Source: Casimicrobiaceae bacterium (GTDB lineage Bacteria > Pseudomonadota > Gammaproteobacteria > Burkholderiales > Casimicrobiaceae). Taken from it: a stretch of 64,000 bases of DNA. Every line of letters begins with the position of its first letter. Position 1 is the stretch's first letter. The notes beneath the pieces are model-generated. The model was not told the origin of the DNA, did no database searches, and saw only the letters and a list, made by a program, of their open reading frames with translations. Below, one piece after another: positions 1 through 64,000 of the stretch. Where the stretch lies: the NCBI GenBank assembly GCA_035536295.1, contig DATLOI010000127.1, positions 26,493-90,492 of the forward strand, read 5' to 3'. A program made the position numbers and the translations under genes.

Positions 1-1191
1 AACTACGTGGGTGTCGTGATGCTCGTGCGGGTCATGAACGGCACGTTGAAGCCGCGTGACAAGCTGCTGTTGATGGCCACCGGCGCTGTGCATGGCTGCG
101 AGCAGGTCGGCGTGTTCACGCCGAAGTCGGTCGCGCGCGAATTGCTGTCTGCGGGCGAAGTCGGATTCGTCATCGCCGGAATCAAGGAATTGCCCGACGC
201 GAAAGTCGGTGACACGGTCACTCACGCAGCGAAGCCCGCGGCAGCGGCGCTGCCGGGCTTCAAGGAAGTGAAGCCGCAGGTGTTCGCCGGGCTTTATCCC
301 GTCGAGTCGAATCAATACGAGGCGCTTCGCGATGCGTTGATCAAGCTCAAGTTGAACGACGCATCGCTCCATTTCGAGCCGGAAGTGTCGCAGGCGCTCG
401 GGTTCGGCTTTCGCTGCGGCTTCCTTGGGCTTTTGCACATGGACATCGTGCAAGAGCGCCTCGAGCGCGAATACGACATGGACTTGATCACCACCGCACC
501 GACGGTGATCTATCAACTCCTGCTTCGTGACGCAAGCGTGGTCGACATCGAGAATCCTTCGAAGCTGCCCGATGCGTCGCGCGTCGAGGAGATTCGCGAG
601 CCGATCATTCGCGTGACGATCCTCGTTCCGCAGGATTATGTGGGGCCGGTGCTCACCTTGTGCACCGAGAAGCGCGGCCTGCAAAAGGACATGCAATACC
701 ACGGGCGCCAGGTGGTGCTCACCTACGAGCTGCCGCTTGCCGAAGTCGTGATGGATTTTTTCGATCGGCTCAAAAGCGTGTCGCGCGGTTACGCGTCGAT
801 GGATTACGAGTTCGTGGAATTTCGACCCGCCGATGTTGTGAAGCTCGACATCCTGATCAACGGTGAGCGCGTCGATGCACTGTCGGTCATGGTGCATCGG
901 TCGGTCGCGCAATACCGCGGCCGCGAGGTCGTCGCGAAAATGCGCGGACTGATACCGCGCCAAATGTTCGATGTCGCCATTCAGGCGGCGATCGGCGCGC
1001 AGATCATTGCGCGTGAAACGGTGAAGGCGTTGCGCAAGGACGTGCTTGCCAAGTGCTACGGCGGCGATGTGACGCGCAAGCGCAAGCTCCTGGAAAAGCA
1101 AAAGGCCGGCAAGAAGCGCATGAAATCGGTCGGCAGCGTGGAAATTCCTCAGGAAGCGTTTCTCGCGATTCTGCAGGTCGGGGACAAGTAG
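1..1191 (+). CDS. lepA: Elongation factor 4 (LepA), C-terminal part; 5' end outside the window
   Basis: Frame is open from base 1 (track ORF 7..1191). Translation shows LepA-specific C-terminal blocks ([23 protein letters not shown]; [33 protein letters not shown]). Followed by lepB as usual. Confidence 0.95.
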
Positions 1192-1300
1192 GTGTTGCGT
1201 AGTTGCGACGGGCTGCGGATAGCGGGCGCCGAACGACGCTTGAGATGGCCGTCGCTCATGGGACAATTCGCCCGCGTCGCTTCCGCCGCCCGATAACACG

Positions 1301-2224
1301 ATGAATTTCGCGCTGATCCTTTTCTTGCTGACGCTGTTCACCGGCGTCATGTGGTTCGCCGACAAGCTCGTGTTCGCGCGGCGCCGTGAGGCGGATGCGC
1401 GACGCGCGCTTTCGGATTTCGACCTTCGGCGCAGCACCGCGCTCACCAACGGCGATGGCGCGGTGGTTCGAGAGCGAGCGGAGATGGAAGCGCGCCTGAC
1501 GCGCGAGCCGTGGTGGATCGAGTATCCGAAGAGTTTCTTCCCGGTCCTCCTGATCGTCTTTCTGTTGCGCTCGTTTCTCGCCGAGCCGTTTCGTATTCCA
1601 AGCTCGTCGATGCGTCCGACGCTCGTCGTCGGCGATTACATCCTGGTCAACAAGTTTGTCTACGGGCTGCGCCTGCCGATCGTCGAGCGCAAGATCGTTC
1701 CGCTCACCGATCCCAAGCGCGGCGATGTCGTCGTGTTTCGCTATCCGATCAATCCATCGCAGGATTTCATCAAGCGGGTCGTAGGCATGGGAGGAGACCG
1801 CGTCGAATATCGCGACAAGATGGTTTCGGTCAATGGGAAGCCGTTGCCGCAACGGGCCGACGGGAGCTACAGCTATCTCGAGGGCCTTCGCTTCGAAACG
1901 ACCGAGCGGCGGATTGAAAGGACGGCGGATGGCTCGCACGAGTATACGATTGCCGTTCATCCGCAGGCGCCGTCCGTCATGCCAGGCGGCGTACGGTCGT
2001 TCCCGGGACGCGAGAATTGCGACTACAATGACCGCGGCTTCGCATGCACCGTCCCCGCCGGTCACTATTTCATGATGGGCGACAATCGAGACGCGAGCGA
2101 CGACAGCCGTTATTGGGGCTTCGTGCCCGACGATCATATCCGCGGCCGCGCGTTCTTCATCTGGTTCAATTGGGACGACATCGCGAGCTTCTCGTTCCAG
2201 CGCGTCGGCAGCGGGATACGCTGA
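1301..2224 (+). CDS. lepB: Signal peptidase I
   Basis: N-terminal TM segment, catalytic Ser box SSSMRPTLVVGDYILVNKF, and GDNRDASDDSRYWGFVP box. Position after lepA. Confidence 0.95.
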   Translation: MNFALILFLLTLFTGVMWFADKLVFARRREADARRALSDFDLRRSTALTNGDGAVVRERAEMEARLTREPWWIEYPKSFFPVLLIVFLLRSFLAEPFRIPSSSMRPTLVVGDYILVNKFVYGLRLPIVERKIVPLTDPKRGDVVVFRYPINPSQDFIKRVVGMGGDRVEYRDKMVSVNGKPLPQRADGSYSYLEGLRFETTERRIERTADGSHEYTIAVHPQAPSVMPGGVRSFPGRENCDYNDRGFACTVPAGHYFMMGDNRDASDDSRYWGFVPDDHIRGRAFFIWFNWDDIASFSFQRVGSGIR

Positions 2225-2238
2225 GGGGAGATTCGCCA

Positions 2239-2634
2239 ATGCAGTTGTCGAGACAACCGTCGATGGCGCAGTTCGGTCGCGATAGACAGAGCGGCATCAC
2301 GATCTTCGGCTTTCTGATCGTGGCTGCGGTCGTCGTGATCTTCGCGCTGGTGGGATTTCGCGTGCTTCCCGCGTACATCGAATGGATGTCGGTCAAGCGC
2401 GCGCTCGACGACACGATGAAAAGCGGCACGGCGGACGTCAACAATCCGCAGGCCTTTCGCGCCGAGCTCGAGCGCAGGCTGCAGACGAGCTACGTCGAGA
2501 ACGTGAAAGCGCGCGACGCGATTCTGCAGCGCAACGGCGCGCAACTCACCGCCGAGCTGGCGTGGGAGCGGCGGCTGCACATGGTCGGCAACGCGTACAT
2601 CCTCCTCGAGTTCGAGACGACGTCGACCCGGTGA
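2239..2634 (+). CDS. Small membrane protein, DUF4845-like
   Basis: ATG at 2239 preceded by GGGGAG. One TM helix (ITIFGFLIVAAVVVIFALVGF). Conserved lepB-X-rnc position in betaproteobacteria. The upstream part of track ORF 2044..2634 overlaps lepB and is Arg-rich. Confidence 0.7.
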   Translation: MQLSRQPSMAQFGRDRQSGITIFGFLIVAAVVVIFALVGFRVLPAYIEWMSVKRALDDTMKSGTADVNNPQAFRAELERRLQTSYVENVKARDAILQRNGAQLTAELAWERRLHMVGNAYILLEFETTSTR

Positions 2635-2649
2635 CCCTTACTAGCGTGG

Positions 2650-3345
2650 ATGGCAGGTCCTGACGAATTCTCAGCGCGCTTCGGCTACACGTTCCGGCAG
2701 CCTCGCCTAATCGCACAGGCGCTGACGCATCGAAGCTATGGGGCTTCGCACAACGAGCGTCTCGAGTTCGTCGGCGACGCCGTGCTGAATTGCGTCGTCG
2801 CGCTGTCGTTGCACGAGCGCTTTCCCGAGAGTCATGAAGGCGATCTGTCGCGCATGCGCGCAAGCCTTGTCAATCGCGACACGCTTGCCGAAGTCGCGCG
2901 CCGCATCGGCATCGGCGAAGCGATTCGTCTTGGCGAAGGCGAGCACAAAAGCCGCGGCAGCGACCGGCCGTCGATTCTCGCCGACGCGCTCGAGGCGCTT
3001 TATGGCGCAGTGTTCATCGACGGCGGATTCGATGCGGCGAAAAGCATCATCGACAGTACCTTTGGTCAGGTGTTGCGCGATGCCGATCCGCAGGCGCTCG
3101 GCAAGGACGCCAAGACGCGCTTGCAGGAATGGTTGCAAGCGCGAAGGATTCCGGTTCCTGAATATCGCGTGGCCGAAGTGAGCGGCGAGGCGCACGCGCA
3201 GACGTTCAGCGTCGAATGCAGCATTGCCTCGCTCGGAATTGCGACGCGCGGTGAAGGATCGAGCCGGCGCACGGCGGAGCAGGCAGCAGCCGCCGCCGCG
3301 TACGCTGCTGTGACTGCGTCGAAGTTTTCGCCGTCATCGTCGTGA
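2650..3345 (+). CDS. rnc: Ribonuclease III
   Basis: RNase III signature NERLEFVGDAVLN, THRSYG motif, C-terminal dsRBD-like region. Confidence 0.95.
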   Translation: MAGPDEFSARFGYTFRQPRLIAQALTHRSYGASHNERLEFVGDAVLNCVVALSLHERFPESHEGDLSRMRASLVNRDTLAEVARRIGIGEAIRLGEGEHKSRGSDRPSILADALEALYGAVFIDGGFDAAKSIIDSTFGQVLRDADPQALGKDAKTRLQEWLQARRIPVPEYRVAEVSGEAHAQTFSVECSIASLGIATRGEGSSRRTAEQAAAAAAYAAVTASKFSPSSS

Positions 3346-4238
3346 GCGGGGCAACGACTTCCGCGCATCGCTGTGGTCATGTCGCGATCGTCGGACGACC
3401 GAACGTCGGAAAGTCGACGCTTCTCAACGCACTGGTCGGCCACAAGCTGTCGATCACGTCGAAAAGGCCGCAGACGACGCGCCATCGGATCAGCGCAGTG
3501 CTGAGCGAGCCGCAACGCCAGTTCATTTTCGTCGACACTCCGGGTTTTCAGACGCGCCATCATTCGCTGTTGAACGATCGCCTCAATCGCACGGTGCGCG
3601 ACGGCCTCGTCGACGTCGACGTGATCGTGTGGGTGATCGACGCGGCGAAGCTCGCGCAGGCCGACCGAGCGGTGCTGGACTTGGCGCCTGCCCATGCGCG
3701 CGTTGTCGCGGTCCTGAACAAGGTCGATGCGCTTTCGGATCGCAATGAACTGCTGCCGTTGCTTGCGCGCATCGCGGCGCTTCGCGAGTTTGCGGCAATC
3801 GTGCCCGTATCCGCTGAAAAGAACATTCAGCTCGATGCGCTCAAGGAGGAGATCGCAAAGCTGCTGCCGGAAAGCGGCCCGCTCTTCGCCGATGACCAAC
3901 TCACCGATCGCGACGAGCGCTTTCTGGCCGCCGAATTCGTGCGCGAAAAAGTGTTTCGCCTCGTTGGCGACGAGATCCCTTACGCCACGACGGTCACGAT
4001 CGACAAGTTCGAGCAGGAAGGCGCATTGCGGCGAATCTTTGCGAGCATTCTGGTCGATAGAGCTTCGCAACGGGCGATCCTGCTCGGCGACAAAGGCGAG
4101 CGCATGAAATCGATTTCGATGTCAGCGCGGCGCGATCTCGAGGAGCTGTTCGGCGGCCCGGTGTATCTGGAAGTGTGGGTGCGCGTGAAAAGAGGCTGGG
4201 CGAGCGACGCGGCGACGCTCACTCGCCTGGGCTTCTGA
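3342..4238 (+). CDS. era: GTPase Era
   Basis: GTG start overlaps the rnc stop (GTGA). G1 motif GRPNVGKSTLLN, DTPG, NKVD, C-terminal KH domain. Confidence 0.95.
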   Translation: MSGATTSAHRCGHVAIVGRPNVGKSTLLNALVGHKLSITSKRPQTTRHRISAVLSEPQRQFIFVDTPGFQTRHHSLLNDRLNRTVRDGLVDVDVIVWVIDAAKLAQADRAVLDLAPAHARVVAVLNKVDALSDRNELLPLLARIAALREFAAIVPVSAEKNIQLDALKEEIAKLLPESGPLFADDQLTDRDERFLAAEFVREKVFRLVGDEIPYATTVTIDKFEQEGALRRIFASILVDRASQRAILLGDKGERMKSISMSARRDLEELFGGPVYLEVWVRVKRGWASDAATLTRLGF

Positions 4239-4246
4239 CTTTAACG

Positions 4247-5008
4247 ATGGGTACGCGGGCGCTTTCCGAACGGCACGACGATCAGCCCGCGTACGTGCTG
4301 CACGCCTACGCGTACAAGGAAACGAGCCTTATCGTCGAAGCGTTCGTGCGCGAATTCGGACGTGTTGGATTGGTCGCCAAAGGCGCGAAGCGTCCGCGCT
4401 CCGAGATGCGCGGCCTGTTGCAGGCGTTTCAGCCGCTCGCGCTTTCGTGGGGCGGCACGACGGAGTTGAAGACGCTCGTCAAAGCGGAGTGGCGCGGCGG
4501 GATGGCGCGACCCGCCGGGCGGGCGCTGATGTCGGCGTTCTATTTGAACGAGCTCGTATTGAAGCTGCTGGCACGGGAGGATCCGCATCCCAGGCTGTGG
4601 GACGAATACGAAAACGCGCTGGCATTGCTTTCGCACGATGCATCGGCGTCGGCACAAGCGACGACGTTACGCAATTTCGAGCTGCGTTTGTTGACCGAGC
4701 TCGGTTACGCGCTGCCGCTCGACCTCGAGGCCGGCGGGGGCGCGATCGATCCAACGACGCGCTACCATTACGCGTTCGACAAAGGCGCGCATCGCGTTGC
4801 GGCCGAGCCCGGCGCGCGCTGGCCCATCGTGCGCGGCGCAACGCTGATCGCGCTCGCACAATCACGTTACCCCGATACCGAAACCGCCGCCGAAGCGAAG
4901 CGACTGATGCGCGAGATACTCGACCACTATCTGGAATCACGCCGCATCGAAAGCCGGCGCATCGCGGCCGATCTTGCTGCGCTTGACGATGAATCGAACC
5001 GCGAATGA
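4247..5008 (+). CDS. recO: DNA repair protein RecO
   Basis: ATG at 4247 gives the typical RecO N-terminus (QPAYVLHAYAYKETSLIVEAFVREFGRVGLVAKGAKRPRS). era-recO-pdxJ synteny. Confidence 0.9.
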   Translation: MGTRALSERHDDQPAYVLHAYAYKETSLIVEAFVREFGRVGLVAKGAKRPRSEMRGLLQAFQPLALSWGGTTELKTLVKAEWRGGMARPAGRALMSAFYLNELVLKLLAREDPHPRLWDEYENALALLSHDASASAQATTLRNFELRLLTELGYALPLDLEAGGGAIDPTTRYHYAFDKGAHRVAAEPGARWPIVRGATLIALAQSRYPDTETAAEAKRLMREILDHYLESRRIESRRIAADLAALDDESNRE

Positions 5009-5766
5009 ACATGATCGAGCTCGGTGTCAACATCGATCACGTCGCCACTGTCCGGCAGGCGCGTTGCACCTGGGAGCCTGATCCCGTGTGGGCTGCCGTC
5101 GAAGCGCATCTCGGTGGCGCCGATGGGATCACTGTGCATCTGCGCGAAGACCGACGGCACATTCAGGACGAGGACGTGCGGCGCTTGCGCGATCTGACCC
5201 ACATCAAGCTCAATCTGGAAATGGCGGCAAGCGATGAGATGGTCGACATCGCCGTGAAGTTGAAGCCCGAGATGGCGATGCTGGTGCCCGAAGGTCGGCA
5301 GGAAGTCACGACCGAAGGCGGACTCGATGTCCTCGCGCATGAAAACAAGCTCGCGCCGACGGTGAAGCGTCTCGCGCAAGCCGGCATCATGACCAGCGTG
5401 TTCATCAATGCCGATGTCCGCCAAGTCGAGGCGGCGTCGCGCATCGGCGCGCGCGTATGTGAAGTGCACACCGGTCCGTACGCGCACGCGTTTCACGCGC
5501 GCGGACGCGATCCCGAGAGCGAAGCGGTGGTTGCCGAGCTCGACAAGATTCGCGTGGCGGGTGATGCGATTCGCTCGCTGGGCATGCGCTTCAACGCGGG
5601 CCATGCGCTCAACTATTTCAACGTTCAGCCGGTGGCTGCGCTCTTTGGCGTGCGCGAGCTTCACATCGGACACGCAATCGTCGCGCGCTCGATTTTCATC
5701 GGCTTGCGAGAGGCGGTGCGCGAGATGAAGCGCTTGATGCGCGAAGCCGCGCAGGCGCGCGGGTGA
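5005..5766 (+). CDS. pdxJ: Pyridoxine 5'-phosphate synthase
   Basis: ATGA overlap with the recO stop. LGVNIDHVATVRQAR and HLREDRRHI motifs. Confidence 0.95.
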   Translation: MNMIELGVNIDHVATVRQARCTWEPDPVWAAVEAHLGGADGITVHLREDRRHIQDEDVRRLRDLTHIKLNLEMAASDEMVDIAVKLKPEMAMLVPEGRQEVTTEGGLDVLAHENKLAPTVKRLAQAGIMTSVFINADVRQVEAASRIGARVCEVHTGPYAHAFHARGRDPESEAVVAELDKIRVAGDAIRSLGMRFNAGHALNYFNVQPVAALFGVRELHIGHAIVARSIFIGLREAVREMKRLMREAAQARG

Positions 5767-6746
5767 TGCGCGCTCAGCTGCCGCGCGGTCCGGTGATGCT
5801 GGGAATCGAGGGAACTGCGCTTGCGGAAGCGGACGTCGCTCGCCTGTCGCATCCGTTGGTCGGTGGCGTCATCCTGTTCACGCGCAATTTCATCGACACG
5901 GCGCAACTCACCGCGTTGACGGAAGCGATCCGCGCGTTGCGCACTCCCCATCTTGTGATTGCAGTCGATCATGAAGGCGGTCGCGTGCAGCGCTTTCGCG
6001 ACGGCTTCACGTGTCCAAGGCCGATGCGAACGCTCGGCGAGCTATGGGACCGCGATGTCGCGGCAGCGCAAAGAGAGGCGGCGAAAGTCGGCTGGACGAT
6101 TGCGTCCGAGCTCCGCTCGCACGGCGTCGACTTGTCGTTCACGCCGGTGCTCGATCTGGATTACGGCGCGAGCACGATCATCGGCGACCGCGCTTTGCAT
6201 CGCAATCCGAACGCGGTCGCGCATCTTGCGTCGGCGTTGCGGCGCGGACTCGCGGCGGGTGGCATGGCTGCCTGTGGCAAGCACTTTCCCGGACATGGCT
6301 GTATTGCGGCCGATTCGCACTCCGAGTTGCCTGTCGACAATCGTTCGCTCGAGGACATCACGATCGACGATCTCGTTCCCTTCGCGGCGCTCGTTCACGA
6401 AGGACTCGAAGCGGTGATGGCGGCGCACGTCGTGTATCCCGCTGTCGATTCCGCTCCTGCAGGTTACTCGCGCATCTGGTGCACGACGATTCTGCGCGAG
6501 CGCCTGGGCTTCGATGGACTCATTTTCTCCGACGATCTCGGAATGGCGGGGGCGCATGCCGCCGGGGACATCGTGGCGCGCGCGCATGCCGTGATTGCCG
6601 CGGGATGCGATATCGCGCTCACGTGCAATGAAATGGATGCCGCCGATGATTTGCTCGCGCGCTGGAAGCCCCCTACGCAACCGGAGCTGGCGCGCCGCTG
6701 GGCGCGTATCGAAGGAAGGGCGGGGGGTGAGCGGCCGTCTCTCTAA
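5763..6746 (+). CDS. nagZ: Beta-N-acetylhexosaminidase (peptidoglycan recycling)
   Basis: GH3 NagZ blocks (VGGVILFTRNF, AVDHEGGRVQRF, KHFPGHG). Start is GTG 5763 or ATG 5766, overlapping the pdxJ stop. Confidence 0.9.
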   Translation: MMRAQLPRGPVMLGIEGTALAEADVARLSHPLVGGVILFTRNFIDTAQLTALTEAIRALRTPHLVIAVDHEGGRVQRFRDGFTCPRPMRTLGELWDRDVAAAQREAAKVGWTIASELRSHGVDLSFTPVLDLDYGASTIIGDRALHRNPNAVAHLASALRRGLAAGGMAACGKHFPGHGCIAADSHSELPVDNRSLEDITIDDLVPFAALVHEGLEAVMAAHVVYPAVDSAPAGYSRIWCTTILRERLGFDGLIFSDDLGMAGAHAAGDIVARAHAVIAAGCDIALTCNEMDAADDLLARWKPPTQPELARRWARIEGRAGGERPSL

Positions 6747-7591
6747 TAGGGATGCGGCCAGCGTCCGCCGAGTCGGCGCGAAATTTCCTCGGCGATATGC
6801 GCGACGATCGGCCCCAGCTGCTTGATGCGAGCATCGGGCAGGCGCGACACCGGTCCCGCGAGCGAAATCGCCCCAAGTCCTTCGCCATGCTCGTCGTAGA
6901 TCGCGCTCGCGACGCAGCGCGTACCCATGAGATGCTCTTCGTCATCGAACGAATAGCCGCGCTGTCGGATCACGCGAAGGCTCGCCCACATCGTTTCGGG
7001 CGAGGTGATCGTGTTCTCGGTGATGCGCGGCAATCCGCGCACTTTGAGAATCGCGTCGATCTGCTCGTCGGGCAGCGTCGCGAAAATTGCCTTGCCCACC
7101 CCCGACGCATGCAGCGGAACGCGGCTGCCGAGTCGCACGATCGTGCGCATCGTCTCGTGGCATTGCACCTGATCGATGAACACCGCGTCGGTGCCGTCGA
7201 GAATCGCGAGGTTCGCGGTTTCGCCCGCCTGCTCCATCAGCCGGCGCATTCCAGGATGGCTTTGCGCGACCCAGTCGCGGGCGGTCAAAAAGCTCGAGCC
7301 GACGGTAAATGATTGAAGGCCGACATACCAAAGACCCAGGTCACCCGCCTGAAAGACGTAGCCCATTTTTTCGAGCGTCGCCAACAGCCGATGCGCAGTC
7401 GAGGGGGCCAGGCCGACGCGTTGGGCGACATCGGTCAGCGAAAGTCCGGAACCTGCACGCGCGATCGTCTCGAGAATCGACAGCCCGCGCGTCAGGCTTT
7501 GCACCTGAGCGGTGCCAACACCCGGTTTGCTCGGCGTGCGACCGCGCCGGGGTGTGGTCGTGAAGCGATACGGCGCGTCGCGACTCGTCAC
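6743..7591 (-). CDS. IclR-family transcriptional regulator
   Basis: N-terminal wHTH (VQSLTRGLSILETIARAGSGLSLTDVAQRVGLAPSTAHRLLATLEKMGYV) plus C-terminal IclR effector domain. Its stop codon overlaps the nagZ stop. Divergent from the TRAP genes. Exact start uncertain (GTG at 7591). Confidence 0.85.
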   Translation of the reverse strand: MTSRDAPYRFTTTPRRGRTPSKPGVGTAQVQSLTRGLSILETIARAGSGLSLTDVAQRVGLAPSTAHRLLATLEKMGYVFQAGDLGLWYVGLQSFTVGSSFLTARDWVAQSHPGMRRLMEQAGETANLAILDGTDAVFIDQVQCHETMRTIVRLGSRVPLHASGVGKAIFATLPDEQIDAILKVRGLPRITENTITSPETMWASLRVIRQRGYSFDDEEHLMGTRCVASAIYDEHGEGLGAISLAGPVSRLPDARIKQLGPIVAHIAEEISRRLGGRWPHPY

Positions 7592-7692
7592 GTCAAATGT
7601 TGCTAAGGTTCATGGTGTAGGACATCATACAGCCCGTCGTTTACACTCGTTGTTTGTCAGTCATCGATCGAATGACCCGGAGGAGGTGAAGC

Positions 7693-8691
7693 ATGCAAGG
7701 CAAACGTCGTGAATTCGTGAAGTCGTCGGCGGCACTGGTCGCGGCTGCGTCGCTCGGGCCGCTCACGCCCGCCTACGCGCAACAGAAGGTGGTGTGGAAA
7801 GCGTCGGACGTGCATCCGCTAGGCTATCCGACGGTCGAAGCGATCGTGCGGATGGGCAACAAGCTCGAGAAGGAAACCAACGGGCGCATCTCGATCCAGA
7901 TGTTCCCGCTGATGCAGCTCGGCGGCGAGAAGGAGATGATCGAGCAGGCGCAGGTCGGCGCGCTGCAGATCGCGCGCATCTCGGTCGGCGCGATGGGACC
8001 GGTCGTCGACGATCTCAACGTCTTCAATCTGCCGTTCATCTTTCGCGACGAAGCGCATATGCGCAAAGTCATCGACGGCCCGATCGGACAAGAGCTCCTC
8101 GAGCGCGTCACCGCATCGCCGCAGTCGCGCCTCGTCGTGCTCGGATGGATGGACGCCGGAACGCGCAACGTTTACTCGAACAAGCCGGTCACCAAGCCCG
8201 CCGACCTCAAGGGCATGAAAATCCGGATGATGGGCAATCCGCTTTTCGTCGAGACGATGAACGCGATGGGCGGTAACGGCATCTCGATGGGCTTCAACGA
8301 GCTTTATGGCGCGCTGCAGACCGGCGTCGTCGATGGCGCGGAAAACAATCCGCCGACATTGCTTGCGCAGAATCACTATACGGTCAGCAAGGTGTACAGC
8401 CTGACCGGTCACCTCATCATTCCCGAGATCTTCGTGTTCAGCCGGCGCACGTGGGACGCATTGTCGAAGGAAGATCAGGCGCTGGTGCGCAAGCTCTCGC
8501 GCGAGGCGCAGTTGGAACAACGCGAGCTTTGGGACAAGTACACTTCCGACGCGGAAGCGAAGCTCAAGGCCGCGGGTGTGCAGTTCGTGCAGGCGGACAA
8601 GGCGGCTTTCTATACGGCAACGCAGCCGATCCGCGAAAAATACGGCTCCAAATACGCCGCACTTCTAAAGCGCATCGAAGAAACGAAATAG
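7693..8691 (+). CDS. TRAP transporter substrate-binding protein (DctP family)
   Basis: GGAGGAGG Shine-Dalgarno before the ATG. Tat-like signal (RREFVKSSAALVAAASL). DctP-family sequence. Followed by the Q and M components. Confidence 0.9.
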   Translation: MQGKRREFVKSSAALVAAASLGPLTPAYAQQKVVWKASDVHPLGYPTVEAIVRMGNKLEKETNGRISIQMFPLMQLGGEKEMIEQAQVGALQIARISVGAMGPVVDDLNVFNLPFIFRDEAHMRKVIDGPIGQELLERVTASPQSRLVVLGWMDAGTRNVYSNKPVTKPADLKGMKIRMMGNPLFVETMNAMGGNGISMGFNELYGALQTGVVDGAENNPPTLLAQNHYTVSKVYSLTGHLIIPEIFVFSRRTWDALSKEDQALVRKLSREAQLEQRELWDKYTSDAEAKLKAAGVQFVQADKAAFYTATQPIREKYGSKYAALLKRIEETK

Positions 8692-8710
8692 TCCACGCTA
8701 GTCGACAAGT

Positions 8711-8748
8711 GGCACGCGTCGCACACCCACGACGCGTGCCTTTTTTTT
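8711..8748 (+). terminator. Intrinsic terminator/attenuator between TRAP binding-protein and permease genes
   Basis: Perfect 11-bp stem GGCACGCGTCG (8711-8721) / CGACGCGTGCC (8730-8740), 8-nt loop, then T8 (8741-8748). Confidence 0.7.
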
Positions 8749-8761
8749 CAACGGAGCCGAC

Positions 8762-9289
8762 ATGACGCACGCGCAACAGGCCTATCAGCGCGCGATGGAA
8801 CGCTTGTATCTTGTCTGCGTGATCATCTCCGGCGTGGCGCTCGTCGCCATCACGCTCATCATCCCACTCGGCGTGTTCATGCGCTACGTTCTGAACAGGG
8901 CTCTGTCATGGCCCGAGCCGGCCTCGGTGATCATGATGGTGATCTTCTCGTTTGTAGGCGGCTCCGCGGTTTATCGCGCAAACGTTCATATCGCGGTCGA
9001 AGCGTTGCTGAATGCGGTCGGCCCGTCGACACGCCGCGCGATGCTGCAAGGCGTGAACGTGTGCATGGCCGCGATCACGCTGTTCATGCTGGTCTACGGC
9101 ATTTATCTTTGCATCGTCGTACAGAACTCGACGATTGCGGAGTTTCCGTGGCTGTCGGTGGCGTTCGTCTACGCGCCGATTCCGATCGCGGGCTTGTTGA
9201 CGCTGCTGTTTTTGATCGAGCGCGTGTGGGTCGGTGATCCGCCCAAGACGTCGATCATGTATTCCGATCAGGCGGCGGAGCTCGAATAA
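8762..9289 (+). CDS. TRAP transporter small permease (DctQ family)
   Basis: 175 aa with four hydrophobic segments. Sits between the DctP- and DctM-type genes. Confidence 0.85.
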   Translation: MTHAQQAYQRAMERLYLVCVIISGVALVAITLIIPLGVFMRYVLNRALSWPEPASVIMMVIFSFVGGSAVYRANVHIAVEALLNAVGPSTRRAMLQGVNVCMAAITLFMLVYGIYLCIVVQNSTIAEFPWLSVAFVYAPIPIAGLLTLLFLIERVWVGDPPKTSIMYSDQAAELE

Positions 9290-9291
9290 CG

Positions 9292-10578
9292 ATGGACGCG
9301 CTCGTTCTCCTGGGCTCGTTCGCGCTCCTCTGTGCGCTTGCGCTGCCGGTGGCCTACGCGCTCGGATTGGCGGCGCTGATCGCCGCGTTCTGGGTGGACA
9401 TCCCGCTCGAGGCGGTGATGCTGAAGATCTCCGACGGCACCGACGACTTTGCGCTCCTCGCGATCCCGTTCTTCGTGCTCGCCGGCGCGATCATGGCCGA
9501 AGGCGGCATGGCCATGCGCCTCATCAATCTGGCGCGGGTGTTCGTCGGCTTCATCCGCGGGGGCCTTGCACTCGTCAATATTCTCGCGAGCACGCTGTTC
9601 GGATGCATCTCGGGGTCGTCGGTGGCGGACACCGCATCGATCGGCAGCGTGATGATTCCGCAGATGGTCAAGGCCGGCTATCCGCGCGTCTTCGCGACCA
9701 ACGTGACCATCTGCGGATCGGTGCAGGCGCTGTTGATTCCGCCATCGCACAACGCCGTGATCTACTCGCTGGCGGCAGGTGGAACGATCTCTGTTGCCAA
9801 ACTGTTCATCGCCGGAATCCTGCCGGGCCTGTTGTTCGGGCTGTGCCTGATCGGCCTCGTTCTGTGGACAGCACACCGGCGGCAATATCCGAAGGGCGAG
9901 CCGATCCCGCTGGCGCAAGTCCCGAGGATCGTGATCGACGCACTGTGGGGACTCGTCACGGTTGTCATCATCATGGGCGGCATCCTGTCGGGCGTATTTA
10001 CGCCAACCGAATCGGCAGCGGTCGCCTGCGTGTATGCGTTTCTGGTGACGTTCCTCGTCTATCGCGACTATAAATGGCGCGAGCTTCCGCATCTCGTGCA
10101 TCGCGTCGTCAAGACGGTCGCGATGGTAATGATGCTGATCGGCTTTTCGGTCGCGTTCGGCTACATGATGGCGATCATGCAGATTCCGGCGAAGGTGACG
10201 TCGTTCTTTCTGACCGTTTCCGAGAACAAGTATGTGTTCCTCTTTCTGGTAAACATCCTGCTGCTGATTCTCGGTACGTTCATGGATCTCGCGCCGATGC
10301 TCTTGATCTGCACGCCGATCTTCCTGCCGGTCATCGTCAAGCTCGGCATCGATCCCGTGCACTTCGGCATGATCATGATCCTGAATCTCGGCATCGGGCT
10401 GATCACCCCGCCGGTGGGCCCGACGCTTTTCGTCGGCTGCGCGATCGGCAAGGTGACGATGGAAGAGGTCAGTCGTGAGCTATGGCCTTTCTACGGCGCG
10501 ATGTGCCTTGCGCTTTTGCTGGTCACCTACATTCCCGGACTGTCGCTGTGGCTTCCTGCGCTGTTCGGCACACGCTAA
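9292..10578 (+). CDS. TRAP transporter large permease (DctM family)
   Basis: 428-aa polytopic membrane protein with DctM-type sequence. 2-nt gap after the Q gene. Confidence 0.9.
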   Translation: MDALVLLGSFALLCALALPVAYALGLAALIAAFWVDIPLEAVMLKISDGTDDFALLAIPFFVLAGAIMAEGGMAMRLINLARVFVGFIRGGLALVNILASTLFGCISGSSVADTASIGSVMIPQMVKAGYPRVFATNVTICGSVQALLIPPSHNAVIYSLAAGGTISVAKLFIAGILPGLLFGLCLIGLVLWTAHRRQYPKGEPIPLAQVPRIVIDALWGLVTVVIIMGGILSGVFTPTESAAVACVYAFLVTFLVYRDYKWRELPHLVHRVVKTVAMVMMLIGFSVAFGYMMAIMQIPAKVTSFFLTVSENKYVFLFLVNILLLILGTFMDLAPMLLICTPIFLPVIVKLGIDPVHFGMIMILNLGIGLITPPVGPTLFVGCAIGKVTMEEVSRELWPFYGAMCLALLLVTYIPGLSLWLPALFGTR

Positions 10579-10600
10579 ATTGCAATCGGGAATGCCACGA

Positions 10601-11580
10601 TGGCCTCGTACACGTTGAACAGACGCCAACTCGTCTCCTTGTTGTTACTGCTGGCCGCGTCGCCACGGGCAGTCCGCCGCAGCAGCCGACGCCGCGCATC
10701 GGATACGTGACAACGGTGATGCGCCGCAGCGTGTTCGAGGACACTTTCGAAGAGGGACTTGCCGATCTCGGGTACGTCCAAGGCAAGTCGATCCACATCG
10801 ACTATCGATTCGCTTTCGAGAGCGCGCCTCAGCTCGAAGCGGCGCTAGCCGACCTTGTCGAGCGGAAAGTCGACGTCATCGTTGCAACCGGCACCAACGT
10901 CACGAGCGCCGCAATGAAGGCGACGAAAACGATTCCGATCGTGATGACGACCGCGGGTGATCCGGTCGCAAGCGGACTGGTCGCCAATCTTTCGCGTCCC
11001 GGGGGGAATGTCACCGGGTATTCGATGTACACGCGCGATCAGCGCCAAGCGCCTGCAAGTGTTCGCCGAGGCGATGCCCGGGATGCGGCGAGTGGGGATA
11101 CTTTTCAACGAACGCTATGGCCCGCGTCCCCGGGCGCTGCTCGAGACCGAGGCGGCCGCCGAAGCGCTGAAGCTCGAGCTCGTTACGCTGCCGACGGGGT
11201 TTCCGAACGGCGTGCAATCGGCGTTCGCCCGGGCGAGGCGCGAGAATATCCAAGGCGTTGTCATCCTGTCGGATCCGGCAACGATCTCTCAGCGCGGCGA
11301 CCTCGGCAGCGCGGCGATCGACGCGCGCCTGCCCACGATGTTCGCGAACAAGCAGTACCTCGAGGGCCGCGGGCTGATGAGCTACGGCCCGGATATCCTC
11401 CAGGCGTTTCGACGCGCTGCCTCGTATACGGATCGCATTCTGAAAGGCGCGAAGCCGGGTGAGCTGGCCGTCGAGCAGCCTGCACGATTCGAGCTCGCTG
11501 TGAACCTGGCGACGGCGAAGCTCATCGGTATCACGATTCCGGCGTAGCTGTTGCAGCGCGCCGACGTGGTGATCCGCTGA
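10601..11580 (+). pseudogene. Decayed ABC-transporter substrate-binding protein (PF04392-like family)
   Basis: The family-typical sequence is split over three frames plus an in-frame stop. Signal peptide frame from ATG 10601 (MASYTLNRRQLVSLLLLLAASP...). Core in the frame of track ORF 10482..11462 (PRIGYV...KVDVIVATGT...TIPIVMTTAGDPVASGLVANLSRPGGNVTG). Remainder in the frame of ORF 10957..11547 (AKRLQVFAEAMPGMRRVGILFN...GLMSYGPDILQAFRRAASYTDRILKGAKPGELAVEQPARFELAVNLATAKLIGITIPA). TAG at 11545-11547 is followed in frame by the conserved tail LLQRADVVIR and TGA at 11578-11580. Confidence 0.7.
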
Positions 11581-11598
11581 GCGAAACGCGCTACACGA

Positions 11599-11976
11599 TC
11601 AGCGTGCTTCCAATTCGAGCAGCGTCTTAAACCCACCCCAGAACATCCGCTTGCCGTCGAACGGCATCGTCGCAGGGTCCATCATGTCCTTCAAGCGCGG
11701 GTCTTCCATGACCTTCGCGTTGATGCGATCGCGATCCTCGCGCGAAGCGTAGACGATCCACGCGAACACGACCGTCTCGTCATCTTTCAGCTGCACGCTC
11801 TGCGGGAATGACGTGAGCTTGCCCGGCTTCACGTCGTCGCCGATGCATTCCCAGTATTGCAATGCGCCGTGCTCGAGCCAGACTTTGCCTGCCAGCGCCG
11901 CCATCTTGCGGTATTCGTCGACTTTGCTGGTGGACAGCGGAAGCACGAATCCATCGACGTAGTGCGCCATAGTCAA
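11599..11976 (-). CDS. DUF1428-family protein
   Basis: 125 aa with a natural composition, resembling DUF1428/YbaA-like proteins (MAHYVDGFVLPL...FDGKRMFWGGF). 24 nt downstream of the DMGDH-like gene. Confidence 0.75.
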   Translation of the reverse strand: MTMAHYVDGFVLPLSTSKVDEYRKMAALAGKVWLEHGALQYWECIGDDVKPGKLTSFPQSVQLKDDETVVFAWIVYASREDRDRINAKVMEDPRLKDMMDPATMPFDGKRMFWGGFKTLLELEAR

Positions 11977-12000
11977 CTCCTTGCATGTAAAAGCAGGAGT

Positions 12001-14421
12001 CTACCGCGGTGGCTCGACATGCGGCGTGACATTCACGAGGGCGTCGTTGAGCTCGACGGCACAGCGTGCATTCAAGATCGCAGCGTCATCCAACGCGTCG
12101 CCGCGCGCATAGCCCATCGCGATCGCGCGTCCGAGCTTGCGGCTGTAGCCTGCGGACGTGATTTCCCCGACGGGTTTTCCATTCATGTGGATCGGCTCGC
12201 CTCCCCAGGGAAACGCAGCACGATCATCAAAAGTGAAATGCACGAGGCGCTTACGCAAAAACGCATGTGCCTGCGCGAGTAGAGCATCGCGGCCGGTGAA
12301 CGCTACGGCCTTGTCGAGCTTCACGGCGAAGCTTAAGCCTGCTTCGAACGGCGTCTCGTCGGGCGAGAGCTCCGCGCCCCAGGCGCGCCGGCCAGCTTCG
12401 ATGCGCAACGCGTCGATCGTGTAATAGCCGGCATCCTGCAATCCGAATCGGGCGCCCGCGTCCTGCAGGGCTTCATATAGCGTGATGCATTGCTCGACGG
12501 GGACGTACAGCTCGAATCCCGGCCCCCCGACGTAGCTCATGCGTGCCGCACGAACGCGTGCGTAGCCCACGTCGACTTCGCGTGCAGTGGAGAACGGAAT
12601 CGAGGCCCGCGAGAAATCATCGCGCGACAAGAGCGCGAGAAGGGCTTCCGCGTGCGGTCCCATCAGTGACAGCACGCACCACGCGCCCGTCACGTCGACC
12701 AGCGCGGCGTGCTCGTTGTCCTCGATATGCCGCTCGATCCAGGAAAAGTCGCGCGTCGCTTGTCCGGAACCGGTGACGATGAAATACTCGTTGCGCGCAA
12801 CGCGCAGCACCGTGAGATCGCTCTCGATGCCGCCGCGACGGTTCAGCATCGCCGTGTACACGATGCGGCCGATGACAACGTCGATGTCGTTCGCACACAA
12901 TCGCTGCAGAACCGCGGTGGCATCACGGCCTTTGAGAACGAATTTTGCAAACGAGGTTTGATCGAAGACGACGACGTTTTCTCGACACGCGCGCTGCTCT
13001 TCCAGCATGTAGGGCAGCCAACCGGGCGCGAGCAACGTGGGTGCGGGCTCGTGCTCGCCATCGGGCAGGAAATAATTCGCACGCTCCCAATTGAGCTTGG
13101 TGCCGAATACCGCGCCGTTCGCTTTCAATCGATCGTAGAGCGGCGAGCGGCGCAACGGGCGCACGGTGACGAGCTCCTCGCGCGGCCAGCGCATCGCGTA
13201 GTGCAATCCGAGCGTCTCGACGGTGCGATCGGCGAGATGTTTCGCGTTCGCATGGAATCCCGCGAAGCGGCGGATGTCGACATCCCAAAGGTCGACCGGC
13301 GGCTCACCATCGACGATCCATTGCGCGACGAGTTGTCCTGCGCCTCCCGAGTTCGCTATGCCGGCCGAGTTGAAGCCCGCGCAAACGAAGAATCCGCGCA
13401 CGTTCGGAGCTTCGCCCAAGAGGAAGTTGCCGTCGAGCGTGAAGCTTTCGGGACCGTTCAACAGCATTTTCACCGGCGCCGTTTCGAGACAGGGCGTGCG
13501 GTGAATCGCATTGTTCATCAGCACTTCGAACTGGTCCCAATCCTCCGGTAGCAACTGGAATTCAAACTTGGTCGGGATCGGATCGACGCTCCAGGGCTTC
13601 GCGGTTGGCTCGAAACCGCCCATGACAAGGCCGCCGACCTCCTCCTTGTAATAAATGAAGCCGTCGGGATCACGAATGACCGGAAGGTCGGGGGTCACGC
13701 CTTCGATGCGCTCGGTGACGAGATAAAAGTGCTCGGCAGACCAGAGCGGAACCGTGACGCCGGCGAGACGTCCGAGCGCACGCGCCCATTGACCGGCGCA
13801 ATTAACGATCGTTTCGCAAACAATTTCACCGCTTGCCTCGCCGTCATTCCAAGCAACACCACGCACGCGGCCGCGGTCGATGTCCACACGTGTCACCTCG
13901 ACGCCTTCGATGATCGTGGCGCCTCGCGTTCGCGCACCTTTGGCGAGCGACATCGCAAGGTCGGTCGGATTCGCTTTGCCGTCGCCGGGAATCCACACAG
14001 CGCCCGCAAGATCGTCGGTGCGAAGTATCGACGCAATGCGCTTCGCTTCGGAAGCGCTCACGAACTCGAACTCGACGCCGAAGCTTTTCGCACGCGCCAT
14101 CTGTCGTTGCATCAGCATCAGTCGCTCGGGCGTTTTCGCGACGTTGAGTGAACCGCATTGCTTCCAGCCGGTGGCAAGACCGGTCTCGCGCTCGAGCGAG
14201 GCGTAAAGCTCGATGCCATAGCGGCTCATGCGCGTTGCGTTACGCGTTGCACGCGTCTGGCCGACGAGGCCCGCCGCGTGCCACGTCGTGCCGCAGGTAA
14301 GACGGCCTTGTTCGAGCAGCACGACATCTTTTACGCCGAGCTTCGTCAGGTGATATGCAGTCGAGCAGCCGGCGATGCCGCCGCCGACGATGACAACGCG
14401 GGCGTGCGTGGGCACATTCAT
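12001..14421 (-). CDS. FAD-dependent oxidoreductase with C-terminal GcvT-type folate-binding domain (dimethylglycine/sarcosine dehydrogenase family), paralogue 1
   Basis: ATG 14421 gives MNVPTHARVVIVGGGIAGCSTAYHL (dinucleotide fold). TWHAAGLVG covalent-FAD-type motif. About 400 aa of aminomethyltransferase-like C-terminus. Substrate unknown. Confidence 0.85.
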   Translation of the reverse strand: MNVPTHARVVIVGGGIAGCSTAYHLTKLGVKDVVLLEQGRLTCGTTWHAAGLVGQTRATRNATRMSRYGIELYASLERETGLATGWKQCGSLNVAKTPERLMLMQRQMARAKSFGVEFEFVSASEAKRIASILRTDDLAGAVWIPGDGKANPTDLAMSLAKGARTRGATIIEGVEVTRVDIDRGRVRGVAWNDGEASGEIVCETIVNCAGQWARALGRLAGVTVPLWSAEHFYLVTERIEGVTPDLPVIRDPDGFIYYKEEVGGLVMGGFEPTAKPWSVDPIPTKFEFQLLPEDWDQFEVLMNNAIHRTPCLETAPVKMLLNGPESFTLDGNFLLGEAPNVRGFFVCAGFNSAGIANSGGAGQLVAQWIVDGEPPVDLWDVDIRRFAGFHANAKHLADRTVETLGLHYAMRWPREELVTVRPLRRSPLYDRLKANGAVFGTKLNWERANYFLPDGEHEPAPTLLAPGWLPYMLEEQRACRENVVVFDQTSFAKFVLKGRDATAVLQRLCANDIDVVIGRIVYTAMLNRRGGIESDLTVLRVARNEYFIVTGSGQATRDFSWIERHIEDNEHAALVDVTGAWCVLSLMGPHAEALLALLSRDDFSRASIPFSTAREVDVGYARVRAARMSYVGGPGFELYVPVEQCITLYEALQDAGARFGLQDAGYYTIDALRIEAGRRAWGAELSPDETPFEAGLSFAVKLDKAVAFTGRDALLAQAHAFLRKRLVHFTFDDRAAFPWGGEPIHMNGKPVGEITSAGYSRKLGRAIAMGYARGDALDDAAILNARCAVELNDALVNVTPHVEPPR

Positions 14422-14434
14422 CGCGAATCTCCCG

Positions 14435-15286
14435 TCAAAATCGTAGCGCGGCGACACCCACCGCCACGCCGATTGCGCCGGCAATGCGTCTCCATCCGAA
14501 GCTTTCCTTCAGAAACAAAGCACCCATCAACGCCGCAAACACGACCGACACTTCGCGCAGTGCAGCGACGACCGCAACCGGCGCGCGCGTCATTGCCCAC
14601 AACGCAATGGCATAGGCGCCAAAGCTGGCAGCGCCTGCAAGGAATGCGCGGCGCCTGCGCAGCCAGAAATAGTCGACCGCGGGGCGACCGCGTTGCCAAA
14701 CAATCCATGTCAGATACGGCACGCCGTCGAGGCACGTCAACCACACCGCGTACGACCATGCGCTGCCGGCGATACGCGCACCGGCGCCATCGATCAGCGT
14801 GTAGATCGCGATGATCGCGGCGTTTGCGAGCGCGTACAGCGCAGCCGCGACGGTGTGACGTCCGCTCGCGAACCACGCAATGGTCAGGATGCCGGCCGAA
14901 ATGAGAATGATGCCGCCCAGCATCGGCGCGCTGAGGCGTTCGTGCAGGAACACGACTCCGAGCAGCGTCACGATCAGTGGCGCCACGCCTCGCATCAACG
15001 GATAGGCGAACGAAAGGTCGCCGCGGCGATACGCCGCGCCAAGCAGAAGGTAGTAGACGAAGTGAACGGCCATCGATGCAAACACGAACGGCCACGCTTC
15101 GCGTGATGGCGGGGAAACGAACAGCAACAGCGGAACGCACAAAAACGTCGTGCCGGCGACAACCAGCGCTGTATCGAGCACCGGATCGCCGGCGGCCGAT
15201 TTCAAAAGCGCGTTCCAGAGCGCATGCAGAAAGCCCGCGCCCAGAACGGCAAGCGTCACCGCAAGCGAGATGTCGGGCGCCGGCAA
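14435..15286 (-). CDS. EamA/DMT-family transporter
   Basis: 283 aa, about 10 hydrophobic segments, EamA-like N-terminus (LAVLGAGFLHALWNALLK). 13 nt upstream of the DMGDH-like gene. Confidence 0.75.
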   Translation of the reverse strand: MPAPDISLAVTLAVLGAGFLHALWNALLKSAAGDPVLDTALVVAGTTFLCVPLLLFVSPPSREAWPFVFASMAVHFVYYLLLGAAYRRGDLSFAYPLMRGVAPLIVTLLGVVFLHERLSAPMLGGIILISAGILTIAWFASGRHTVAAALYALANAAIIAIYTLIDGAGARIAGSAWSYAVWLTCLDGVPYLTWIVWQRGRPAVDYFWLRRRRAFLAGAASFGAYAIALWAMTRAPVAVVAALREVSVVFAALMGALFLKESFGWRRIAGAIGVAVGVAALRF

Positions 15287-15400
15287 CGTTAGTTGGGAAG
15301 TGGCCGGAAGAGCGCGGCGCCCGCAACAGTCTCGTTTTTTCGTGCCGTTGCCGGCGACCGCCGCCGGGCCGCCCCAAGGCGAGGCGCGAAAATTCGTTCC

Positions 15401-15462
15401 GATGCAAAAGGCGCAACGCCGAAGTTACACTTCACTCTGAACCCTCGGACGCCTTTTGCATC
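15401..15462 (-). terminator. Candidate terminator/long hairpin after the Na/Pi transporter gene
   Basis: Perfect 13-bp inverted repeat GATGCAAAAGGCG (15401-15413) / CGCCTTTTGCATC (15450-15462) with a 36-nt spacer. Starts 6 nt after the stop at 15469-15471. A short U-run (AAUUUUCG) follows on the minus-strand transcript. Confidence 0.4.
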
Positions 15463-15468
15463 GGCTAA

Positions 15469-17187
15469 TCAAACGCCGCGCGGCGCGCTGTTCAATTCGT
15501 CGCTCTTCGGCTCGTCGCCGTCGGCGAGCGCTGCCACGGTCTCGGCAGTCGGCGTCATCAAGCGTGTTCGCGCGAGCACACCTGCATCCTCGAGAATCGG
15601 ATAAGCGACCGAGCAGAAGTGCGAATTGATGCGACGCATGTCGGAGATGAGATCGAGATGCAGCGACGAGGTCTCGATGCTTTCGATCGTGTTACCGGCA
15701 AGGCGGGCGAGATGCGAGTTGGCGTAGGCGCGCTCCAAATCGCGAACGATGACTTTCTGCGCGAGCAATTCCTGCGCGCTCTTCTGATCGCCGTGCAGGA
15801 AAACGCTCGTGGCTAGGCGCAGGTTGCAAACCAGGCGACCATGCAGATCCGTGATTTCGAGCATTCCCGCGTCCGAAAAGCTGTGGCCCTTGTCGATCTT
15901 GCGATCCTCGATGTCGGCGAGAATGCGCTCGATGATGTCGCCGACCTGCTCGAGATTGATCGTGAACGATACGATGTCGGTCCAGCGGCGGCTTTCGCGC
16001 TCGTCGAGCGCGCCGCGGGGAACCTGCGTCAAATAGAGCTTGACCGCCGTGTAGAGCTCGTCCACGACGTCGTCCTTTTTGCGCAGCCGCTCGGCCTTGT
16101 CGCGATCGTTGGTTTGCAGCACGACCAGCATCCCGCGCAACATTTCGTCGATGACATCGGCGATGCGCAAGGTCTCGCGCGCGGCATTGCCGATCGCCAG
16201 AGCGGGCGTTTCGAGCGCCGAAGGATCGAGATGACGCGGCTTCTCGGCGCCTTCGGAAGGAGGCGGCGAGGGCATCAGTCGCTCGGTGAACTTTGCGATG
16301 CGCTCGGTCAGCCCGACGAACACGATCGCGAGCACCGTGTTGAACGCCAAGTGAAACAACACGACTTCATGCGCGGCTGAAACGTTCACGCGATCGATGA
16401 CTGTGCTCGCATAGCTCACGAGCGGCATTGCAAGCACGACGCCGATCAACTTGAATAGAAAGTTGCCGAGCGTGACGCGCCGCGCCTCGATCTCGGAATG
16501 CAGCGTCGACAGCACGGCGAGAAGACCGCTGCCGAGATTCGCGCCCAGCACGATGCCGAGCGCGACTTCGGGGCCGACGAGCGAGAGTGATGCGAACGTC
16601 GCGACGAGCAGCACCACCGCAAGGCTCGAGTACACGACAACGGTGATCAAAGCACCTGCGAGCACGTCGAGCATCACGTCGCCCGTGAGCGATGCGAACA
16701 GCACCTTGACACCCGCGGTGTCGACAACGGGATGCGCGGCGGTGCGAATCCACTGCAATGCGAACAGGATGAGTCCGAGGCCGATCAGGATGCGACCCAG
16801 CCGGCCCGACGTCGATGCCTGCTTGCGCAGGAACAACGTGACGCCGACGACGATCAGAATCGGCGCCAGGAAGTCGAGATCGAACGACAGCACCAGCGTG
16901 ACGATCGACGTGCCGACGTCGGCGCCGAGCATCACCGCAAGTGCAGGGGCTGTCGCGATCAATCCCTGTCCCGCGAATGCGGCAACGATCAAAGCGGTCG
17001 CGGTGCTGCTTTGCAGCAGAGCGGTCACCGAAAGTCCTGCACCGAAGGCACGCCAGCGACTGCTCGTGCTGTGACGCAGCAGACGTCGCAAAACGCTTCC
17101 GTATTGGCGCAGGATGCCGGTGCGGACGAAGTGCGTTCCCCATACGAGCAACGCAACACCAGCCAAAAGATCGAGCAGTATTTTCAC
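15469..17187 (-). CDS. Na/Pi-cotransporter family protein with C-terminal PhoU-like domain (YjbB type)
   Basis: GTG at 17187 (GTGA overlap with the upstream stop) gives VKILLDLLAGVALLVWGTHFVRTGILRQYG, the typical N-terminus of this family. Duplicated NaPi_cotrn repeats followed by a soluble helical domain. Confidence 0.85.
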   Translation of the reverse strand: MKILLDLLAGVALLVWGTHFVRTGILRQYGSVLRRLLRHSTSSRWRAFGAGLSVTALLQSSTATALIVAAFAGQGLIATAPALAVMLGADVGTSIVTLVLSFDLDFLAPILIVVGVTLFLRKQASTSGRLGRILIGLGLILFALQWIRTAAHPVVDTAGVKVLFASLTGDVMLDVLAGALITVVVYSSLAVVLLVATFASLSLVGPEVALGIVLGANLGSGLLAVLSTLHSEIEARRVTLGNFLFKLIGVVLAMPLVSYASTVIDRVNVSAAHEVVLFHLAFNTVLAIVFVGLTERIAKFTERLMPSPPPSEGAEKPRHLDPSALETPALAIGNAARETLRIADVIDEMLRGMLVVLQTNDRDKAERLRKKDDVVDELYTAVKLYLTQVPRGALDERESRRWTDIVSFTINLEQVGDIIERILADIEDRKIDKGHSFSDAGMLEITDLHGRLVCNLRLATSVFLHGDQKSAQELLAQKVIVRDLERAYANSHLARLAGNTIESIETSSLHLDLISDMRRINSHFCSVAYPILEDAGVLARTRLMTPTAETVAALADGDEPKSDELNSAPRGV

Positions 17188-18551
17188 GCGCTTGCAGCGG
17201 TCAGTGCCGCATCGAGAATGTCCAGCGCGCGATCGAGATCGTCTTGCGCGATGACGAGTGGTGGTGAAAGCACCAGCACGTTGCCCTGGCCGATCTTGAA
17301 CGAAAGCCCGTTGGCGAGGCATTCGTACATCACCTGCTCGGCCTGGTCGCGCGCCGGCGTGCCGTCGCGATGGCGGAGCTCGATGCCCAACAGCAGCCCG
17401 ATCCCGCGCACGTCGGCAACGAGCGCGTGCCGCGAACGCATGTCCAGTAGACGACACTGCGCGTACTCGCCCAGATGCTGCGATCGCTCGCAAAGCCGCT
17501 CGTCGGCGATGACGTCCAGCGTCGCCAGTGCCGCTGCACAGCCAACCGAGCTCTTCTCGTGTGTGTAGTGCCCCAACGCCATCGTGCGCGCCACGTCGAG
17601 CTCGCGACGTGCGATCAACGCCGCCATCGGCATCACCGCACCGCCCAGCCCCTTGCCGAGCACGACGATGTCGGGCGCGACGTCGTAGTGCTGGAATGCA
17701 AACATTGTGCCGGTGCGTCCAAGCGCGATCGGAACCTCGTCGAGGATCAGCAAAGTACCGTGGCGATCGCAGGCGTCGCGCAACTTTTGGTAATACGCAG
17801 CTGGCGGAACCTGAACATCGGTCGAGCGAATCGTCTCGATGATGACCGCGGCGACATCTTCCTCCTTGTCGAGCATGTACGCGATGTACTCGGCGCAGCG
17901 CGCGTTGCACGTTCCATTGCAGCCGAAGCGGCAATCGCGCGGATCACAGGGCGGCGCGTGCTCGGCGCCGGCCAATAACGGACCGATGCCGCGCCGGAAC
18001 ATCGCTTCACCGCCAATCGATATCGCATCCAGCGACGCACCGTGAAAGCTATCCCACAACGAGATCGTCTTGTGACGACCAGTCACGGCGCGCGCGAGCT
18101 TCAGCGCCATTCCGATCGCAAGCGCGCCGCTTGGCGCGAACAGCACTTTGCCCAACGGATCCGGCGCGAGCGCAACCAGACGCTCGGCAAGCTCGACAGC
18201 ATGTGAATTGGTGAAACGGCGCGGTGAGAATGGAAGCGTGTCGAGCGCGTCTTTGACCGCCGCGATCACGCGCGGATGTCGATAGCCGACCTGGTGCACG
18301 CTGTTGCCGTGAAAGTCCATGATGCGACGACCGTCACGGTCGGTGAGCCAGATGCCTTCGCTCTCGACTAATGAATCGAAGCATGGCGTGGACAGCGATT
18401 GATGCAAGAACACCGCGCTGTCGCGCTCGAGCCACGCCCGCGTCGCCTCACCGACGTGCGTCGCCTCGTAACGTTGACGGCGCGGGGAAAGATTGACGTC
18501 GCCTTCGAAGGCGAGCTCGCCGATCGACAACGGTGGAGGAGGCGCGTTCAT
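17184..18551 (-). CDS. Class-III (fold type I) PLP enzyme, aminotransferase-like. Candidate (R)-1-hydroxy-2-aminoethylphosphonate ammonia-lyase (PbfA-like) or aminophosphonate transaminase
   Basis: 455 aa. LILDEVPIALGRTGTMFAFQHYDVAPDIVVLGKGLGG region with the PLP-lysine context typical of class-III aminotransferases. Sits inside the phnA-phnY operon. The specific function is contextual inference only. Confidence 0.8.
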   Translation of the reverse strand: MNAPPPPLSIGELAFEGDVNLSPRRQRYEATHVGEATRAWLERDSAVFLHQSLSTPCFDSLVESEGIWLTDRDGRRIMDFHGNSVHQVGYRHPRVIAAVKDALDTLPFSPRRFTNSHAVELAERLVALAPDPLGKVLFAPSGALAIGMALKLARAVTGRHKTISLWDSFHGASLDAISIGGEAMFRRGIGPLLAGAEHAPPCDPRDCRFGCNGTCNARCAEYIAYMLDKEEDVAAVIIETIRSTDVQVPPAAYYQKLRDACDRHGTLLILDEVPIALGRTGTMFAFQHYDVAPDIVVLGKGLGGAVMPMAALIARRELDVARTMALGHYTHEKSSVGCAAALATLDVIADERLCERSQHLGEYAQCRLLDMRSRHALVADVRGIGLLLGIELRHRDGTPARDQAEQVMYECLANGLSFKIGQGNVLVLSPPLVIAQDDLDRALDILDAALTAASA

Positions 18552-18552
18552 C

Positions 18553-22006
<3,454 letters not shown>

Positions 22007-22032
22007 GTTGCCATTTAACGCGTTACGGGTGT

Positions 22033-22048
22033 AGATTGTCAACAATCT
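22033..22048. promoter_or_regulatory. Candidate GntR-type operator in the divergent phn promoter region
   Basis: AGATTGT-CA-ACAATCT: perfect 7-bp inverted arms with a TTGT..ACAA core (GntR GT-N-AC pattern). Lies 27 bp upstream of the regulator start. Confidence 0.4.
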
Positions 22049-22246
22049 GCAATCCTGCTTCACTCCGCCAGACCTGAAAAACAGAAGGGCTTCGCGGCCG
22101 ATGTGATTTACTACCGCGCTTTTTCGCGCGCCACCCGCGGTTGCTCGCGCGAAGCGCTGCGCGTAGCATCGGTTGCGCACAATGCCTAAGAGATCGTCCG
22201 CTGTTCGCATGCTTCGATTCTTGCAGCCACCAAGGAGGAGTCTTTC

Positions 22247-23275
22247 ATGAACCTTGCACGTCGTATTTCACTGGTGGCAATCACTGCCGCCGCGTTGTTC
22301 CATGTTGCGCCGCTCGCCGCGCAAAAAACCCAGCTCATCGTCTATACAGCGGTCGAAACCGATCAGCTCAAGGCGTACGAGGAAGGCTTCTACAAAGCAG
22401 TCCCCGATGTCGAGCTCAAATGGGTCCGCGATTCAACCGGTGTCATCACCGCAAAGCTGATCGCCGAGAAAGCCAATCCGCAGGCCGATGTCATATGGGG
22501 TCTTGCCGCAACGAGTCTTCTGGTCCTCGACAACGAAGGCATGTTGCAGCCCTACGCGCCCGCGGGACTCGCTGCGCTGGGGCCGCAATACAAGGACACG
22601 AAGAACCCGCCGAATTGGTGGGGAATGGACGTGTGGGGCGCGACGGTTTGCTTCAACACCGTCGAGGCGGCCAAGCAGAATCTGCCCAAGCCCGAGACCT
22701 GGCAGGACTTAACCAAGCCGGTCTACAAAGGCAAGATCGTGATGCCGAACCCGGCGTCGTCGGGAACCGGCTTTCTCGATGTGACGGCATGGCTGCAAAT
22801 CATGGGCGAGCAGAACGGCTGGCAGTTCATGGATCGATTGCACGACAACATCGCGCAATACACGCATTCGGGCAGCAAGCCGTGCGTGCAAGCAGGCAAC
22901 GGCGAGTTTCCGATCGGCATCTCGTTCGAGTATCGCGCCAACACGATCAAGGCCAAGGGCGGTCCGATCGATCTGATCTTTCCCAAGGAAGGACTCGGCT
23001 GGGACATGGAAGCATTCGGCATCATGAAGAATACGAAGAAGCTCGATGCCGCGAAGAAGCTCGCCGACTGGGCGTCGAGCAGGCCCGCGATGGAGCTCTA
23101 CGCGAAGAATTACGCGATCGTCGCGTTACCGGGGGTTGCGCAACCGCTGCCGAACGTTCCCGCCGACTACGAGAAGCGCCTGGTCAAGAATGACTTCGCC
23201 TGGGCCGCGAAGAATCGCGATCGCATTCTTGCCGAGTGGTCGAAGCGCTACGACGCCAAATCGGAGAAGAAGTAG
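22247..23275 (+). CDS. ABC transporter periplasmic binding protein, Fe(III)/2-aminoethylphosphonate type (PhnS2-like)
   Basis: AAGGAGGAG Shine-Dalgarno, signal peptide, FbpA/PhnS-like fold sequence. Divergent from the phnA/phnY operon. AEP specificity is inferred from context. Confidence 0.8.
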   Translation: MNLARRISLVAITAAALFHVAPLAAQKTQLIVYTAVETDQLKAYEEGFYKAVPDVELKWVRDSTGVITAKLIAEKANPQADVIWGLAATSLLVLDNEGMLQPYAPAGLAALGPQYKDTKNPPNWWGMDVWGATVCFNTVEAAKQNLPKPETWQDLTKPVYKGKIVMPNPASSGTGFLDVTAWLQIMGEQNGWQFMDRLHDNIAQYTHSGSKPCVQAGNGEFPIGISFEYRANTIKAKGGPIDLIFPKEGLGWDMEAFGIMKNTKKLDAAKKLADWASSRPAMELYAKNYAIVALPGVAQPLPNVPADYEKRLVKNDFAWAAKNRDRILAEWSKRYDAKSEKK

Positions 23276-23370
23276 GCGTAAGCGCGATTTTCGGTAGCAG
23301 CCATGCACGCGAGCGAGGGATTGCTCGATGAGCGATCTCTCGCAGCGGTGTGCATGCAACAGGAGGCCCC

Positions 23371-24444
23371 GTGAGCGTTGAACCGAGCTACCTCGAGCTG
23401 CGGGGCATTCACAAGAGCTTCGGCAAGTTCGTCGCCCTCGAGGACATTTCGCTCGACGTCCGGCGGGGCGAGCTCATGGTGTTTCTCGGACCGTCGGGTT
23501 GCGGCAAGACCACGCTGCTGCGCATCGTTGCGGGGCTGGAGCAACAAGATCGCGGTGCCATCATCCAAGACGGCACGGACATCACGCGTTTGCCCGCGAT
23601 CCGACGCGACTACGGGATCGTTTTTCAATCGTATGCGCTGTTTCCGAACCTCACTGTTGCGGACAACGTTGCGTATGGGCTTGTCAATCGGCGGCAGAAA
23701 CGGGCGGCGATCAATGCGCGCGTCGATGAGCTGTTGACGTTGGTTGGCCTGCCCGAATCGAAAACGAAGTATCCGGGCCAGCTTTCCGGCGGGCAACAGC
23801 AGCGTATCGCGGTTGCGCGTGCGCTTGCATCCTCACCCGGATTGCTGTTGCTCGACGAGCCGCTGTCTGCGCTCGATGCGCTGGAGCGCGTGCGCTTGCG
23901 TGGTGAGCTTCGCGCGCTGCAACAGCGACTCGCGGTGACCACGATCATGGTCACGCACGATCAGGAGGAAGCGCTTTCGATTGCAGATCGGATCGTCGTG
24001 ATGCATTCGGGACGAGTCGAGCAGGTGGGAACACCGCGCGCAATTTATGGAACGCCGGCGACCTCGTTCGTCGCCGACTTCGTCGGCAAGATCAACGTAT
24101 TGCCTGCCGTTGCCGAAGGGCGCGGCAGCTTTCGTGTCGGCAGCGTGGCGCTTCAGACCGAATGCGTCGACATTGTTGCAGGGACGCCGGTCAAGCTGTA
24201 TCTGCGACCCGAAGAAATCGCCGTGAACGCGAACGGCGCGTCGAGCATCAACACGCTGACAGCGAAGGTCGGCAAGATCGAATTCCTCGGAGCGTCGTGC
24301 ATGGTTGCGATCGCGCTCGATGCGGGCGACGCGCCACCATTGGTCGCAAACGTGTCGCGTCAGATTGTCGATGCAAAGCAGCTAGCAACCGGGCAATCGC
24401 TCACCGTGAGCCTGCCGCCGCAGGCGTTGCGCGTTCTCGGGTAG
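23371..24444 (+). CDS. ABC transporter ATP-binding protein (PhnT2-like, with C-terminal TOBE-type domain)
   Basis: GTG 23371 is preceded by AGGAGG (23361-23366). Walker A GPSGCGKTT, signature LSGGQQQR, Walker B LLLLDEP. Confidence 0.9.
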   Translation: MSVEPSYLELRGIHKSFGKFVALEDISLDVRRGELMVFLGPSGCGKTTLLRIVAGLEQQDRGAIIQDGTDITRLPAIRRDYGIVFQSYALFPNLTVADNVAYGLVNRRQKRAAINARVDELLTLVGLPESKTKYPGQLSGGQQQRIAVARALASSPGLLLLDEPLSALDALERVRLRGELRALQQRLAVTTIMVTHDQEEALSIADRIVVMHSGRVEQVGTPRAIYGTPATSFVADFVGKINVLPAVAEGRGSFRVGSVALQTECVDIVAGTPVKLYLRPEEIAVNANGASSINTLTAKVGKIEFLGASCMVAIALDAGDAPPLVANVSRQIVDAKQLATGQSLTVSLPPQALRVLG

Positions 24445-24450
24445 TCGCGG

Positions 24451-26175
24451 TTGATGGCTACCCGCGCGGCGACGTTACCTCGCATTCCCGCGCCCGCCGT
24501 CAAGCCGCGCGTGCACTGGCACGATCGGCTTGCGCAAGGATTGCTTCTATTGTGCTGCCTCGGGCTCGTCGCATTTCTGCTCGCACCGCTCGCGACGATT
24601 CTGATCAAGAGCGTGCAGGACAATTCGGGCGCGTTCGTCGGGCTCGCGCAGTTCCGCGACTATTTCGCGACCCCCGCACTGCGAAGCTCGATCTGGAACA
24701 CGTTGTGGGTTGCATTGGCCGTGACCGCGATCACGGTTCCGCTGGCATTCATGTACGCATACGCGCTGACGCGTTCGTGCATGCCCGGCAAGATCTTCTT
24801 TCGGGTGATCGCACTGACGCCGATCCTCGCGCCATCGTTGATGGCGGCAATCTCGTTCATCCAATGGTTCGGCAACCAGGGAGCGCTGAAGTGGCTATTG
24901 GGCGGCGCGTCGGTGTATGGCCCGCTCGGCATCATCCTGAGCTCCGTTTACGCAACGTTTCCCCACGCACTGATGATCATTCTCACGGCGCTGTTGCTGG
25001 CGGACGGCCGGCTCTACGAGGCGGCGGAGTCGCTGCGCACGCCGCGTTGGCGCAAGTTCCTGACGATCACGTTGCCAGGCGCGCAATACGGTCTGGTCAG
25101 CGCGACGATGGTCGTGTTCTCGTACACGGTGAGCGATTTCGGGATTCCGAAAGTGATCGGCGGCAACTTCAACGTGCTCGCCGTCGATATTTTCAAGCAG
25201 GTGATCGGCCAGCAGAACTTCAACAAGGGTGCGGTCGTCGGATTGGTGCTACTCGTGCCCGTGCTGCTCGCGTTCATTATCGATTGGATCATGCAGGGGC
25301 GCATAGTGGCGCAGTTCTCTGCCCGCGCGGTTCCCTACGCGCCGCGGCCATCGCGCTGGTTCGATCGCGCAATGCTCGTCTTTTGCGTCATCGTCGCGCT
25401 ACTGTTGATCGCGGTGTTGGGAATGGCGATCTACACGTCGTTCATCAAGTTCTGGCCGTACGACAAGTCGATGAGCCTGCGCCACTATTCGTTCGGCCTG
25501 GTCGACGCCGGCGTCATCGTCTCGTTTTTCAATAGCCTCAAGATGGCAGTGATGAGCGCGGTGTTCGGGACGATGTTCATCTTCGGCGTTGCGTATCTGC
25601 TCGAGAAAACGCGAGGCATGCCGACGACCAAGGCGGCGGTGCGACTCCTGGCCGCAGTTCCGATGGCAGTGCCTGGAATGGTGCTGGGCCTCGGCTACAT
25701 TCTGTTTTTCAACGACCCGGCCAATCCGCTGAACGCCCTTTACGGCACGATGACGATCCTCGTCGTGTCGACGGTCGTTCACTACTACACGTCGAGCCAC
25801 CTGACCGCTGTGACGGCGTTGAAAGCGCTCGACAACGAGTTCGAGGCGGTTTCCGCGTCGCTCAAGGTTCCGTTCTACAAGACGTTCTTCCGCGTCACCG
25901 TGCCGGTGTCGCTGCCGGCGATCCTCGACATAGGACGCTATTTGTTCGTCAACGCGATGGTCACGATTTCGGCCGTTGTTTTCCTCTACGCTCCGGGAAC
26001 GCAGCTCGCTTCGATCGCGATTCTCAACATGGACGAAGCGGGCGAGATCGGACCAGCGGCGGCGATGGCGACCTTGATCGTTGCGACATCGACGGTGATC
26101 TGCCTGGTCTATGCGGTGATCACACGCTTCATCGTGACGAGGACGCAGCGCTGGCGCGCGGCGGCGGTGATGTAG
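24451..26175 (+). CDS. Fused two-domain ABC transporter permease (PhnU2/FbpB-like)
   Basis: 574 aa, about 12 TM segments, two BPD-transporter permease repeats. Start is TTG 24451 or ATG 24454. Confidence 0.9.
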   Translation: MMATRAATLPRIPAPAVKPRVHWHDRLAQGLLLLCCLGLVAFLLAPLATILIKSVQDNSGAFVGLAQFRDYFATPALRSSIWNTLWVALAVTAITVPLAFMYAYALTRSCMPGKIFFRVIALTPILAPSLMAAISFIQWFGNQGALKWLLGGASVYGPLGIILSSVYATFPHALMIILTALLLADGRLYEAAESLRTPRWRKFLTITLPGAQYGLVSATMVVFSYTVSDFGIPKVIGGNFNVLAVDIFKQVIGQQNFNKGAVVGLVLLVPVLLAFIIDWIMQGRIVAQFSARAVPYAPRPSRWFDRAMLVFCVIVALLLIAVLGMAIYTSFIKFWPYDKSMSLRHYSFGLVDAGVIVSFFNSLKMAVMSAVFGTMFIFGVAYLLEKTRGMPTTKAAVRLLAAVPMAVPGMVLGLGYILFFNDPANPLNALYGTMTILVVSTVVHYYTSSHLTAVTALKALDNEFEAVSASLKVPFYKTFFRVTVPVSLPAILDIGRYLFVNAMVTISAVVFLYAPGTQLASIAILNMDEAGEIGPAAAMATLIVATSTVICLVYAVITRFIVTRTQRWRAAAVM

Positions 26176-26179
26176 CTCC

Positions 26180-27106
26180 ATGGCCGCTGCATTGCTTCAT
26201 GGCGTGTTTCCCGTTCTGCCGACGCCGTTCGACGATCGGGGCGGGCTCGACGCGGCGGGGCTCCGCAGACTGGTCAGATACCTGATCCGTTGCGGCGTCG
26301 ACGGCGTCACCTATCCCGGCGTCGCCAGCGAGGTGGGCGCGCTGTCGACCAAGGAACGCCTTGACCTCACGACGGTCGTCCTGACAGAGGTAGCGCGACA
26401 GATCCCGATGATCGCGGGCGTTTCGAGCACGGAGCCTACGACGACAATCGAACTCGCTGTCGCGGCGGTCACACAGGGCGCGGCCGCGCTGATGATCGCT
26501 GCACCGCCCGATCGCAAGACCGTGGATCAGCACATTGAATACTTCGCGGCGATCACCGCGTCCGTGCCGCAGACGCCGCTGATGCTGCAGAACGTGCCGC
26601 CTCCGGTCGGCGCTGGCCTCGATCCGGGCGTGCTGCTCGACATCCTCGCGTCCGTGCCGGCGATCCGCTACGTCAAGGAGGAAACGCTGCCCAGCGGCCA
26701 GCGGCTCACGGCGCTCAAAGCGCGAGCGCCGGCAAGTCTTCTCGGCGTGTTCGGCGGCGCAGGCGGCCGCTACATCACCGACGAGCTGCGCCGCGGCGCT
26801 GCCGGAACGATGCCGGCGATTGAGCTCGCCGAGGTGCACGTTGCGCTTCTCGCTGCACACCGTGCGCGCGACGCGGATCGCGTGCGCGAGCTATTCACGC
26901 GCATGCTGCCGGTGCTCAACGTGCAGGCCGTCTTCCGCTGGTCGTTGACGAAATACGTGCTCAAGCGCCGCGGCCTGATCGACAGCCTGCGCCAGCGCAC
27001 ACCGGGTCCGCTGATGGACGAGCAGGACATGGCGGACGTCGATGCGTTTCTCGCGGATCTGGACGACCTGCTGCTGCCGTCGAGTGAGCTCCGGGCACTT
27101 GGATGA
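26180..27106 (+). CDS. Dihydrodipicolinate synthase/N-acetylneuraminate lyase family (class I aldolase-type) protein
   Basis: GVFPVLPTPFDD N-terminus and Schiff-base lysine context IRYVKEE. Begins 4 nt after the permease stop. Confidence 0.85.
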   Translation: MAAALLHGVFPVLPTPFDDRGGLDAAGLRRLVRYLIRCGVDGVTYPGVASEVGALSTKERLDLTTVVLTEVARQIPMIAGVSSTEPTTTIELAVAAVTQGAAALMIAAPPDRKTVDQHIEYFAAITASVPQTPLMLQNVPPPVGAGLDPGVLLDILASVPAIRYVKEETLPSGQRLTALKARAPASLLGVFGGAGGRYITDELRRGAAGTMPAIELAEVHVALLAAHRARDADRVRELFTRMLPVLNVQAVFRWSLTKYVLKRRGLIDSLRQRTPGPLMDEQDMADVDAFLADLDDLLLPSSELRALG

Positions 27107-27171
27107 AACGACCCCCACGCCCGCCTTGCTCGCTGCCCCCCGAGGGGGCGCAGTCAGTCGGTCGGGGCGGC
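27102..27171 (+). repeat. REP/MITE-like intergenic repeat, copy A
   Basis: GATGAAACGACCCCCACGCCCGCCTTGCTCGCTGCCCCCCGAGGGGGCGCAGTCAGTCGGTCGGGGCGGC. Roughly 85% identical by eye to 38411-38479. Contains a GCCCCC/GGGGGC hairpin. Overlaps the TGA of the upstream gene. Confidence 0.7.
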
Positions 27172-27307
27172 TGGCCTCCTTGGACCGGCATCCCTAGTGA
27201 TCACTCCAGAGTCGCCATCTCGTGTCGACTCGCGACGCCGCGATCCCCACGCACACAACGCGTGGCGCCCCTCGCCGGCTGCTCGCGCCACGCCTTTCCC
27301 GACTGAC

Positions 27308-28504
27308 ATGAGCGCGTTTCCGCGTATCGCGCAAGTCGAGTGCTTCGTGGTTTCGCTGCCGCGCGAGGTGCCCTACCTCGGTCCGCTCGGACCGGGCGAG
27401 CGCGTGAACGCGCGCGGCTACCTGGTGCGCGAGGGCAACCGCACGATCTATCCGTCCACCGATATGTCGGTGCTGATCCGAATCACCGCCGACGACGGCA
27501 CCGTCGGTTGGGGCGAGACCTATGGCATCGTTGCGCCGGAGGCGGTGACCAGCATCATCGACGACGTGCTCGGGCCGGTGATCGTCGGCCGCGATCCGCG
27601 CGACGCGGTCGTTATCCAGGAGGACTTGTACGACCTGATGCGGGTGCGCGGTTTTTTCGGCGGTTTCTACGTTGATGCGATCGCTGGCGTAGACATCGCG
27701 ATCTGGGATCTGTTTGGCAAGCTCGTCGCCCAGCCGGTCGTCAAGCTGCTCGGCGGGCAGCGGCAGAAAACGGTCCCGGCTTACGTGTCGGGCTTGCCGG
27801 GTGCGACGCTGGACGCGCGCCTCGCACTCGCGCGCTCGTTCGTCGGCAAAGGCTTCACCGCGTTCAAGTACCACGCGGCCGTGTCGTTCGACGGCATCGT
27901 CGAGGAGATGCGGATGCTGCGCGAAGGTCTCGGGCCCGACGCCAAGCTGATGGTCGACCTGCACTGGAAGTTCACCGCGCAGGAAGCGATCCAGCTCATC
28001 GATCGGCTCGCCGCCTACAATCCGTACTTCGTCGAAGCGCCATGCCAGCCCGAGGACATCGAAGGGCAGGCGCGCGTCGGCGCGAGCGTGCGCGTGCCGC
28101 TCGCACTGGGAGAGGAGTGGCGAACGGTGTTCGAGTACCGGCCGCGTCTCGAGCGCCGGTCGATGTCGATCGTGCAGCCCGAGATGGGGCATACCGGCAT
28201 CAGCCAGTTCTTGCAGATCGGCCGCATGGCCAATGCGTTCCATATGAAGGTGATTCCGCATGCGAGCATCGGCCTTGGCATCTACCAGGCTGCGAGCCTG
28301 CATGCGACCGCCGCGCTGCCGAATGCGCCGATGCACGAGTATCAGCATTCGGTGTTCGACCGCAACCTTCGCTACGTCACCACGACGATGCGTTGCGAAG
28401 CCGGGGCATTCCACGTGCCGGAGGGGCCGGGCCTCGGCATCGAGCCCAGCGACGATGTATGGTCGTTCGTGCGCACGAAGCGCGCGAGCGGATTGAGCGA
28501 ATGA
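27308..28504 (+). CDS. Enolase-superfamily enzyme (mandelate racemase/muconate lactonising family; likely acid-sugar dehydratase/cycloisomerase)
   Basis: ATG 27308. Capping domain then barrel with metal-ligand contexts (MVDLHWKF, FVEAPC, LALGEEW). Confidence 0.85.
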   Translation: MSAFPRIAQVECFVVSLPREVPYLGPLGPGERVNARGYLVREGNRTIYPSTDMSVLIRITADDGTVGWGETYGIVAPEAVTSIIDDVLGPVIVGRDPRDAVVIQEDLYDLMRVRGFFGGFYVDAIAGVDIAIWDLFGKLVAQPVVKLLGGQRQKTVPAYVSGLPGATLDARLALARSFVGKGFTAFKYHAAVSFDGIVEEMRMLREGLGPDAKLMVDLHWKFTAQEAIQLIDRLAAYNPYFVEAPCQPEDIEGQARVGASVRVPLALGEEWRTVFEYRPRLERRSMSIVQPEMGHTGISQFLQIGRMANAFHMKVIPHASIGLGIYQAASLHATAALPNAPMHEYQHSVFDRNLRYVTTTMRCEAGAFHVPEGPGLGIEPSDDVWSFVRTKRASGLSE

Positions 28505-28518
28505 CAGGAGATCACCGA

Positions 28519-29493
28519 ATGAGGAATGCGTTCCATGCAGCGCTGATCGGCGTGCTGGCTTCGTTAGCGATGCCGTGCGCGGCCCAGTCCGACTATCCGG
28601 CCAAGCCGATCAAGTTCATCGTACCGGTGCCGCCGGGCGGCGCAGCAGACGCACTGGGTCGCATGATCGCCGAGCATCTGCAGAAGAAGTGGGGCCAACC
28701 GGTCGTCGTCGAGAACAAGCCCGGGGCGGGCTCCGCACTCGGGATGGACGCAGTGGCCAAGGCGCCTCCCGACGGCTACACGATCGGGCTTGGCAACATC
28801 GCCGCGAACGCGATCAACCCGGCGGTGCGGCCGGACAGCTTTCCCTATCAGCCGGTGAAAGACTTCGCCCCTGTCTCGATGATCGGCGTCACCCCGCTGA
28901 TCCTGGTCGTCAATCCTCAGAAGGTGCCGGTGAAGACGCTGCCGGAATTCATCGCCTATCTCAAGGCGCATCCGGGCAAGGTCGCCTACGGCTCGTCCGG
29001 CTCCGGCTCGTCGCTGCACGTCGGCATGGAGCTCTTCGCGCTCCGCACCGGAACGAAAATGGTCCACGTGCCTTACAAGGGATCGGCGCCGATGCTGAAC
29101 GACTTGCTCGGCGGCCAGGTCGATGCATCGATGGACGCGGCGGCGACGTCGTGGCCCCATGTACAGAGCGGCAAGCTGCGCGCGCTGGCCATCTCGACAG
29201 CTGAGCGCGCGTTCTTCGCGCCCGATCTGCCACCGATCCGCGACGTCGTGCCCGGCTTCGACGTCAGGCCATGGCACGGCGTGATGGCGCCGGCGGGCAC
29301 GCCGCAGGCGATCGTCGACAAGCTGTCCGCCGAAATCCAGGCGTTCCTCCGACAGCCCGACACCGAAGCGAAGCTTCGCGATCGTGGTGTGGTGCGTGTC
29401 GGCAACTCGGCCAAGGAGTTCGCGCAGACGATGGTCGACGAATACGATTTGTACCGGAAGATTGTGAAGGACGCGGGCATCAAGCCGGATTGA
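28519..29493 (+). CDS. Bug-family (TctC-like) tripartite tricarboxylate transporter substrate-binding protein
   Basis: AGGAG 8 nt before ATG 28519, signal peptide, and the hallmark YPAKPIKFIVPVPPGGAADALGR...ENKPGAGS. Confidence 0.9.
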   Translation: MRNAFHAALIGVLASLAMPCAAQSDYPAKPIKFIVPVPPGGAADALGRMIAEHLQKKWGQPVVVENKPGAGSALGMDAVAKAPPDGYTIGLGNIAANAINPAVRPDSFPYQPVKDFAPVSMIGVTPLILVVNPQKVPVKTLPEFIAYLKAHPGKVAYGSSGSGSSLHVGMELFALRTGTKMVHVPYKGSAPMLNDLLGGQVDASMDAAATSWPHVQSGKLRALAISTAERAFFAPDLPPIRDVVPGFDVRPWHGVMAPAGTPQAIVDKLSAEIQAFLRQPDTEAKLRDRGVVRVGNSAKEFAQTMVDEYDLYRKIVKDAGIKPD

Positions 29494-29534
29494 CGGCTGC
29501 TCGTTGCATCAGAGCGACTGATTGCGGAATTGCC

Positions 29535-30797
29535 ATGCTGACTGCTGTCCTGGCCACGGTGCTCTTTGTCCTCGTTGTCGTGCTGGGCGCGGTCATTTGG
29601 TCGATCAAGCGTCATCGTGACCCGGATCTGCACATCGAGACCGATTTCCCGATCGACAAGCTGGTGCCATCGCTCGCCGGGCTGACGCTTGGTACCGCTG
29701 TCGACGGAAACTCGGTCGAGGTCCTCGAGAACGGCGCCTTCTTCGACGTCCTCGTGGAGGAAATCGCGGCCGCCAAGCACTCCGTGCACTTCGAGACTTT
29801 TCTATGGGAGGAAGGCGTTCTCGCGCAGCGTGTGGCGGACGCGCTCGCCGAGCGGGGCCGCGCCGGCTTGCAGGTGCGGGTGCTGCTCGATGCCATCGGC
29901 TCCAAGCACATGGGCGAAGCCCTCGAGCGGAAAATGAAAGCGGCAGGATGCAAGGTGGTCAAGTTCCACCATCATCACATTCGCAACATCGGCGTCTTTC
30001 ACGAACGCGACCATCGCAAGCTCGTCGTGCTCGATGGCCGGGTGGCCTTCGTTGGCGGCCACTGCATCAAGGACGAGTGGCTCGGCGACGCGCAAGATCG
30101 CGAGCACTTCGCCGATATCAGCGTGCGGGTTCGCGGGCCGATCGTGACCAACGTGCAGGCTGCGTTCAGCGAGAACTGGGCGGGCGAGACCGGAGAGCTG
30201 TTCCTGGGCGAGGACGTGTTTCCTCGCCTCGACAAGGCTGGCGACGTCACCATGCACGCGGCTTATGCGAAACCGGAACGCTCCGCCCCGGCGGTGAAAA
30301 TCCTTCACCACACGGTTCTATGTCTCGCGACCAAGCGCATCTGGATTCAGAATCCTTACTTCATTCCGGAACCCGACGCGATCGATGCGTTCGGACGGGC
30401 TGTGGCAAAGGGCGTCGACGTGCGGGTGATGATGCCCTCGACGAGCGGCTCCGACAACCCGATGGTGCAGCACGCCGGGCATCGCAACTTCGAGAAGCTT
30501 TTGAAGTGCGGCGTGCGCCTCTTCGAATATCCGCACACGCTGCTGCATCAGAAGGTAATGACCATCGATGGCTTGTGGTGCGCGATCGGATCGAGCAACT
30601 TCGACGATCGCTCTTTCGAGACCAACGACGAGATTACGCTCGGGATCGTCGACACCGCGACTGCCAAGCAGCTCGAAACGATATTCGAGAAGTATCTGCC
30701 GGGTTGCACGGAGGTCAAACTGGAGCAATGGCAAAAGCGCGGGCTGCGCCACAAGCTCATCGACCACATGTATTACATGATCAACGAGGTGCTATGA
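29535..30797 (+). CDS. Phospholipase D / cardiolipin synthase family protein
   Basis: N-terminal TM helix. Two HKD motifs (HRKLVVLDGRVAFVGG and HQKVMTIDGLWCAIGSSNFDDRS). Confidence 0.85.
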   Translation: MLTAVLATVLFVLVVVLGAVIWSIKRHRDPDLHIETDFPIDKLVPSLAGLTLGTAVDGNSVEVLENGAFFDVLVEEIAAAKHSVHFETFLWEEGVLAQRVADALAERGRAGLQVRVLLDAIGSKHMGEALERKMKAAGCKVVKFHHHHIRNIGVFHERDHRKLVVLDGRVAFVGGHCIKDEWLGDAQDREHFADISVRVRGPIVTNVQAAFSENWAGETGELFLGEDVFPRLDKAGDVTMHAAYAKPERSAPAVKILHHTVLCLATKRIWIQNPYFIPEPDAIDAFGRAVAKGVDVRVMMPSTSGSDNPMVQHAGHRNFEKLLKCGVRLFEYPHTLLHQKVMTIDGLWCAIGSSNFDDRSFETNDEITLGIVDTATAKQLETIFEKYLPGCTEVKLEQWQKRGLRHKLIDHMYYMINEVL

Positions 30798-30821
30798 GAT
30801 CGCCGACGTGACCGAGCTCCG

Positions 30822-31796
30822 TCAGTCTGCTTTGATGTTGTTGGCCTTCACGACCTTTTCCCAGCGCTGCATTTCGCCGGCGATGAACTTCTGCGTTGCC
30901 TCGGGGCTGGCTGCGACGATGTCCATGCCGAGCGTCTCGGTCAACGTCTTGCGCACATCGGGAAGTTGAAGCGCTTTTTGCACTTCCTGTTGCATGCGGT
31001 CGAGAATCGGCGCCGGCGTGCCAGCCGGTGCGAGCATTCCCCACCACGCTAGCGCGGCGGGGCTCGGCACGCTCTGCTCGGCGAGCGTGGGTACGCTGGG
31101 CATCGCATGCGAGCGCTTGTCACCCGTCACGGCGAGCGCGCGGAGCTTTCCCGAATTGACGTGAGGCGCAAGCGCCGCGACGGAGGCGATCGCGAGGTCG
31201 ACCTGTCCGCCCATCGCGTCGGTCGTCAGCGGCCCGCCGCCTTTGTAGGGAACGTGAATGAGCTTCGCGCCGCTCGCCTGTGCAATCAATATGGACGCAA
31301 GATGTCCGAGCGAGCCGTTGCCAATCGAGCCGATCGTCACGCCATCGCTCTTTTTCGCTGCCGCGACGACGTCGGCGAAATTCTTGTAGGGTTTGCTTGC
31401 CGCGGTCGCGATCGCCATCGGCGCGGTGCCGATCAACATCACCGGGGCGAGATCCTTCAACGTATCGAACGGCATGCTCGCGATGAGCGACGGATTGACG
31501 GCATGCGTGTCGAACACGAACACCCAGGTGTAACCATCGGGCGGTGATTTGGCGGCGATGGAGGTGCCGATCGAACCGGAAGCGCCGACGCGATTGTCGA
31601 CGATGATCTGCTGCTTCAGCGACTCGCCGACCTTGGCAGCAATGAGACGCGCCAGCGGGTCGACCGAGCCACCCGGCGGGAATGGCACGACGAAGCGGAT
31701 GGGCTTTGCCGGCCAGTCCTGCGCCGACACCGGGCCGCTGAGAAATACCAAGGCGAGCAGCGCGAATTGCAAGACTCGTGAAATCACGGGGTGCAT
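30822..31796 (-). CDS. Bug-family (TctC-like) substrate-binding protein
   Basis: Signal peptide plus WPAKPIRFVVPFPPGGSVDPLAR...DNRVGASGS. Last gene of the DMGDH-like/Rieske operon. Confidence 0.9.
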   Translation of the reverse strand: MHPVISRVLQFALLALVFLSGPVSAQDWPAKPIRFVVPFPPGGSVDPLARLIAAKVGESLKQQIIVDNRVGASGSIGTSIAAKSPPDGYTWVFVFDTHAVNPSLIASMPFDTLKDLAPVMLIGTAPMAIATAASKPYKNFADVVAAAKKSDGVTIGSIGNGSLGHLASILIAQASGAKLIHVPYKGGGPLTTDAMGGQVDLAIASVAALAPHVNSGKLRALAVTGDKRSHAMPSVPTLAEQSVPSPAALAWWGMLAPAGTPAPILDRMQQEVQKALQLPDVRKTLTETLGMDIVAASPEATQKFIAGEMQRWEKVVKANNIKAD

Positions 31797-31841
31797 GTGC
31801 GGTGATCCTTCGTGCGTTGGTGATGCTGCTTTAGGGCCTGT

Positions 31842-33122
31842 TCAAGCGACGCGTGTCAGCGGCGCATTCACAGCGCCCGCGCCACCCGGGCCCATTTCGC
31901 GCAAATACCAGCGAATGAACGCGTCGACGTTGTATTCCTTGCCCTTCGACAATGGACCGGGAACGTAACCGATCGAGTCCACGCCCTTCTGCTGCCATTT
32001 GCAGATATCCCAGTCCTGCGCGTTGGTGAGATCCCAGAACGGCAACAGTTTGTCCAGCGAATAGTCGTCGCCTTCGCGCGCTTGGTCATCGACGAGCCAA
32101 TAGCTTCGCAGCTTGGTCTTGCGCGGGCCCGCAGGCAGCAGGCGTGAGGCGACGGCGTGATCGCAGCTTCCGTGCACCCAGAAGTTCGGCAAGCTGCGCA
32201 GTCGCAGCGTCCCGACATCGGCATCCTGGTAGTCGCCCATCAGCGGCGCGACACGCGCACCATCGATCGACTCCGTATCCCAGTCATCGACCAGAACCGT
32301 GCGATCTGCCGCGTACCAGACGCCGCGCTCGGGATCAGGGAAGGGCGCGAGACCGCCGCGCTGGTGGGTGATGGCAATGCCCTGCGCCGCCCACTTCGAT
32401 TGCGTGCGCTCGATCGCCGTGGCCATTTTTGCGCGCGACGATTCGGTGGCGGACGCTTCGTCGTAAACGTCGAAGTTCGCTTTGACGTATTGCGGATGGT
32501 TGCGAACGCAATGGAAGCATTCGCGGTTATTTTCCCATACGAGCTTCCAGTTCGCTTCGACGTCGTGGTCGATGATCTTGGCGATTTTCGCGCGATCGAA
32601 GCCTTGCGGACGCGCAGCGCCTTCGAATGCTTCACGCAGCGGAGCGAATGCGGGTGGCGAGTCGGCGAGCGAAACATAGATGAGTCCTGCGACGGTTTCG
32701 ACCCGCACCGGAAGTAACCCGAGCTTCGACTTGTCGACGTCTTCATGCATGCCGTGGCAGGAGACGAGCTCGCCTTGGCGCGAGTACGTCCAGCTGTGAT
32801 ACGGACAAATGATCGCGCGAACGTGCCCGGTTTCCGAACGGCACAGCATCGTGCCGCGATGCCGGCACACATTGTAAAACGCGCGAACGCGACCGGCATC
32901 ATCGCGCATGACCAATACCGACGTTGCCTCCACGGCGAGTGTAAGAAAGTCGCCTGCATTGGGAATCTCGATTTCGAAGCCGGCGAAAAGCCACCCGCCG
33001 TACCAGACACGCTCGAGCTCGCGCGCATACAACGCATCGGTGTGATAGAACGCGCGCGGCATTCCGTAGCCGTCGCGGCGCGTGGCGAGGAGCGTGTCCA
33101 GCTCATCGTTTTGCGTGAACAT
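31842..33122 (-). CDS. Rieske [2Fe-2S] non-haem iron oxygenase alpha subunit (GbcA/CntA/stachydrine-demethylase-like)
   Basis: Rieske motif CRH-x17-CPYH (CRHRGTMLCRSETGHVRAIICPYHSWTY). Mononuclear iron motif E-x2-H-x4-H (NNRECFHCVRNHP). No reductase partner in the window. Confidence 0.9.
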   Translation of the reverse strand: MFTQNDELDTLLATRRDGYGMPRAFYHTDALYARELERVWYGGWLFAGFEIEIPNAGDFLTLAVEATSVLVMRDDAGRVRAFYNVCRHRGTMLCRSETGHVRAIICPYHSWTYSRQGELVSCHGMHEDVDKSKLGLLPVRVETVAGLIYVSLADSPPAFAPLREAFEGAARPQGFDRAKIAKIIDHDVEANWKLVWENNRECFHCVRNHPQYVKANFDVYDEASATESSRAKMATAIERTQSKWAAQGIAITHQRGGLAPFPDPERGVWYAADRTVLVDDWDTESIDGARVAPLMGDYQDADVGTLRLRSLPNFWVHGSCDHAVASRLLPAGPRKTKLRSYWLVDDQAREGDDYSLDKLLPFWDLTNAQDWDICKWQQKGVDSIGYVPGPLSKGKEYNVDAFIRWYLREMGPGGAGAVNAPLTRVA

Positions 33123-33147
33123 GGAAGGAATCCTCGCAGGAGCAAGC

Positions 33148-35565
33148 TCAAGCAGCGAGAAGCCGCTTGCGCTCGGGATCGTACAGCGGACGCGTGTGTC
33201 GCACGGCGGGGAAGCGCTCGCCCATCACTTCGACTGCGTAGTCGGCGCGTGCGGGCTCATCCGCCTCGACGTAAGCGCAAAAGATAGTGCGGCCCACCGT
33301 GTAACCGTAGCCCGCGCTCGTGACGCGACCGATCACGCGCCCGCCTGCAAGCACGATTTCGCCGCCGAACATATCGATATCCGCTGATGCAGTGAACCAC
33401 AGGAGCTTGCGTTTGGGTCCCGTCGCTTTGATTTCGACGAGCGAGCGTTGCGCAAGAAAATCACCCTTGTCGGCCGCGACGCAGAACCCCAGGCCCGCTT
33501 CGTAGGGATTGTAGTCGGGCGTGATGTCCGAGCCCCACGCGAGATATTGCTTTTCGAGCCGCAGGCTGTTGATCGCGCGGTAACCCGCATTGACGATGCC
33601 GAATCGCTCGCCGGCTTGCATCAGGCTTTCGTACAAGCCGAGCGCGTATTCGACGGGCACATGAAGCTCGTATCCCAGCTCGCCGACATAGGAAACCCGC
33701 AGGGCGAGCACGGGCGCATAAGCCAGGTCGATCTCGCGCGCGCTCATGTAGGGAAAGCTCGCGTTGTCGAGTGGCGCATCGGTCAATTGTGCCAGCACTT
33801 CGCGTGAGCGCGGTCCGCAAACGTTCAACACCGCGCGCGACGACGTGTGGTCGACGATTCCCACACTTCCATCGTCGGGCAGATGGCGTTCAATCGTCGA
33901 GCGGTCGCGTACGCCGAGTGCGCTGCCCGTAACGAAATAGAACCGATCGGGCGCAAGCCTCGTCACGGTCACGTCGGCTTCGATGCCGCCACGCACGTTG
34001 CAAAGTTGCGTGTACACGATTGTGCCCACCGGTCGATCGACATTGTTGACCGCGAGCATTTGCAAGAGCGCCAGGGCACCCGGACCTCGCACCTCGTACT
34101 TCGAGAACGAGCTCATGTCGATCAGCGCGACACGCTCGCGAATCGCGCGATGCTCGTCACCGATCGCTGCGAACGCGGGACCGCGAGTGAACGCAGGCGA
34201 TTCGACGGCACTCGTGCCCGCTGGCGCGAACCAGTTCGGACGTTCCCAGCCAAACTTCGTGCCGAACACCGCCCCTGCTTGCTGTAGCGTCGTATGCAGC
34301 GGGCTGCGCCGTGTATCACGCCCGACAGCGGGCTCGTAGTTCGGCCACGCGATGTGGTAGTAACGGCCATAACTCTCGACCGCGCGCTCATACATGAAGC
34401 GCTTGACCGCGTGCACTGCGCCGAAGCGCCGCACATCGAACGGCCACAAGTCCAGTCCAGGATCGCCATCGACGATCCAGTTCGCCATGACCCAGCCCGC
34501 GCCTCCCGACGCTGCGATGCCCGACGTGAATCCGCAGCACAGATAGAAATTGTCGAGCTCCGGCGAGGGTCCAATGATGGGTTCGCCGTCCGCGGTGATC
34601 GGAATCGGTCCGTTGATCATCTGGCGAATGCCGACTTCGTTCAACACCGGAATGCGTGCGGACGCCGCTTCGGCGAGCGGTGCAAATCGATCGAACTCGG
34701 GCGCCAATAACTCGGGACCGAAGTCGGCACGTATCCCTGATGCGCCCCAAGGAATCGTGTTCGCTTCCCAGCCGCCAACCGCGAGCGCGCCCGGCTCGGG
34801 CTTGACATAGAAGCTGCCGTCCGGATCGCGCAGCGTGGGCAAGTTGTCTGGAATGCGCGATGACTTTTCGGTCACGAAATATTGATGCTCGACTGCGCAA
34901 GCCGCGATGCGCGTGCCGACCATCGCAGCAATGTCGCGCCCCCACATGCCGGCTGCATTGATCACGCATTCGACGTCGATCGATCCTTGATCGGTGGTCA
35001 CGCGCGTCACGCGACGACCACGCTTTTCAAGCGCCGTGACAAGAACATTCTGGATGATGCGAACCCCGCCCGCCCGCGCGCCGGCGACGTACGCGTGCGT
35101 CAGACTCGCCGGGTCGACGTAACCATCGCCTTCGACCCATGCGGCGCCAACGACACCATCGATGTCGATCAGCGGAAAGCGCTCCTGGGCCTCACGCGCC
35201 GAAATGAGGTCGACGTGAAAGCCGAATCCCTTGGCCATCGTCGCCGATCGCTTGAATTCCTGCCAGCGCGAACGCGATGACGCGATACGCAAGCTTCCGG
35301 CACGATGCCATCCGGTGGCCTGTCCCGTTTCTGCTTCGAGCTTGTCGTAGAGCTCGGCGGAGTAGCGCATGAGGCGCGTCAAATTGCTGCTGCTGCGCAA
35401 CTGCCCGACAAGACCCGCTGCGTGCCAGGTCGCGCCATGCGTCAATTGCAGCCGCTCGAGCAGCACGACGTCGCGTGCGCCGCGCTTGGCGAGGTGATAG
35501 GCGATGCTCGAGCCAATGCAGCCGCCGCCGATGATCACGATGCGGGCTTGGGTGGGGACGGACAT
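33148..35565 (-). CDS. FAD-dependent oxidoreductase with GcvT-type folate-binding domain (dimethylglycine/sarcosine dehydrogenase family), paralogue 2
   Basis: ATG 35565 gives MSVPTQARIVIIGGGCIGSSIAYHL. TWHAAGLVG motif. Collinear with, and clearly paralogous to, 12001..14421 over the full length. Confidence 0.85.
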   Translation of the reverse strand: MSVPTQARIVIIGGGCIGSSIAYHLAKRGARDVVLLERLQLTHGATWHAAGLVGQLRSSSNLTRLMRYSAELYDKLEAETGQATGWHRAGSLRIASSRSRWQEFKRSATMAKGFGFHVDLISAREAQERFPLIDIDGVVGAAWVEGDGYVDPASLTHAYVAGARAGGVRIIQNVLVTALEKRGRRVTRVTTDQGSIDVECVINAAGMWGRDIAAMVGTRIAACAVEHQYFVTEKSSRIPDNLPTLRDPDGSFYVKPEPGALAVGGWEANTIPWGASGIRADFGPELLAPEFDRFAPLAEAASARIPVLNEVGIRQMINGPIPITADGEPIIGPSPELDNFYLCCGFTSGIAASGGAGWVMANWIVDGDPGLDLWPFDVRRFGAVHAVKRFMYERAVESYGRYYHIAWPNYEPAVGRDTRRSPLHTTLQQAGAVFGTKFGWERPNWFAPAGTSAVESPAFTRGPAFAAIGDEHRAIRERVALIDMSSFSKYEVRGPGALALLQMLAVNNVDRPVGTIVYTQLCNVRGGIEADVTVTRLAPDRFYFVTGSALGVRDRSTIERHLPDDGSVGIVDHTSSRAVLNVCGPRSREVLAQLTDAPLDNASFPYMSAREIDLAYAPVLALRVSYVGELGYELHVPVEYALGLYESLMQAGERFGIVNAGYRAINSLRLEKQYLAWGSDITPDYNPYEAGLGFCVAADKGDFLAQRSLVEIKATGPKRKLLWFTASADIDMFGGEIVLAGGRVIGRVTSAGYGYTVGRTIFCAYVEADEPARADYAVEVMGERFPAVRHTRPLYDPERKRLLAA

Positions 35566-35693
35566 CGGTCGCCAAAGCAAAGATGACGGGCGAATCTATC
35601 ACGGCATCGCGCGATGGCGAATCGCGTTAAGATGAATGCCACAGCGGCGCGCGAAAACACCGCCACGAGCCCGACTTTCAAACGAGGTAGCAC

Positions 35694-36842
35694 ATGAGTC
35701 TCGTCTCCCGCGATCCGATCCTGTTGACGCCCGGTCCCTTGACAACCTCGCTCGCGACCAAGAGCGCGATGCTCCGTGACTGGGGCTCGTGGGACGCGAG
35801 CTTCAACGCCGTGACCGCGCAGATTCGCGGCAAGGTCCTCGACATCGTTAATGCGCAAAACAGCCATGTCTGCGTTCCGATGCAGGGAAGCGGCACGTTC
35901 TCGGTGGAAGCAGCGGTCAACACGCTAGTGCCGCGCGACGGTCACGTGCTAGTCCTGATCAACGGCGCGTACGGGCAGCGCATGGCGAAGTTGACGGCGA
36001 TGATGGGACGGCGTGTCAGCACGTTCGTCACTGCGGAAGACGTGCCGACTACAGCCGCCGACGTCGACCGGCTGCTCGCCGCCGACGCGTCGATCACGCA
36101 CGTGGGACTGATTCACTGCGAGACGTCCACCGGAATCGCGAATCCGCTTGTGCCGATCGCCGAGGTGGTTGCGCGACATCGCCGTCGCTTGATCATCGAT
36201 GCAATGAGCTCGTTCGGCGCCATGCCGATCGATTCGCGCAATGTCGCTTTCGATGCCGTCGTGGCGGCGTCAGGCAAATGCATCGAAGGGCCGCCAGGTA
36301 TGGGGTTCGTCATTGCCAAACGCGACGCGCTCGAAGGCGCGGCCGGCAACTGCAGCTCGCTCGCGCTCGATCTGCACGATCAATGGATCTACATGGAGAA
36401 GACGACGCAATGGCGCTATACGCCGCCGACGCATGTCGTCGTCGCTTTCAATGCCGCGCTCGATCAGTTCATGGCCGAAGGTGGACAACCGGCGCGGCTT
36501 GCCCGCTACACGAAGAATTGCGAGACGCTGCTCGCGGGAATGCGTGCGATGGGTTTTCGCTCGTTTCTCGATGCCTCGATCCAGGCGCCGATCATCGTGA
36601 CCTTCCACGCGCCGGCCGACTCGCGCTACGACTTCAAGACGTTCTACGCGAACGTGCGCGATCGCGGCTTCATCTTGTATCCGGGAAAACTCACGCAACT
36701 CGAGACATTTCGCGTGGGTTGCATCGGTGCGATCGGTGCGGAAGAAATGCGCCAGGCGGTGCACGCGATCGGCGATGCGCTGCGTGATATGGGGATTCGC
36801 GAAATTGCGCCGGCGGCCCCGGCGGCAATCCGCGCGGCGTGA
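35694..36842 (+). CDS. phnW: 2-aminoethylphosphonate:pyruvate aminotransferase
   Basis: Full-length resemblance to characterised PhnW as I recall it ([31 protein letters not shown] lysine context [25 protein letters not shown]). Confidence 0.9.
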
Positions 36843-36843
36843 A

Positions 36844-37719
36844 CTAATCGATCGATGCTCGGCGCAATACGTCGAGCTCGTCGAATGCGCGCGAGTCGCG
36901 CGGCACATGCCCGTGGCGCATCAACCAGTCGGCTACGACGAGTGCCGCGTCGGCGGTCATGAGATCGGGTGCGTGCGCGTTTCCCGCGAGTTCCGCTGCT
37001 TCCTCGATCGACACGCAACGAAATTGCGAGACTTCGCCGTCATGGTTGATCGGCACGAAGTCGTCGGGAAGCACCAGATCGAAGACGTGAATAGTCTCGC
37101 GTTGTAATCCATCGCTTTGCATACGCGCGATTTCGACACGGGTCGCGCGCCGGGCGCTTTGCGCGAGCGATTCGTCGATCCCCGCTTCTTCCCGCGCTTC
37201 CTTGACGATGGTTTGCTGGATGTCGAGCGTTGCGCCAACGCCGCCGCCCACCAGATTGTCCAGCTGGCCGGGATCGATCGACTTGCCAGCGCTGCGTCGT
37301 GCAATCCACATACGGGTCTCGTTGTGCGCGGCGCCGTTGAGATGCGCGGCTTCGGTTGCGATGCCAAAAAAGCGCGCGGCTGCTCGCTCGACGAACAATA
37401 GCGGTGCGTCGTTGGCTCGTGCGCGCACAGCGAAGTGCTCATCGCGCCAGCGCGTGAGCTCGCCCCGTCGCGACAATTCGCGAGCGATGCGATCGAGAGC
37501 CGCCGTCCGCGACGCAACGTCGATCAACGATGGGACCATGAATACACCATGCTCGTTGACGACGAACATGTCGGAAAACGTAGCGAGCATATTGGCACGA
37601 CGATCATCGAGATATCCGACGACCAGACCATCGACGATCCACGGCCGCAGCGTGATCGAAGGTGGGGCGAGCGCCTCACCGAGTCGCGCGGCAAGTCGGT
37701 TTAAAATGGCGCACCGCAT
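36844..37719 (-). CDS. NUDIX hydrolase with N-terminal DUF4743-like domain
   Basis: Nudix box GGGVGATLDIQQTIVKEAREEAGI. Start taken at ATG 37719 because the longer ORF would overlap the divergent HAD gene. Start uncertain. Confidence 0.7.
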   Translation of the reverse strand: MRCAILNRLAARLGEALAPPSITLRPWIVDGLVVGYLDDRRANMLATFSDMFVVNEHGVFMVPSLIDVASRTAALDRIARELSRRGELTRWRDEHFAVRARANDAPLLFVERAAARFFGIATEAAHLNGAAHNETRMWIARRSAGKSIDPGQLDNLVGGGVGATLDIQQTIVKEAREEAGIDESLAQSARRATRVEIARMQSDGLQRETIHVFDLVLPDDFVPINHDGEVSQFRCVSIEEAAELAGNAHAPDLMTADAALVVADWLMRHGHVPRDSRAFDELDVLRRASID

Positions 37720-37738
37720 CTCAACTGCATTGTAGAGC

Positions 37739-38410
37739 TTGCCTCCCGACGTTCTCACGCTGTTCGATCTCGACAACACGCTCGTTCCGTACGACACCGA
37801 AGCGCTTTGGGTCGACTTCCTCGTTGGCGAGGGCGTGTTCGACCCCACCGAGGTGACGCAGAAGAGCCGCGAGTTGACCGAGCGCTATAACCGCGGCGAA
37901 GCCGCGGCGATCGAGTTCAGCGAGTTCTATCTGAGTTTGATGGCGCCGCACGCACGTGCGTTGCTCGACGCGCTGCGCGAGCGATTCATCGTGGACAGGG
38001 TGCGCAGCCGCATCACGCCGGCCGCGCGGTTGCTCGTCGATCGGCACAAGCATGCGGGCGATTGCATCGTGCTCACCACCGCCGTGTTTCGCTATCTCGC
38101 CGAGCCGCAGGCGGCCGAGCTCGGTATCGACAACGTGATTGCGACCGAGCCCGAGATGAGCGACGGTCGCTTCACGGGGCGCGTGCTCGGCATCACGAAC
38201 TCGCGCGAAGGCAAGGTCGAGCGCTTGCGCGAGTGGCTCGCGCAGCGCGGCGAGCGGCTTGATCGCTTCCGCGAGATCTTCGTCTACGCCGATTCGATCA
38301 ACGATCTTCCGCTGCTGTCGCATGCAACGCACCCCGTTGCGGTGAATGCGGATGCGCTTCTATCCGCGACTGCGCGCCACTCGGGCTGGCCGATTCTGAC
38401 GCTAGGCTAG
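37739..38410 (+). CDS. HAD-IB family hydrolase/phosphatase
   Basis: Motif I LFDLDNTLV near the N-terminus, motif IV-like YADSINDLPLL. TTG start at 37739 (uncertain). Confidence 0.75.
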   Translation: MPPDVLTLFDLDNTLVPYDTEALWVDFLVGEGVFDPTEVTQKSRELTERYNRGEAAAIEFSEFYLSLMAPHARALLDALRERFIVDRVRSRITPAARLLVDRHKHAGDCIVLTTAVFRYLAEPQAAELGIDNVIATEPEMSDGRFTGRVLGITNSREGKVERLREWLAQRGERLDRFREIFVYADSINDLPLLSHATHPVAVNADALLSATARHSGWPILTLG

Positions 38411-38479
38411 GATGAAACGTCCCCCCACGCTCCCTTCGCCCGCTGCCCCCCAGGGGGCGGATCAGTCGGTCGGGGCGGC
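38411..38479 (+). repeat. REP/MITE-like intergenic repeat, copy B
   Basis: GATGAAACGTCCCCCCACGCTCCCTTCGCCCGCTGCCCCCCAGGGGGCGGATCAGTCGGTCGGGGCGGC. Same orientation as copy A. Starts immediately after the TAG of the upstream gene. Confidence 0.7.
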
Positions 38480-38491
38480 CCTTCCCGACTG

Positions 38492-39349
38492 ATGGCGGCG
38501 CGACTTCTCGACGGCAAGGCGCTCGCGGCGAGCATCACCGCGGATGTCGCACAGCGTGTCGCGCGTCGCGTGGCGACAGGTGGCAGCGTTCCCGGGCTGG
38601 CGGTTGTCCTGGTCGGCGACAACCAAGCATCGCAACTTTACGTCCGCAACAAGCGGCACACGACCGAAGCTGCGGGAATGCGCTCGTTCGCGTATGACTT
38701 GCCGTCGAGTGCGTCGCAAGCCGACGTGCTGGCGTTGATTGACGTGCTCAACAGTGATTCCGAAGTCTCGGGGATTCTGGTCCAGCTTCCGTTGCCGTCG
38801 TCGATCGACGCTGGCGCGATCGTCGAGCGTATCGATGTGCGCAAGGACGTCGACGGCTTCCATCCTTACAACATCGGCCGACTGGTGCAGAAGACCCCGA
38901 CGCTGCGACCTTGCACGCCTTACGGTTGCATGGAATTGTTGCGTTCGACCGGCGAGGATCTCGTCGGCGAGCATGCAGTCGTCATCGGACAATCGAACAT
39001 CGTCGGGCGCCCGATGGCGCTCGAATTGTTGATGGCGCGCTGCACGGTGACGATCTGCCATTCGGCGACGCGCGATCTTCCGCAAATCGTACGCACGGCC
39101 GATATCGTCGTCGCGGCGGTCGGCAAGGCGCGTTTTGTCAAAGGCGATTGGATCAAGCCGGGAGCGATTGTCATCGACGTCGGCATCAATCGCGACGAAG
39201 CCGGCAAGCTCGCCGGTGACGTTGAATTGGCGGCGACAATCGAACGCGCGGGATGGATCACGCCAGTGCCGGGCGGCGTGGGGCCGATGACGATTGCGAT
39301 GCTCCTGTCGAACACGTTGCTGGCGGCGGAGTGGCAGGATCGCGACTAG
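38492..39349 (+). CDS. folD: Bifunctional 5,10-methylene-tetrahydrofolate dehydrogenase/cyclohydrolase
   Basis: LLDGKALAA..., [48 protein letters not shown]. Confidence 0.95.
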
Positions 39350-39358
39350 GCGAAAGCG

Positions 39359-40102
39359 CTACGCGTCTCGCAACCTGCGCGTGAATAGCGGCCATAACGC
39401 GGCCGCGCCGGCAGCCGCGGCAAGAAGGTGCTTCACCATATGGCCGGCGACGGTCATGTTCGTTGCCTCGAAGATTGCGTGGTCCAAAAGCTCCGCGCAC
39501 TTCGCGAGCGCGTACAAGATGATCACCCAGGTCCACGGAAACGGATCGTTCGCGCGGCGTGTCAACGCGACCAGCATCAGGAGCCCCAGCGCGCCAACGT
39601 ACTGGACGACGACATACGCTGTGAGGTTGCCGCTCGCCGACCAATACGCGACGCTGGCGGGACCCGCCAAGACCAGCCCAAAGAGCACCCACTGCGCCAT
39701 GCGCAGCGACACGCGCTGCGCGACAGCCGTGGCGAACACACCTGCAAACCCGAGCGTCATCGGTAGGCGATCGAAGACCAGCGTCGTGTCGTCAGGTGCG
39801 AGGTGATAGACAATCGACCCAACGCCGGTCAACGCAAGACCGATGGCCGTCGACCATAGGCACGCTTCGACGACGCCGTTGAATCGCCGGTCGAATATCA
39901 GACGGGCAACGCCCACTATCCCCACGCCTATGAAGGCGATGTTCGAAAGAACGTTGGCGGCATTGGCGACGCCAAGCCAGCTCCTTCGATCCGCGAACGC
40001 GTGATAGTGGGAAGGCTGCGCAATGGCGGGCGCGAGAAACGCCAGAACGACAGCGGAAGCGATAAACGCAATCGACCAGCGCTCGCAGCGCGACAAATTC
40101 AT
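39359..40102 (-). CDS. Polytopic membrane protein, possibly ceramidase-like family
   Basis: 247 aa, about 7 hydrophobic segments, HYHAFADRRSWLGVANAANVLSNIAF N-terminal region as in bacterial ceramidase-domain proteins. Family call is from memory and is weak. Confidence 0.5.
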   Translation of the reverse strand: MNLSRCERWSIAFIASAVVLAFLAPAIAQPSHYHAFADRRSWLGVANAANVLSNIAFIGVGIVGVARLIFDRRFNGVVEACLWSTAIGLALTGVGSIVYHLAPDDTTLVFDRLPMTLGFAGVFATAVAQRVSLRMAQWVLFGLVLAGPASVAYWSASGNLTAYVVVQYVGALGLLMLVALTRRANDPFPWTWVIILYALAKCAELLDHAIFEATNMTVAGHMVKHLLAAAAGAAALWPLFTRRLRDA

Positions 40103-40188
40103 CGAGGCACTGCACCGAGGTCGACGCCGACAATCGAGCCCGACCCTATGCGCCGCACGGTGAGCGAGATCCTCAAATGGTTGTCGCG

Positions 40189-40845
40189 TTATTTGGCGCT
40201 CTTGTCGTTCCGCATGCTGTGAGTCTCTTCCTCTTCCTCGAACATTGCGCGCTTCGAGCGCTCCAGCGTGTCCGGCTGGTTCGCCTTGTGATCCTCTTTG
40301 GCGCGATGGCTGTAGCGTTGAAACAAGACCAGCGACGCGACGGTCGCCGCGAGCGCCGCTCCGAGCTGCAGTGTTTGCAACGGCTCTTTCGATTGAATGA
40401 AGTGCTGAAGAAAGGTGACCGCGAGGACGGCAACAACGACGCCGATCACCCGTTCCTCGAGGTCGTTGATCGATTCCACGCCCAACGCGATCGCGAGATT
40501 GAGCGGTGAAATGAACAGGCTGAAAAGTCCAACGCCGATCAGAAAAAACACGACCGCTTCAAGCATCACGATGACGATCTCGAGAAACTCGACCGAAAGA
40601 CGCGGGGTCGGTCCGCCGCTGCTGAACGTATTGATCCAGGCGTGCCATACGGTGACGATCGCACGCACCGAGCCAAGAACAAAGAGCGACACGGCGACCA
40701 GCAGCACCGCTGCAACAGCGATGAGCACGACGTAGCGCGAATGCCCGACGATCTGGCCGAGCTGCGATTGAGCGTCGGGCGGATCGGCCTGGCCGGAAGC
40801 CTTTCCTCCCTCGCGCCCTCGATTCGAATTCGAATCGCGTTTCAC
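40189..40845 (-). CDS. Membrane protein, YqhA/UPF0114-like with charged N- and C-terminal extensions
   Basis: 218 aa, four hydrophobic segments, SRYVVLIAV start of the core resembling YqhA. Family call is weak. Confidence 0.5.
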   Translation of the reverse strand: MKRDSNSNRGREGGKASGQADPPDAQSQLGQIVGHSRYVVLIAVAAVLLVAVSLFVLGSVRAIVTVWHAWINTFSSGGPTPRLSVEFLEIVIVMLEAVVFFLIGVGLFSLFISPLNLAIALGVESINDLEERVIGVVVAVLAVTFLQHFIQSKEPLQTLQLGAALAATVASLVLFQRYSHRAKEDHKANQPDTLERSKRAMFEEEEETHSMRNDKSAK

Positions 40846-40951
40846 CTAAAGTCCCGACTCAGTCATTCGCTGAACGATGCTCGAATGGAGTACAGCGCCC
40901 CGCGCATGATCGGGCCAACCGCGGTTTCAAGCAAGTAGATGATCCTATTGC

Positions 40952-42157
40952 CTAGTTGACAGTCGCGCCGGCGTCGAACCAGCGCTTGATCAGCGCACGC
41001 TCGGCATCGGTGATTTGTGTGGCATTGTTGAGCGGCATCAGTTTCAGGACCGCGACTTGCTGGTACACGGCCTGGGCATGCTGCTTGACGAGCTCCGCCG
41101 TATGCAGCGCGACGTTTTTCTGGGCGAGCGCGCCGTTGTGACAGACGACGCAGCGCTCCTCGATCACGGGTCTTATGTCGGAGAACATCACCGGCTTTGC
41201 TGCTGCGGCGACCGCGGCGGCGGACGGTGGAGGCGGGGCCAGCCATAGCGCGAGGCCCACCAGCGCGAGCGTGCCGACGATCGCGTGCTCCCATGGCACG
41301 CGCCTTTGCTCGGTCAGTGCCTTGTGCCGCGCAACGAAGCTGTGACGGATCAGCGCGCCGGCGAGCATCAGAAGCACCAGCACGACCCAGTTGTGCTTGC
41401 CTTGATAGAGCCAACCGTAGTGATTCGACAGCATCGTGATCACCACCGGCAGTGTGAAATAGGTGTTGTGCACGCTGCGCTGCTTCGCACGCCAGCCGTG
41501 GATCGGATCGACCGGCTCGCCGGCTTTCATCTGCGCCACCACTTTGCGCTGTCCGGGAATGATCCAGACGAATACATTCGCGCTCATCGCGGTCGCGATC
41601 ATCGCTCCGACGAGCAGAAACGCCGCGCGTCCAGCAAAAAGCTGGCAGGCGAGCCACGAGGCGAACGCGATGAAAGCGAAAACGCCGATGCCGACGATCA
41701 GATCGCCATTGCGCCTGCGGCCGAACGCGCGGCAGATGATGTCGTAAGCGAACCAGAAAGCGACGAGGAACGCCAGCGATGCAGCGATCGCTGCCGCCGG
41801 CGACCAGTCGTACACGCTCTTGTCGATCAGAAAAGCACCCGCGTTGAAAAGATACATGACGGTGAACAGCCCGAAGCCGGTCAGCCAGGTCGAATAGCTC
41901 TCCCAGTAGAACCAGTGCAGATGCGCGGGCAGGGTTCTTGGTGCGACGAGGTACTTCTGCGGGTTATAAAAGCCACCGCCGTGCACTGCCCACAGCTCGC
42001 CATCGACACCTTTGGACACGAGATCGGGTGCGGTCGGCCGTGTGAGCGACAAGTCGAGAAAAACGAAATAGAACGACGAGCCGATCCACGCGATCGCGGT
42101 GACGACATGCGCCCAGCGGAGCAGCAGGTTCGCCCAGTCAAGGAGATAGGCTTCCAT
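40952..42157 (-). CDS. puuD: Urate hydroxylase PuuD (membrane, cytochrome c domain)
   Basis: N-terminus MEAYLLDWANLLLRWAHVVTAIAWIGSSFYFVFLD typical of this family. Multiple TM segments. C-terminal CVVCH haem-binding motif. Adjacent to ureide genes. Confidence 0.8.
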   Translation of the reverse strand: MEAYLLDWANLLLRWAHVVTAIAWIGSSFYFVFLDLSLTRPTAPDLVSKGVDGELWAVHGGGFYNPQKYLVAPRTLPAHLHWFYWESYSTWLTGFGLFTVMYLFNAGAFLIDKSVYDWSPAAAIAASLAFLVAFWFAYDIICRAFGRRRNGDLIVGIGVFAFIAFASWLACQLFAGRAAFLLVGAMIATAMSANVFVWIIPGQRKVVAQMKAGEPVDPIHGWRAKQRSVHNTYFTLPVVITMLSNHYGWLYQGKHNWVVLVLLMLAGALIRHSFVARHKALTEQRRVPWEHAIVGTLALVGLALWLAPPPPSAAAVAAAAKPVMFSDIRPVIEERCVVCHNGALAQKNVALHTAELVKQHAQAVYQQVAVLKLMPLNNATQITDAERALIKRWFDAGATVN

Positions 42158-42303
42158 GGCTTCTCAACGGTATACCATCGTGTGCACAATTGCGACCATC
42201 GCGCGGTGCGCTCACGCGTTCGCGCGTGCCGTGCCGGAAGCTTACGGCCCCGGCCCCGAGCCGATCCGGCCCGACCGTTTGGTCCGCCACACGTGGAATC
42301 CTC

Positions 42304-44079
42304 GTGATCACATTGGACCAGCTCAATGCGGCGTCGCGCGACGAGTTCGCCGCGGCACTCGACGGCATCTACGAGCATTCGCCATGGATCGCGGCCGGGG
42401 CGCTTGCGAAGCGCCCGTTCGCATCGCTCGCGCAGCTCAAACTCGCGCTGGTCGACGTGGTGCGTGAGGCGGGCCGCGAGAAGGAGTTGGCGCTCATTCG
42501 CGCGCATCCCGAGCTGGCAGGCAAGGCGATGGTCTCGCGCACGTTGACGGCCGAGTCGACACGTGAGCAGGGGGGCGCCGGGTTGACGCAGTGCTCGCCG
42601 GAGGAATTCGCGCGACTGCAAACGCTCAATGCCGACTACAACGCGAAGTTTGGCTTCCCTTTCATACTCGCGGTCGGTGGACCCCGTGTTGCCGGGCTCT
42701 CGCGACAGGAAATCATCGCGACGTTCGCACGTCGGCTCGAGAATCATCGCGAGTTCGAGATCGCCGAAGCGCTACGCAACATTCATCGCATCGCCGAGCT
42801 CCGTCTCAATGCAAGGCTTGGCGTGATGCCCGAGCTCGGCAATCTCGTATGGGACTGGGCAGAGCGCCTTGCCGAACACAGCGATGCAGGCTACGCCGAG
42901 CGCGGCGAGTTGACGGTCACCTATCTCACCGAAGCGCATCGCGCGGTAGCGCAGCGGATCGCGCACTGGATGCGCGCCGACTGTGGCTTTGATGAAGTGG
43001 AAATCGATGCTGTCGGCAACGTAGTCGGTGTCTATCACGCAGAGCGTGACGGCGCGAAGCGCTTGCTGACCGGCAGCCACTACGACACCGTGCGAAACGG
43101 CGGCAAGTACGACGGACGCCTCGGCATACTGGTGCCGATGGCATGCGTGCGCGAGTTGTCGCGACAGGGGCGACGGCTTCCTTTTGGAATCGAAGTCGTT
43201 GGCTTCGCAGAAGAGGAAGGGCAGCGCTACAAGGCTGTGTTCCTGGGCTCGGGCGCGCTCACCGGACATTTCGATCGCGCCTGGCTCGACCAGACCGATG
43301 CCGATGGTGTAACGATGCGCGATGCCATGCGTCACGCCGGGCTTTGCAGCGACGATATCGACAAGCTTGCGCGGGATCCTTCGCATTACCTCGGCTTCGT
43401 CGAGGCGCACATCGAGCAGGGACCCGTGCTCGCGGAGACCGACTTGCCGCTCGGCATCGTCACCTCGATCAACGGCAGCGTGCGCTATGTCGGCGAACTC
43501 GTTGGAATGGCGAGTCACGCCGGCACGACGCCGATGGATCGACGCCGCGATGCCGCGGCCGCGGTCGCGGAAATCGTTCTGTACGTCGAAAAACGCGCGG
43601 CTCAGGCGCCCAACGTGGTTGGCACTGTCGGGATGCTGGAAGTACCCAGCGGATCGATCAACGTGATTCCGGGCCGCTGCCGCTTCAGTCTGGACATTCG
43701 CGCGACGACCGATGCAGCGCGCGATGCTTGCGAAGACGACGTGCGTAACGAGATCGCGCGAATAGCCGAGCGTCGTGGCGTCGACGTGACATTGGAGGAA
43801 ACGGTGCGCGCGGCAGCCGCACCCAGTGCGCCGCAATGGCAGCAGCGTTGGGAGCGCGCCGTTGCTTCGCTCGGCCTTCCCGTCCATCGCATGCCGAGTG
43901 GTGCAGGGCACGACGCGATGAAAATGCACGAAGTGATGCCACAGGCGATGCTGTTCGTGCGCGGGCTCAATGCAGGCATCAGCCACAATCCGCTCGAATC
44001 GATCACCAACGACGACGCGGAGCTGTGCGTGCGCGCGTTCCAGAGTCTGCTCGAAGCGTTGGCGAAGGAACAGCAATGA
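42304..44079 (+). CDS. Fusion protein: OHCU decarboxylase (UraD) domain + allantoate amidohydrolase/carbamoylase-type M20 amidase (AllC-like) domain
   Basis: GTG 42304 gives VITLDQLNAASRDEFAAALDGIYEHSPWIA...IRAHPELAGK...FGFPFILAV (UraD). From about 42830 onward: AVGNVVGVY...TGSHYDTVRNGGKYDGRLGI...FAEEEGQRY...SGAGHDAM (AllC-type). One uninterrupted frame. Confidence 0.8.
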   Translation: MITLDQLNAASRDEFAAALDGIYEHSPWIAAGALAKRPFASLAQLKLALVDVVREAGREKELALIRAHPELAGKAMVSRTLTAESTREQGGAGLTQCSPEEFARLQTLNADYNAKFGFPFILAVGGPRVAGLSRQEIIATFARRLENHREFEIAEALRNIHRIAELRLNARLGVMPELGNLVWDWAERLAEHSDAGYAERGELTVTYLTEAHRAVAQRIAHWMRADCGFDEVEIDAVGNVVGVYHAERDGAKRLLTGSHYDTVRNGGKYDGRLGILVPMACVRELSRQGRRLPFGIEVVGFAEEEGQRYKAVFLGSGALTGHFDRAWLDQTDADGVTMRDAMRHAGLCSDDIDKLARDPSHYLGFVEAHIEQGPVLAETDLPLGIVTSINGSVRYVGELVGMASHAGTTPMDRRRDAAAAVAEIVLYVEKRAAQAPNVVGTVGMLEVPSGSINVIPGRCRFSLDIRATTDAARDACEDDVRNEIARIAERRGVDVTLEETVRAAAAPSAPQWQQRWERAVASLGLPVHRMPSGAGHDAMKMHEVMPQAMLFVRGLNAGISHNPLESITNDDAELCVRAFQSLLEALAKEQQ

Positions 44080-45350
44080 GCGACTCCCGTTATCTTGCGC
44101 TCGACGCCTGGATCGACTCGCACTTCGACGAGGAAGTCGCGTTCCTTCGGGAGCTCGTGCGCGTACCTACCGACACGCCGCCGGGCGATAATGCGCCGCA
44201 CGCGCAGCGCACCGCAGCACTTCTCGAGGCCTTCGGATTCGAGGTCGAGAGGCACGCGGTTCCCGAGCCAGAGGTGAAAGCGCAGGGCATGACCTCGATC
44301 ACCAACCTGATCGTGCGTCGCCGTTACGGCAGCGGACTGACGATCGCGCTCAATGCGCACGGCGACGTCGTCCCTGCCGGCGATGGCTGGACGCGCGATC
44401 CGTATGGGGGTGAAACCGTCGATGGCAAGCTGTACGGACGCGCTGCAGCGGTGAGCAAGAGCGACTTCGCCACTTACACGTTCGCGCTGCGTGCGCTCGA
44501 ATCACAGCGCCCAGCGGCGGGGGCAGTCGAGTTGCATTTCACCTACGACGAGGAGTTCGGCGGCGAGCTCGGCCCTGGATGGTTGCTGCGTCATCGCTTG
44601 ACTCGGCCGGACTTTGCGATTGCAGCGGGCTTCAGCTATCAGGTCGTGACCGCGCACAACGGTTGCCTGCAGCTCGAAGTGACGGTGATCGGACGCATGG
44701 CGCACGCTGCGATTCCGGATAGCGGCATCGATGCGCTGCAAGCCGCAACGCTGATCCTTGAAGCCCTTTACGCGCAGAACCGTCACTATCAATCGATCCG
44801 CTCGAGCGTCGCCGGCATCACGCATCCTTATCTCAACGTCGGCCGCATCGATGGCGGCACGAACACCAACGTCGTTCCCGGCAAGGTCGTGATGCGGCTG
44901 GACCGGCGCATGATTCCCGAGGAAGATCCGGCTGCGGTGGATGCAAACGTTCGTCGCGTCATTCACGACGCGGCAGCAAAGTCACCGGGAATCGAAATCG
45001 AGATTAAGCGCCTGCTGCTCGCACGAGCGCTCAAACCCGATCCGCGCAATGCACCGCTGGTCGATGCGCTGCAACGTCATGGCGAGGCGATCTTCGGCGT
45101 GCCGATTCCGACAATGGGCTCGCCGCTTTACACTGACGTGCGGCTGTACGCCGAGGCGGGTGCGCCGTCCGTGATCTACGGTGCCGGGCCACGCACGGTG
45201 CTCGAATCCAATGCGAAGCGCGCCGACGAGCATCTGCTGCTCGACGATTTGCGCCGCGCGACGAAAGTCGTGGCGCGAGCGTTGGATGACTTGTTGCGCA
45301 CTGATTACGCTGCGCGGAACGTGCCATCGCCGCGCTTGGGAGAACGCTGA
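44076..45350 (+). CDS. M20-family metallohydrolase (ArgE/DapE/CPG2-like)
   Basis: ATGA overlap with the upstream stop. LNAHGDVVPAGDGW and dimerisation-domain pattern. Specific substrate unknown. Confidence 0.8.
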   Translation: MSDSRYLALDAWIDSHFDEEVAFLRELVRVPTDTPPGDNAPHAQRTAALLEAFGFEVERHAVPEPEVKAQGMTSITNLIVRRRYGSGLTIALNAHGDVVPAGDGWTRDPYGGETVDGKLYGRAAAVSKSDFATYTFALRALESQRPAAGAVELHFTYDEEFGGELGPGWLLRHRLTRPDFAIAAGFSYQVVTAHNGCLQLEVTVIGRMAHAAIPDSGIDALQAATLILEALYAQNRHYQSIRSSVAGITHPYLNVGRIDGGTNTNVVPGKVVMRLDRRMIPEEDPAAVDANVRRVIHDAAAKSPGIEIEIKRLLLARALKPDPRNAPLVDALQRHGEAIFGVPIPTMGSPLYTDVRLYAEAGAPSVIYGAGPRTVLESNAKRADEHLLLDDLRRATKVVARALDDLLRTDYAARNVPSPRLGER

Positions 45351-46435
45351 TGCGCACTTACCGCATCCTGGGGCTCGGTGCCTCGTACGGTTCGCTGTTT
45401 GCGATCAAGCTCCTGGCCGCCGGGCACGTGGTCGAGCTCGTGTGCCTGCCGGCCGAGGCCGAGGTGATCAACGCCGAGGGCATTCGTGTTCGCATTCCCG
45501 TCAAGGAGCGCGACGGTCTCGTCGAAGTCGATTCGCGGACGCTGCCGGGGCGATTGACGGCCGCGGCGCCGCGGTCCGTCGATCCGACCGGCTACGATCT
45601 GGTCGCGCTCGCGATGCAGGAGCCGCAGTACCGTTCACCCGAGGTGCGCGATCTCGTTGGCCGCGTCGCCGCGGCGAAAGTTCCGTGCATGTCGATCATG
45701 AACATGCCGCCGCTGCCCTTCCTCGCGCGAATTCCGACGATCGATGCCAACGCGTGCCGAAGCTCGTTTACCGATGCATCGGTGTGGGACCCATTCGATC
45801 CGGCGCTGATGACGCTGTGCAGTCCCGATCCGCAGGCCTTCCGGCCTCCCGATGAAAAGGTCAACGTACTGCAGGTGCGGCTCGCAACGAACTTCAAAGC
45901 CGCGCCTTTCGACTCGCCCAAGCATACGGACCTTCTGCGCACGCTCGCCGCGCAGATCGAGGCCGCGCGCTTCGACGCGGGTCGAGGAGAGCGCATCGAG
46001 CTGCCGGTGAAGCTCAAGGTTCACGATTCGATTTTCGTTCCGCTCGCCAAGTGGAGCATGCTGCTGGCCGGTAATTATCGTTGCGTTCGGCCGGAGGGCA
46101 TGGTGTCGATCCAGGATGCAGTCCACGGTGATATCGCGGCTTCACGTTCGGTATTCGAATGGGTTGCGGCACTGTGCCGCACGCTCGGCGCCGGCGACGC
46201 AGACTTGGTGCCGTTCGACAAATACGCGAACGCTGCGCGCTCGCTTGCGAGCCCGTCATCCGCCGCGCGTGCCCTTGCCAATGGCGCCGTCGACATCGAA
46301 CGCGTCGATCGCCTCGTGCAGACGATCGCTGCACAGCATCGCATGCGATCCGACGCTGTCGATCGAATCGTCGCCACCGTCGACGAGTGGCTGGCGACGA
46401 ACAGGCGCAAGCGGCGCAATGAACCATTGGCCTGA
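45350..46435 (+). CDS. Hypothetical protein with Rossmann-like N-terminus (ketopantoate-reductase/ApbA-like?)
   Basis: 361 aa with a natural composition. YRILGLGASYGSLFAIKLLAAGHVV beta-alpha-beta start. ATG overlaps the upstream TGA. Function not recognised. Confidence 0.6.
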   Translation: MRTYRILGLGASYGSLFAIKLLAAGHVVELVCLPAEAEVINAEGIRVRIPVKERDGLVEVDSRTLPGRLTAAAPRSVDPTGYDLVALAMQEPQYRSPEVRDLVGRVAAAKVPCMSIMNMPPLPFLARIPTIDANACRSSFTDASVWDPFDPALMTLCSPDPQAFRPPDEKVNVLQVRLATNFKAAPFDSPKHTDLLRTLAAQIEAARFDAGRGERIELPVKLKVHDSIFVPLAKWSMLLAGNYRCVRPEGMVSIQDAVHGDIAASRSVFEWVAALCRTLGAGDADLVPFDKYANAARSLASPSSAARALANGAVDIERVDRLVQTIAAQHRMRSDAVDRIVATVDEWLATNRRKRRNEPLA

Positions 46436-46447
46436 CGGAGAAAAGTG

Positions 46448-46618
46448 ATGGCAAAGATGAGAGCGATCGACGCAGCCGGCACGTGCTGGAGCGCGAGGGC
46501 ATCACCCATGCGTTCGGCGTGCCGGGGCTGCGATCAACCCCTCTACTCGGCGCTGCGTGCGTGTGGCGGCATTACGCGTGTGCCGGCGCGAGATGTCGAA
46601 GGCGCCTCGCACATGGCT
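46448..46618 (+). pseudogene. gcl: Relic of the 5' end of glyoxylate carboligase
   Basis: GGAG + ATG, then MAKMRAIDAA. VLEREGITHAFGVPG, AAIN and PLYSALRACGGITRV-AR-VEGASHMA follow, readable only by switching frames at least three times. They match the Gcl N-terminus (MAKMRAVDAA..VLEKEGI..AFGVPGAAINP.YSA.R..GGI.H.LARHVEGASHMAEGY). Homology stops at about 46618, 53 nt before glxR. Confidence 0.75.
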
Positions 46619-46671
46619 CGTCGATTGCCGCGATGCCCGATTAATCGTCGTTACCAACAAAAGATAACGCA

Positions 46672-47571
46672 ATGACAAACCTCGGCTTCATCGGACTCGG
46701 CATCATGGGCGCTCCCATGGCGGGGCATTTGATCAAGGGGGGACATCGCGCACACTTGCACAGTCGCTCGGGAGTGCCGCAAGGGCTTCTCGATGCCGGC
46801 GGAATTGCGTGCGCAACCCCCAAGGAAGTCGCGCAGCGCGCCGACGTCGTCATCACGATGGTGCCCGATACACCGCACGTCGAAGCCGTGCTGTTCGGCG
46901 ACGATGGCATCGCGGCCGGATTGAGCCGTGGCAAGACGGTCGTCGACATGAGTTCTATCTCGCCGATCGCTACCAAGGCGTTCGCGAAAAAAATCGAGGG
47001 TCTGGGTTGCGAATATCTCGACGCCCCGGTTTCAGGGGGTGAAGTCGGCGCCAAGGCCGCTTCGTTGACGATCATGGTCGGCGGCAGCGAGTCCGCTTTC
47101 GCGAAAGTGAAGCCGCTGTTTGAGCTGATGGGCAAGAACATCACGCTCGTTGGGGGAGTCGGTGACGGTCAGACGACCAAGGTTGCGAACCAGATCATCG
47201 TCGCGCTGACGATCGAAGCGGTCGGTGAGGCGCTGCTGTTCGCGGCGAAGGCGGGCGCCGACCCTGCCAAAGTGCGTCAGGCGCTGATGGGAGGCTTTGC
47301 TTCGTCACGCATTCTCGAAGTGCATGGCGAGCGCATGGTCAAGCGAACGTTCGCGCCGGGCTTCCGGATCGAGTTGCATCAGAAAGATTTGAATCTTGCG
47401 CTCAACTCGGCACGCGCGATTGGCGTGTCGCTGCCGAACACCGCAACGGCGCAGGAGTTGTTCAATGCGTGCGCGGCCAACGGAGGTGCTGCGTGGGATC
47501 ACTCGGCACTGGTGCGTGCGCTGGAGAAACTCGCGAATTTCGAGATCGGTCAGGCGCCGGTCAAGAATTAA
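46672..47571 (+). CDS. glxR: 2-hydroxy-3-oxopropionate (tartronate semialdehyde) reductase
   Basis: GFIGLGIMGAPMAGHL NAD fold. 6PGDH-NAD-binding/HIBADH family. High resemblance to GlxR/GarR. Downstream of the gcl relic. Confidence 0.85.
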   Translation: MTNLGFIGLGIMGAPMAGHLIKGGHRAHLHSRSGVPQGLLDAGGIACATPKEVAQRADVVITMVPDTPHVEAVLFGDDGIAAGLSRGKTVVDMSSISPIATKAFAKKIEGLGCEYLDAPVSGGEVGAKAASLTIMVGGSESAFAKVKPLFELMGKNITLVGGVGDGQTTKVANQIIVALTIEAVGEALLFAAKAGADPAKVRQALMGGFASSRILEVHGERMVKRTFAPGFRIELHQKDLNLALNSARAIGVSLPNTATAQELFNACAANGGAAWDHSALVRALEKLANFEIGQAPVKN

Positions 47572-47586
47572 CCGAAACTCGCGAGC

Positions 47587-48963
47587 TCAGCCGACCTTGT
47601 GCCTCAAGTGCCACGCCTTGGGCCGCGTGAACGTCTGAATTCCATAGGTCGACAGCGTCAACCCGATCCCCGATTTCTTGACGCCCGACCACGGAAGTCG
47701 CGGGCTCACGCGATCGCAACAGTTCCAGTAGACACTGCCCGCCTCCAGCCGCTCGAGAATGCGTTGCGCGCGCTTCTCGCTTTGCGTATACACACCCGCG
47801 GTCAAGCCGTATTCGTTGTCGTTCATCAATGCGATCGCTTCGTCGTCATTCGCGACGCGTTGAATGCCGATCACCGGACCGAAGCTTTCCTCGCGCATCA
47901 GATCCATGCGGTGATCCACGTCGATGACGACCGTCGGCTCGAACCAGTTGCCGCGACGTTTGATCGGCTTGCCTCCGGTCAGCACTTTTCCGCCAAGCTT
48001 TTTCGCCTGACCGATTTGCTGCGCGAGCACATCGAGTTGCGCATGACGTGCGATCGGCCCCAGATACGTGTCCTCGTCCAGCGGGTCGCCGACGCGAAAG
48101 CGCTTCACTTCCTCGACGAACGCTTTCACGAATGCATCGTGAATCGCATCTGCGACATACACGCGCTCGACCGAGCAGCACGATTGGCCATTGTTGTAGA
48201 ACGCGCCATCGGCGAGCGCAGCCGCGGCGCCTTTCACATCGACATCGTCGCACACGTAAATCGGATCCTTGCCGCCGAGCTCGAGCTGCACCTTGATCAT
48301 TCGACGCGCAGCGCTCGCGGCGATCTTCTGCCCGGTCGCGTACGAGCCGGTGAAAAACACCGCGTCCACGCTCTGACGCGTCAAAGCTGCGCCGGTTTCG
48401 CCGTCGCCGACGACGGCAATGAAGACATCCGCCGGAACGCCTGCGGCGTGCAACAGCCGCTCGATGTGCAATCCGGTCAGCGTTGCGTGCTCCGACGGCT
48501 TGTAAAGCACCGCGTTACCCGCCGCCAACGCCGGCACGAATACGTTGCCACCGACAAACCAGGGATAATTCCATGCCGAGATGTTCGCGATCACACCGAG
48601 CGGCTCGTGCGAGATGCGCTCCTCGAGCGGACCGCTCTTGTCCTCGTGCACCTTCTCGTCGCGCAGCGAATGTTGCGTCTCGGCGAGAAAGAAGTCGATG
48701 CGGCCGAGCAGCCCATTCAATTCGTTCTTCGCCTGGCGGATCGGCTTGCCGACTTCCTCGGTCAGCGTGCGCGCGAGCGTGTCGCGTTCGGCCACGACGC
48801 GTTCGCGAAACGCCGCGATCGTCGCCAACCTCGCTTTGATCGGTCGCTCGGCCCAGCCAGGTTGAGCCGCGCGCGCGCGAAGATACTTGCGCCGCACGGC
48901 CGCGGCGGTATCGGCCTCGATGTCCGTGATGACGGCGCCCGTCGCCGGATTGCGAATCTTCAT
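47587..48963 (-). CDS. NAD(P)-dependent aldehyde dehydrogenase
   Basis: ALDH-superfamily sequence (ELGGKDP, catalytic Cys context NNGQSCCSVER). Last gene of the gamma-glutamylation operon. Confidence 0.9.
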   Translation of the reverse strand: MKIRNPATGAVITDIEADTAAAVRRKYLRARAAQPGWAERPIKARLATIAAFRERVVAERDTLARTLTEEVGKPIRQAKNELNGLLGRIDFFLAETQHSLRDEKVHEDKSGPLEERISHEPLGVIANISAWNYPWFVGGNVFVPALAAGNAVLYKPSEHATLTGLHIERLLHAAGVPADVFIAVVGDGETGAALTRQSVDAVFFTGSYATGQKIAASAARRMIKVQLELGGKDPIYVCDDVDVKGAAAALADGAFYNNGQSCCSVERVYVADAIHDAFVKAFVEEVKRFRVGDPLDEDTYLGPIARHAQLDVLAQQIGQAKKLGGKVLTGGKPIKRRGNWFEPTVVIDVDHRMDLMREESFGPVIGIQRVANDDEAIALMNDNEYGLTAGVYTQSEKRAQRILERLEAGSVYWNCCDRVSPRLPWSGVKKSGIGLTLSTYGIQTFTRPKAWHLRHKVG

Positions 48964-48985
48964 CGTGGAGTTGGTCCGCCTGCCG

Positions 48986-49774
48986 CTACAGCGCGAATGC
49001 CGCCGAGTGGTGTTGAGCCGCGAAGGAAAGAAAGTCGTTCAAAATCGGGCGATCATCGAGATACGACGCGTCGTCGTGTGGATGGAATTCCGGGTGCCAC
49101 TGCACGGCGAAGACGTACGAAGGTCCTTTCCAGCGAATCGCCTCCATGACTTGATCGGGCTCCGATTGCGCTTCGACGACGAGATCGCGTCCGAGATCCT
49201 TGATTGCTTGATGATGGATCGAGTTCGTTTTCACGAGCGTGCGTCCCGGGTACAGCTTTGCGAGCGGCGTGCCGGCGACGATCGATGTTGCGTGACAGTT
49301 GCGCTCGTAGATCGACCAGTTGCGATGATTGAGCGCATGTGCAAGCTCGGTGCCCAGGTCCTGATACAGCGTGCCTCCGAAGGCGACGTTGATCAGTTGC
49401 GCGCCGCGACAAATGCCGAGCACCGGCTTGCGCTCGTGGATGAACGCGCGCGTCAATGCAATTTCGTACTCGTCGCGAACGCGATCGCCATTCCACTCCG
49501 GACGTAGCGCTTTCTCGCCGTAGCTTTCGGGACACACATCCGAGCCGCCCATCAACACCAACGCGTCGAGCGCACCGGCGTACGCAGCGAGCGTGACTTT
49601 GCTGGTCGAGCGGCGCGTGGCGCCGTCGGGCGAAGGAATCATGAACGCGAGCACGTCGCGTTGCATCAGCCAGTGCGCGACGTTCTGCTCGATGTATTGC
49701 AGCGTCATGCCCTTGAAGATCGGGCGCGCCGGATCGGCGTGGAAAAAGGACGCGGAGATGCCTATCTTGAGCAT
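48986..49774 (-). CDS. Gamma-glutamyl hydrolase, peptidase C26 / class-I glutamine amidotransferase (gamma-Glu-GABA hydrolase-like)
   Basis: ATG 49774. Nucleophile context GICRGAQLINVAFGG and His context AVQWHPEF. The upstream part of track ORF (to 50146) is an Arg-rich read-through into the ADH gene. Confidence 0.85.
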   Translation of the reverse strand: MLKIGISASFFHADPARPIFKGMTLQYIEQNVAHWLMQRDVLAFMIPSPDGATRRSTSKVTLAAYAGALDALVLMGGSDVCPESYGEKALRPEWNGDRVRDEYEIALTRAFIHERKPVLGICRGAQLINVAFGGTLYQDLGTELAHALNHRNWSIYERNCHATSIVAGTPLAKLYPGRTLVKTNSIHHQAIKDLGRDLVVEAQSEPDQVMEAIRWKGPSYVFAVQWHPEFHPHDDASYLDDRPILNDFLSFAAQHHSAAFAL

Positions 49775-49776
49775 GC

Positions 49777-50949
49777 CTAGAGCGCGCTTTCGAAGAGCCG
49801 CTCGAAATCCGCAGCCGTGCAGGGGCGCGGATTGGTCTGGTGACAAATGTCCTTCTCGGCGATTCTGACGAGCGCGGGCAAGTCGGCGCGTGTCACTGCA
49901 CGCGTACCGCGATAGTCGGATAAGCGTGCGGGAATGCCGAGCGAGCGCTTGAGCGCGGCGAGCCAGGCGATGAAGCTCTCCGCGCGCGCTTCTTCGCTGC
50001 CACTGCCGGCAACACCTGCCACGCGTCCGAGCTCGGCCATCTTGGTTGCAGCCGCGGAAAGATTGAAGCGCATCACGTGATCGATCATGATGCCGTTCGC
50101 AAGGCCATGGTGAAGATCGGCGACGGTGGAGAGCGCATGCGCGCATGAGTGCACGGCGCCGAGATCCTTTTGAAAAGCGATCGCGCCCATCATCGAGGCC
50201 ATCATCATGTCGGAGCGCGCAGCGATGTCATGACCATCGGCGACCGCACGCGGAAGCGCGCGCGCGGCGATGCGCGCGCCTTCGAGCGCGATACCGTCGC
50301 ACAACGGATGATAGGCAGGTGACAGATACGACTCCACGTTGTGCGTCAACGCATCCATGCCGGTCGCCGCCGTGATGGCGGGCGGTAGATCGAGTGTCAG
50401 TTCCGGATCGGCGAACACTGCGCGCGCGAGAATCTTCGGAGAGAACACGATGCGCTTGACGTGCGTTTCGTCGTCAGAGATCACACTTGACCGGCCGACT
50501 TCCGACCCGGTGCCCGCAGTGGTCGGCAGGGCGATAAAGTAGGGCGGATCGTCGGGAATCGCGCGTGCGTTCGGATGATCGTAGGCGTATTCGATTGCAT
50601 CTCCACCCGCGGTACCGAGAATGCCGACGATTTTGGCGACATCGACCGCGGCGCCTCCGCCAAGACCGACGACGCAATCGGCGCGATGCGCGCGATACGC
50701 TTCGCCACCTGCGTTGGCTTGCGAGGCCATCGGATTGCCGAACACACCTTCGAAGAGAGCAACGTCGAGACCGGCCGCTCTGAGCGATGCGACGAATTCT
50801 TGCGCGACGGGAAGCTTGGCGAGCGCGCGATCGCTGACGACGAGCGGACGCTGTTTCCCCAGCTCGCGAAGGTGCGGTCCGACTTCCTTCGAGGCGCCAG
50901 GACCGAAGTGAATCGTGGTCGGGAATGCGAAGCGATGAAGCGTCATCAT
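49777..50949 (-). CDS. Iron-containing (group III) alcohol dehydrogenase
   Basis: 390 aa. GGGAAVDVAK, metal-binding His-rich blocks (HNVESY, HSCAHAL). Confidence 0.9.
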   Translation of the reverse strand: MMTLHRFAFPTTIHFGPGASKEVGPHLRELGKQRPLVVSDRALAKLPVAQEFVASLRAAGLDVALFEGVFGNPMASQANAGGEAYRAHRADCVVGLGGGAAVDVAKIVGILGTAGGDAIEYAYDHPNARAIPDDPPYFIALPTTAGTGSEVGRSSVISDDETHVKRIVFSPKILARAVFADPELTLDLPPAITAATGMDALTHNVESYLSPAYHPLCDGIALEGARIAARALPRAVADGHDIAARSDMMMASMMGAIAFQKDLGAVHSCAHALSTVADLHHGLANGIMIDHVMRFNLSAAATKMAELGRVAGVAGSGSEEARAESFIAWLAALKRSLGIPARLSDYRGTRAVTRADLPALVRIAEKDICHQTNPRPCTAADFERLFESAL

Positions 50950-50959
50950 AAGGCTCGTT

Positions 50960-52507
50960 TCACTGAATGTCGACGAAGCGTAATTCGATTATGTCGTTCG
51001 GCCACTGCGCAACGGAAACGCTCGGCTTCATCACCCATGCTTGCGTGCGGCGGTATAGCGGTAACAGCGGAAGATCGTCGTGCATGATGCGTAGCGCGTC
51101 GCGAACCATTTGCCGGCGCTTGTCGATGTCAGGCTCGATCCGCAGGCCATCGATCAGTGCATCGAGCTTCGGGTTCGAATAGCGACCGCCGTTGAATGCG
51201 CCGAAACCGCCATCGCCGAAGCTTCGCACGATCGCGTTGAGCGTGGGCCAGGGGTCGGGAAGCGGCGTCCAGCCAAACTCGAAAAAGCTCGTGGTCGCTT
51301 GTGTGAGGCGCGGGAAGAACGTCGCCGTCGGAAACGGTTGGAACGTCACACGGATGCCGACCTGCGAGAGCATTCCAGCGATCGCCTGGCAGACGGCCGC
51401 ACGAAATGCGATGTTGACGCAGTCGAGCGTGATGGCGAAGCCGTCCGCATATCCCGCCTCCTTCAACAGCGCACGCGCCGTCGCGGGGTCGTAGCGAAGC
51501 CGCTTCTCGAGCTCGGGCGTGTAGCCATCGACGAGCTTCGATACGTGCGATCCGGTCGGCGTCGCTTGCCCGCGCAAGACTTTCGCAATGATCGTGTCGA
51601 CGTCGATGGCGTGACCGATCGCACGGCGCACGCGCAGATCCTTGAAGGGATTGCGTCCTTTGACGTCGGAATATTGAAGCTCGTCGCGCGCCTGATCGAA
51701 GCCCAGATACTGAGTGCCGATGTCGCTCGCCTCGGTTATCTTGAAACGCTTTTCGGCTTTGAGGCGCGGCACGTCCTGAAACGGCGGATCGATGACGAAG
51801 TCGACCTGCCCTGAAGCGAGCGCCGCGAGACGCGTGGCGTCGGATTGAATCGTTATGAACGTGACCTCGTCGAGGTTGCCGCGCTTGCCCCACCAGTTCG
51901 GATTCGCGACCAGAACGACGCGGTTGTCGGGTTCGTAGAGCTTGAGCTGATACGGGCCCGTCCCGTTGGCGTTACGAACCGCGTGGGTCTCCTGCTTCGC
52001 GTTGTAGTCCTGCGGAAGCTGCACGCCATGCTTGGTCGCCCAGTCGCGGCTCATCACGTGAATGAAGATCAGCTTCTCGGGCAGCACCGCGTCGGGTGCG
52101 GCAAGCAGAATGTCGACCGTCGTGTCGTCGACTTTGCGTGCGCCGGTGACGCCGCGCAATTGAAACGAGCGCTGCGAGGTCTTCGCGAGCGCGCGTTCGA
52201 GGGAGAACACCACGTCGTCGGCGCTCATCGCGCTGCCGTCGTGAAAGCGCACGTTCGGGCGCAGCTTGAAACGCCACGTTTTCGCGTCGACCGGCTGCCA
52301 CGACAACGCGAGCGATCCTTCGAGCTTGAAATCGCGCGAGCGATTGACCAGCGACTCGTAGATCTGGGTGTTGATGCGCGAGTGGTACAAAAGCGCGAGC
52401 GAATGCGGATCCATTGTTTGTGGATCGTTTCCGCTGGCGATACGAAGCGACGCTGCGCTCGCGTGCGACGCGAGCAACACCAACGTGAGCCACGCGAGGG
52501 CACGCAT
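50960..52507 (-). CDS. ABC-transporter family-5 substrate-binding protein (DppA/OppA-like), orphan
   Basis: ATG 52507 (ATGA overlap with the GS-like stop) gives the signal peptide MRALAWLTLVLLASHASAASL. SBP_bac_5-type sequence. No cognate permease or ATPase adjacent. Confidence 0.85.
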   Translation of the reverse strand: MRALAWLTLVLLASHASAASLRIASGNDPQTMDPHSLALLYHSRINTQIYESLVNRSRDFKLEGSLALSWQPVDAKTWRFKLRPNVRFHDGSAMSADDVVFSLERALAKTSQRSFQLRGVTGARKVDDTTVDILLAAPDAVLPEKLIFIHVMSRDWATKHGVQLPQDYNAKQETHAVRNANGTGPYQLKLYEPDNRVVLVANPNWWGKRGNLDEVTFITIQSDATRLAALASGQVDFVIDPPFQDVPRLKAEKRFKITEASDIGTQYLGFDQARDELQYSDVKGRNPFKDLRVRRAIGHAIDVDTIIAKVLRGQATPTGSHVSKLVDGYTPELEKRLRYDPATARALLKEAGYADGFAITLDCVNIAFRAAVCQAIAGMLSQVGIRVTFQPFPTATFFPRLTQATTSFFEFGWTPLPDPWPTLNAIVRSFGDGGFGAFNGGRYSNPKLDALIDGLRIEPDIDKRRQMVRDALRIMHDDLPLLPLYRRTQAWVMKPSVSVAQWPNDIIELRFVDIQ

Positions 52508-53883
52508 CAGATGATCTCGAAGTAGCGTTTCAATTCCCAATCGGTCACTGCATCCTGCCACTGCCGCCATTCCCATTCGCGTGTTGCCGCAAAGTGATCG
52601 ACGAAATCGTCGCCGAACCATGCGCGTGCCCTTTTCGACGCATGAAAGATGCGCGTCGTTTCGATCAATGTGCGCGGCGCGCGCGGAATATCCTCGCCGC
52701 CGACGTTTGTCCCATGAATCGGAGCGGCTTGCAATTTGAGCTTGCGCTCGATGCCATCCAGACCCGCCGCCAGACACGCCGCCAGCGCGAGATAGGCGTT
52801 GACGTCGGCACCGGGGCAGCGCGTTTCGAGCCGCGTGGATTTCGCCGAGCCCGGAATCACGCGGAAGCTCGCAGTGCGATTGTCGATTCCCCAGGTCGGC
52901 TTGACCGGCGCCCAGAAGCCGTCGACCAGCCGCTTGTAACTATTGACCGTCGGCCAGAACATCGGCGCGAGCTCGAGCAGTCCGGCCATTTGTCCTGCGA
53001 GAAAGCTTTCGAAGAGCTTGCTCATGCCGGCGCGGCCCTTGGCATCGTAGAACAGGTTCTTCTTGCCGTCGGACAGGCTTTGGTGCACATGGCCCGAGCA
53101 ACCCGGATACTGCTGGCTCCATTTCGCCATGAAGCTTGGCATGATGCCGAAGCGCGCGCCGATCTCTTTGGCGCTCGTCTTGAAAAGCACGGCGCGATCG
53201 GCCGCTTCCATCGCTTCGCTGTAGATGATCGCCACTTCGTATACGCCCGGCCCCGTTTCGGTGTGCAAGCCTTCGATCGGAATGCCAAATGCTCCACATT
53301 CGCCGAACAGTGCTTTGACATACTCGCGCGCATGATTGGCGCGCAGCAGCGAATAGCCGAACATTCCCGGTGTGATCGGCTCGGGCCCGATGCCTTTCTT
53401 CTCCGCCCACGACTGCGGCGTTTCGGCGAAATTGAAGAACTCGAATTCGAGCGAGCACATCGGCATGACACCGAGCTTCTCGGCACGCGCGAGCACGCGG
53501 CGCAATACCTGTCGCGGATCGATCGGCAGCGCCTCTTCGCGGCCTTTCGCATCGGTGCGGATGAAGCTACCGAGAAAGAAATCGACGCCGTCGTCCCACG
53601 GCACGTTGCGGTGCGTGGACAAGTCGAGCCGCGCCACCACATCCGGATAGCCTTTGTGCCAACCGGTCAGCGTCGTGTTGTCATAGCATTGGTCGTGGCT
53701 GTCCCAGCCGTACACGACGTCGCAAAAGCCGAAGCCGCCCTCGAGCGCGGATGCAAACTTGTCCTTGTGGATGTATTTTCCGCGAAGGATTCCGTCGATG
53801 TCGACGACCGCGACCTTCACCCGCTGCCCCGGAGAGGCGCGGACGGCGGCGAGAACGTCTTTCGGCGAAGGAGACGAGGCCAT
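52507..53883 (-). CDS. Glutamine synthetase-family gamma-glutamyl:amine ligase (PuuA/GlnA4/IpuC-like)
   Basis: 458 aa. GS beta-grasp and catalytic domains (SLEFEFFNF, GLHTETGPGVYE, MAKWSQQYPGCSGHVHQSL, NRTASFRV). Confidence 0.9.
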   Translation of the reverse strand: MASSPSPKDVLAAVRASPGQRVKVAVVDIDGILRGKYIHKDKFASALEGGFGFCDVVYGWDSHDQCYDNTTLTGWHKGYPDVVARLDLSTHRNVPWDDGVDFFLGSFIRTDAKGREEALPIDPRQVLRRVLARAEKLGVMPMCSLEFEFFNFAETPQSWAEKKGIGPEPITPGMFGYSLLRANHAREYVKALFGECGAFGIPIEGLHTETGPGVYEVAIIYSEAMEAADRAVLFKTSAKEIGARFGIMPSFMAKWSQQYPGCSGHVHQSLSDGKKNLFYDAKGRAGMSKLFESFLAGQMAGLLELAPMFWPTVNSYKRLVDGFWAPVKPTWGIDNRTASFRVIPGSAKSTRLETRCPGADVNAYLALAACLAAGLDGIERKLKLQAAPIHGTNVGGEDIPRAPRTLIETTRIFHASKRARAWFGDDFVDHFAATREWEWRQWQDAVTDWELKRYFEII

Positions 53884-53953
53884 CGAAACTCCGGTTTCTG
53901 AGCGGTTATCCGCCCGGCGATTCTAGCGCTTGCCTACGTTTGGGACTCGAAGG

Positions 53954-54805
53954 ATGCAGCCAACCTGGCTCGCGCTCGCCGCCCTGCATGTCAGCGTGGC
54001 GCTGTTCGGCTTCGCCGGATTGTTCGGCAAATGGCTGGCGATGGGAGCGTTGGCCATCGTGCTCGGCCGAACGCTGGTTGCCGCGGTATCGTTGCTGGCG
54101 GTGGTTGCAATGCGACGCACGCACGCGTCACCCGATCTCGGCCTCGCGTTGAATGGCATCGTGCTGGCCATTCATTGGACGACGTTCTTCGCGGCGATTC
54201 AGCGAACGAGCGTTGCGATCGGATTGCTGGGGTACGCGACGTTTCCTCTGTTCGTGCTCCTGCTCGAGCGCCTCATGCTCGATCGCCGCTGGACGCGTCG
54301 CGAAGTGTCGACGGCGACGCTGGTGACCCTTGGTCTGGGCGTGCTCGTTCCTTCGTTCGACATCGGCGATGCGACTTTGCAAGGGCTCGCGCTTGGCGTC
54401 GTGTCGGGATTCACTTTTGCGCTGCTGGCGGTGCGCAGCCGGCGTTATGCGGCAACGCATGCGCCAGCACTGGTCGCGCTCTATCAGAATGCGTTCGCGG
54501 CATGCGCGCTGTTTCCGCTCGTGCTCGTGGCAGATGTGATGCAAGTGCCGTCGCGTGACGACATCGCATTGATCATCGTGCTTGGCGTTGTTTGCACCGC
54601 GCTTGCCCATACGCTGTTCATCGCAAGCCTTACACGCCTGTCCGCACACACGGCGAGCGTCGTCGCAGCGCTGGAACCGGTATACGGAATCGTGCTGGCG
54701 GCGTTCCTTCTCGGCGAACAGCCAACGTTGCGTACGCTGATCGGCGCGGCGCTGATCGTCGGAGCCGCGCTCGTTGCCACGCGCAGCGCGCGCGTCGCGG
54801 TTTGA
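53954..54805 (+). CDS. EamA/DMT-family transporter
   Basis: About 10 hydrophobic segments. Start at ATG 53954 preferred over TTG 53930 (uncertain). Confidence 0.75.
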   Translation: MQPTWLALAALHVSVALFGFAGLFGKWLAMGALAIVLGRTLVAAVSLLAVVAMRRTHASPDLGLALNGIVLAIHWTTFFAAIQRTSVAIGLLGYATFPLFVLLLERLMLDRRWTRREVSTATLVTLGLGVLVPSFDIGDATLQGLALGVVSGFTFALLAVRSRRYAATHAPALVALYQNAFAACALFPLVLVADVMQVPSRDDIALIIVLGVVCTALAHTLFIASLTRLSAHTASVVAALEPVYGIVLAAFLLGEQPTLRTLIGAALIVGAALVATRSARVAV

Positions 54806-54819
54806 TACGATCCTCCGCA

Positions 54820-55740
54820 ATGGATATCGGAATCGTCGGTCTCGGCCGCATGGGCGGCAACATGGCGCGGCGCCTTGCGCGCGCTGGCGTTCGCGTCGTT
54901 GGCTATGATCGCGACGACAAAATGCGCGAGGCTTTGGCCGTCGAAGGCGTGATCGAGCCGGCTTCCTCGGCGATCGCAGTCGTTCACGCGCTCTCGGCGC
55001 TACGTGTCGTATGGCTCATGGTCCCGTCGGGCTCGACGACCGAGCTCGCGATCGAGGAAGTCTGGCCCGAGATGCAGCGGGGCGATGTATTGGTCGACGG
55101 CGGCAACGCGAATTACAAGGATTCGCAGCGGCGCGGCGCCGCGCTTGCCACCGCCGGGGTGCAGTTCGTCGATTGCGGTGTTTCGGGCGGCGTTTGGGGA
55201 CTCGAACACGGCTATGCGTTGATGTTCGGCGGCAGCAGCGACGCCGCGCGCGCGATGGCGCCATTTGCGCGCATTCTTGCGCCGGCGCCCGATCGGGGCT
55301 GGCTGCACTGCGGTCCGTGTGGTTCAGGACACTTCTGCAAAATGATTCACAACGGCATCGAATACGGAATGATGCAGGCGATGGCTGAAGGCTTTGCATT
55401 GCTCGAAGGCAAGCGCGAGTTCGATCTCGATCTTGGCGCGATTGCAGAATCATGGCGGCATGGCAGCGTCGTTCGGTCGTGGCTTCTCGATCTCACTGCG
55501 GAGTTTCTCGCGCGCGATGCGAAGCTCGACGATGTCGCAGCGCACGTTGCGGATTCGGGCGAAGGTCGCTGGACCGTCAACGAAGCGATCGAGCAGGGGA
55601 CGCCGGCCCCGGTGCTTGCGCTCGCACTGATGAGCCGCTTCGATTCACAAGGCAAGGCAGACTTTGCGCACAAGATGCTGGCGATGATGCGCAAAGGCTT
55701 TGGTGGTCACGCGGTAAAGCCGCAGGGAGGCGATGGGTGA
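54820..55740 (+). CDS. gnd: 6-phosphogluconate dehydrogenase, decarboxylating (short form)
   Basis: MDIGIVGLGRMGGNMARRL..., GHFCKMIHNGIEYGMMQA block. Followed by gluconokinase. Confidence 0.85.
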   Translation: MDIGIVGLGRMGGNMARRLARAGVRVVGYDRDDKMREALAVEGVIEPASSAIAVVHALSALRVVWLMVPSGSTTELAIEEVWPEMQRGDVLVDGGNANYKDSQRRGAALATAGVQFVDCGVSGGVWGLEHGYALMFGGSSDAARAMAPFARILAPAPDRGWLHCGPCGSGHFCKMIHNGIEYGMMQAMAEGFALLEGKREFDLDLGAIAESWRHGSVVRSWLLDLTAEFLARDAKLDDVAAHVADSGEGRWTVNEAIEQGTPAPVLALALMSRFDSQGKADFAHKMLAMMRKGFGGHAVKPQGGDG

Positions 55741-56231
55741 TCATCGTCGTCATGGGAGTAGCGGGGTGCGGCAAGACGACGGTGGGCGACGCGCTCGCGC
55801 AAAGCGTTGGCTGGCGCTTCATGGACGCCGATGATTTTCATCCACCGGCGAACGTTGCGAAAATGGCGGCCGGTACGCCGCTCGAGGACGACGATCGCTG
55901 GCCGTGGCTCGATCGCATCGTGCAGGAGTTGCAAGCGATGCGTGGCGAAAGCGCGGTTTTGGCATGCTCGGCACTGAAGCAATCGTATCGCGATCGTCTG
56001 CAGCGAGCGGGCGACGTGCGCTTCGTGCATTTGCACGGCGACTACGACATGATCGCTGCAAGGCTTGCGCAACGCATGCATCGCTATATGCCTCCGGCGC
56101 TGCTGGCGAGCCAGTTCGCAACGCTCGAGGTCCCCGGCGACGCGCTGAACATCGACGTCGCGCAGACCGTCGCATCGCAAGTCGCTTCGATCGGCGCCGC
56201 TTATGGATTGACGAGCGCGATGACATCGTGA
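55737..56231 (+). CDS. gntK: Gluconokinase
   Basis: GTGA overlap with the gnd stop. P-loop GVAGCGKTTVG, DADDFHP, DDDRWPWL. Confidence 0.85.
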   Translation: MIIVVMGVAGCGKTTVGDALAQSVGWRFMDADDFHPPANVAKMAAGTPLEDDDRWPWLDRIVQELQAMRGESAVLACSALKQSYRDRLQRAGDVRFVHLHGDYDMIAARLAQRMHRYMPPALLASQFATLEVPGDALNIDVAQTVASQVASIGAAYGLTSAMTS

Positions 56232-57421
56232 GCGCGCGCGATCCTGGCGACAAGCTGCACCCCGACACGCTCGCCGTTCATCTCGGCCGCGATCCCTCGC
56301 AATATCTCGGCGCGGTCAACACGCCGGTCTTTCGCGCGTCGACGATTCTGTTTAAGACGATGGACGAGCTCGAGGCGGCGATGCGCGGCGAGTATCCCCA
56401 TCCCGTCTATGGGTTGCACGGAATGCCGACCGTCACCGATTTGCAACGGACGATTGCGGCACTCGAAGGCGGTTACGCAGCGCTGGCCGTGCCATCGGGA
56501 TTGACGGCGACCACGCTGCCGTTACTCGCCCTCGCGAAGTCGGGCGATCATATCCTCGTCACCGATGCGGTGTACGGACCGACGCGGCGCTTTTGCGAAT
56601 TGCATTTAAGGCGTCTCGGCATCGAGGTCAGCTATTACGATCCGCTGCTCGGCGAGAACATCGCGCGGGAGCTTCGCCCGAACACGCGCATCGTGTTCAC
56701 CGAATCGCCCGGATCGCTCACCTTCGAAGTGCAGGATGTTCCGGCGATCGCGCGAGTCGTGCATGCGCACGATGCGCTCGTGGTACTCGACAACACTTGG
56801 GCGACACCGCTGGGCTTTCGCGCGTTCGATCATGGCGTCGACGTATCGGTGCATGCGGCAACGAAATACATAGGTGGTCATTCCGACGTTCTTCTCGGCT
56901 TGATCGTCGCAACCGAACAGACGCACGCACCGTTGCACCGATTGTGGACTGACATCGGCGTGACCGCTTCGCCCGATGATTGCTTTCTTGCATTACGCGG
57001 CTTGCGGACGTTACCGACGCGACTTGCGCGCCATCAGGCGAGCGCGTTGCGAATTGCGCAGTGGTTGCAAGGGCGGCCCGAAGTGGCGGAAGTGCTGTAT
57101 CCCGCTTTGCGAGGCGCGCGTGGACATGAACTGTGGCAGCGCGATTTCGCGTGCGCGAGTGGACTATTCGGCGTCATCCTGAACACGTGTCCGCGTGACC
57201 GTCTTGCGGCCATGCTGGACGGCATGCGCTTGTTCAAGATGGGATTCAGCTGGGGCGGCTTCGAAAGCCTGATCATTCCGACCTGGCCGGAGCGCGCGCG
57301 CACCGCCACGCAATGGAATTCACCGGGTCCGTGCCTGCGCCTTCACATCGGTCTCGAAGATCCCGCCGACCTGATCGCGGATCTCGACCAAGGCTTCGCA
57401 AGACTTCGAAGCACTCGTTGA
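56228..57421 (+). CDS. metC: Cystathionine beta-lyase (Cys/Met-metabolism PLP family)
   Basis: GTGA overlap with the gntK stop. PVFRASTILF, AATKYIGGHSD (PLP lysine), SWGGFESL. Confidence 0.8.
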   Translation: MSARDPGDKLHPDTLAVHLGRDPSQYLGAVNTPVFRASTILFKTMDELEAAMRGEYPHPVYGLHGMPTVTDLQRTIAALEGGYAALAVPSGLTATTLPLLALAKSGDHILVTDAVYGPTRRFCELHLRRLGIEVSYYDPLLGENIARELRPNTRIVFTESPGSLTFEVQDVPAIARVVHAHDALVVLDNTWATPLGFRAFDHGVDVSVHAATKYIGGHSDVLLGLIVATEQTHAPLHRLWTDIGVTASPDDCFLALRGLRTLPTRLARHQASALRIAQWLQGRPEVAEVLYPALRGARGHELWQRDFACASGLFGVILNTCPRDRLAAMLDGMRLFKMGFSWGGFESLIIPTWPERARTATQWNSPGPCLRLHIGLEDPADLIADLDQGFARLRSTR

Positions 57422-57441
57422 ACTGCCGCGCCCGCGAACTT

Positions 57442-58194
57442 CTACCTCGCCGGTTCGCCTAGATACACCGCCTGCACTCGCGGATCGCCGCGAATCTCAT
57501 CGGGCGAGCCTTCGGCGATGATGCTGCCGCGATCGAGCACGATGACGCGATCGGCGAATCCGAACACGACGTCCATGTCGTGCTCGGTGAAAAGCACGGC
57601 GACGCGATTGCCGCGCGCAAGGTCGGCCGCAAGCGCCATCAACGCGCTTCGCTCGGGCGCTGCCATGCCCGCGGTCGGCTCGTCCATCAACAAGAGCTTT
57701 GGATTGCCGGCAAGCGCCAACGCGAGCTCGACACGCTTGATATCGCCATAGGGAAGCGTTGCGCAGTGGCGCTCGGCAAGGGTGTCGATGCCGGTGCGCA
57801 CAAGCAGAGAGTCGACGAGCGTCCGTTGCGTGTCGGAGACGCGTCCCAGGAGCGCCGCTCCGCGGCCGGAATGCGAGAGCAATGCAACCTCGATGTTCTC
57901 GCGCACCGTCATCGAGGCAAACGTCGCAGCCACCTGAAATGTGCGACCGACGCCGGCGAGCGCAACGTCGCGTGGCGAGCGACCGGTGATCGAAACGCCG
58001 GCAAGCGACACCCATCCTCGATCCGGCACCAATTGGCCGTTGATGCAGTTGAAGCAAGTCGTTTTGCCTGCACCATTGGGCCCGATGAGCGCGACAAGCT
58101 CACCTGCCGCTACGCCGAACGAGACATCGCGAACCGCTTCGATACCGCCGAACGATCTACTCAAGTGCTCGACGAAAAGAACCGGCGCGCTCAC
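57442..58194 (-). CDS. ABC transporter ATP-binding protein (LivG-like)
   Basis: GTG 58194 (GTGA overlap with the permease stop). Walker A GPNGAGKTT, signature-like LPYGDIKR, Walker B LLLMDEP. Confidence 0.85.
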   Translation of the reverse strand: MSAPVLFVEHLSRSFGGIEAVRDVSFGVAAGELVALIGPNGAGKTTCFNCINGQLVPDRGWVSLAGVSITGRSPRDVALAGVGRTFQVAATFASMTVRENIEVALLSHSGRGAALLGRVSDTQRTLVDSLLVRTGIDTLAERHCATLPYGDIKRVELALALAGNPKLLLMDEPTAGMAAPERSALMALAADLARGNRVAVLFTEHDMDVVFGFADRVIVLDRGSIIAEGSPDEIRGDPRVQAVYLGEPAR

Positions 58195-60086
58195 CGTCCG
58201 CGCCGCTTCATACGCACTCGCTGCAACGCGCCGCCGATGCCGAGCGGAAACGCGAGCACGATCAGGAGTATCGCGATCCCGGTGATGGCGCGCCAATAAT
58301 CGGTTGCCCGCGCAAGCGTGTCCTGCAGCCAGGTGAAAATCGCGGCGCCGACGAGCGGACCTGCAAGCGCGTTGAGTCCGCCCAGCAAGACGATCACCAG
58401 AGCATCAACCGAGCGCGGAATCGCCAGCACCTCGGGCGAGATGCTGCCTTTCGAGAATGCGAACAAGCCGCCGGCCAGTCCTGCGAAAGCACCGGCGAGC
58501 GCGAATGCGCGCCATTGCGTGCCGCGCACGTCGATGCCGATCGCCGCGGCGCGCAGCGGTGAATCACGCGCTGCACGCAACGCATAACCGAATGGCGCAT
58601 GCGCGATCGCGACCAGTGCTGCAAGTGCAATCGCAATCGGTACGAGGGAGAAGAGGTAGTAGTGGGATCGCGTGGCGAGCATCGCAGGCGGCCAAATCCC
58701 GACGATGCCGTTGCTGCCGCCGGTCACAGCGTCCCACTGAAAAGCGATCGACCATACGATTTGCGCGAAGGCGAGCGTCAACATTGCCAGATAAACGCCC
58801 GCGAGCCGCACTGCGAAGCCGCCGAGCATCAGCGCGGCGAGCAATGCGACGGATGGCGCAGTGATGAGTGCGACAGACATCGGCCAGCCATGCTTGAACG
58901 CAATCGCTGCAGCGTAGGCACCGATCCCGAAGAACGCGGCATGCCCGAAGCTCGTCATACCGCCGGGTCCCATGATGAATTGCAGGCTTGCGGCAAACAA
59001 TGCGACAACCAGAATGTCGGTGGCCAGCACCATCGCATATTGGTCGCCGAACATCGGCAACGCAGCGAGTATCGCGAACAGCACAAGTGACACGACCGTC
59101 GTGCGCCGGCCCGGTGCGATGACCAGCGCACGTTGCTCTGGCAGCGGCGTCGTCGCGGGCGCGGCAGGGGGCTTTCCCATCAATCCATGCGGCTTCAGCG
59201 CAAGAACGATCGCCATCACGATGAACTCGGCAACGAGCGTCAGCTTCGGAAACGCGATCGTCAGTCCCGCAATTTCCACGCTGCCAAGCGCGATACACAA
59301 CGCTTTGGTGAGCCCGATGATCAGCGCCGCGACAAACGCGCCCGGAATCGAACCGAGCCCGCCGACGACGGTGACCACGAACGCTTCCGCGACGACGGCG
59401 AGATCCATGTTGAGATTGGCAGGCTCGCGCGGCAATTGCAGCGCGCCTCCGAGCCCAGCGAGAAACGCGCCGAATGCAAACACCGACGTGTAAAGCAGTG
59501 CTTGACGAACGCCGAGCGCCGCGGCGAGCGTTCTGTTTTCCGAAGCCGCGCGAATCAGCACGCCAAAGCGCGTGCGTGTAACGAGCGCGGTCAGCGCCCA
59601 CAGCAAGAGCGGTCCGAGTACGATCAAGAACAGGTCGTATTCGGGAACGCGATGGCTGCCGATCAGCAATGCGTCATCGAGATTGGGAACGCGCGGTCCG
59701 AGCTTGTCTTCGGCGCCCCACACCGCCAGCGCCACATCGCGAACGATCAGTACGACACCGAACGTCGCGGTGAGCTGCAGAAGCTCGGGGGCGTCGTAAA
59801 GGCGCTTCAACAGCACGATCTCGATCAGCGCGCCGATCAGCGCAACGATCAAAGCAGCGCCAAGAACGCTTGACCAATGGGCGAGATGACCGTCTCCGGC
59901 GATTTCCGCCAACGATTCACCGAGATTCCACGCGAGATACGCACCCAGCATGTACAGCGAGCCGTGCGCGAAGTTGACGATGCGCGTGACGCCGAAGATC
60001 AGCGTCAACCCGGCGGCGACCAGAAACAGCGATGAAGCGGAAGAAAGTCCGTTGAGAAGCTGAAGGGCGAAGGAGGCTGGCGTCAC
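58191..60086 (-). CDS. Fused branched-chain-amino-acid-type ABC permease (LivH-like + LivM-like halves)
   Basis: 631 aa. LivH-type N-terminus (LLNGLSSASSLFLVAAGLTLIFGVTRIVNFAHGSLYMLGAY) followed by a second permease module. Confidence 0.85.
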   Translation of the reverse strand: MTPASFALQLLNGLSSASSLFLVAAGLTLIFGVTRIVNFAHGSLYMLGAYLAWNLGESLAEIAGDGHLAHWSSVLGAALIVALIGALIEIVLLKRLYDAPELLQLTATFGVVLIVRDVALAVWGAEDKLGPRVPNLDDALLIGSHRVPEYDLFLIVLGPLLLWALTALVTRTRFGVLIRAASENRTLAAALGVRQALLYTSVFAFGAFLAGLGGALQLPREPANLNMDLAVVAEAFVVTVVGGLGSIPGAFVAALIIGLTKALCIALGSVEIAGLTIAFPKLTLVAEFIVMAIVLALKPHGLMGKPPAAPATTPLPEQRALVIAPGRRTTVVSLVLFAILAALPMFGDQYAMVLATDILVVALFAASLQFIMGPGGMTSFGHAAFFGIGAYAAAIAFKHGWPMSVALITAPSVALLAALMLGGFAVRLAGVYLAMLTLAFAQIVWSIAFQWDAVTGGSNGIVGIWPPAMLATRSHYYLFSLVPIAIALAALVAIAHAPFGYALRAARDSPLRAAAIGIDVRGTQWRAFALAGAFAGLAGGLFAFSKGSISPEVLAIPRSVDALVIVLLGGLNALAGPLVGAAIFTWLQDTLARATDYWRAITGIAILLIVLAFPLGIGGALQRVRMKRRGR

Positions 60087-60147
60087 TGCGGTCGATTGGC
60101 GCGCGTCGCACGAGGCCGCGCGATTCTAACCGAGCCTGCGAGCAATC

Positions 60148-60723
60148 TCAGCGACGCGCGGCCAGAAAGTGCGCCAGCGCATCGATGTCCGCATTCGACA
60201 CGCCATGCAGCACCGCCGCCATGATCGTGTCGCCGCCGCTGCGCTTGCCATCGCGAAATTCGCGCATCGACGTGACGAGAAACTCTACGCGCTGCCCCGC
60301 AAGTCGTGGCACCTGGTTTTGGCCGCGGTAATCGGAAAGATGACATACGCCGCAGTGCAAACCGCGCGCGACCTCTGCGCCGCGCTTTGCGAGTGCAGCG
60401 TCGGTTCTGACGGTCGACGACGGCTTCGACGGCAGCTTCGAAAAATGCTCGGCCAGTTGCGTGATCTCCGCGTCCTTCATTCCGGCGACGATCGGTTGCA
60501 TCACGGGCGACACCCGCATGCCTTCGCGAATCAGCACGAGCTGGTTTTCGAGAAACGTCTTCGGTTGCGCGGCGATCGACGGCACGCCCGAGGTCATCGA
60601 ATTGCCGCCTGGCCCGTGGCAACTCGTGCACAACTCTTGCGCCGTCGACATGGAAACGAAGGCTAGAGCGACAACGGCGGCGAGCAGGATGCCCGCCCGC
60701 CGCGCGTTGCCGAGCGAACGCAT
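60148..60723 (-). CDS. Dihaem cytochrome c (c4-like)
   Basis: ATG 60723, signal peptide, two CXXCH motifs (CTSCH, CGVCH). Confidence 0.85.
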   Translation of the reverse strand: MRSLGNARRAGILLAAVVALAFVSMSTAQELCTSCHGPGGNSMTSGVPSIAAQPKTFLENQLVLIREGMRVSPVMQPIVAGMKDAEITQLAEHFSKLPSKPSSTVRTDAALAKRGAEVARGLHCGVCHLSDYRGQNQVPRLAGQRVEFLVTSMREFRDGKRSGGDTIMAAVLHGVSNADIDALAHFLAARR

Positions 60724-61949
60724 TACTTCTTCGCGGCGCGAGACTTGTCGTAGCTGATGCGATAGATCGCGCCGAGCTGCTCGTCGCTCACCAGCAGCGA
60801 GCCATCCGGAAGCTGTGCGATGTACGCGGGACGCCCCCAGAACTTGTAGCTGTCGTTGCTTTCCGAAAAGCCGGTGAGGAAAGGCTTGACGCTCGCCGTC
60901 TTGCCATCCGTCCCGACGCGAACGTTCACGACATCGAACCCGTTCGGCTTGGTGCGGTTCCACGAACCCTTGCGCGCAATGAACATCGTGTTCTGATACT
61001 CGGCAGGGAACATCGAGCCCGTATAGAACTTGACACCCATCACCGCCGAGTGCGGACCGAGCAGCGCCGCCGGCTTTTCGACTCCCGCGCATGCATTGGC
61101 CTTCTTGAACTCGGAGTCGGGCCTGCCTTCCGCGTGGCAATACGGGAATCCGTAGAAGTTGCCCGGCTTGGCGAGACGATTGAGCTCATCACTCGGGCCG
61201 TCATCCCCCATCCAGTCGCGACCGTGGTCGCCAAACCACAGCTCCTTGGTTTTCGGATGCCAGTCGAAGCCGACGGTATTGCGCACGCCCGTCGCGATCA
61301 CTTCCTTGCCCGTTCCGTCGGCGTTGTAACGGCGGATTTGCGCGTATTCCTTTTCAGGCTCGCAAATGTTGCAAGGCGCGCCGAACGGCACATACAGCTT
61401 GCCATCGGGACCGAACGCCACATATTTCCAGTTGTGATGCTGTTGCGGCGGCAGCTCGAACGTCGCGGTCATGTCCTGCGCTTGCGCGCCCGGATTCGTC
61501 GCGATGCCGTCGTAGCGCAACACCTTGTCGATCGCGAAAACGTAGAGCGCATTGTTGCGATAGGCGACACCCGCGGGCTGCGTGAGCTTGTCGACGACGA
61601 CGCGCACCGTGCGTTTGTCGCCTGCATCGGTCACTTCGTACACGCGACCGATTCCACGCGTGCCGACATAAATCTTCCTGCCGTCGTCGGACACCGCCAT
61701 CGCGCGCCCGCCGGGAAGCCCGCTTGCCCACACTTCCACCTTGAAGCCGGGGGGTGCCTTCAACTTGTCGACCGGAATTTCGCCGACCGGAGTCTCGGTC
61801 ATCTTACCCGCATGTGGTGCGAGCTTCGAATCCTTGTACTTGTCGCCCATTCCCTGCTTCCACGCAGGCGGGGGTGCTGGCTTGTCCTGCGCCTGCGCAG
61901 CGACCGCGACCAGCGCGCCCATCACGACAACGGCGATCCCGTTACGCAT
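60723..61949 (-). CDS. PQQ-dependent sugar (glucose/sorbosone) dehydrogenase family protein
   Basis: ATG 61949 preceded by GGAGGAG. Signal peptide. Beta-propeller sGDH/sorbosone-dehydrogenase-like sequence (FGDHGRDWMGDDGPSDELN, YGFPYCH). Confidence 0.8.
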   Translation of the reverse strand: MRNGIAVVVMGALVAVAAQAQDKPAPPPAWKQGMGDKYKDSKLAPHAGKMTETPVGEIPVDKLKAPPGFKVEVWASGLPGGRAMAVSDDGRKIYVGTRGIGRVYEVTDAGDKRTVRVVVDKLTQPAGVAYRNNALYVFAIDKVLRYDGIATNPGAQAQDMTATFELPPQQHHNWKYVAFGPDGKLYVPFGAPCNICEPEKEYAQIRRYNADGTGKEVIATGVRNTVGFDWHPKTKELWFGDHGRDWMGDDGPSDELNRLAKPGNFYGFPYCHAEGRPDSEFKKANACAGVEKPAALLGPHSAVMGVKFYTGSMFPAEYQNTMFIARKGSWNRTKPNGFDVVNVRVGTDGKTASVKPFLTGFSESNDSYKFWGRPAYIAQLPDGSLLVSDEQLGAIYRISYDKSRAAKK

Positions 61950-61982
61950 CGTTCTCCTCCTTCTTGTCATTCGGCAAGTTCA

Positions 61983-63170
61983 CTACTTGCCAGGGCGTAG
62001 CTTCCTCGCTTCCTCATCCGACGGCAACACGTCCTTGCCGTCGACATAGCGCCAGTCGACCATCACGCCCTTGCCGTCGCGCACCGCCGTGCGCCCGACA
62101 TACGCTCCCATCGTCGACTGATGATCGGAGGCACGAAAGCGAATGCGGCCGAATGGAGTTTCCACCGGCAGTTCGTCCATCGCTGCCAAGAGCTTCGCCG
62201 TATCGGTCGAGCCGGCTTTGCGCAAGGCTGCCGCCGCACTCGCCACGACGCTGTAACCGACGACCGAGCCGAGCCGGGGATAGTCGTTGTACTTCTTTTG
62301 ATAGGCATCGCGAAAGCGCTGATGCTCGGGGGTCTCGATCGAATACCACGGGTAGCCGGTCACCGACCAGCCGACCGGCGCTTCCTCTTTCAATGGATCG
62401 AGATATTCGGGCTCGCCGCCCAGGAGATTGAACACCGGACGATCCTTGAAAAGGCCGCGCAGCGTTCCTTCACGCACGAAGCGCGCGAGATCGGGACCGA
62501 ACAGCGACGAAAAAATCGCGTCGGGCCTGGCGTCGATCAGCGCTTGCACCACCGGACCCGGCTCGATCTTGCCCAGCGGCGCGGCCTGCTCGACGAATTC
62601 CACACCCGGCGTCAGCGCGCTCATCTGGCGCTTGAACGTCGCAGTCGCAGCTTGTCCGTACTCGTAATTCGGATACACGATCGCCCAGCGCTTCTTGCCG
62701 AGCTTCGCCGCTTCGGGCACGAGCATCGCGGTTTGCATATAGGTCGACGCGCGCAGACGATAGGTGTACGCGTTGCCGTTGTCCCACACGATCTTGTCGG
62801 TCAATGGCTCCGAGGCGAGAAACAAGACGCGCCGCTGGTTGGCGAGATCGGCCACGGCGAGTCCGACGTTCGACGCGAACGTGCCCATCAACAGCACGAC
62901 CTTCTCGCGCGCGATCAACTCCTCGGCAACCCGCACGGCATCGCCCGGATTCCCGTTGTCGTCGCGCACGACGATCTCGAGCTTGCGACCGAGCACGCCA
63001 CCCGCGGCGTTGATCTCGTCCTGGGCGAGCTCCATTCCCTTTCGATACGGCTCGAGAAACGCCGGGAAGACCTTGTAGCTGTTCAGCTCACCGAGCTTGA
63101 TCGTCGGCTGGGCGAACGCGGCCGGCGCCAGCGCGGCGGCGAGAAACGCAACCCGAACGAACCTGATCAC
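61983..63170 (-). CDS. ABC transporter substrate-binding protein (LivK/Peripla_BP_6 type)
   Basis: GTG 63170 preceded by GAGAGGAGAG. Signal peptide VIRFVRVAFLAAALAPAAFA. Leu/Ile/Val-binding-protein-like sequence. Confidence 0.85.
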   Translation of the reverse strand: MIRFVRVAFLAAALAPAAFAQPTIKLGELNSYKVFPAFLEPYRKGMELAQDEINAAGGVLGRKLEIVVRDDNGNPGDAVRVAEELIAREKVVLLMGTFASNVGLAVADLANQRRVLFLASEPLTDKIVWDNGNAYTYRLRASTYMQTAMLVPEAAKLGKKRWAIVYPNYEYGQAATATFKRQMSALTPGVEFVEQAAPLGKIEPGPVVQALIDARPDAIFSSLFGPDLARFVREGTLRGLFKDRPVFNLLGGEPEYLDPLKEEAPVGWSVTGYPWYSIETPEHQRFRDAYQKKYNDYPRLGSVVGYSVVASAAAALRKAGSTDTAKLLAAMDELPVETPFGRIRFRASDHQSTMGAYVGRTAVRDGKGVMVDWRYVDGKDVLPSDEEARKLRPGK

Positions 63171-63249
63171 TCGAACTCTCCTCTCAGAGAAGTATGCGCG
63201 GGCCACAACGCGCGAGGCGTGCGATCCGTTGACCCATGGGCGCGCCGCC

Positions 63250-64000
63250 TCAGTCGTCGGCTCCAACCGGACGCGGAGGGGGCGGTCGCTTGACACGCGT
63301 AAACAGGAGCGCAATGACACCGACGAGCATGACGATGAGCGACACGTGCACCGCGTTACGGCTTATCGCATAAGTGACGCTCGAATAGGCGAGCCACGCG
63401 CACGAGGCGCAAAACACGATCGGCGTGATCGGATACAGCGGGACGCGAAACGGTCGCTCGGTTGCTGCATCGCTTACCCGCAGCTTGAACAGCGCGATAC
63501 CGACGAGAAAGAGGAAAGTCCAGAAAACGGGTGCGGTGAACTCGACCATCGCCTTGAAGCCATCTTGCTGGAATGAACCGAACACGATGAGGGCGAGCGC
63601 TATCACCGCTTGCACGATTAGCGCGGCAAACGGCGTACCCCGCTCAGCGATCCAGCCGCCCATGAAACGCAGCGCGGGCCAATCGCGGCCCATCGCATAA
63701 TTGGTACGCGCGCCGACGATCATTGTCGCGTTGATCGAGGTAAGCGCTGCAATCGCGACCACCAGCGAAATAAGTTGAGCGCCACGCAATCCAAACGCTC
63801 GCTCCATGACATCGGCCCCCGCTGCCTTGCTGTCAGCAAGCCCCTTGAGGCCCAGGCCGTGCAGCATCGAGATGTTCACGACGACATAAATCGCGGCGAG
63901 AATGGCAAGGCTTGCAATCAGCACCGGAACGATCGCGCGACGACCGCCTTTAAGCTCGGCGGAGATGTAGGCCGCTTCGTTCCAGCCGCCGTAGGTGAAA
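63250..64000 (-). CDS. APC-family amino acid permease, C-terminal part; 5' end outside the window
   Basis: Frame stays open to the window edge (FTYGGWNEAAYISAELKGGRRAIV...). Multiple TM segments. Confidence 0.75.
   Translation of the reverse strand, partial: FTYGGWNEAAYISAELKGGRRAIVPVLIASLAILAAIYVVVNISMLHGLGLKGLADSKAAGADVMERAFGLRGAQLISLVVAIAALTSINATMIVGARTNYAMGRDWPALRFMGGWIAERGTPFAALIVQAVIALALIVFGSFQQDGFKAMVEFTAPVFWTFLFLVGIALFKLRVSDAATERPFRVPLYPITPIVFCASCAWLAYSSVTYAISRNAVHVSLIVMLVGVIALLFTRVKRPPPPRPVGADD

Follow-up and report, generated by a model that had tools for sequence, protein, structure and literature searches.

PbfA has been characterized from Vibrio splendidus (WP_004730150.1; PMC8154272). 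The residues that part it from transaminases of the alpha-ketoglutarate type are an Ala in place of R141 of GabT and the loss of E211 and R398, and a Lys stands where pyruvate-type enzymes have their "flipping arginine" (Fig. S1 legend, PMC8154272). The gene occurs in 17 of 75 phnWAY clusters and never together with phnZ (PMC8154272). Alphaproteobacterial clusters of the form phnW-phnA-phnY-pbfA have been described in Roseovarius nubinhibens (PMC8154272) and in Mesorhizobium, Shinella, Roseovarius, and others (PMC12366243). Within the class-III aminotransferase subgroup, 1,2-elimination is documented for one other lyase, ethanolamine-phosphate phospho-lyase (ETNPPL; PMC8154272).

Here we describe a gene from a 64-kb window (the whole stretch of DNA that was analysed) of an uncultured Burkholderiales-type bacterium. 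As judged from its sequence, and with a probability of about 0.9, the gene product is PbfA, a lyase that uses PLP and has the class-III aminotransferase fold. The predicted protein resembles V. splendidus PbfA (PMC8154272) in its class-III PLP fold, the Ala for GabT R141, the lost E211 and R398, and the Lys at the flipping-Arg position. It also shares with Vibrio PbfA the HYTHEK motif, an operon with phosphonoacetaldehyde-consuming enzymes, and a genome without PhnZ. Unlike the Vibrio gene, it is partnered with PhnY/PhnA rather than PhnX, phnW lies outside the operon, and a translationally coupled gene for a Na/Pi-PhoU transporter comes after it; the protein also has a loop (residues 207–219) that sets it apart, and is about 50% identical to the Vibrio orthologue that serves as a stand-in below. 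The order phnA-phnY-pbfA is identical to that of the Alphaproteobacteria clusters, including the one on Leisingera thetidis plasmid pBMJM1_3 (L098). Those clusters are headed by phnW and many carry PbfF, PbfC, or PbfD, whereas the window operon is headed by a GntR regulator, with phnW 17 kb off and a PbfF-type gene not clustered.

Organization of the phn operon

The operon reads phnR-phnA-phnY-pbfA-Na/Pi-PhoU transporter and is tightly coupled, with pbfA as the fourth cistron (Table 1). The sequence-only reading had described pbfA as an integral operon member, with 1 nt between the phnY stop and its start and with a stop that overlaps the next start in GTGA, and the junctions bear this out on both sides. 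The phnY TGA (18555–18553) and the pbfA ATG (18551–18549, both on the minus strand) are separated by the single base 18552. At the 3′ end, plus-strand tcac at 17184–17187 is GTGA on the minus strand, where the pbfA TGA (17186–17184) overlaps the GTG start (17187–17185) of the transporter gene. Farther upstream, the phnR stop and phnA start overlap in TTGA (21242–21239), and the phnA stop and phnY start in ATGA (20013–20010). The GC3 of pbfA, 0.76, is usual for coding genes of the window.

Promoter and terminator sites in the operon were no more frequent than in shuffled sequence, and no internal terminator was seen in that scan. A long hairpin lies at about 15400–15460, past the end of the transporter gene, and a terminator-like site turned up in the scan. 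A clustered PbfF-type racemase was looked for as well, and no strong PF02826 gene was found near the operon. The distance of phnW from the operon, also noted earlier, proved correct at 17.1 kb. DMGDH-like and Rieske genes are also encoded in the window.

Table 1 Features of the phosphonate locus in the 64-kb window.
Feature	Product or role	Coordinates	Strand	Basis
Na/Pi-PhoU gene	Na/Pi-cotransporter and PhoU-domain membrane protein, last cistron	15469..17187	-	PF02690, PF01895; TIGR00704 256 bits; GTG start
pbfA	probable PbfA	17184..18551	-	ATG start, 455 aa; NF049939, signature residues, clade, AF2 model
phnY	phosphonoacetaldehyde dehydrogenase	18553..20013	-	TIGR03250 851.2 bits (cut-off 635.65); ATG start
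phnA	phosphonoacetate hydrolase, C-P bond-cleaving step	20010..21242	-	TIGR02335 606.9 bits (cut-off 407.55); TTG start
phnR	GntR-family regulator tied to phosphonate use, first cistron	21239..22006	-	TIGR03338 291.4 bits (cut-off 271.5); ATG at 22006
phnS2-phnT2-phnU2	divergent AEP-type ABC importer	22247..26175	+	TIGR03261 530, TIGR03265 498, TIGR03262 797.5 bits, all over cut-off
phnW	2-aminoethylphosphonate–pyruvate transaminase, canonical AEP entry	35694..36842	+	NF010006 572 bits, TIGR02326 508.5 bits

Assignment of the class-III protein to PbfA

The 455-residue product was rightly recognized from its sequence as a class-III PLP protein. It matches Pfam Aminotran_3 (PF00202, 276.5 bits) and contains the class-III fold-type-I PLP set, with catalytic Lys K300, pyridine-N Asp D271, ring-stacking F169, and conserved G142 and T330. 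The phosphate-binding G142 is followed by Ala (A143), at a position that is A, S, T, G, or C across the family and Thr in V. splendidus PbfA. An AF2 model (pLDDT 90.9) gave TM scores of 0.83–0.87 against class-III structures. A search of the PDB found no PbfA structure, and its best matches were about 32% identical.

Identification as PbfA draws first on NF049939, the NCBIfam curated equivalog model for PbfA, (R)-HAEP ammonia-lyase, which has a cut-off of 525 bits. The window protein scored 671.9 bits over model positions 2–440 of 442. Scores were bimodal across 31 related genomes, with orthologues at 649–688 bits and all other class-III paralogues below 300; each of the eight other class-III paralogues of the host genome fell below 300 bits, and none of 14 control genomes passed the cut-off.

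The signature residues of the window protein (F169, A172, R242, H328-Y-T-H-E-K333, and K419) point the same way. Because the numbering of the published enzyme (F171, A174, D288, K317) misfits the Vibrio alfacsensis protein, positions were mapped via E. coli GabT; none of 272 proteins scanned matched the V. splendidus residue numbering. In the alignment to GabT (NP_417148.1), A172, S243, and V427 take the places of R141, E211, and R398, and K419 occupies the flipping-Arg position. F169, A172, R242, H328, T330, H331, K333, and K419 were invariant in 54 of 54 PbfA-type rows, with Y329 being Tyr or Phe; among them are a Vibrio gene of a phnW-pbfA-phnX cluster, the Leisingera phnW-phnA-phnY-pbfA gene, and a Cytobacillus protein carrying the NCBI name PbfA. 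Host-genome paralogues lack the set, although K419, H328, or Y329 recurs singly (L093/L094/L090), and two of them (L092 and L094) carry the GabT R/E/R triad.

E. coli GabT (1SF2) shares the fold (TM 0.85), the catalytic Lys, and the PLP-binding Asp with the window protein, at 27% identity in structural alignment and 32% in sequence alignment. The two differ at R141, E211, and R398, which are Ala, Ser, and Val in the window protein, and also in the reaction expected, elimination in place of transamination. Public records label close relatives "4-aminobutyrate aminotransferase" or "aspartate aminotransferase family protein", and the first of these automatic labels would suit a housekeeping transaminase for GABA, beta-alanine, or putrescine whose place in the operon is fortuitous. 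The probability of this is close to negligible. Two other host paralogues with the full GabT triad can fill the role, and the translational coupling on both sides and the phn context conserved across phyla argue against a chance placement. The sequence-only reading had named conserved dual-substrate recognition residues as the mark of such transaminases; with R141, E211, and R398 replaced these are absent, so that the residue pattern effectively refutes a housekeeping function, and the PbfA-specific residues whose scoring by alignment it had proposed all read as PbfA.

That reading had also proposed a wider substrate range for the PhnY/PhnA pathway through this gene, whose product would be PbfA or else a new transaminase for aminophosphonates, and left the choice between the two undecided. 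PbfA is favored by the model, the residues, and the tree; nothing in the sequence supports a new transaminase. A genuine aminotransferase for AEP, aminomethylphosphonate, or 3-aminopropylphosphonate could make a phosphono-aldehyde for PhnY and replace the distant PhnW, which lies outside the operon. The fold and PLP-binding residues are of class-III aminotransferase type, and K419, the Lys in place of the flipping Arg, might in principle accommodate a carboxylate or phosphonate. However, every signature residue is held in common with the Vibrio orthologue, GabT R141, E211, and R398 are missing, and the curated model says PbfA, which together make such an enzyme highly improbable.

ETNPPL was considered as well and ruled out. 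The position of GabT R141 is His in ETNPPL and Ala in the window protein, and the ETNPPL structure 6TOR is a weak match of 163 bits, outranked by racemases and GABA transaminases and placed about 28th among the matches listed. The leaving group also differs, being phosphate for ETNPPL and hydroxyl for PbfA.

Phylogeny and genomic context

A maximum-likelihood tree, from a quick IQ-TREE search that flagged some long branches, placed the window protein with the Vibrio, Cytobacillus, and Leisingera genes in a clade of 63 rows (SH-aLRT 100, stem length 0.73). GabT, the host-genome paralogues, and other class-III representatives fell outside. Some lineages nested in the PbfA clade have lost signature residues, and clade membership alone is therefore no guarantee of function.

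The V. alfacsensis (harveyi-group) orthologue, from a phnW-pbfA-phnX cluster, stood in for the characterized V. splendidus protein. Its NF049939 score is 736.9 bits, and its alignment with the window protein spans 437 residues, with 2 gaps and 50% identity. The L. thetidis PbfA (L098) scored 660.7 bits and is 54% identical. A homologue search with the Vibrio orthologue returned only 98%-identical sequences of V. parahaemolyticus, V. vulnificus, and V. harveyi, and in the clusters of ten 50%-identity representatives Cytobacillus was the only name. Vibrio is absent among the 80 nearest relatives listed, and the Vibrio orthologues came from a plasmid collection.

Within 8 kb of the 80 nearest loci listed (L008–L087), PhnW was encoded at 34, PhnX at 27, and PhnA with PhnY at 10. 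One relative (L008, 73% identity) has the entire layout phnU2T2S2 / phnR-phnA-phnY-pbfA-NaPi-EamA-DMGDH.

Burkholderiales sequences form their own subclade within the PbfA clade. Together with a Cys-rich loop not present in the Vibrio orthologue, this could reflect a PbfA-family enzyme of shifted specificity, one that performs the same elimination on another beta-hydroxy aminophosphonate (S-HAEP, N-methylated HAEP, or a longer-chain analogue). The DMGDH-like and Rieske genes hint at the handling of methylated aminophosphonates, a shifted substrate could suit the methylamine-type flavoenzymes encoded nearby, and no PbfF-type racemase is clustered with the operon. We nonetheless regard such a shift as very unlikely. 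All residues invariant in the PbfA clade are kept, the end branch of the window protein is short (0.33), and the NF049939 cut-off is exceeded by about 147 bits. Fully N-methylated substrates are excluded because the PLP chemistry needs a primary amine (PMC8154272), and the Cys loop is spread over phnWX-context members of many phyla, with no tie to one context.

Proposed role in phosphonate mineralization

The substrate, products, and chemistry of the window PbfA are inferred by transfer from the Vibrio enzyme across about 50% identity, and the mechanism is drawn by analogy with V. splendidus PbfA. The natural phosphonate (R)-1-hydroxy-2-aminoethylphosphonate (R-HAEP) would take the place of K300 on PLP as an external aldimine. 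PbfA would then abstract the proton at the amino carbon and eliminate the adjacent hydroxyl, and the freed enamine would hydrolyse to ammonia and phosphonoacetaldehyde. PhnY would oxidize phosphonoacetaldehyde to phosphonoacetate, whose C-P bond PhnA would cleave to give acetate and phosphate. PbfA may thus act as a tributary by which R-HAEP joins the pathway that PhnW feeds with AEP. Both substrates would probably be taken up by the divergent PhnS2T2U2 importer.

The host genome, which is 93% complete, agrees with this scheme. It encodes a single PhnW (one match over cut-off genome-wide), and no PhnX, PhnZ (TIGR03276), PhnJ, or PEP mutase over cut-off and no C-P lyase were found in it. Since PhnX, PhnZ, and C-P lyase are missing, PhnY/PhnA is the only sink for phosphonoacetaldehyde. 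The window gene has the two context features of PbfA, being clustered with phosphonoacetaldehyde-consuming partners in a genome where PhnZ is absent.

Read as PbfA, the gene is an ordinary member of its family, and pbfA genes within phnWAY clusters have been published before (PMC8154272). It would be better named pbfA than by the public labels of its relatives, and its importance beyond correct annotation is small. The locus is best seen as a system that mineralizes both AEP and R-HAEP in a Casimicrobiaceae-like bacterium, adding a betaproteobacterial phnR-phnA-phnY-pbfA example to the published gamma- and alphaproteobacterial clusters.

A four-cysteine loop in PbfA

The loop at residues 207–219 of the window protein contains a C-x3-C-x3-C-x3-C motif (C207, C211, C215, C219). 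It is conserved in most PbfA-family proteins and entirely missing from the Vibrio orthologue, and the two enzymes are therefore not alike in every structural respect. To our knowledge, the sole PbfA to have been characterized comes from the Vibrio clade. Because phnWX-context members of many phyla also have the loop, it tracks no single gene context. A query with the cysteine motif against the PDB showed it to be absent in the three alignments displayed, and a literature search on a four-Cys loop in class-III enzymes found nothing relevant. We speculate, while considering it rather unlikely, that a metal ion or an iron-sulfur cluster is coordinated by the four cysteines, or that these make up a redox-sensitive disulfide pair. 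In that case the commoner form of PbfA would have a structural or regulatory cofactor undescribed for this enzyme. A further cysteine near the motif, C202, is an addition in the lineage of the window protein.

Family assignment

The 455-aa class-III PLP enzyme P0001 matches Pfam Aminotran_3 and scores 671.9 bits, across model positions 2–440 of 442, on NF049939, the NCBIfam equivalog model for the (R)-1-hydroxy-2-aminoethylphosphonate (R-HAEP) ammonia-lyase PbfA (442 positions, curated cut-off 525 bits). This cut-off parts two populations cleanly. Ten of 31 related genomes, its own included, have one match each (649–688 bits), all other class-III paralogues in the 31, including the eight of its own genome, fall below 300 bits, and none of 14 control genomes exceeds the cut-off. 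Proteins from Vibrio, Leisingera, and Ensifer score 736.9, 660.7, and 653.3 bits, respectively.

A quick IQ-TREE run (LG+C20) places P0001 in a 63-row clade (SH-aLRT 100, stem length 0.73) together with a Vibrio alfacsensis gene situated between phnW and phnX, a Cytobacillus protein named PbfA by NCBI and UniRef, and a gene from a Leisingera plasmid where the order is phnW-phnA-phnY-pbfA. The clade excludes GabT, the own-genome paralogues, and other class-III representatives. Inside it, P0001 belongs to a subclade made up solely of Burkholderiales sequences, where its branch is short (0.33). In an alignment of 437 residues containing two gaps it shares 50% identity with the V. alfacsensis orthologue, which stands in for the characterised V. 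splendidus sequence.

PbfA is reported to retain the PLP-binding residues while lacking E211, R398, and R141 of Escherichia coli GabT, the last always replaced by Ala, and to carry a conserved Lys at the flipping-Arg position of pyruvate-dependent enzymes (Fig. S1 legend, PMC8154272). Alignment with the same reference, E. coli GabT (NP_417148.1), gives P0001 PbfA-type residues: A172, S243, and V427 stand where GabT has R141, E211, and R398, K419 occupies the flipping-Arg position, and K300 is the catalytic Lys. In an 80-sequence alignment F169, A172, R242, H328, T330, H331, K333, and K419 are invariant in all 54 PbfA-type rows, and position 329 holds either Tyr, as in P0001, or Phe. This set is missing from the own-genome paralogues, among which K419, H328, or Y329 recurs singly in three; in two paralogues the GabT R/E/R triad is complete, and these are likely true GABA-type transaminases.

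The sequence-only reading had left undecided whether the gene encodes PbfA or a new aminophosphonate transaminase. Profile score, signature residues, and a clade shared with PbfA genes settle that choice at the sequence level for PbfA, leaving the transaminase alternative unsupported by the sequence.

Operon organization and pathway

Features of the phosphonate region
Feature	Position (nt)	Strand	Remarks
phnR, GntR-type phosphonate regulator			upstream of phnA; TIGR03338 291 bits
phnA, phosphonoacetate hydrolase			upstream of phnY; TIGR02335 607 bits
phnY, phosphonoacetaldehyde dehydrogenase			upstream of pbfA; TIGR03250 851 bits, cut-off 636
pbfA (P0001)	17184-18551	-	ATG start, 455 aa, ORF confirmed
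Cysteine-rich segment of P0001	17890-17949		residues 202-219
Na/Pi cotransporter with PhoU domains			downstream of pbfA
Hairpin	15400-15460	-	directly after transporter stop
phnS2T2U2, AEP-type ABC importer			divergent to operon
PhnW	35694-36842		17.1 kb from pbfA; sole PhnW of genome
DMGDH-like flavoenzyme	12001-14484	-	827 aa, DAO + FAO_M + GcvT; flanks phn genes
DMGDH-like flavoenzyme	33148-35580	-	810 aa, DAO + FAO_M + GcvT; flanks phn genes
Rieske oxygenase	31842-33122	-	flanks phn genes

The GC3 of the pbfA ORF (0.76) resembles that of the coding genes of the window (62.6% G+C). Both junctions noted earlier proved exact on the minus strand: a single base separates the phnY TGA (18555-18553) from the pbfA ATG at 18551, and the pbfA stop and transporter GTG start share GTGA at 17187-17184. 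The neighbours are likewise those claimed, as is the distant position of PhnW. With the overlaps phnR/phnA (TTGA) and phnA/phnY (ATGA), these tight junctions indicate that all four in the five-gene operon are translationally coupled. The long hairpin 3' of the transporter gene consists of perfectly inverted 12-bp repeats (GATGCAAAAGGC ... GCCTTTTGCATC) separated by ~38 nt and likely marks the end of the operon transcript.

By analogy with the Vibrio enzyme, R-HAEP would form an external aldimine with PLP and lose the amino-carbon proton and neighbouring hydroxyl; the departing enamine would then hydrolyse to ammonia and phosphonoacetaldehyde, which PhnY would oxidise to phosphonoacetate and PhnA would cleave to acetate and phosphate. 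No PhnX, C-P lyase PhnJ, PhnZ, or PEP mutase scored over cut-off in the genome (93% complete); phosphonoacetaldehyde therefore has no outlet other than PhnY/PhnA, and the organism is a consumer, not a producer, of phosphonates. This agrees with a survey in which pbfA occurred in 17 of 75 phnWAY clusters and never together with phnZ (PMC8154272).

The entire layout (divergent importer, phnR-phnA-phnY-pbfA-NaPi-EamA, and DMGDH-like gene) recurs in a relative with 73% identity (L008). Within 8 kb of 80 relatives from many phyla (L008–L087), PhnW was found at 34 loci, PhnX at 27, and PhnA plus PhnY at 10; in other Burkholderiales phnW-phnX rather than phnA-phnY partner pbfA. The Leisingera plasmid locus shares the order phnA-phnY-pbfA, but phnW heads that cluster and is distant here. 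Sarcosine-oxidase-like and Rieske genes lie just upstream of it, comparable to the DMGDH-like and Rieske genes flanking the phn genes of the window.

Structure and cysteine-rich loop

The family, its reaction, and its occurrence in phnWAY-type clusters are already published (PMC8154272, PMC12366243), and the gene would receive its name automatically from a curated model. The finding holds but is ordinary; the only unusual feature is a cysteine-rich loop.

An AlphaFold2 model of P0001 built from a 50-sequence family alignment (mean pLDDT 90.9, pTM 0.91) matches class-III structures, including racemases, dialkylglycine decarboxylase, and GABA transaminases, at TM 0.83–0.87 and ~30% identity; no PbfA structure was found in the PDB copy searched. 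Loop 200–222 holds five cysteines, C202 and C207-x3-C211-x3-C215-x3-C219. The four-Cys core occurs in all 120 closest relatives and 68 of 90 diverse PbfA loci, whereas in 11 of these 90 loci, the Vibrio phnW-pbfA-phnX orthologue among them, none of the five positions is Cys. That the cysteines are mostly either all present or all absent suggests that they form one unit, for instance a metal site, an iron-sulfur cluster, or disulfides; the loop may have a metal-binding or redox role. Catalysis probably does not require it, given its absence from the Vibrio sequences. Searches of the PDB and literature returned no structure or paper explaining it.

Divergent and fused PbfA-type proteins

Eight proteins (P0148, P0151, P0152, P0154, P0162, P0168, P0158, and P0187) nest inside the PbfA clade of the quick tree having lost the signature residues, for example through reversion of the Ala at the GabT R141 position to Arg or Ser. 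Probably they are offshoots that took on a new function; because of their long branches, the placement is uncertain.

Family members are not always clustered with the pathway: a gene on Ensifer canadensis plasmid pT173d (L089:8968-10329) passes the PbfA cut-off (653 bits) with all signature residues, yet stands alone next to a divergently transcribed LysR gene; phn genes are absent from the surrounding 9 kb.

Two homologues encoded outside the window are fusions or resemble them. P0147 (619 aa) joins the C-terminal two-thirds of PhnX (TIGR01422 positions 89–250) to a PbfA-like domain below cut-off (463 bits), which may reflect a true fusion of PhnX with PbfA or an N-terminally truncated gene call. 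P0123 (790 aa) carries an N-terminal D-2-hydroxyacid-dehydrogenase/PGDH-like domain (residues ~38–338) and a full C-terminal PbfA domain (residues 356–779) above cut-off (635.8 bits). Judged by these domains, the protein resembles a PbfF-type HAEP racemase fused to the lyase, apparently a Rosetta-stone link between two published enzymes.

Follow-up and report, generated by a model that had tools for sequence, protein, structure and literature searches.

Why should genes for a DMGDH-type flavoenzyme, a Rieske oxygenase and a binding protein lie back to back with phnW, and could their products open the aminophosphonate pathway to N-methylated substrates? We have addressed this question in a window of 64,000 nucleotides (the whole stretch of DNA analysed, its source described as a Casimicrobiaceae MAG) and in related loci. 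The gene positions and the gaps of 25 nt, 45 nt and 128 bp given by the first-pass annotation were confirmed by ORF calls, and the features of this part of the window are as follows.

30822..31796, minus strand: TctC/Bug-family binding protein (324 aa; Pfam TctC, 229 bits)
31842..33122, minus strand: group-Vb Rieske non-haem-iron monooxygenase, GbcA/Stc2-like (426 aa; Pfam Rieske and Ring_hydroxyl_A)
33148..35565, minus strand: DMG1, 805-aa FAD- and folate-dependent demethylase of the DMGDH type (Pfam DAO, FAO_M, GCV_T and GCV_T_C)
35566..35693, no strand: 128-bp divergent spacer between DMG1 and phnW, containing TGATAGATTCG, an extended -10-like element
35694..36842, plus strand: phnW, 2-aminoethylphosphonate--pyruvate transaminase (NF010006, 572 bits, cut-off 296; TIGR02326, 508 bits)
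38492..39349, plus strand: folD (NF008058, 431 bits)

The DMG1 reading frame spans 33148-35580 on the minus strand with its ATG at 35565, and the 805-aa NCBI protein P0001 is identical to its product. The element TGCTAGATTCG is kept 5' of DMG1 across many related loci.

Results

DMG1 and the Rieske oxygenase form an obligate pair

The motifs TWHAAG, CRH-x17-CPYH and E-x2-H-x4-H (ECFHCVRNH) are all readable in the translations, as had been claimed. DMG1 matches rat and human DMGDH at 559 bits and DMGO at 390 bits; besides TWHAAG it conserves the EHQY histidine, the aligned tyrosine, the Asp of GGIEADVTV and GELGYE, and, judged from the alignments, the residues needed to oxidise a methyl group and hand it to folate are kept. 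The Rieske protein gives a full-length match to Stc2 (3VCA; 264 bits), whereas it scores 353.7 with the NCBIfam GbcA model, under the cut-off of 670. Its ENNRECFHC motif places an Asn at the position of CntA Tyr203, and by sequence it bears the demethylase-type (group Vb) signature. Of the earlier label 'GbcA/CntA-like', the first half thus survives as GbcA/Stc2-like, but the CntA likeness has to be dropped, as CntA matches the N-terminal Rieske half only. Comparing individual residues gave no basis for telling candidate substrates apart.

DMG1 is followed by a Rieske gene in 54 of 54 related loci. At least four gene orders, in two non-sister clades, link the pair to phn genes, and in four loci (L024, L038, L047 and L052) the DMG1-Rieske cassette sits between EamA and DMG2 (see below). 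Neither the window nor the betaproteobacterial loci yielded a reductase or ETF gene; a PDR/VanB reductase gene adjoins the Rieske gene in Aminobacter and Sinorhizobium sp. RAC02.

Other neighbours are more variable. An ABC transporter of the PhnS2T2U2 family, in three sequence flavours, one of them above the equivalog cut-offs for phnS2 and PhnU2, adjoins DMG1-Rieske in 30 of 62 loci. Its nearest relatives among solved structures carry the annotation of Fe3+ ABC-transporter binding protein or, in one case, of pyridoxal-5'-phosphate-binding protein; the Fe3+-annotated entries (AfuA) presumably bind sugar phosphates. In 18 related species the pair adjoins genes for MttB, BHMT-like, pterin-binding, RACo and MTHFR proteins, a corrinoid cluster resembling MtgBCDE. 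The TctC/Bug gene had been counted as part of the unit, and it does follow the Rieske gene by 45 nt, but its orthologue accompanies DMG1-Rieske in the window and L003 only, and its membership of the system is doubtful. Similarly, folD lies where it was reported near phnW. A role for it with 5,10-methylene-THF is possible but weakly backed: L002, L004, L005, L008, L009 and L017 share the block Nudix-HAD-folD in synteny, and what had looked like a dedicated link is probably conserved synteny.

DMG2 closes the phn operon

The second DMGDH-like paralogue that had been noted in the window is present with the four-domain Pfam architecture, within the following genes.

12001..14421, minus strand: DMG2, 806-aa DMGDH/SARDH-type paralogue (Pfam DAO, FAO_M, GCV_T and GCV_T_C; DMGDH, 450 bits)
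14435..15286, minus strand: EamA/DMT-family membrane protein, phn_DUF6-like (Pfam EamA, in the orthologue; TIGR03340, 164 bits, cut-off 288)
15469..17187, minus strand: Na/Pi cotransporter with PhoU domains (GTG start read at 17187)
17184..18551, minus strand: gene between phnY and the Na/Pi cotransporter (NF049939, 672 bits, cut-off 525)
18553..19956, minus strand: phnY, phosphonoacetaldehyde dehydrogenase (TIGR03250, 851 bits, cut-off 636)
20010..21242, minus strand: phnA, phosphonoacetate hydrolase (TIGR02335, 607 bits, cut-off 408)
21239..22006, minus strand: phnR, GntR/FCD regulator, phnR_burk (TIGR03338, 291 bits, cut-off 271.5; probable ATG at 22006)
22030..22051, no strand: 22-bp palindrome TGTAGATTGTCAACAATCTGCA, candidate PhnR operator (one copy in the window, 0 expected)
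22247..26175, plus strand: phnS2-phnT2-phnU2, AepXVW-type ABC transporter (TIGR03261, 530 bits; TIGR03265, 498 bits; TIGR03262, 797 bits; all above cut-offs)

In the window, phnA, phnY, phnR, pbfA and phnS2T2U2 pass their NCBIfam equivalog cut-offs. The best NCBIfam match of the EamA protein, TIGR03340, is named 'phosphonate utilization associated putative membrane protein'. The S. meliloti orthologue of phnS2T2U2, which lies beside phnWAY, has been named AepXVW (PMC8316502).

DMG2 is 43% identical to DMG1 and reads VGGPGFE where DMGDH and DMGO read GELGWE. Across 80 metagenome loci carrying orthologues 73-82% identical to it, DMG2 is the final gene of the string phnR-phnA-phnY-(pbfA)-NaPi-EamA-DMG2 wherever the flank allows: among loci with enough flank, EamA lies upstream in 65/65, NaPi in 32/34, PhnY in 17/17 and PhnA in 15/15. 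Of the two paralogues it is DMG2, outside the coordinates originally flagged, that has the tightest phn linkage, and the centre of gravity of the idea has shifted to it.

In related loci totalling about 2 Mb the palindrome TGTAGATTGTCAACAATCTGCA was counted 33 times, where shuffles gave 0-2 copies, and all copies but one (32/33) precede phnR, phnS2, phnW, EamA-DMG2 or DMG1. It stands before DMG1 in 7-8 species (L008, L009, L011, L017, L035, L044 and L064), in L008 and L017 even though phnR is not adjacent. A sequence search did not find it in the window's own 128-bp DMG1-phnW spacer.

The association recurs in Alphaproteobacteria

DMG2 and its homologues lie beside phn genes in both Alpha- and Betaproteobacteria. 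All six alphaproteobacterial contexts inspected for homologues of 53-57% identity (S. meliloti, Ensifer, Ruegeria AD91A, Aminobacter, Sinorhizobium sp. RAC02 and Shinella) adjoin phosphonate-catabolism genes: phnWAY/AepXVW in Sinorhizobium, Ensifer, Ruegeria (where the context also includes EamA and glyA) and Aminobacter; and pbfA, phn_lysR and a PhnU2-like permease in Shinella and Sinorhizobium sp. RAC02. Homologues below 50% identity were not beside phosphonate-catabolism genes in the contexts inspected. In Aminobacter, Sinorhizobium sp. RAC02 and Shinella the whole trio of a group-Vb Rieske, a DMG1-type (53-54% identity) and a DMG2-type protein (55-56%) occurs together, adjoining phnWAY or pbfA with phn_lysR and the PhnU2-like permease. 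DMG1 and DMG2 are two orthologous groups, each spanning both classes, and the phn association comes from a limited number of independent lineages. GlxA-family (GbdR-like) regulators also lie nearby in Alphaproteobacteria.

Discussion

Because a Rieske oxygenase and two DMGDH-type enzymes recur beside or inside operons for breakdown of 2-aminoethylphosphonate (AEP) in two bacterial classes, we propose that they act in the N-demethylation of methylated aminophosphonates. We lean, if only slightly, towards a stepwise conversion by the Rieske protein, DMG1 and DMG2 of tri-, di- and mono-methyl-AEP to AEP. The genes would form an accessory module for N-methylated AEP, possibly including 1-hydroxy forms, that feeds the hydrolytic PhnW-PhnY-PhnA pathway. 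The zwitterion would be imported by an ABC transporter of the PhnS2T2U2/AepXVW family. The group-Vb Rieske enzyme, dependent on a reductase encoded elsewhere, would then hydroxylate one N-methyl group of quaternary trimethyl-AEP, yielding dimethyl-AEP and formaldehyde. DMG1, with its covalent FAD and folate domain, is proposed to oxidise an N-methyl of dimethyl-AEP and pass the C1 unit to tetrahydrofolate, leaving monomethyl-AEP, and DMG2 may convert this to AEP by the same chemistry. PhnW, PhnY and PhnA would finally release acetate and phosphate. We infer the substrates, the enzyme for each methylation state and the regiochemistry, on the methyl rather than the ethyl side. Several points weigh against this reading. 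The substrates with precedent in these families are carboxylates in which nitrogen and anion stand one carbon apart; in AEP they are two carbons apart. The missing reductase and ETF genes, the palindrome-free spacer of the window, the comparison of residues and the limited number of independent lineages count on the same side.

How does this compare with known systems? DMGDH, DMGO and SARDH (PDB 4PAB, 5L46 and 1PJ5) are covalent flavoproteins that depend on THF. The solved enzymes are distant (390-559 bits for DMG1, 330-450 bits for DMG2), but have in common with both proteins the four domains, the TWHAAG covalent-FAD His, the His/Tyr pair and the folate-domain Asp, and their chemistry, N-methyl oxidation with C1 transfer to THF (PMC5082570), is likely the same. 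What sets DMG1 and DMG2 apart from that family is their association with phn genes and PhnS2-type transporters and a predicted substrate that is a phosphonate, not a carboxylate. The window's Rieske protein has the Cys/His ligands, the mononuclear-iron His-His motif and the group-Vb Asn of GbcA/BmoA and Stc2 but, unlike GbcA, is always paired with DMG1, usually by a PhnS2-type transporter, and in the window has no GbcB-type reductase adjacent. PhnW cannot use N-methyl-AEP, and PbfB, PbfC and PbfD convert it to phosphonoacetaldehyde and methylamine, not AEP (PMC10590968). These enzymes resemble DMG1 and DMG2 as accessories, recruited into phnWX or phnWAY clusters, that widen the PhnW pathway to N-methylated AEP, and they have the PF01266 flavin domain; however, they cleave the ethyl-side C-N bond, no folate domain is reported for them and none acts on trimethyl-AEP (PMC10590968), whereas DMG1 and DMG2 have a folate domain of the GcvT kind, and their predicted end product is AEP, which PhnW can take over. 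The sole trimethyl-AEP route described is TmpA/TmpB (PMC10590968, PMC10574752), a dioxygenase and second oxygenase of Leisingera caerulea whose cleavage of the C-P bond releases glycine betaine and phosphate (PMC10574752). The quaternary substrate proposed here is the same, but the window's route would demethylate first and then cleave the C-P bond hydrolytically. No protein of the TmpA or TmpB kind was named when the called genes of the window were scanned with Pfam.

Could the genes instead serve ordinary catabolism of glycine betaine through dimethylglycine and sarcosine to glycine? The Rieske protein would then act on betaine as a GbcA-like monooxygenase, DMG1 and DMG2 would dehydrogenate dimethylglycine and sarcosine respectively, and the phn genes would merely share the site, for example an island devoted to scavenging lipid headgroups or osmolytes. 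We consider this unlikely. The DMGDH matches of both proteins (559 and 450 bits), with catalytic residues conserved, and the place of GbcA and Stc2 alike within group Vb are in its favour, but the GbcA cut-off is missed by half. The MttB, BHMT-like and corrinoid genes by DMG1 in 18 species recall MtgBCDE, a corrinoid-dependent glycine betaine demethylase and split methionine synthase of aerobic bacteria (PMC12478193), and with the spacer that lacks the palindrome they qualify the original proposal of aminophosphonate demethylation, whose core idea draws strong support from gene context in several lineages. MttB-family, Hcy-methyltransferase, pterin-binding and RACo genes are, however, absent from the window, and those loci have a PhnS2-type ABC transporter mid-cluster where R. 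pomeroyi is reported to have a BCCT-type betaine transporter (PMC12478193); indeed, transporters are of the PhnS2/AepX type in every case and never of the OpuAC/ProX type. The GlxA/GbdR-like regulators of Alphaproteobacteria suit betaine, as does a P. denitrificans homologue (49% identity) that adjoins soxBDA, although the predicted DMGDH of that organism is another gene, Pden_1940. Further arguments against betaine are the invariance of DMG2 in phn operons, with homologues by phn genes in two proteobacterial classes, the palindrome before DMG1 in relatives and the cassette that interrupts EamA/DMG2.

It is improbable that the true substrates are phosphate esters (phosphocholine and phospho-di- or mono-methylethanolamine), or N-methyl-2-aminoethyl phosph(on)ates broadly, with phosphonates as side substrates. 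In favour of this reading, choline/ethanolamine-kinase-family genes and DeoR regulators accompany those alphaproteobacterial DMG1 homologues that are closest among the ones away from phn genes. The P. denitrificans homologue has as neighbours a phosphatase of the IMPase family and an ABC transporter of the Fe3+/AfuA type, and one solved binding-protein relative is annotated as a pyridoxal-5'-phosphate binder; PbfA, which shares its broad class of aminotransferases with ethanolamine-phosphate phospho-lyase, also points this way. Nevertheless, phnW, phnY, phnA and pbfA, the last above its equivalog cut-off, are present in the window and most informative loci, neither the window nor the betaproteobacterial loci hold a kinase gene, and the palindrome ties DMG1 to phn genes. 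That DMG2, and perhaps DMG1, oxidises the N-CH2(ethyl) bond of methyl-AEP or AEP, giving phosphonoacetaldehyde and (di)methylamine with a vestigial or regulatory folate domain, seems to us very improbable. PbfB, PbfC and PbfD are PF01266 enzymes of the same clusters that take N-methyl-AEP to phosphonoacetaldehyde, and VGGPGFE replaces GELGWE in DMG2; against this, the GCV_T domains score very high (266 and 247 bits), the Asp matching DMGO D552 is kept, PhnW is retained in all clusters, and glyA (Ruegeria) or folD (window) is close by. Finally, a chance neighbourhood within one lineage, with no functional tie to phosphonates, is disfavoured as most improbable of all. In its favour, the betaproteobacterial loci come from phylogenetically close sources in which gene context follows the clades, and a Paraburkholderia acidicola homologue (67% identity) stands in an unrelated context, but the association recurs in two classes with different gene orders, a common cis-element is present, and the DMG2 linkage is 100% wherever the flank allows.

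Consistent with the first-pass annotation, the literature searched gave no description of a DMGDH-type route for aminophosphonate demethylation. If our reading of DMG1, DMG2 and the Rieske oxygenase is true, these genes would define an N-demethylation route for methylated aminophosphonates that has not yet been described.

Layout of the window

The three minus-strand genes flagged in the first-pass annotation are separated by the gaps of 25 and 45 nt that it had given, and the first of them, which starts with the ATG at 35565 and encodes a flavoenzyme that we call DMG1, is divergent from phnW across 128 bp. The identities proposed for phnW and folD also held, both genes passing their NCBIfam equivalog cut-offs, and the motifs TWHAAG, CRH-x17-CPYH and ECFHCVRNH were all legible in the translations. 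The 805-aa DMG1 product is an exact match to an NCBI protein of a Casimicrobiaceae MAG, and Pfam assigned the third ORF to TctC. A complete phn locus of the Burkholderiales type lies 10-20 kb from these genes; its tightly packed minus-strand string consists of phnR, phnA, phnY, pbfA, a Na/Pi-PhoU transporter gene, an EamA/phn_DUF6-like gene and the gene for DMG2, a paralogue of DMG1.

Main features of the window
12001-14421, minus: DMG2, 806-aa DMGDH-type flavoenzyme
17184-18551, minus: pbfA, R-HAEP ammonia-lyase
21239-22006, minus: phnR, first gene of the phn string
22247-26175, divergent from the phn string: phnS2T2U2 transporter
30822-31796, minus: TctC-type binding protein
31842-33122, minus: Rieske protein
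33148-35565, minus: DMG1
35694-36842, divergent from DMG1: phnW

Because pbfA is present, this locus also handles hydroxy-AEP (AEP, 2-aminoethylphosphonate). Between the phn locus and the flagged genes stand a sugar-acid module, a second TctC gene and cls. The DHDPS-like gene of this stretch begins 5 nt past phnU2; next come an MR_MLE sugar-acid-dehydratase-like gene and the second TctC gene (26180-29493, plus), and the three occupy the spot where phnW stands in relatives. A hydroxyproline-betaine pathway through the MR_MLE and DHDPS-like genes (26180-28504) was considered and dropped, because NCBIfam groups them with sugar-acid dehydratases and aldolases.

Beyond phnW, a ceramidase-family membrane protein (39359-40102, minus) adjoins folD and has homologues in two of the related loci (L046, L054); a tie to ceramide-AEP lipids is speculative. 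Purine/urate catabolism genes follow at 40952-45350: one for a Urate_ox_N membrane protein, one in which an OHCU decarboxylase seems to be joined to an M20 peptidase, and, overlapping the latter, one for another M20 peptidase. A Puu-like gamma-glutamylation set (47587-53883, minus; glutamine-synthetase-like, SBP_bac_5, Fe-ADH, C26 peptidase and aldehyde dehydrogenase genes) shows synteny with the DMG1 region in L002, L004, L005, L008 and L017. Among the window genes scanned there was no sign of an ETF, a ferredoxin reductase, or a TmpA-like or TmpB-like gene, and the Pfam results for the called genes, some small ORFs excepted, included no 2OG-dioxygenase or HD-domain family (the TmpA/TmpB types).

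Domains and catalytic residues

All four Pfam domains DAO, FAO_M, GCV_T and GCV_T_C scored above gathering in both DMG1 and DMG2, which are 43% identical to each other. DMG1 aligned at 559 bits with rat/human DMGDH and at 390 bits with Arthrobacter DMGO, the corresponding values for DMG2 being 450 and 330 bits. The residues EHQY, an aligned Tyr and GGIEADVTV give DMG1 the His/Tyr dyad and folate-site Asp, for which we take the DMGO reference residues to be His225/Tyr259 and Asp552; DMG2 retains the dyad and the Asp, reading EHFY and GGIESDLTV, but has GGPGFE in place of GELGWE. TWHAAG (DMG1, residue 47; DMG2 ORF, residue 68) aligns with DMGDH under the pattern (S/T)WHAAG, whose His is the site of 8-alpha-N3-histidyl FAD (His91 in human DMGDH; PMC5082570). 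In contrast to PbfB, PbfC and PbfD, which have a single PF01266 flavin domain, both proteins have extra folate-binding domains. The Arg of GQLR, after the flavinylated His, was considered as a marker of the DMG1/DMG2 group and is not diagnostic, since all the bacterial homologues in the alignment have it, the sox-linked one of P. denitrificans among them. Residue comparison in the flavoenzyme alignment and the binding-protein clades revealed nothing separating substrates; it is gene context that argues for a substrate other than dimethylglycine or sarcosine.

The 426-aa Rieske protein has the Pfam domains Rieske and Ring_hydroxyl_A, and both CRH-x17-CPYH and ENNRECFHCVRNH are legible in its translation. 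It carries the signature of group Vb, the Rieske oxygenases for oxidative N-demethylation of quaternary amines: a CxH...CxxH Rieske motif, a His-His motif for the mononuclear iron, and Asn at the place of CntA Tyr203; in this group the second position ahead of the bridging Glu is Asn and not aromatic (PMC7948474). Its initial description as 'GbcA/CntA-like' stands in the first half and not in the second: Stc2 (stachydrine demethylase) aligned over the full length of the protein at 264 bits, whereas the CntA alignment was confined to the N-terminal Rieske half. As its 353.7 bits against the GbcA equivalog model NF058607 (NCBIfam) fall under the 670-bit cut-off, the protein is a relative of GbcA and Stc2 and not GbcA itself. 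No gene for a GbcB-type (PDR/VanB-like) reductase was found in the 64-kb window, the Aminobacter VanB protein had no tblastn match in any betaproteobacterial locus, and no reductase or ETF partner was found in the window or in those loci. In Aminobacter and Sinorhizobium sp. RAC02, a reductase gene (PDR/VanB) lies beside the Rieske gene.

DMG2 is a fixed member of a phn operon type

A metagenome scan with DMG2 returned 548 relatives, and the best 80 of these (73-82% identity) were used for gene context. Among loci with enough flank, an EamA gene was found 5' of DMG2 on the same strand in 65/65, NaPi in 32/34, PhnY in 17/17 and PhnA in 15/15. Thus, DMG2 is a fixed member of this type of phn operon. 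It stands alone in most phn operons, DMG1-Rieske being an add-on. In a plasmid collection, DMG2 homologues (53-57% identity) are adjoined by phosphonate-catabolism genes in all six alphaproteobacterial contexts examined.

Neighbourhoods of DMG2 homologues in Alphaproteobacteria
S. meliloti: DeoR-DMG2like, LysR, NaPi-phnW-phnA-phnY, phnS2T2U2
Ensifer: phosphonate-catabolism genes beside the homologue
Ruegeria sp. AD91A: glyA-DeoR-DMG2like-EamA-phnS2T2U2, LysR, phnW-phnA-phnY-aminotransferase
Aminobacter sp. MSH1: phnWAY
Sinorhizobium sp. RAC02 and Shinella zoogloeoides: pbfA (above cut-off), phn_lysR-like regulator, PhnU2-like permease; no phnWAY seen within 12 kb

The S. meliloti transporter beside phnWAY has been named AepXVW, and AepX is reported to be highly specific for AEP (PMC8316502). 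In Aminobacter, RAC02 and Shinella, the DeoR-DMG2-type pair is adjoined by a DMG1-type gene (53-54% identity) and by a Rieske gene of group Vb. A D-2-hydroxyacid-dehydrogenase-family gene stands between the DMG2-type and Rieske/DMG1-type genes of L157 (20529-22935) and L158 (6294-8829), adjoining pbfA and the phn_lysR-like regulator, and may encode a PbfF-like HAEP racemase.

Homologues below 50% identity occur in other contexts, including choline/ethanolamine-kinase-family genes and soxBDA (P. denitrificans), or have nothing telling nearby. In L155 (Ruegeria sp. AD91A, 9008-13308) and L156 (Rhizobium rosettiformans, 1469-13275), choline/ethanolamine-kinase-family genes and DeoR regulators are the partners of DMGDH-type genes, and L156 also contains another DMGDH-type gene and an ABC transporter of the betaine/choline type; these clusters hint at demethylation of phosphorylated methyl-ethanolamines. 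On a P. denitrificans plasmid (L159, 8995-20307), a DMGDH-type gene, distinct from the predicted DMGDH Pden_1940, is accompanied by DeoR, an inositol-monophosphatase-family gene, an Fe3+/AfuA-type ABC transporter, a GlxA regulator and soxBDA.

The DMG1-Rieske pair in related genomes

Surveying one genome per species yielded 67 loci, most of them from uncultured Betaproteobacteria/Casimicrobiaceae and 77-83% identical to DMG1. The Rieske gene directly follows DMG1 in all 54 loci with at least 1.5 kb of downstream sequence, and a TctC gene follows the pair only in the window and L003. Within 10 kb, 15/62 loci have core phn genes (18/62 with EamA and NaPi counted), and a PhnS2T2U2-family transporter is near DMG1-Rieske in 30/62. 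The phn-linked loci have at least four gene orders, and their two clades are non-sister in both the DMG1 and the Rieske tree.

Gene orders of phn-linked DMG1-Rieske loci
(i) phnW divergent from DMG1-Rieske: window, L003
(ii) DMG1-Rieske convergent with phnW-phnU2T2S2: L002, L004, L005, L017
(iii) phnR divergent from DMG1-Rieske-phnS2T2U2-phnW: L009, L011, L029, L064
(iv) phnS2'T2'U2'-DMG1-Rieske cassette between EamA and DMG2: L024, L038, L047, L052

The transporter binding proteins form two clades, of which clade A is in every case divergent from phnR and clade B, 54-58% identical to the window's protein, in every case directly 5' of DMG1-Rieske. Clade B nevertheless scores above the cut-offs for phnS2 and PhnU2; at the positions separating the clades, four acidic residues and four aromatic ones have been lost from it. 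A third transporter type falls slightly under these cut-offs. In L013, L023, L032, L034 and L040 it is accompanied by genes for a DeoR regulator and for a glycerol-1-phosphate-dehydrogenase-like Fe-ADH, all convergent on the Rieske gene (for example L032, 13790-20650). The homologue in Paraburkholderia acidicola (67% identical) has an unrelated neighbourhood. In L068/L001 (~950-13700), a phnS2T2U2-like-DMG1-Rieske cassette adjoins IS genes (HTH_Tnp_1, rve), a HigB toxin with an HTH protein, and a phage-type integrase, and may be mobile.

A palindrome in front of phn genes and of some DMG1 orthologues

The phnR-phnS2 spacer contains a perfect 22-bp palindrome, TGTAGATTGTCAACAATCTGCA (22030-22051), which is the only copy in the window, where none is expected by chance; DMG2 belongs to the string that begins at it. 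Related loci totalling about 2 Mb hold 33 copies of the core of this element, compared with 0-2 in shuffles, and 32 of the 33 copies precede phnR, phnS2, phnW, EamA-DMG2 or DMG1. The element lies 37-93 nt 5' of DMG1 orthologues in L008, L009, L011, L017, L035, L044 and L064, with a second copy before phnS2 in L009, L011 and L064; phnR is not adjacent to the palindrome-preceded DMG1 in L008 and L017. The element is a candidate operator for the GntR/FCD regulator PhnR, which we infer to bind it; a transcription unit of the PhnR regulon in Burkholderiales-type phn loci would be expected to have the 22-bp palindrome TGYAGATTGTYRACAATCTRCA on its 5' side.

The DMG1-phnW spacer of the window has no copy with up to three mismatches allowed, and contains an extended -10-like element, TGATAGATTCG, resembling a motif conserved 5' of DMG1 in other loci. 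A direct repeat in the same spacer (35581-35640), GATTCGCC, occurs twice, about 24 nt apart, and one copy overlaps TGATAGATTCG. A promoter/terminator scan of 30600-37000 gave nothing exceeding shuffled controls.

Discussion

In 18 species, an MttB-family gene stands divergent from, and 5' of, DMG1 (L010, L014, L026, L027, L031, L033, L037, L041-L043, L046, L049, L053-L055, L057, L061 and L062). Its product aligned at 780 bits with PDB 4YYC and at 424 bits with the betaine methyltransferase MtgB, and the same loci carry a BHMT-like gene, a methyl-THF:corrinoid (pterin-binding) methyltransferase, RACo and MTHFR. On precedent alone, these loci would be read as catabolism of betaine through dimethylglycine to sarcosine: the characterised system, MtgBCDE, demethylates glycine betaine (PMC12478193). 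The GlxA/GbdR-like regulators near the alphaproteobacterial genes agree with such a role. A clade-B phnS2T2U2 transporter lies amid the MttB-locus genes, an AEP-type transporter inside an MtgBCDE-like corrinoid cluster for quaternary amines. Betaine as the substrate would leave three observations to be explained away: the type of transporter, the palindrome, and the constant position that DMG2 holds in phn operons of two proteobacterial classes.

N-methylated AEPs are one substrate class that fits all of these contexts without contradiction, because quaternary and tertiary amines suit the chemistry of group-Vb Rieske, MttB and DMGDH-type enzymes, and phosphonate zwitterions suit PhnS2-type transporters, the phn palindrome and operon membership. 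We therefore lean slightly towards the model put forward at first pass, in which the Rieske protein and two DMGDH-type enzymes demethylate tri-, di- and monomethyl-AEP to AEP for PhnW. The Rieske enzyme would convert trimethyl-AEP to dimethyl-AEP, DMG1 would convert this to monomethyl-AEP, and DMG2 would release AEP for PhnW, PhnY and PhnA. We infer these step assignments, and the methyl-side regiochemistry, from family chemistry (PMC5082570) and from the pattern of DMG2 alone with DMG1-Rieske as an add-on. 

N-methylated AEPs are natural phosphonates common in the lipids and glycans of invertebrates, and they also occur as intermediates on the way to microbial natural products. They are unusable by PhnW; PbfB, PbfC and PbfD act on monomethyl-AEP and weakly on the dimethyl form, yielding phosphonoacetaldehyde and methylamine with no formaldehyde, and are inactive on trimethyl-AEP (PMC10590968). 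TmpA/TmpB is the sole route described for trimethyl-AEP (PMC10574752). Our full-text literature search turned up neither a Rieske oxygenase nor a GcvT-fused enzyme with a described role in phosphonate catabolism. The kinds of enzyme are already known; what would be new is the class of substrate predicted for them, the pathway and their membership of the regulon. A direct test is feasible, as cultured, genetically tractable strains carry homologues, with Alphaproteobacteria well suited, and the substrates have already been synthesised (PMC10590968).

A complete three-enzyme funnel, in which a group-Vb Rieske oxygenase and two folate-dependent DMGDH-type enzymes would turn 2-(trimethylammonio)ethylphosphonate into AEP as a hitherto undescribed, C1-conserving entry to PhnW-PhnY-PhnA, is a tentative proposal that we place a little short of probable. 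If true, it would be carried by abundant soil Betaproteobacteria and by tractable Alphaproteobacteria, among which S. meliloti would have the DMG2 step, and Aminobacter and Shinella the full set. An extension of this proposal is that, in the MttB-type loci, a phosphonate quaternary amine would serve as methyl donor for a member of the corrinoid methyltransferase superfamily. Such a funnel would give a function to two large, widespread groups annotated as 'FAD-dependent oxidoreductase / sarcosine dehydrogenase', would explain how PhnWAY organisms gain access to the whole methylation series, and would tie phosphonate turnover to folate C1 metabolism.
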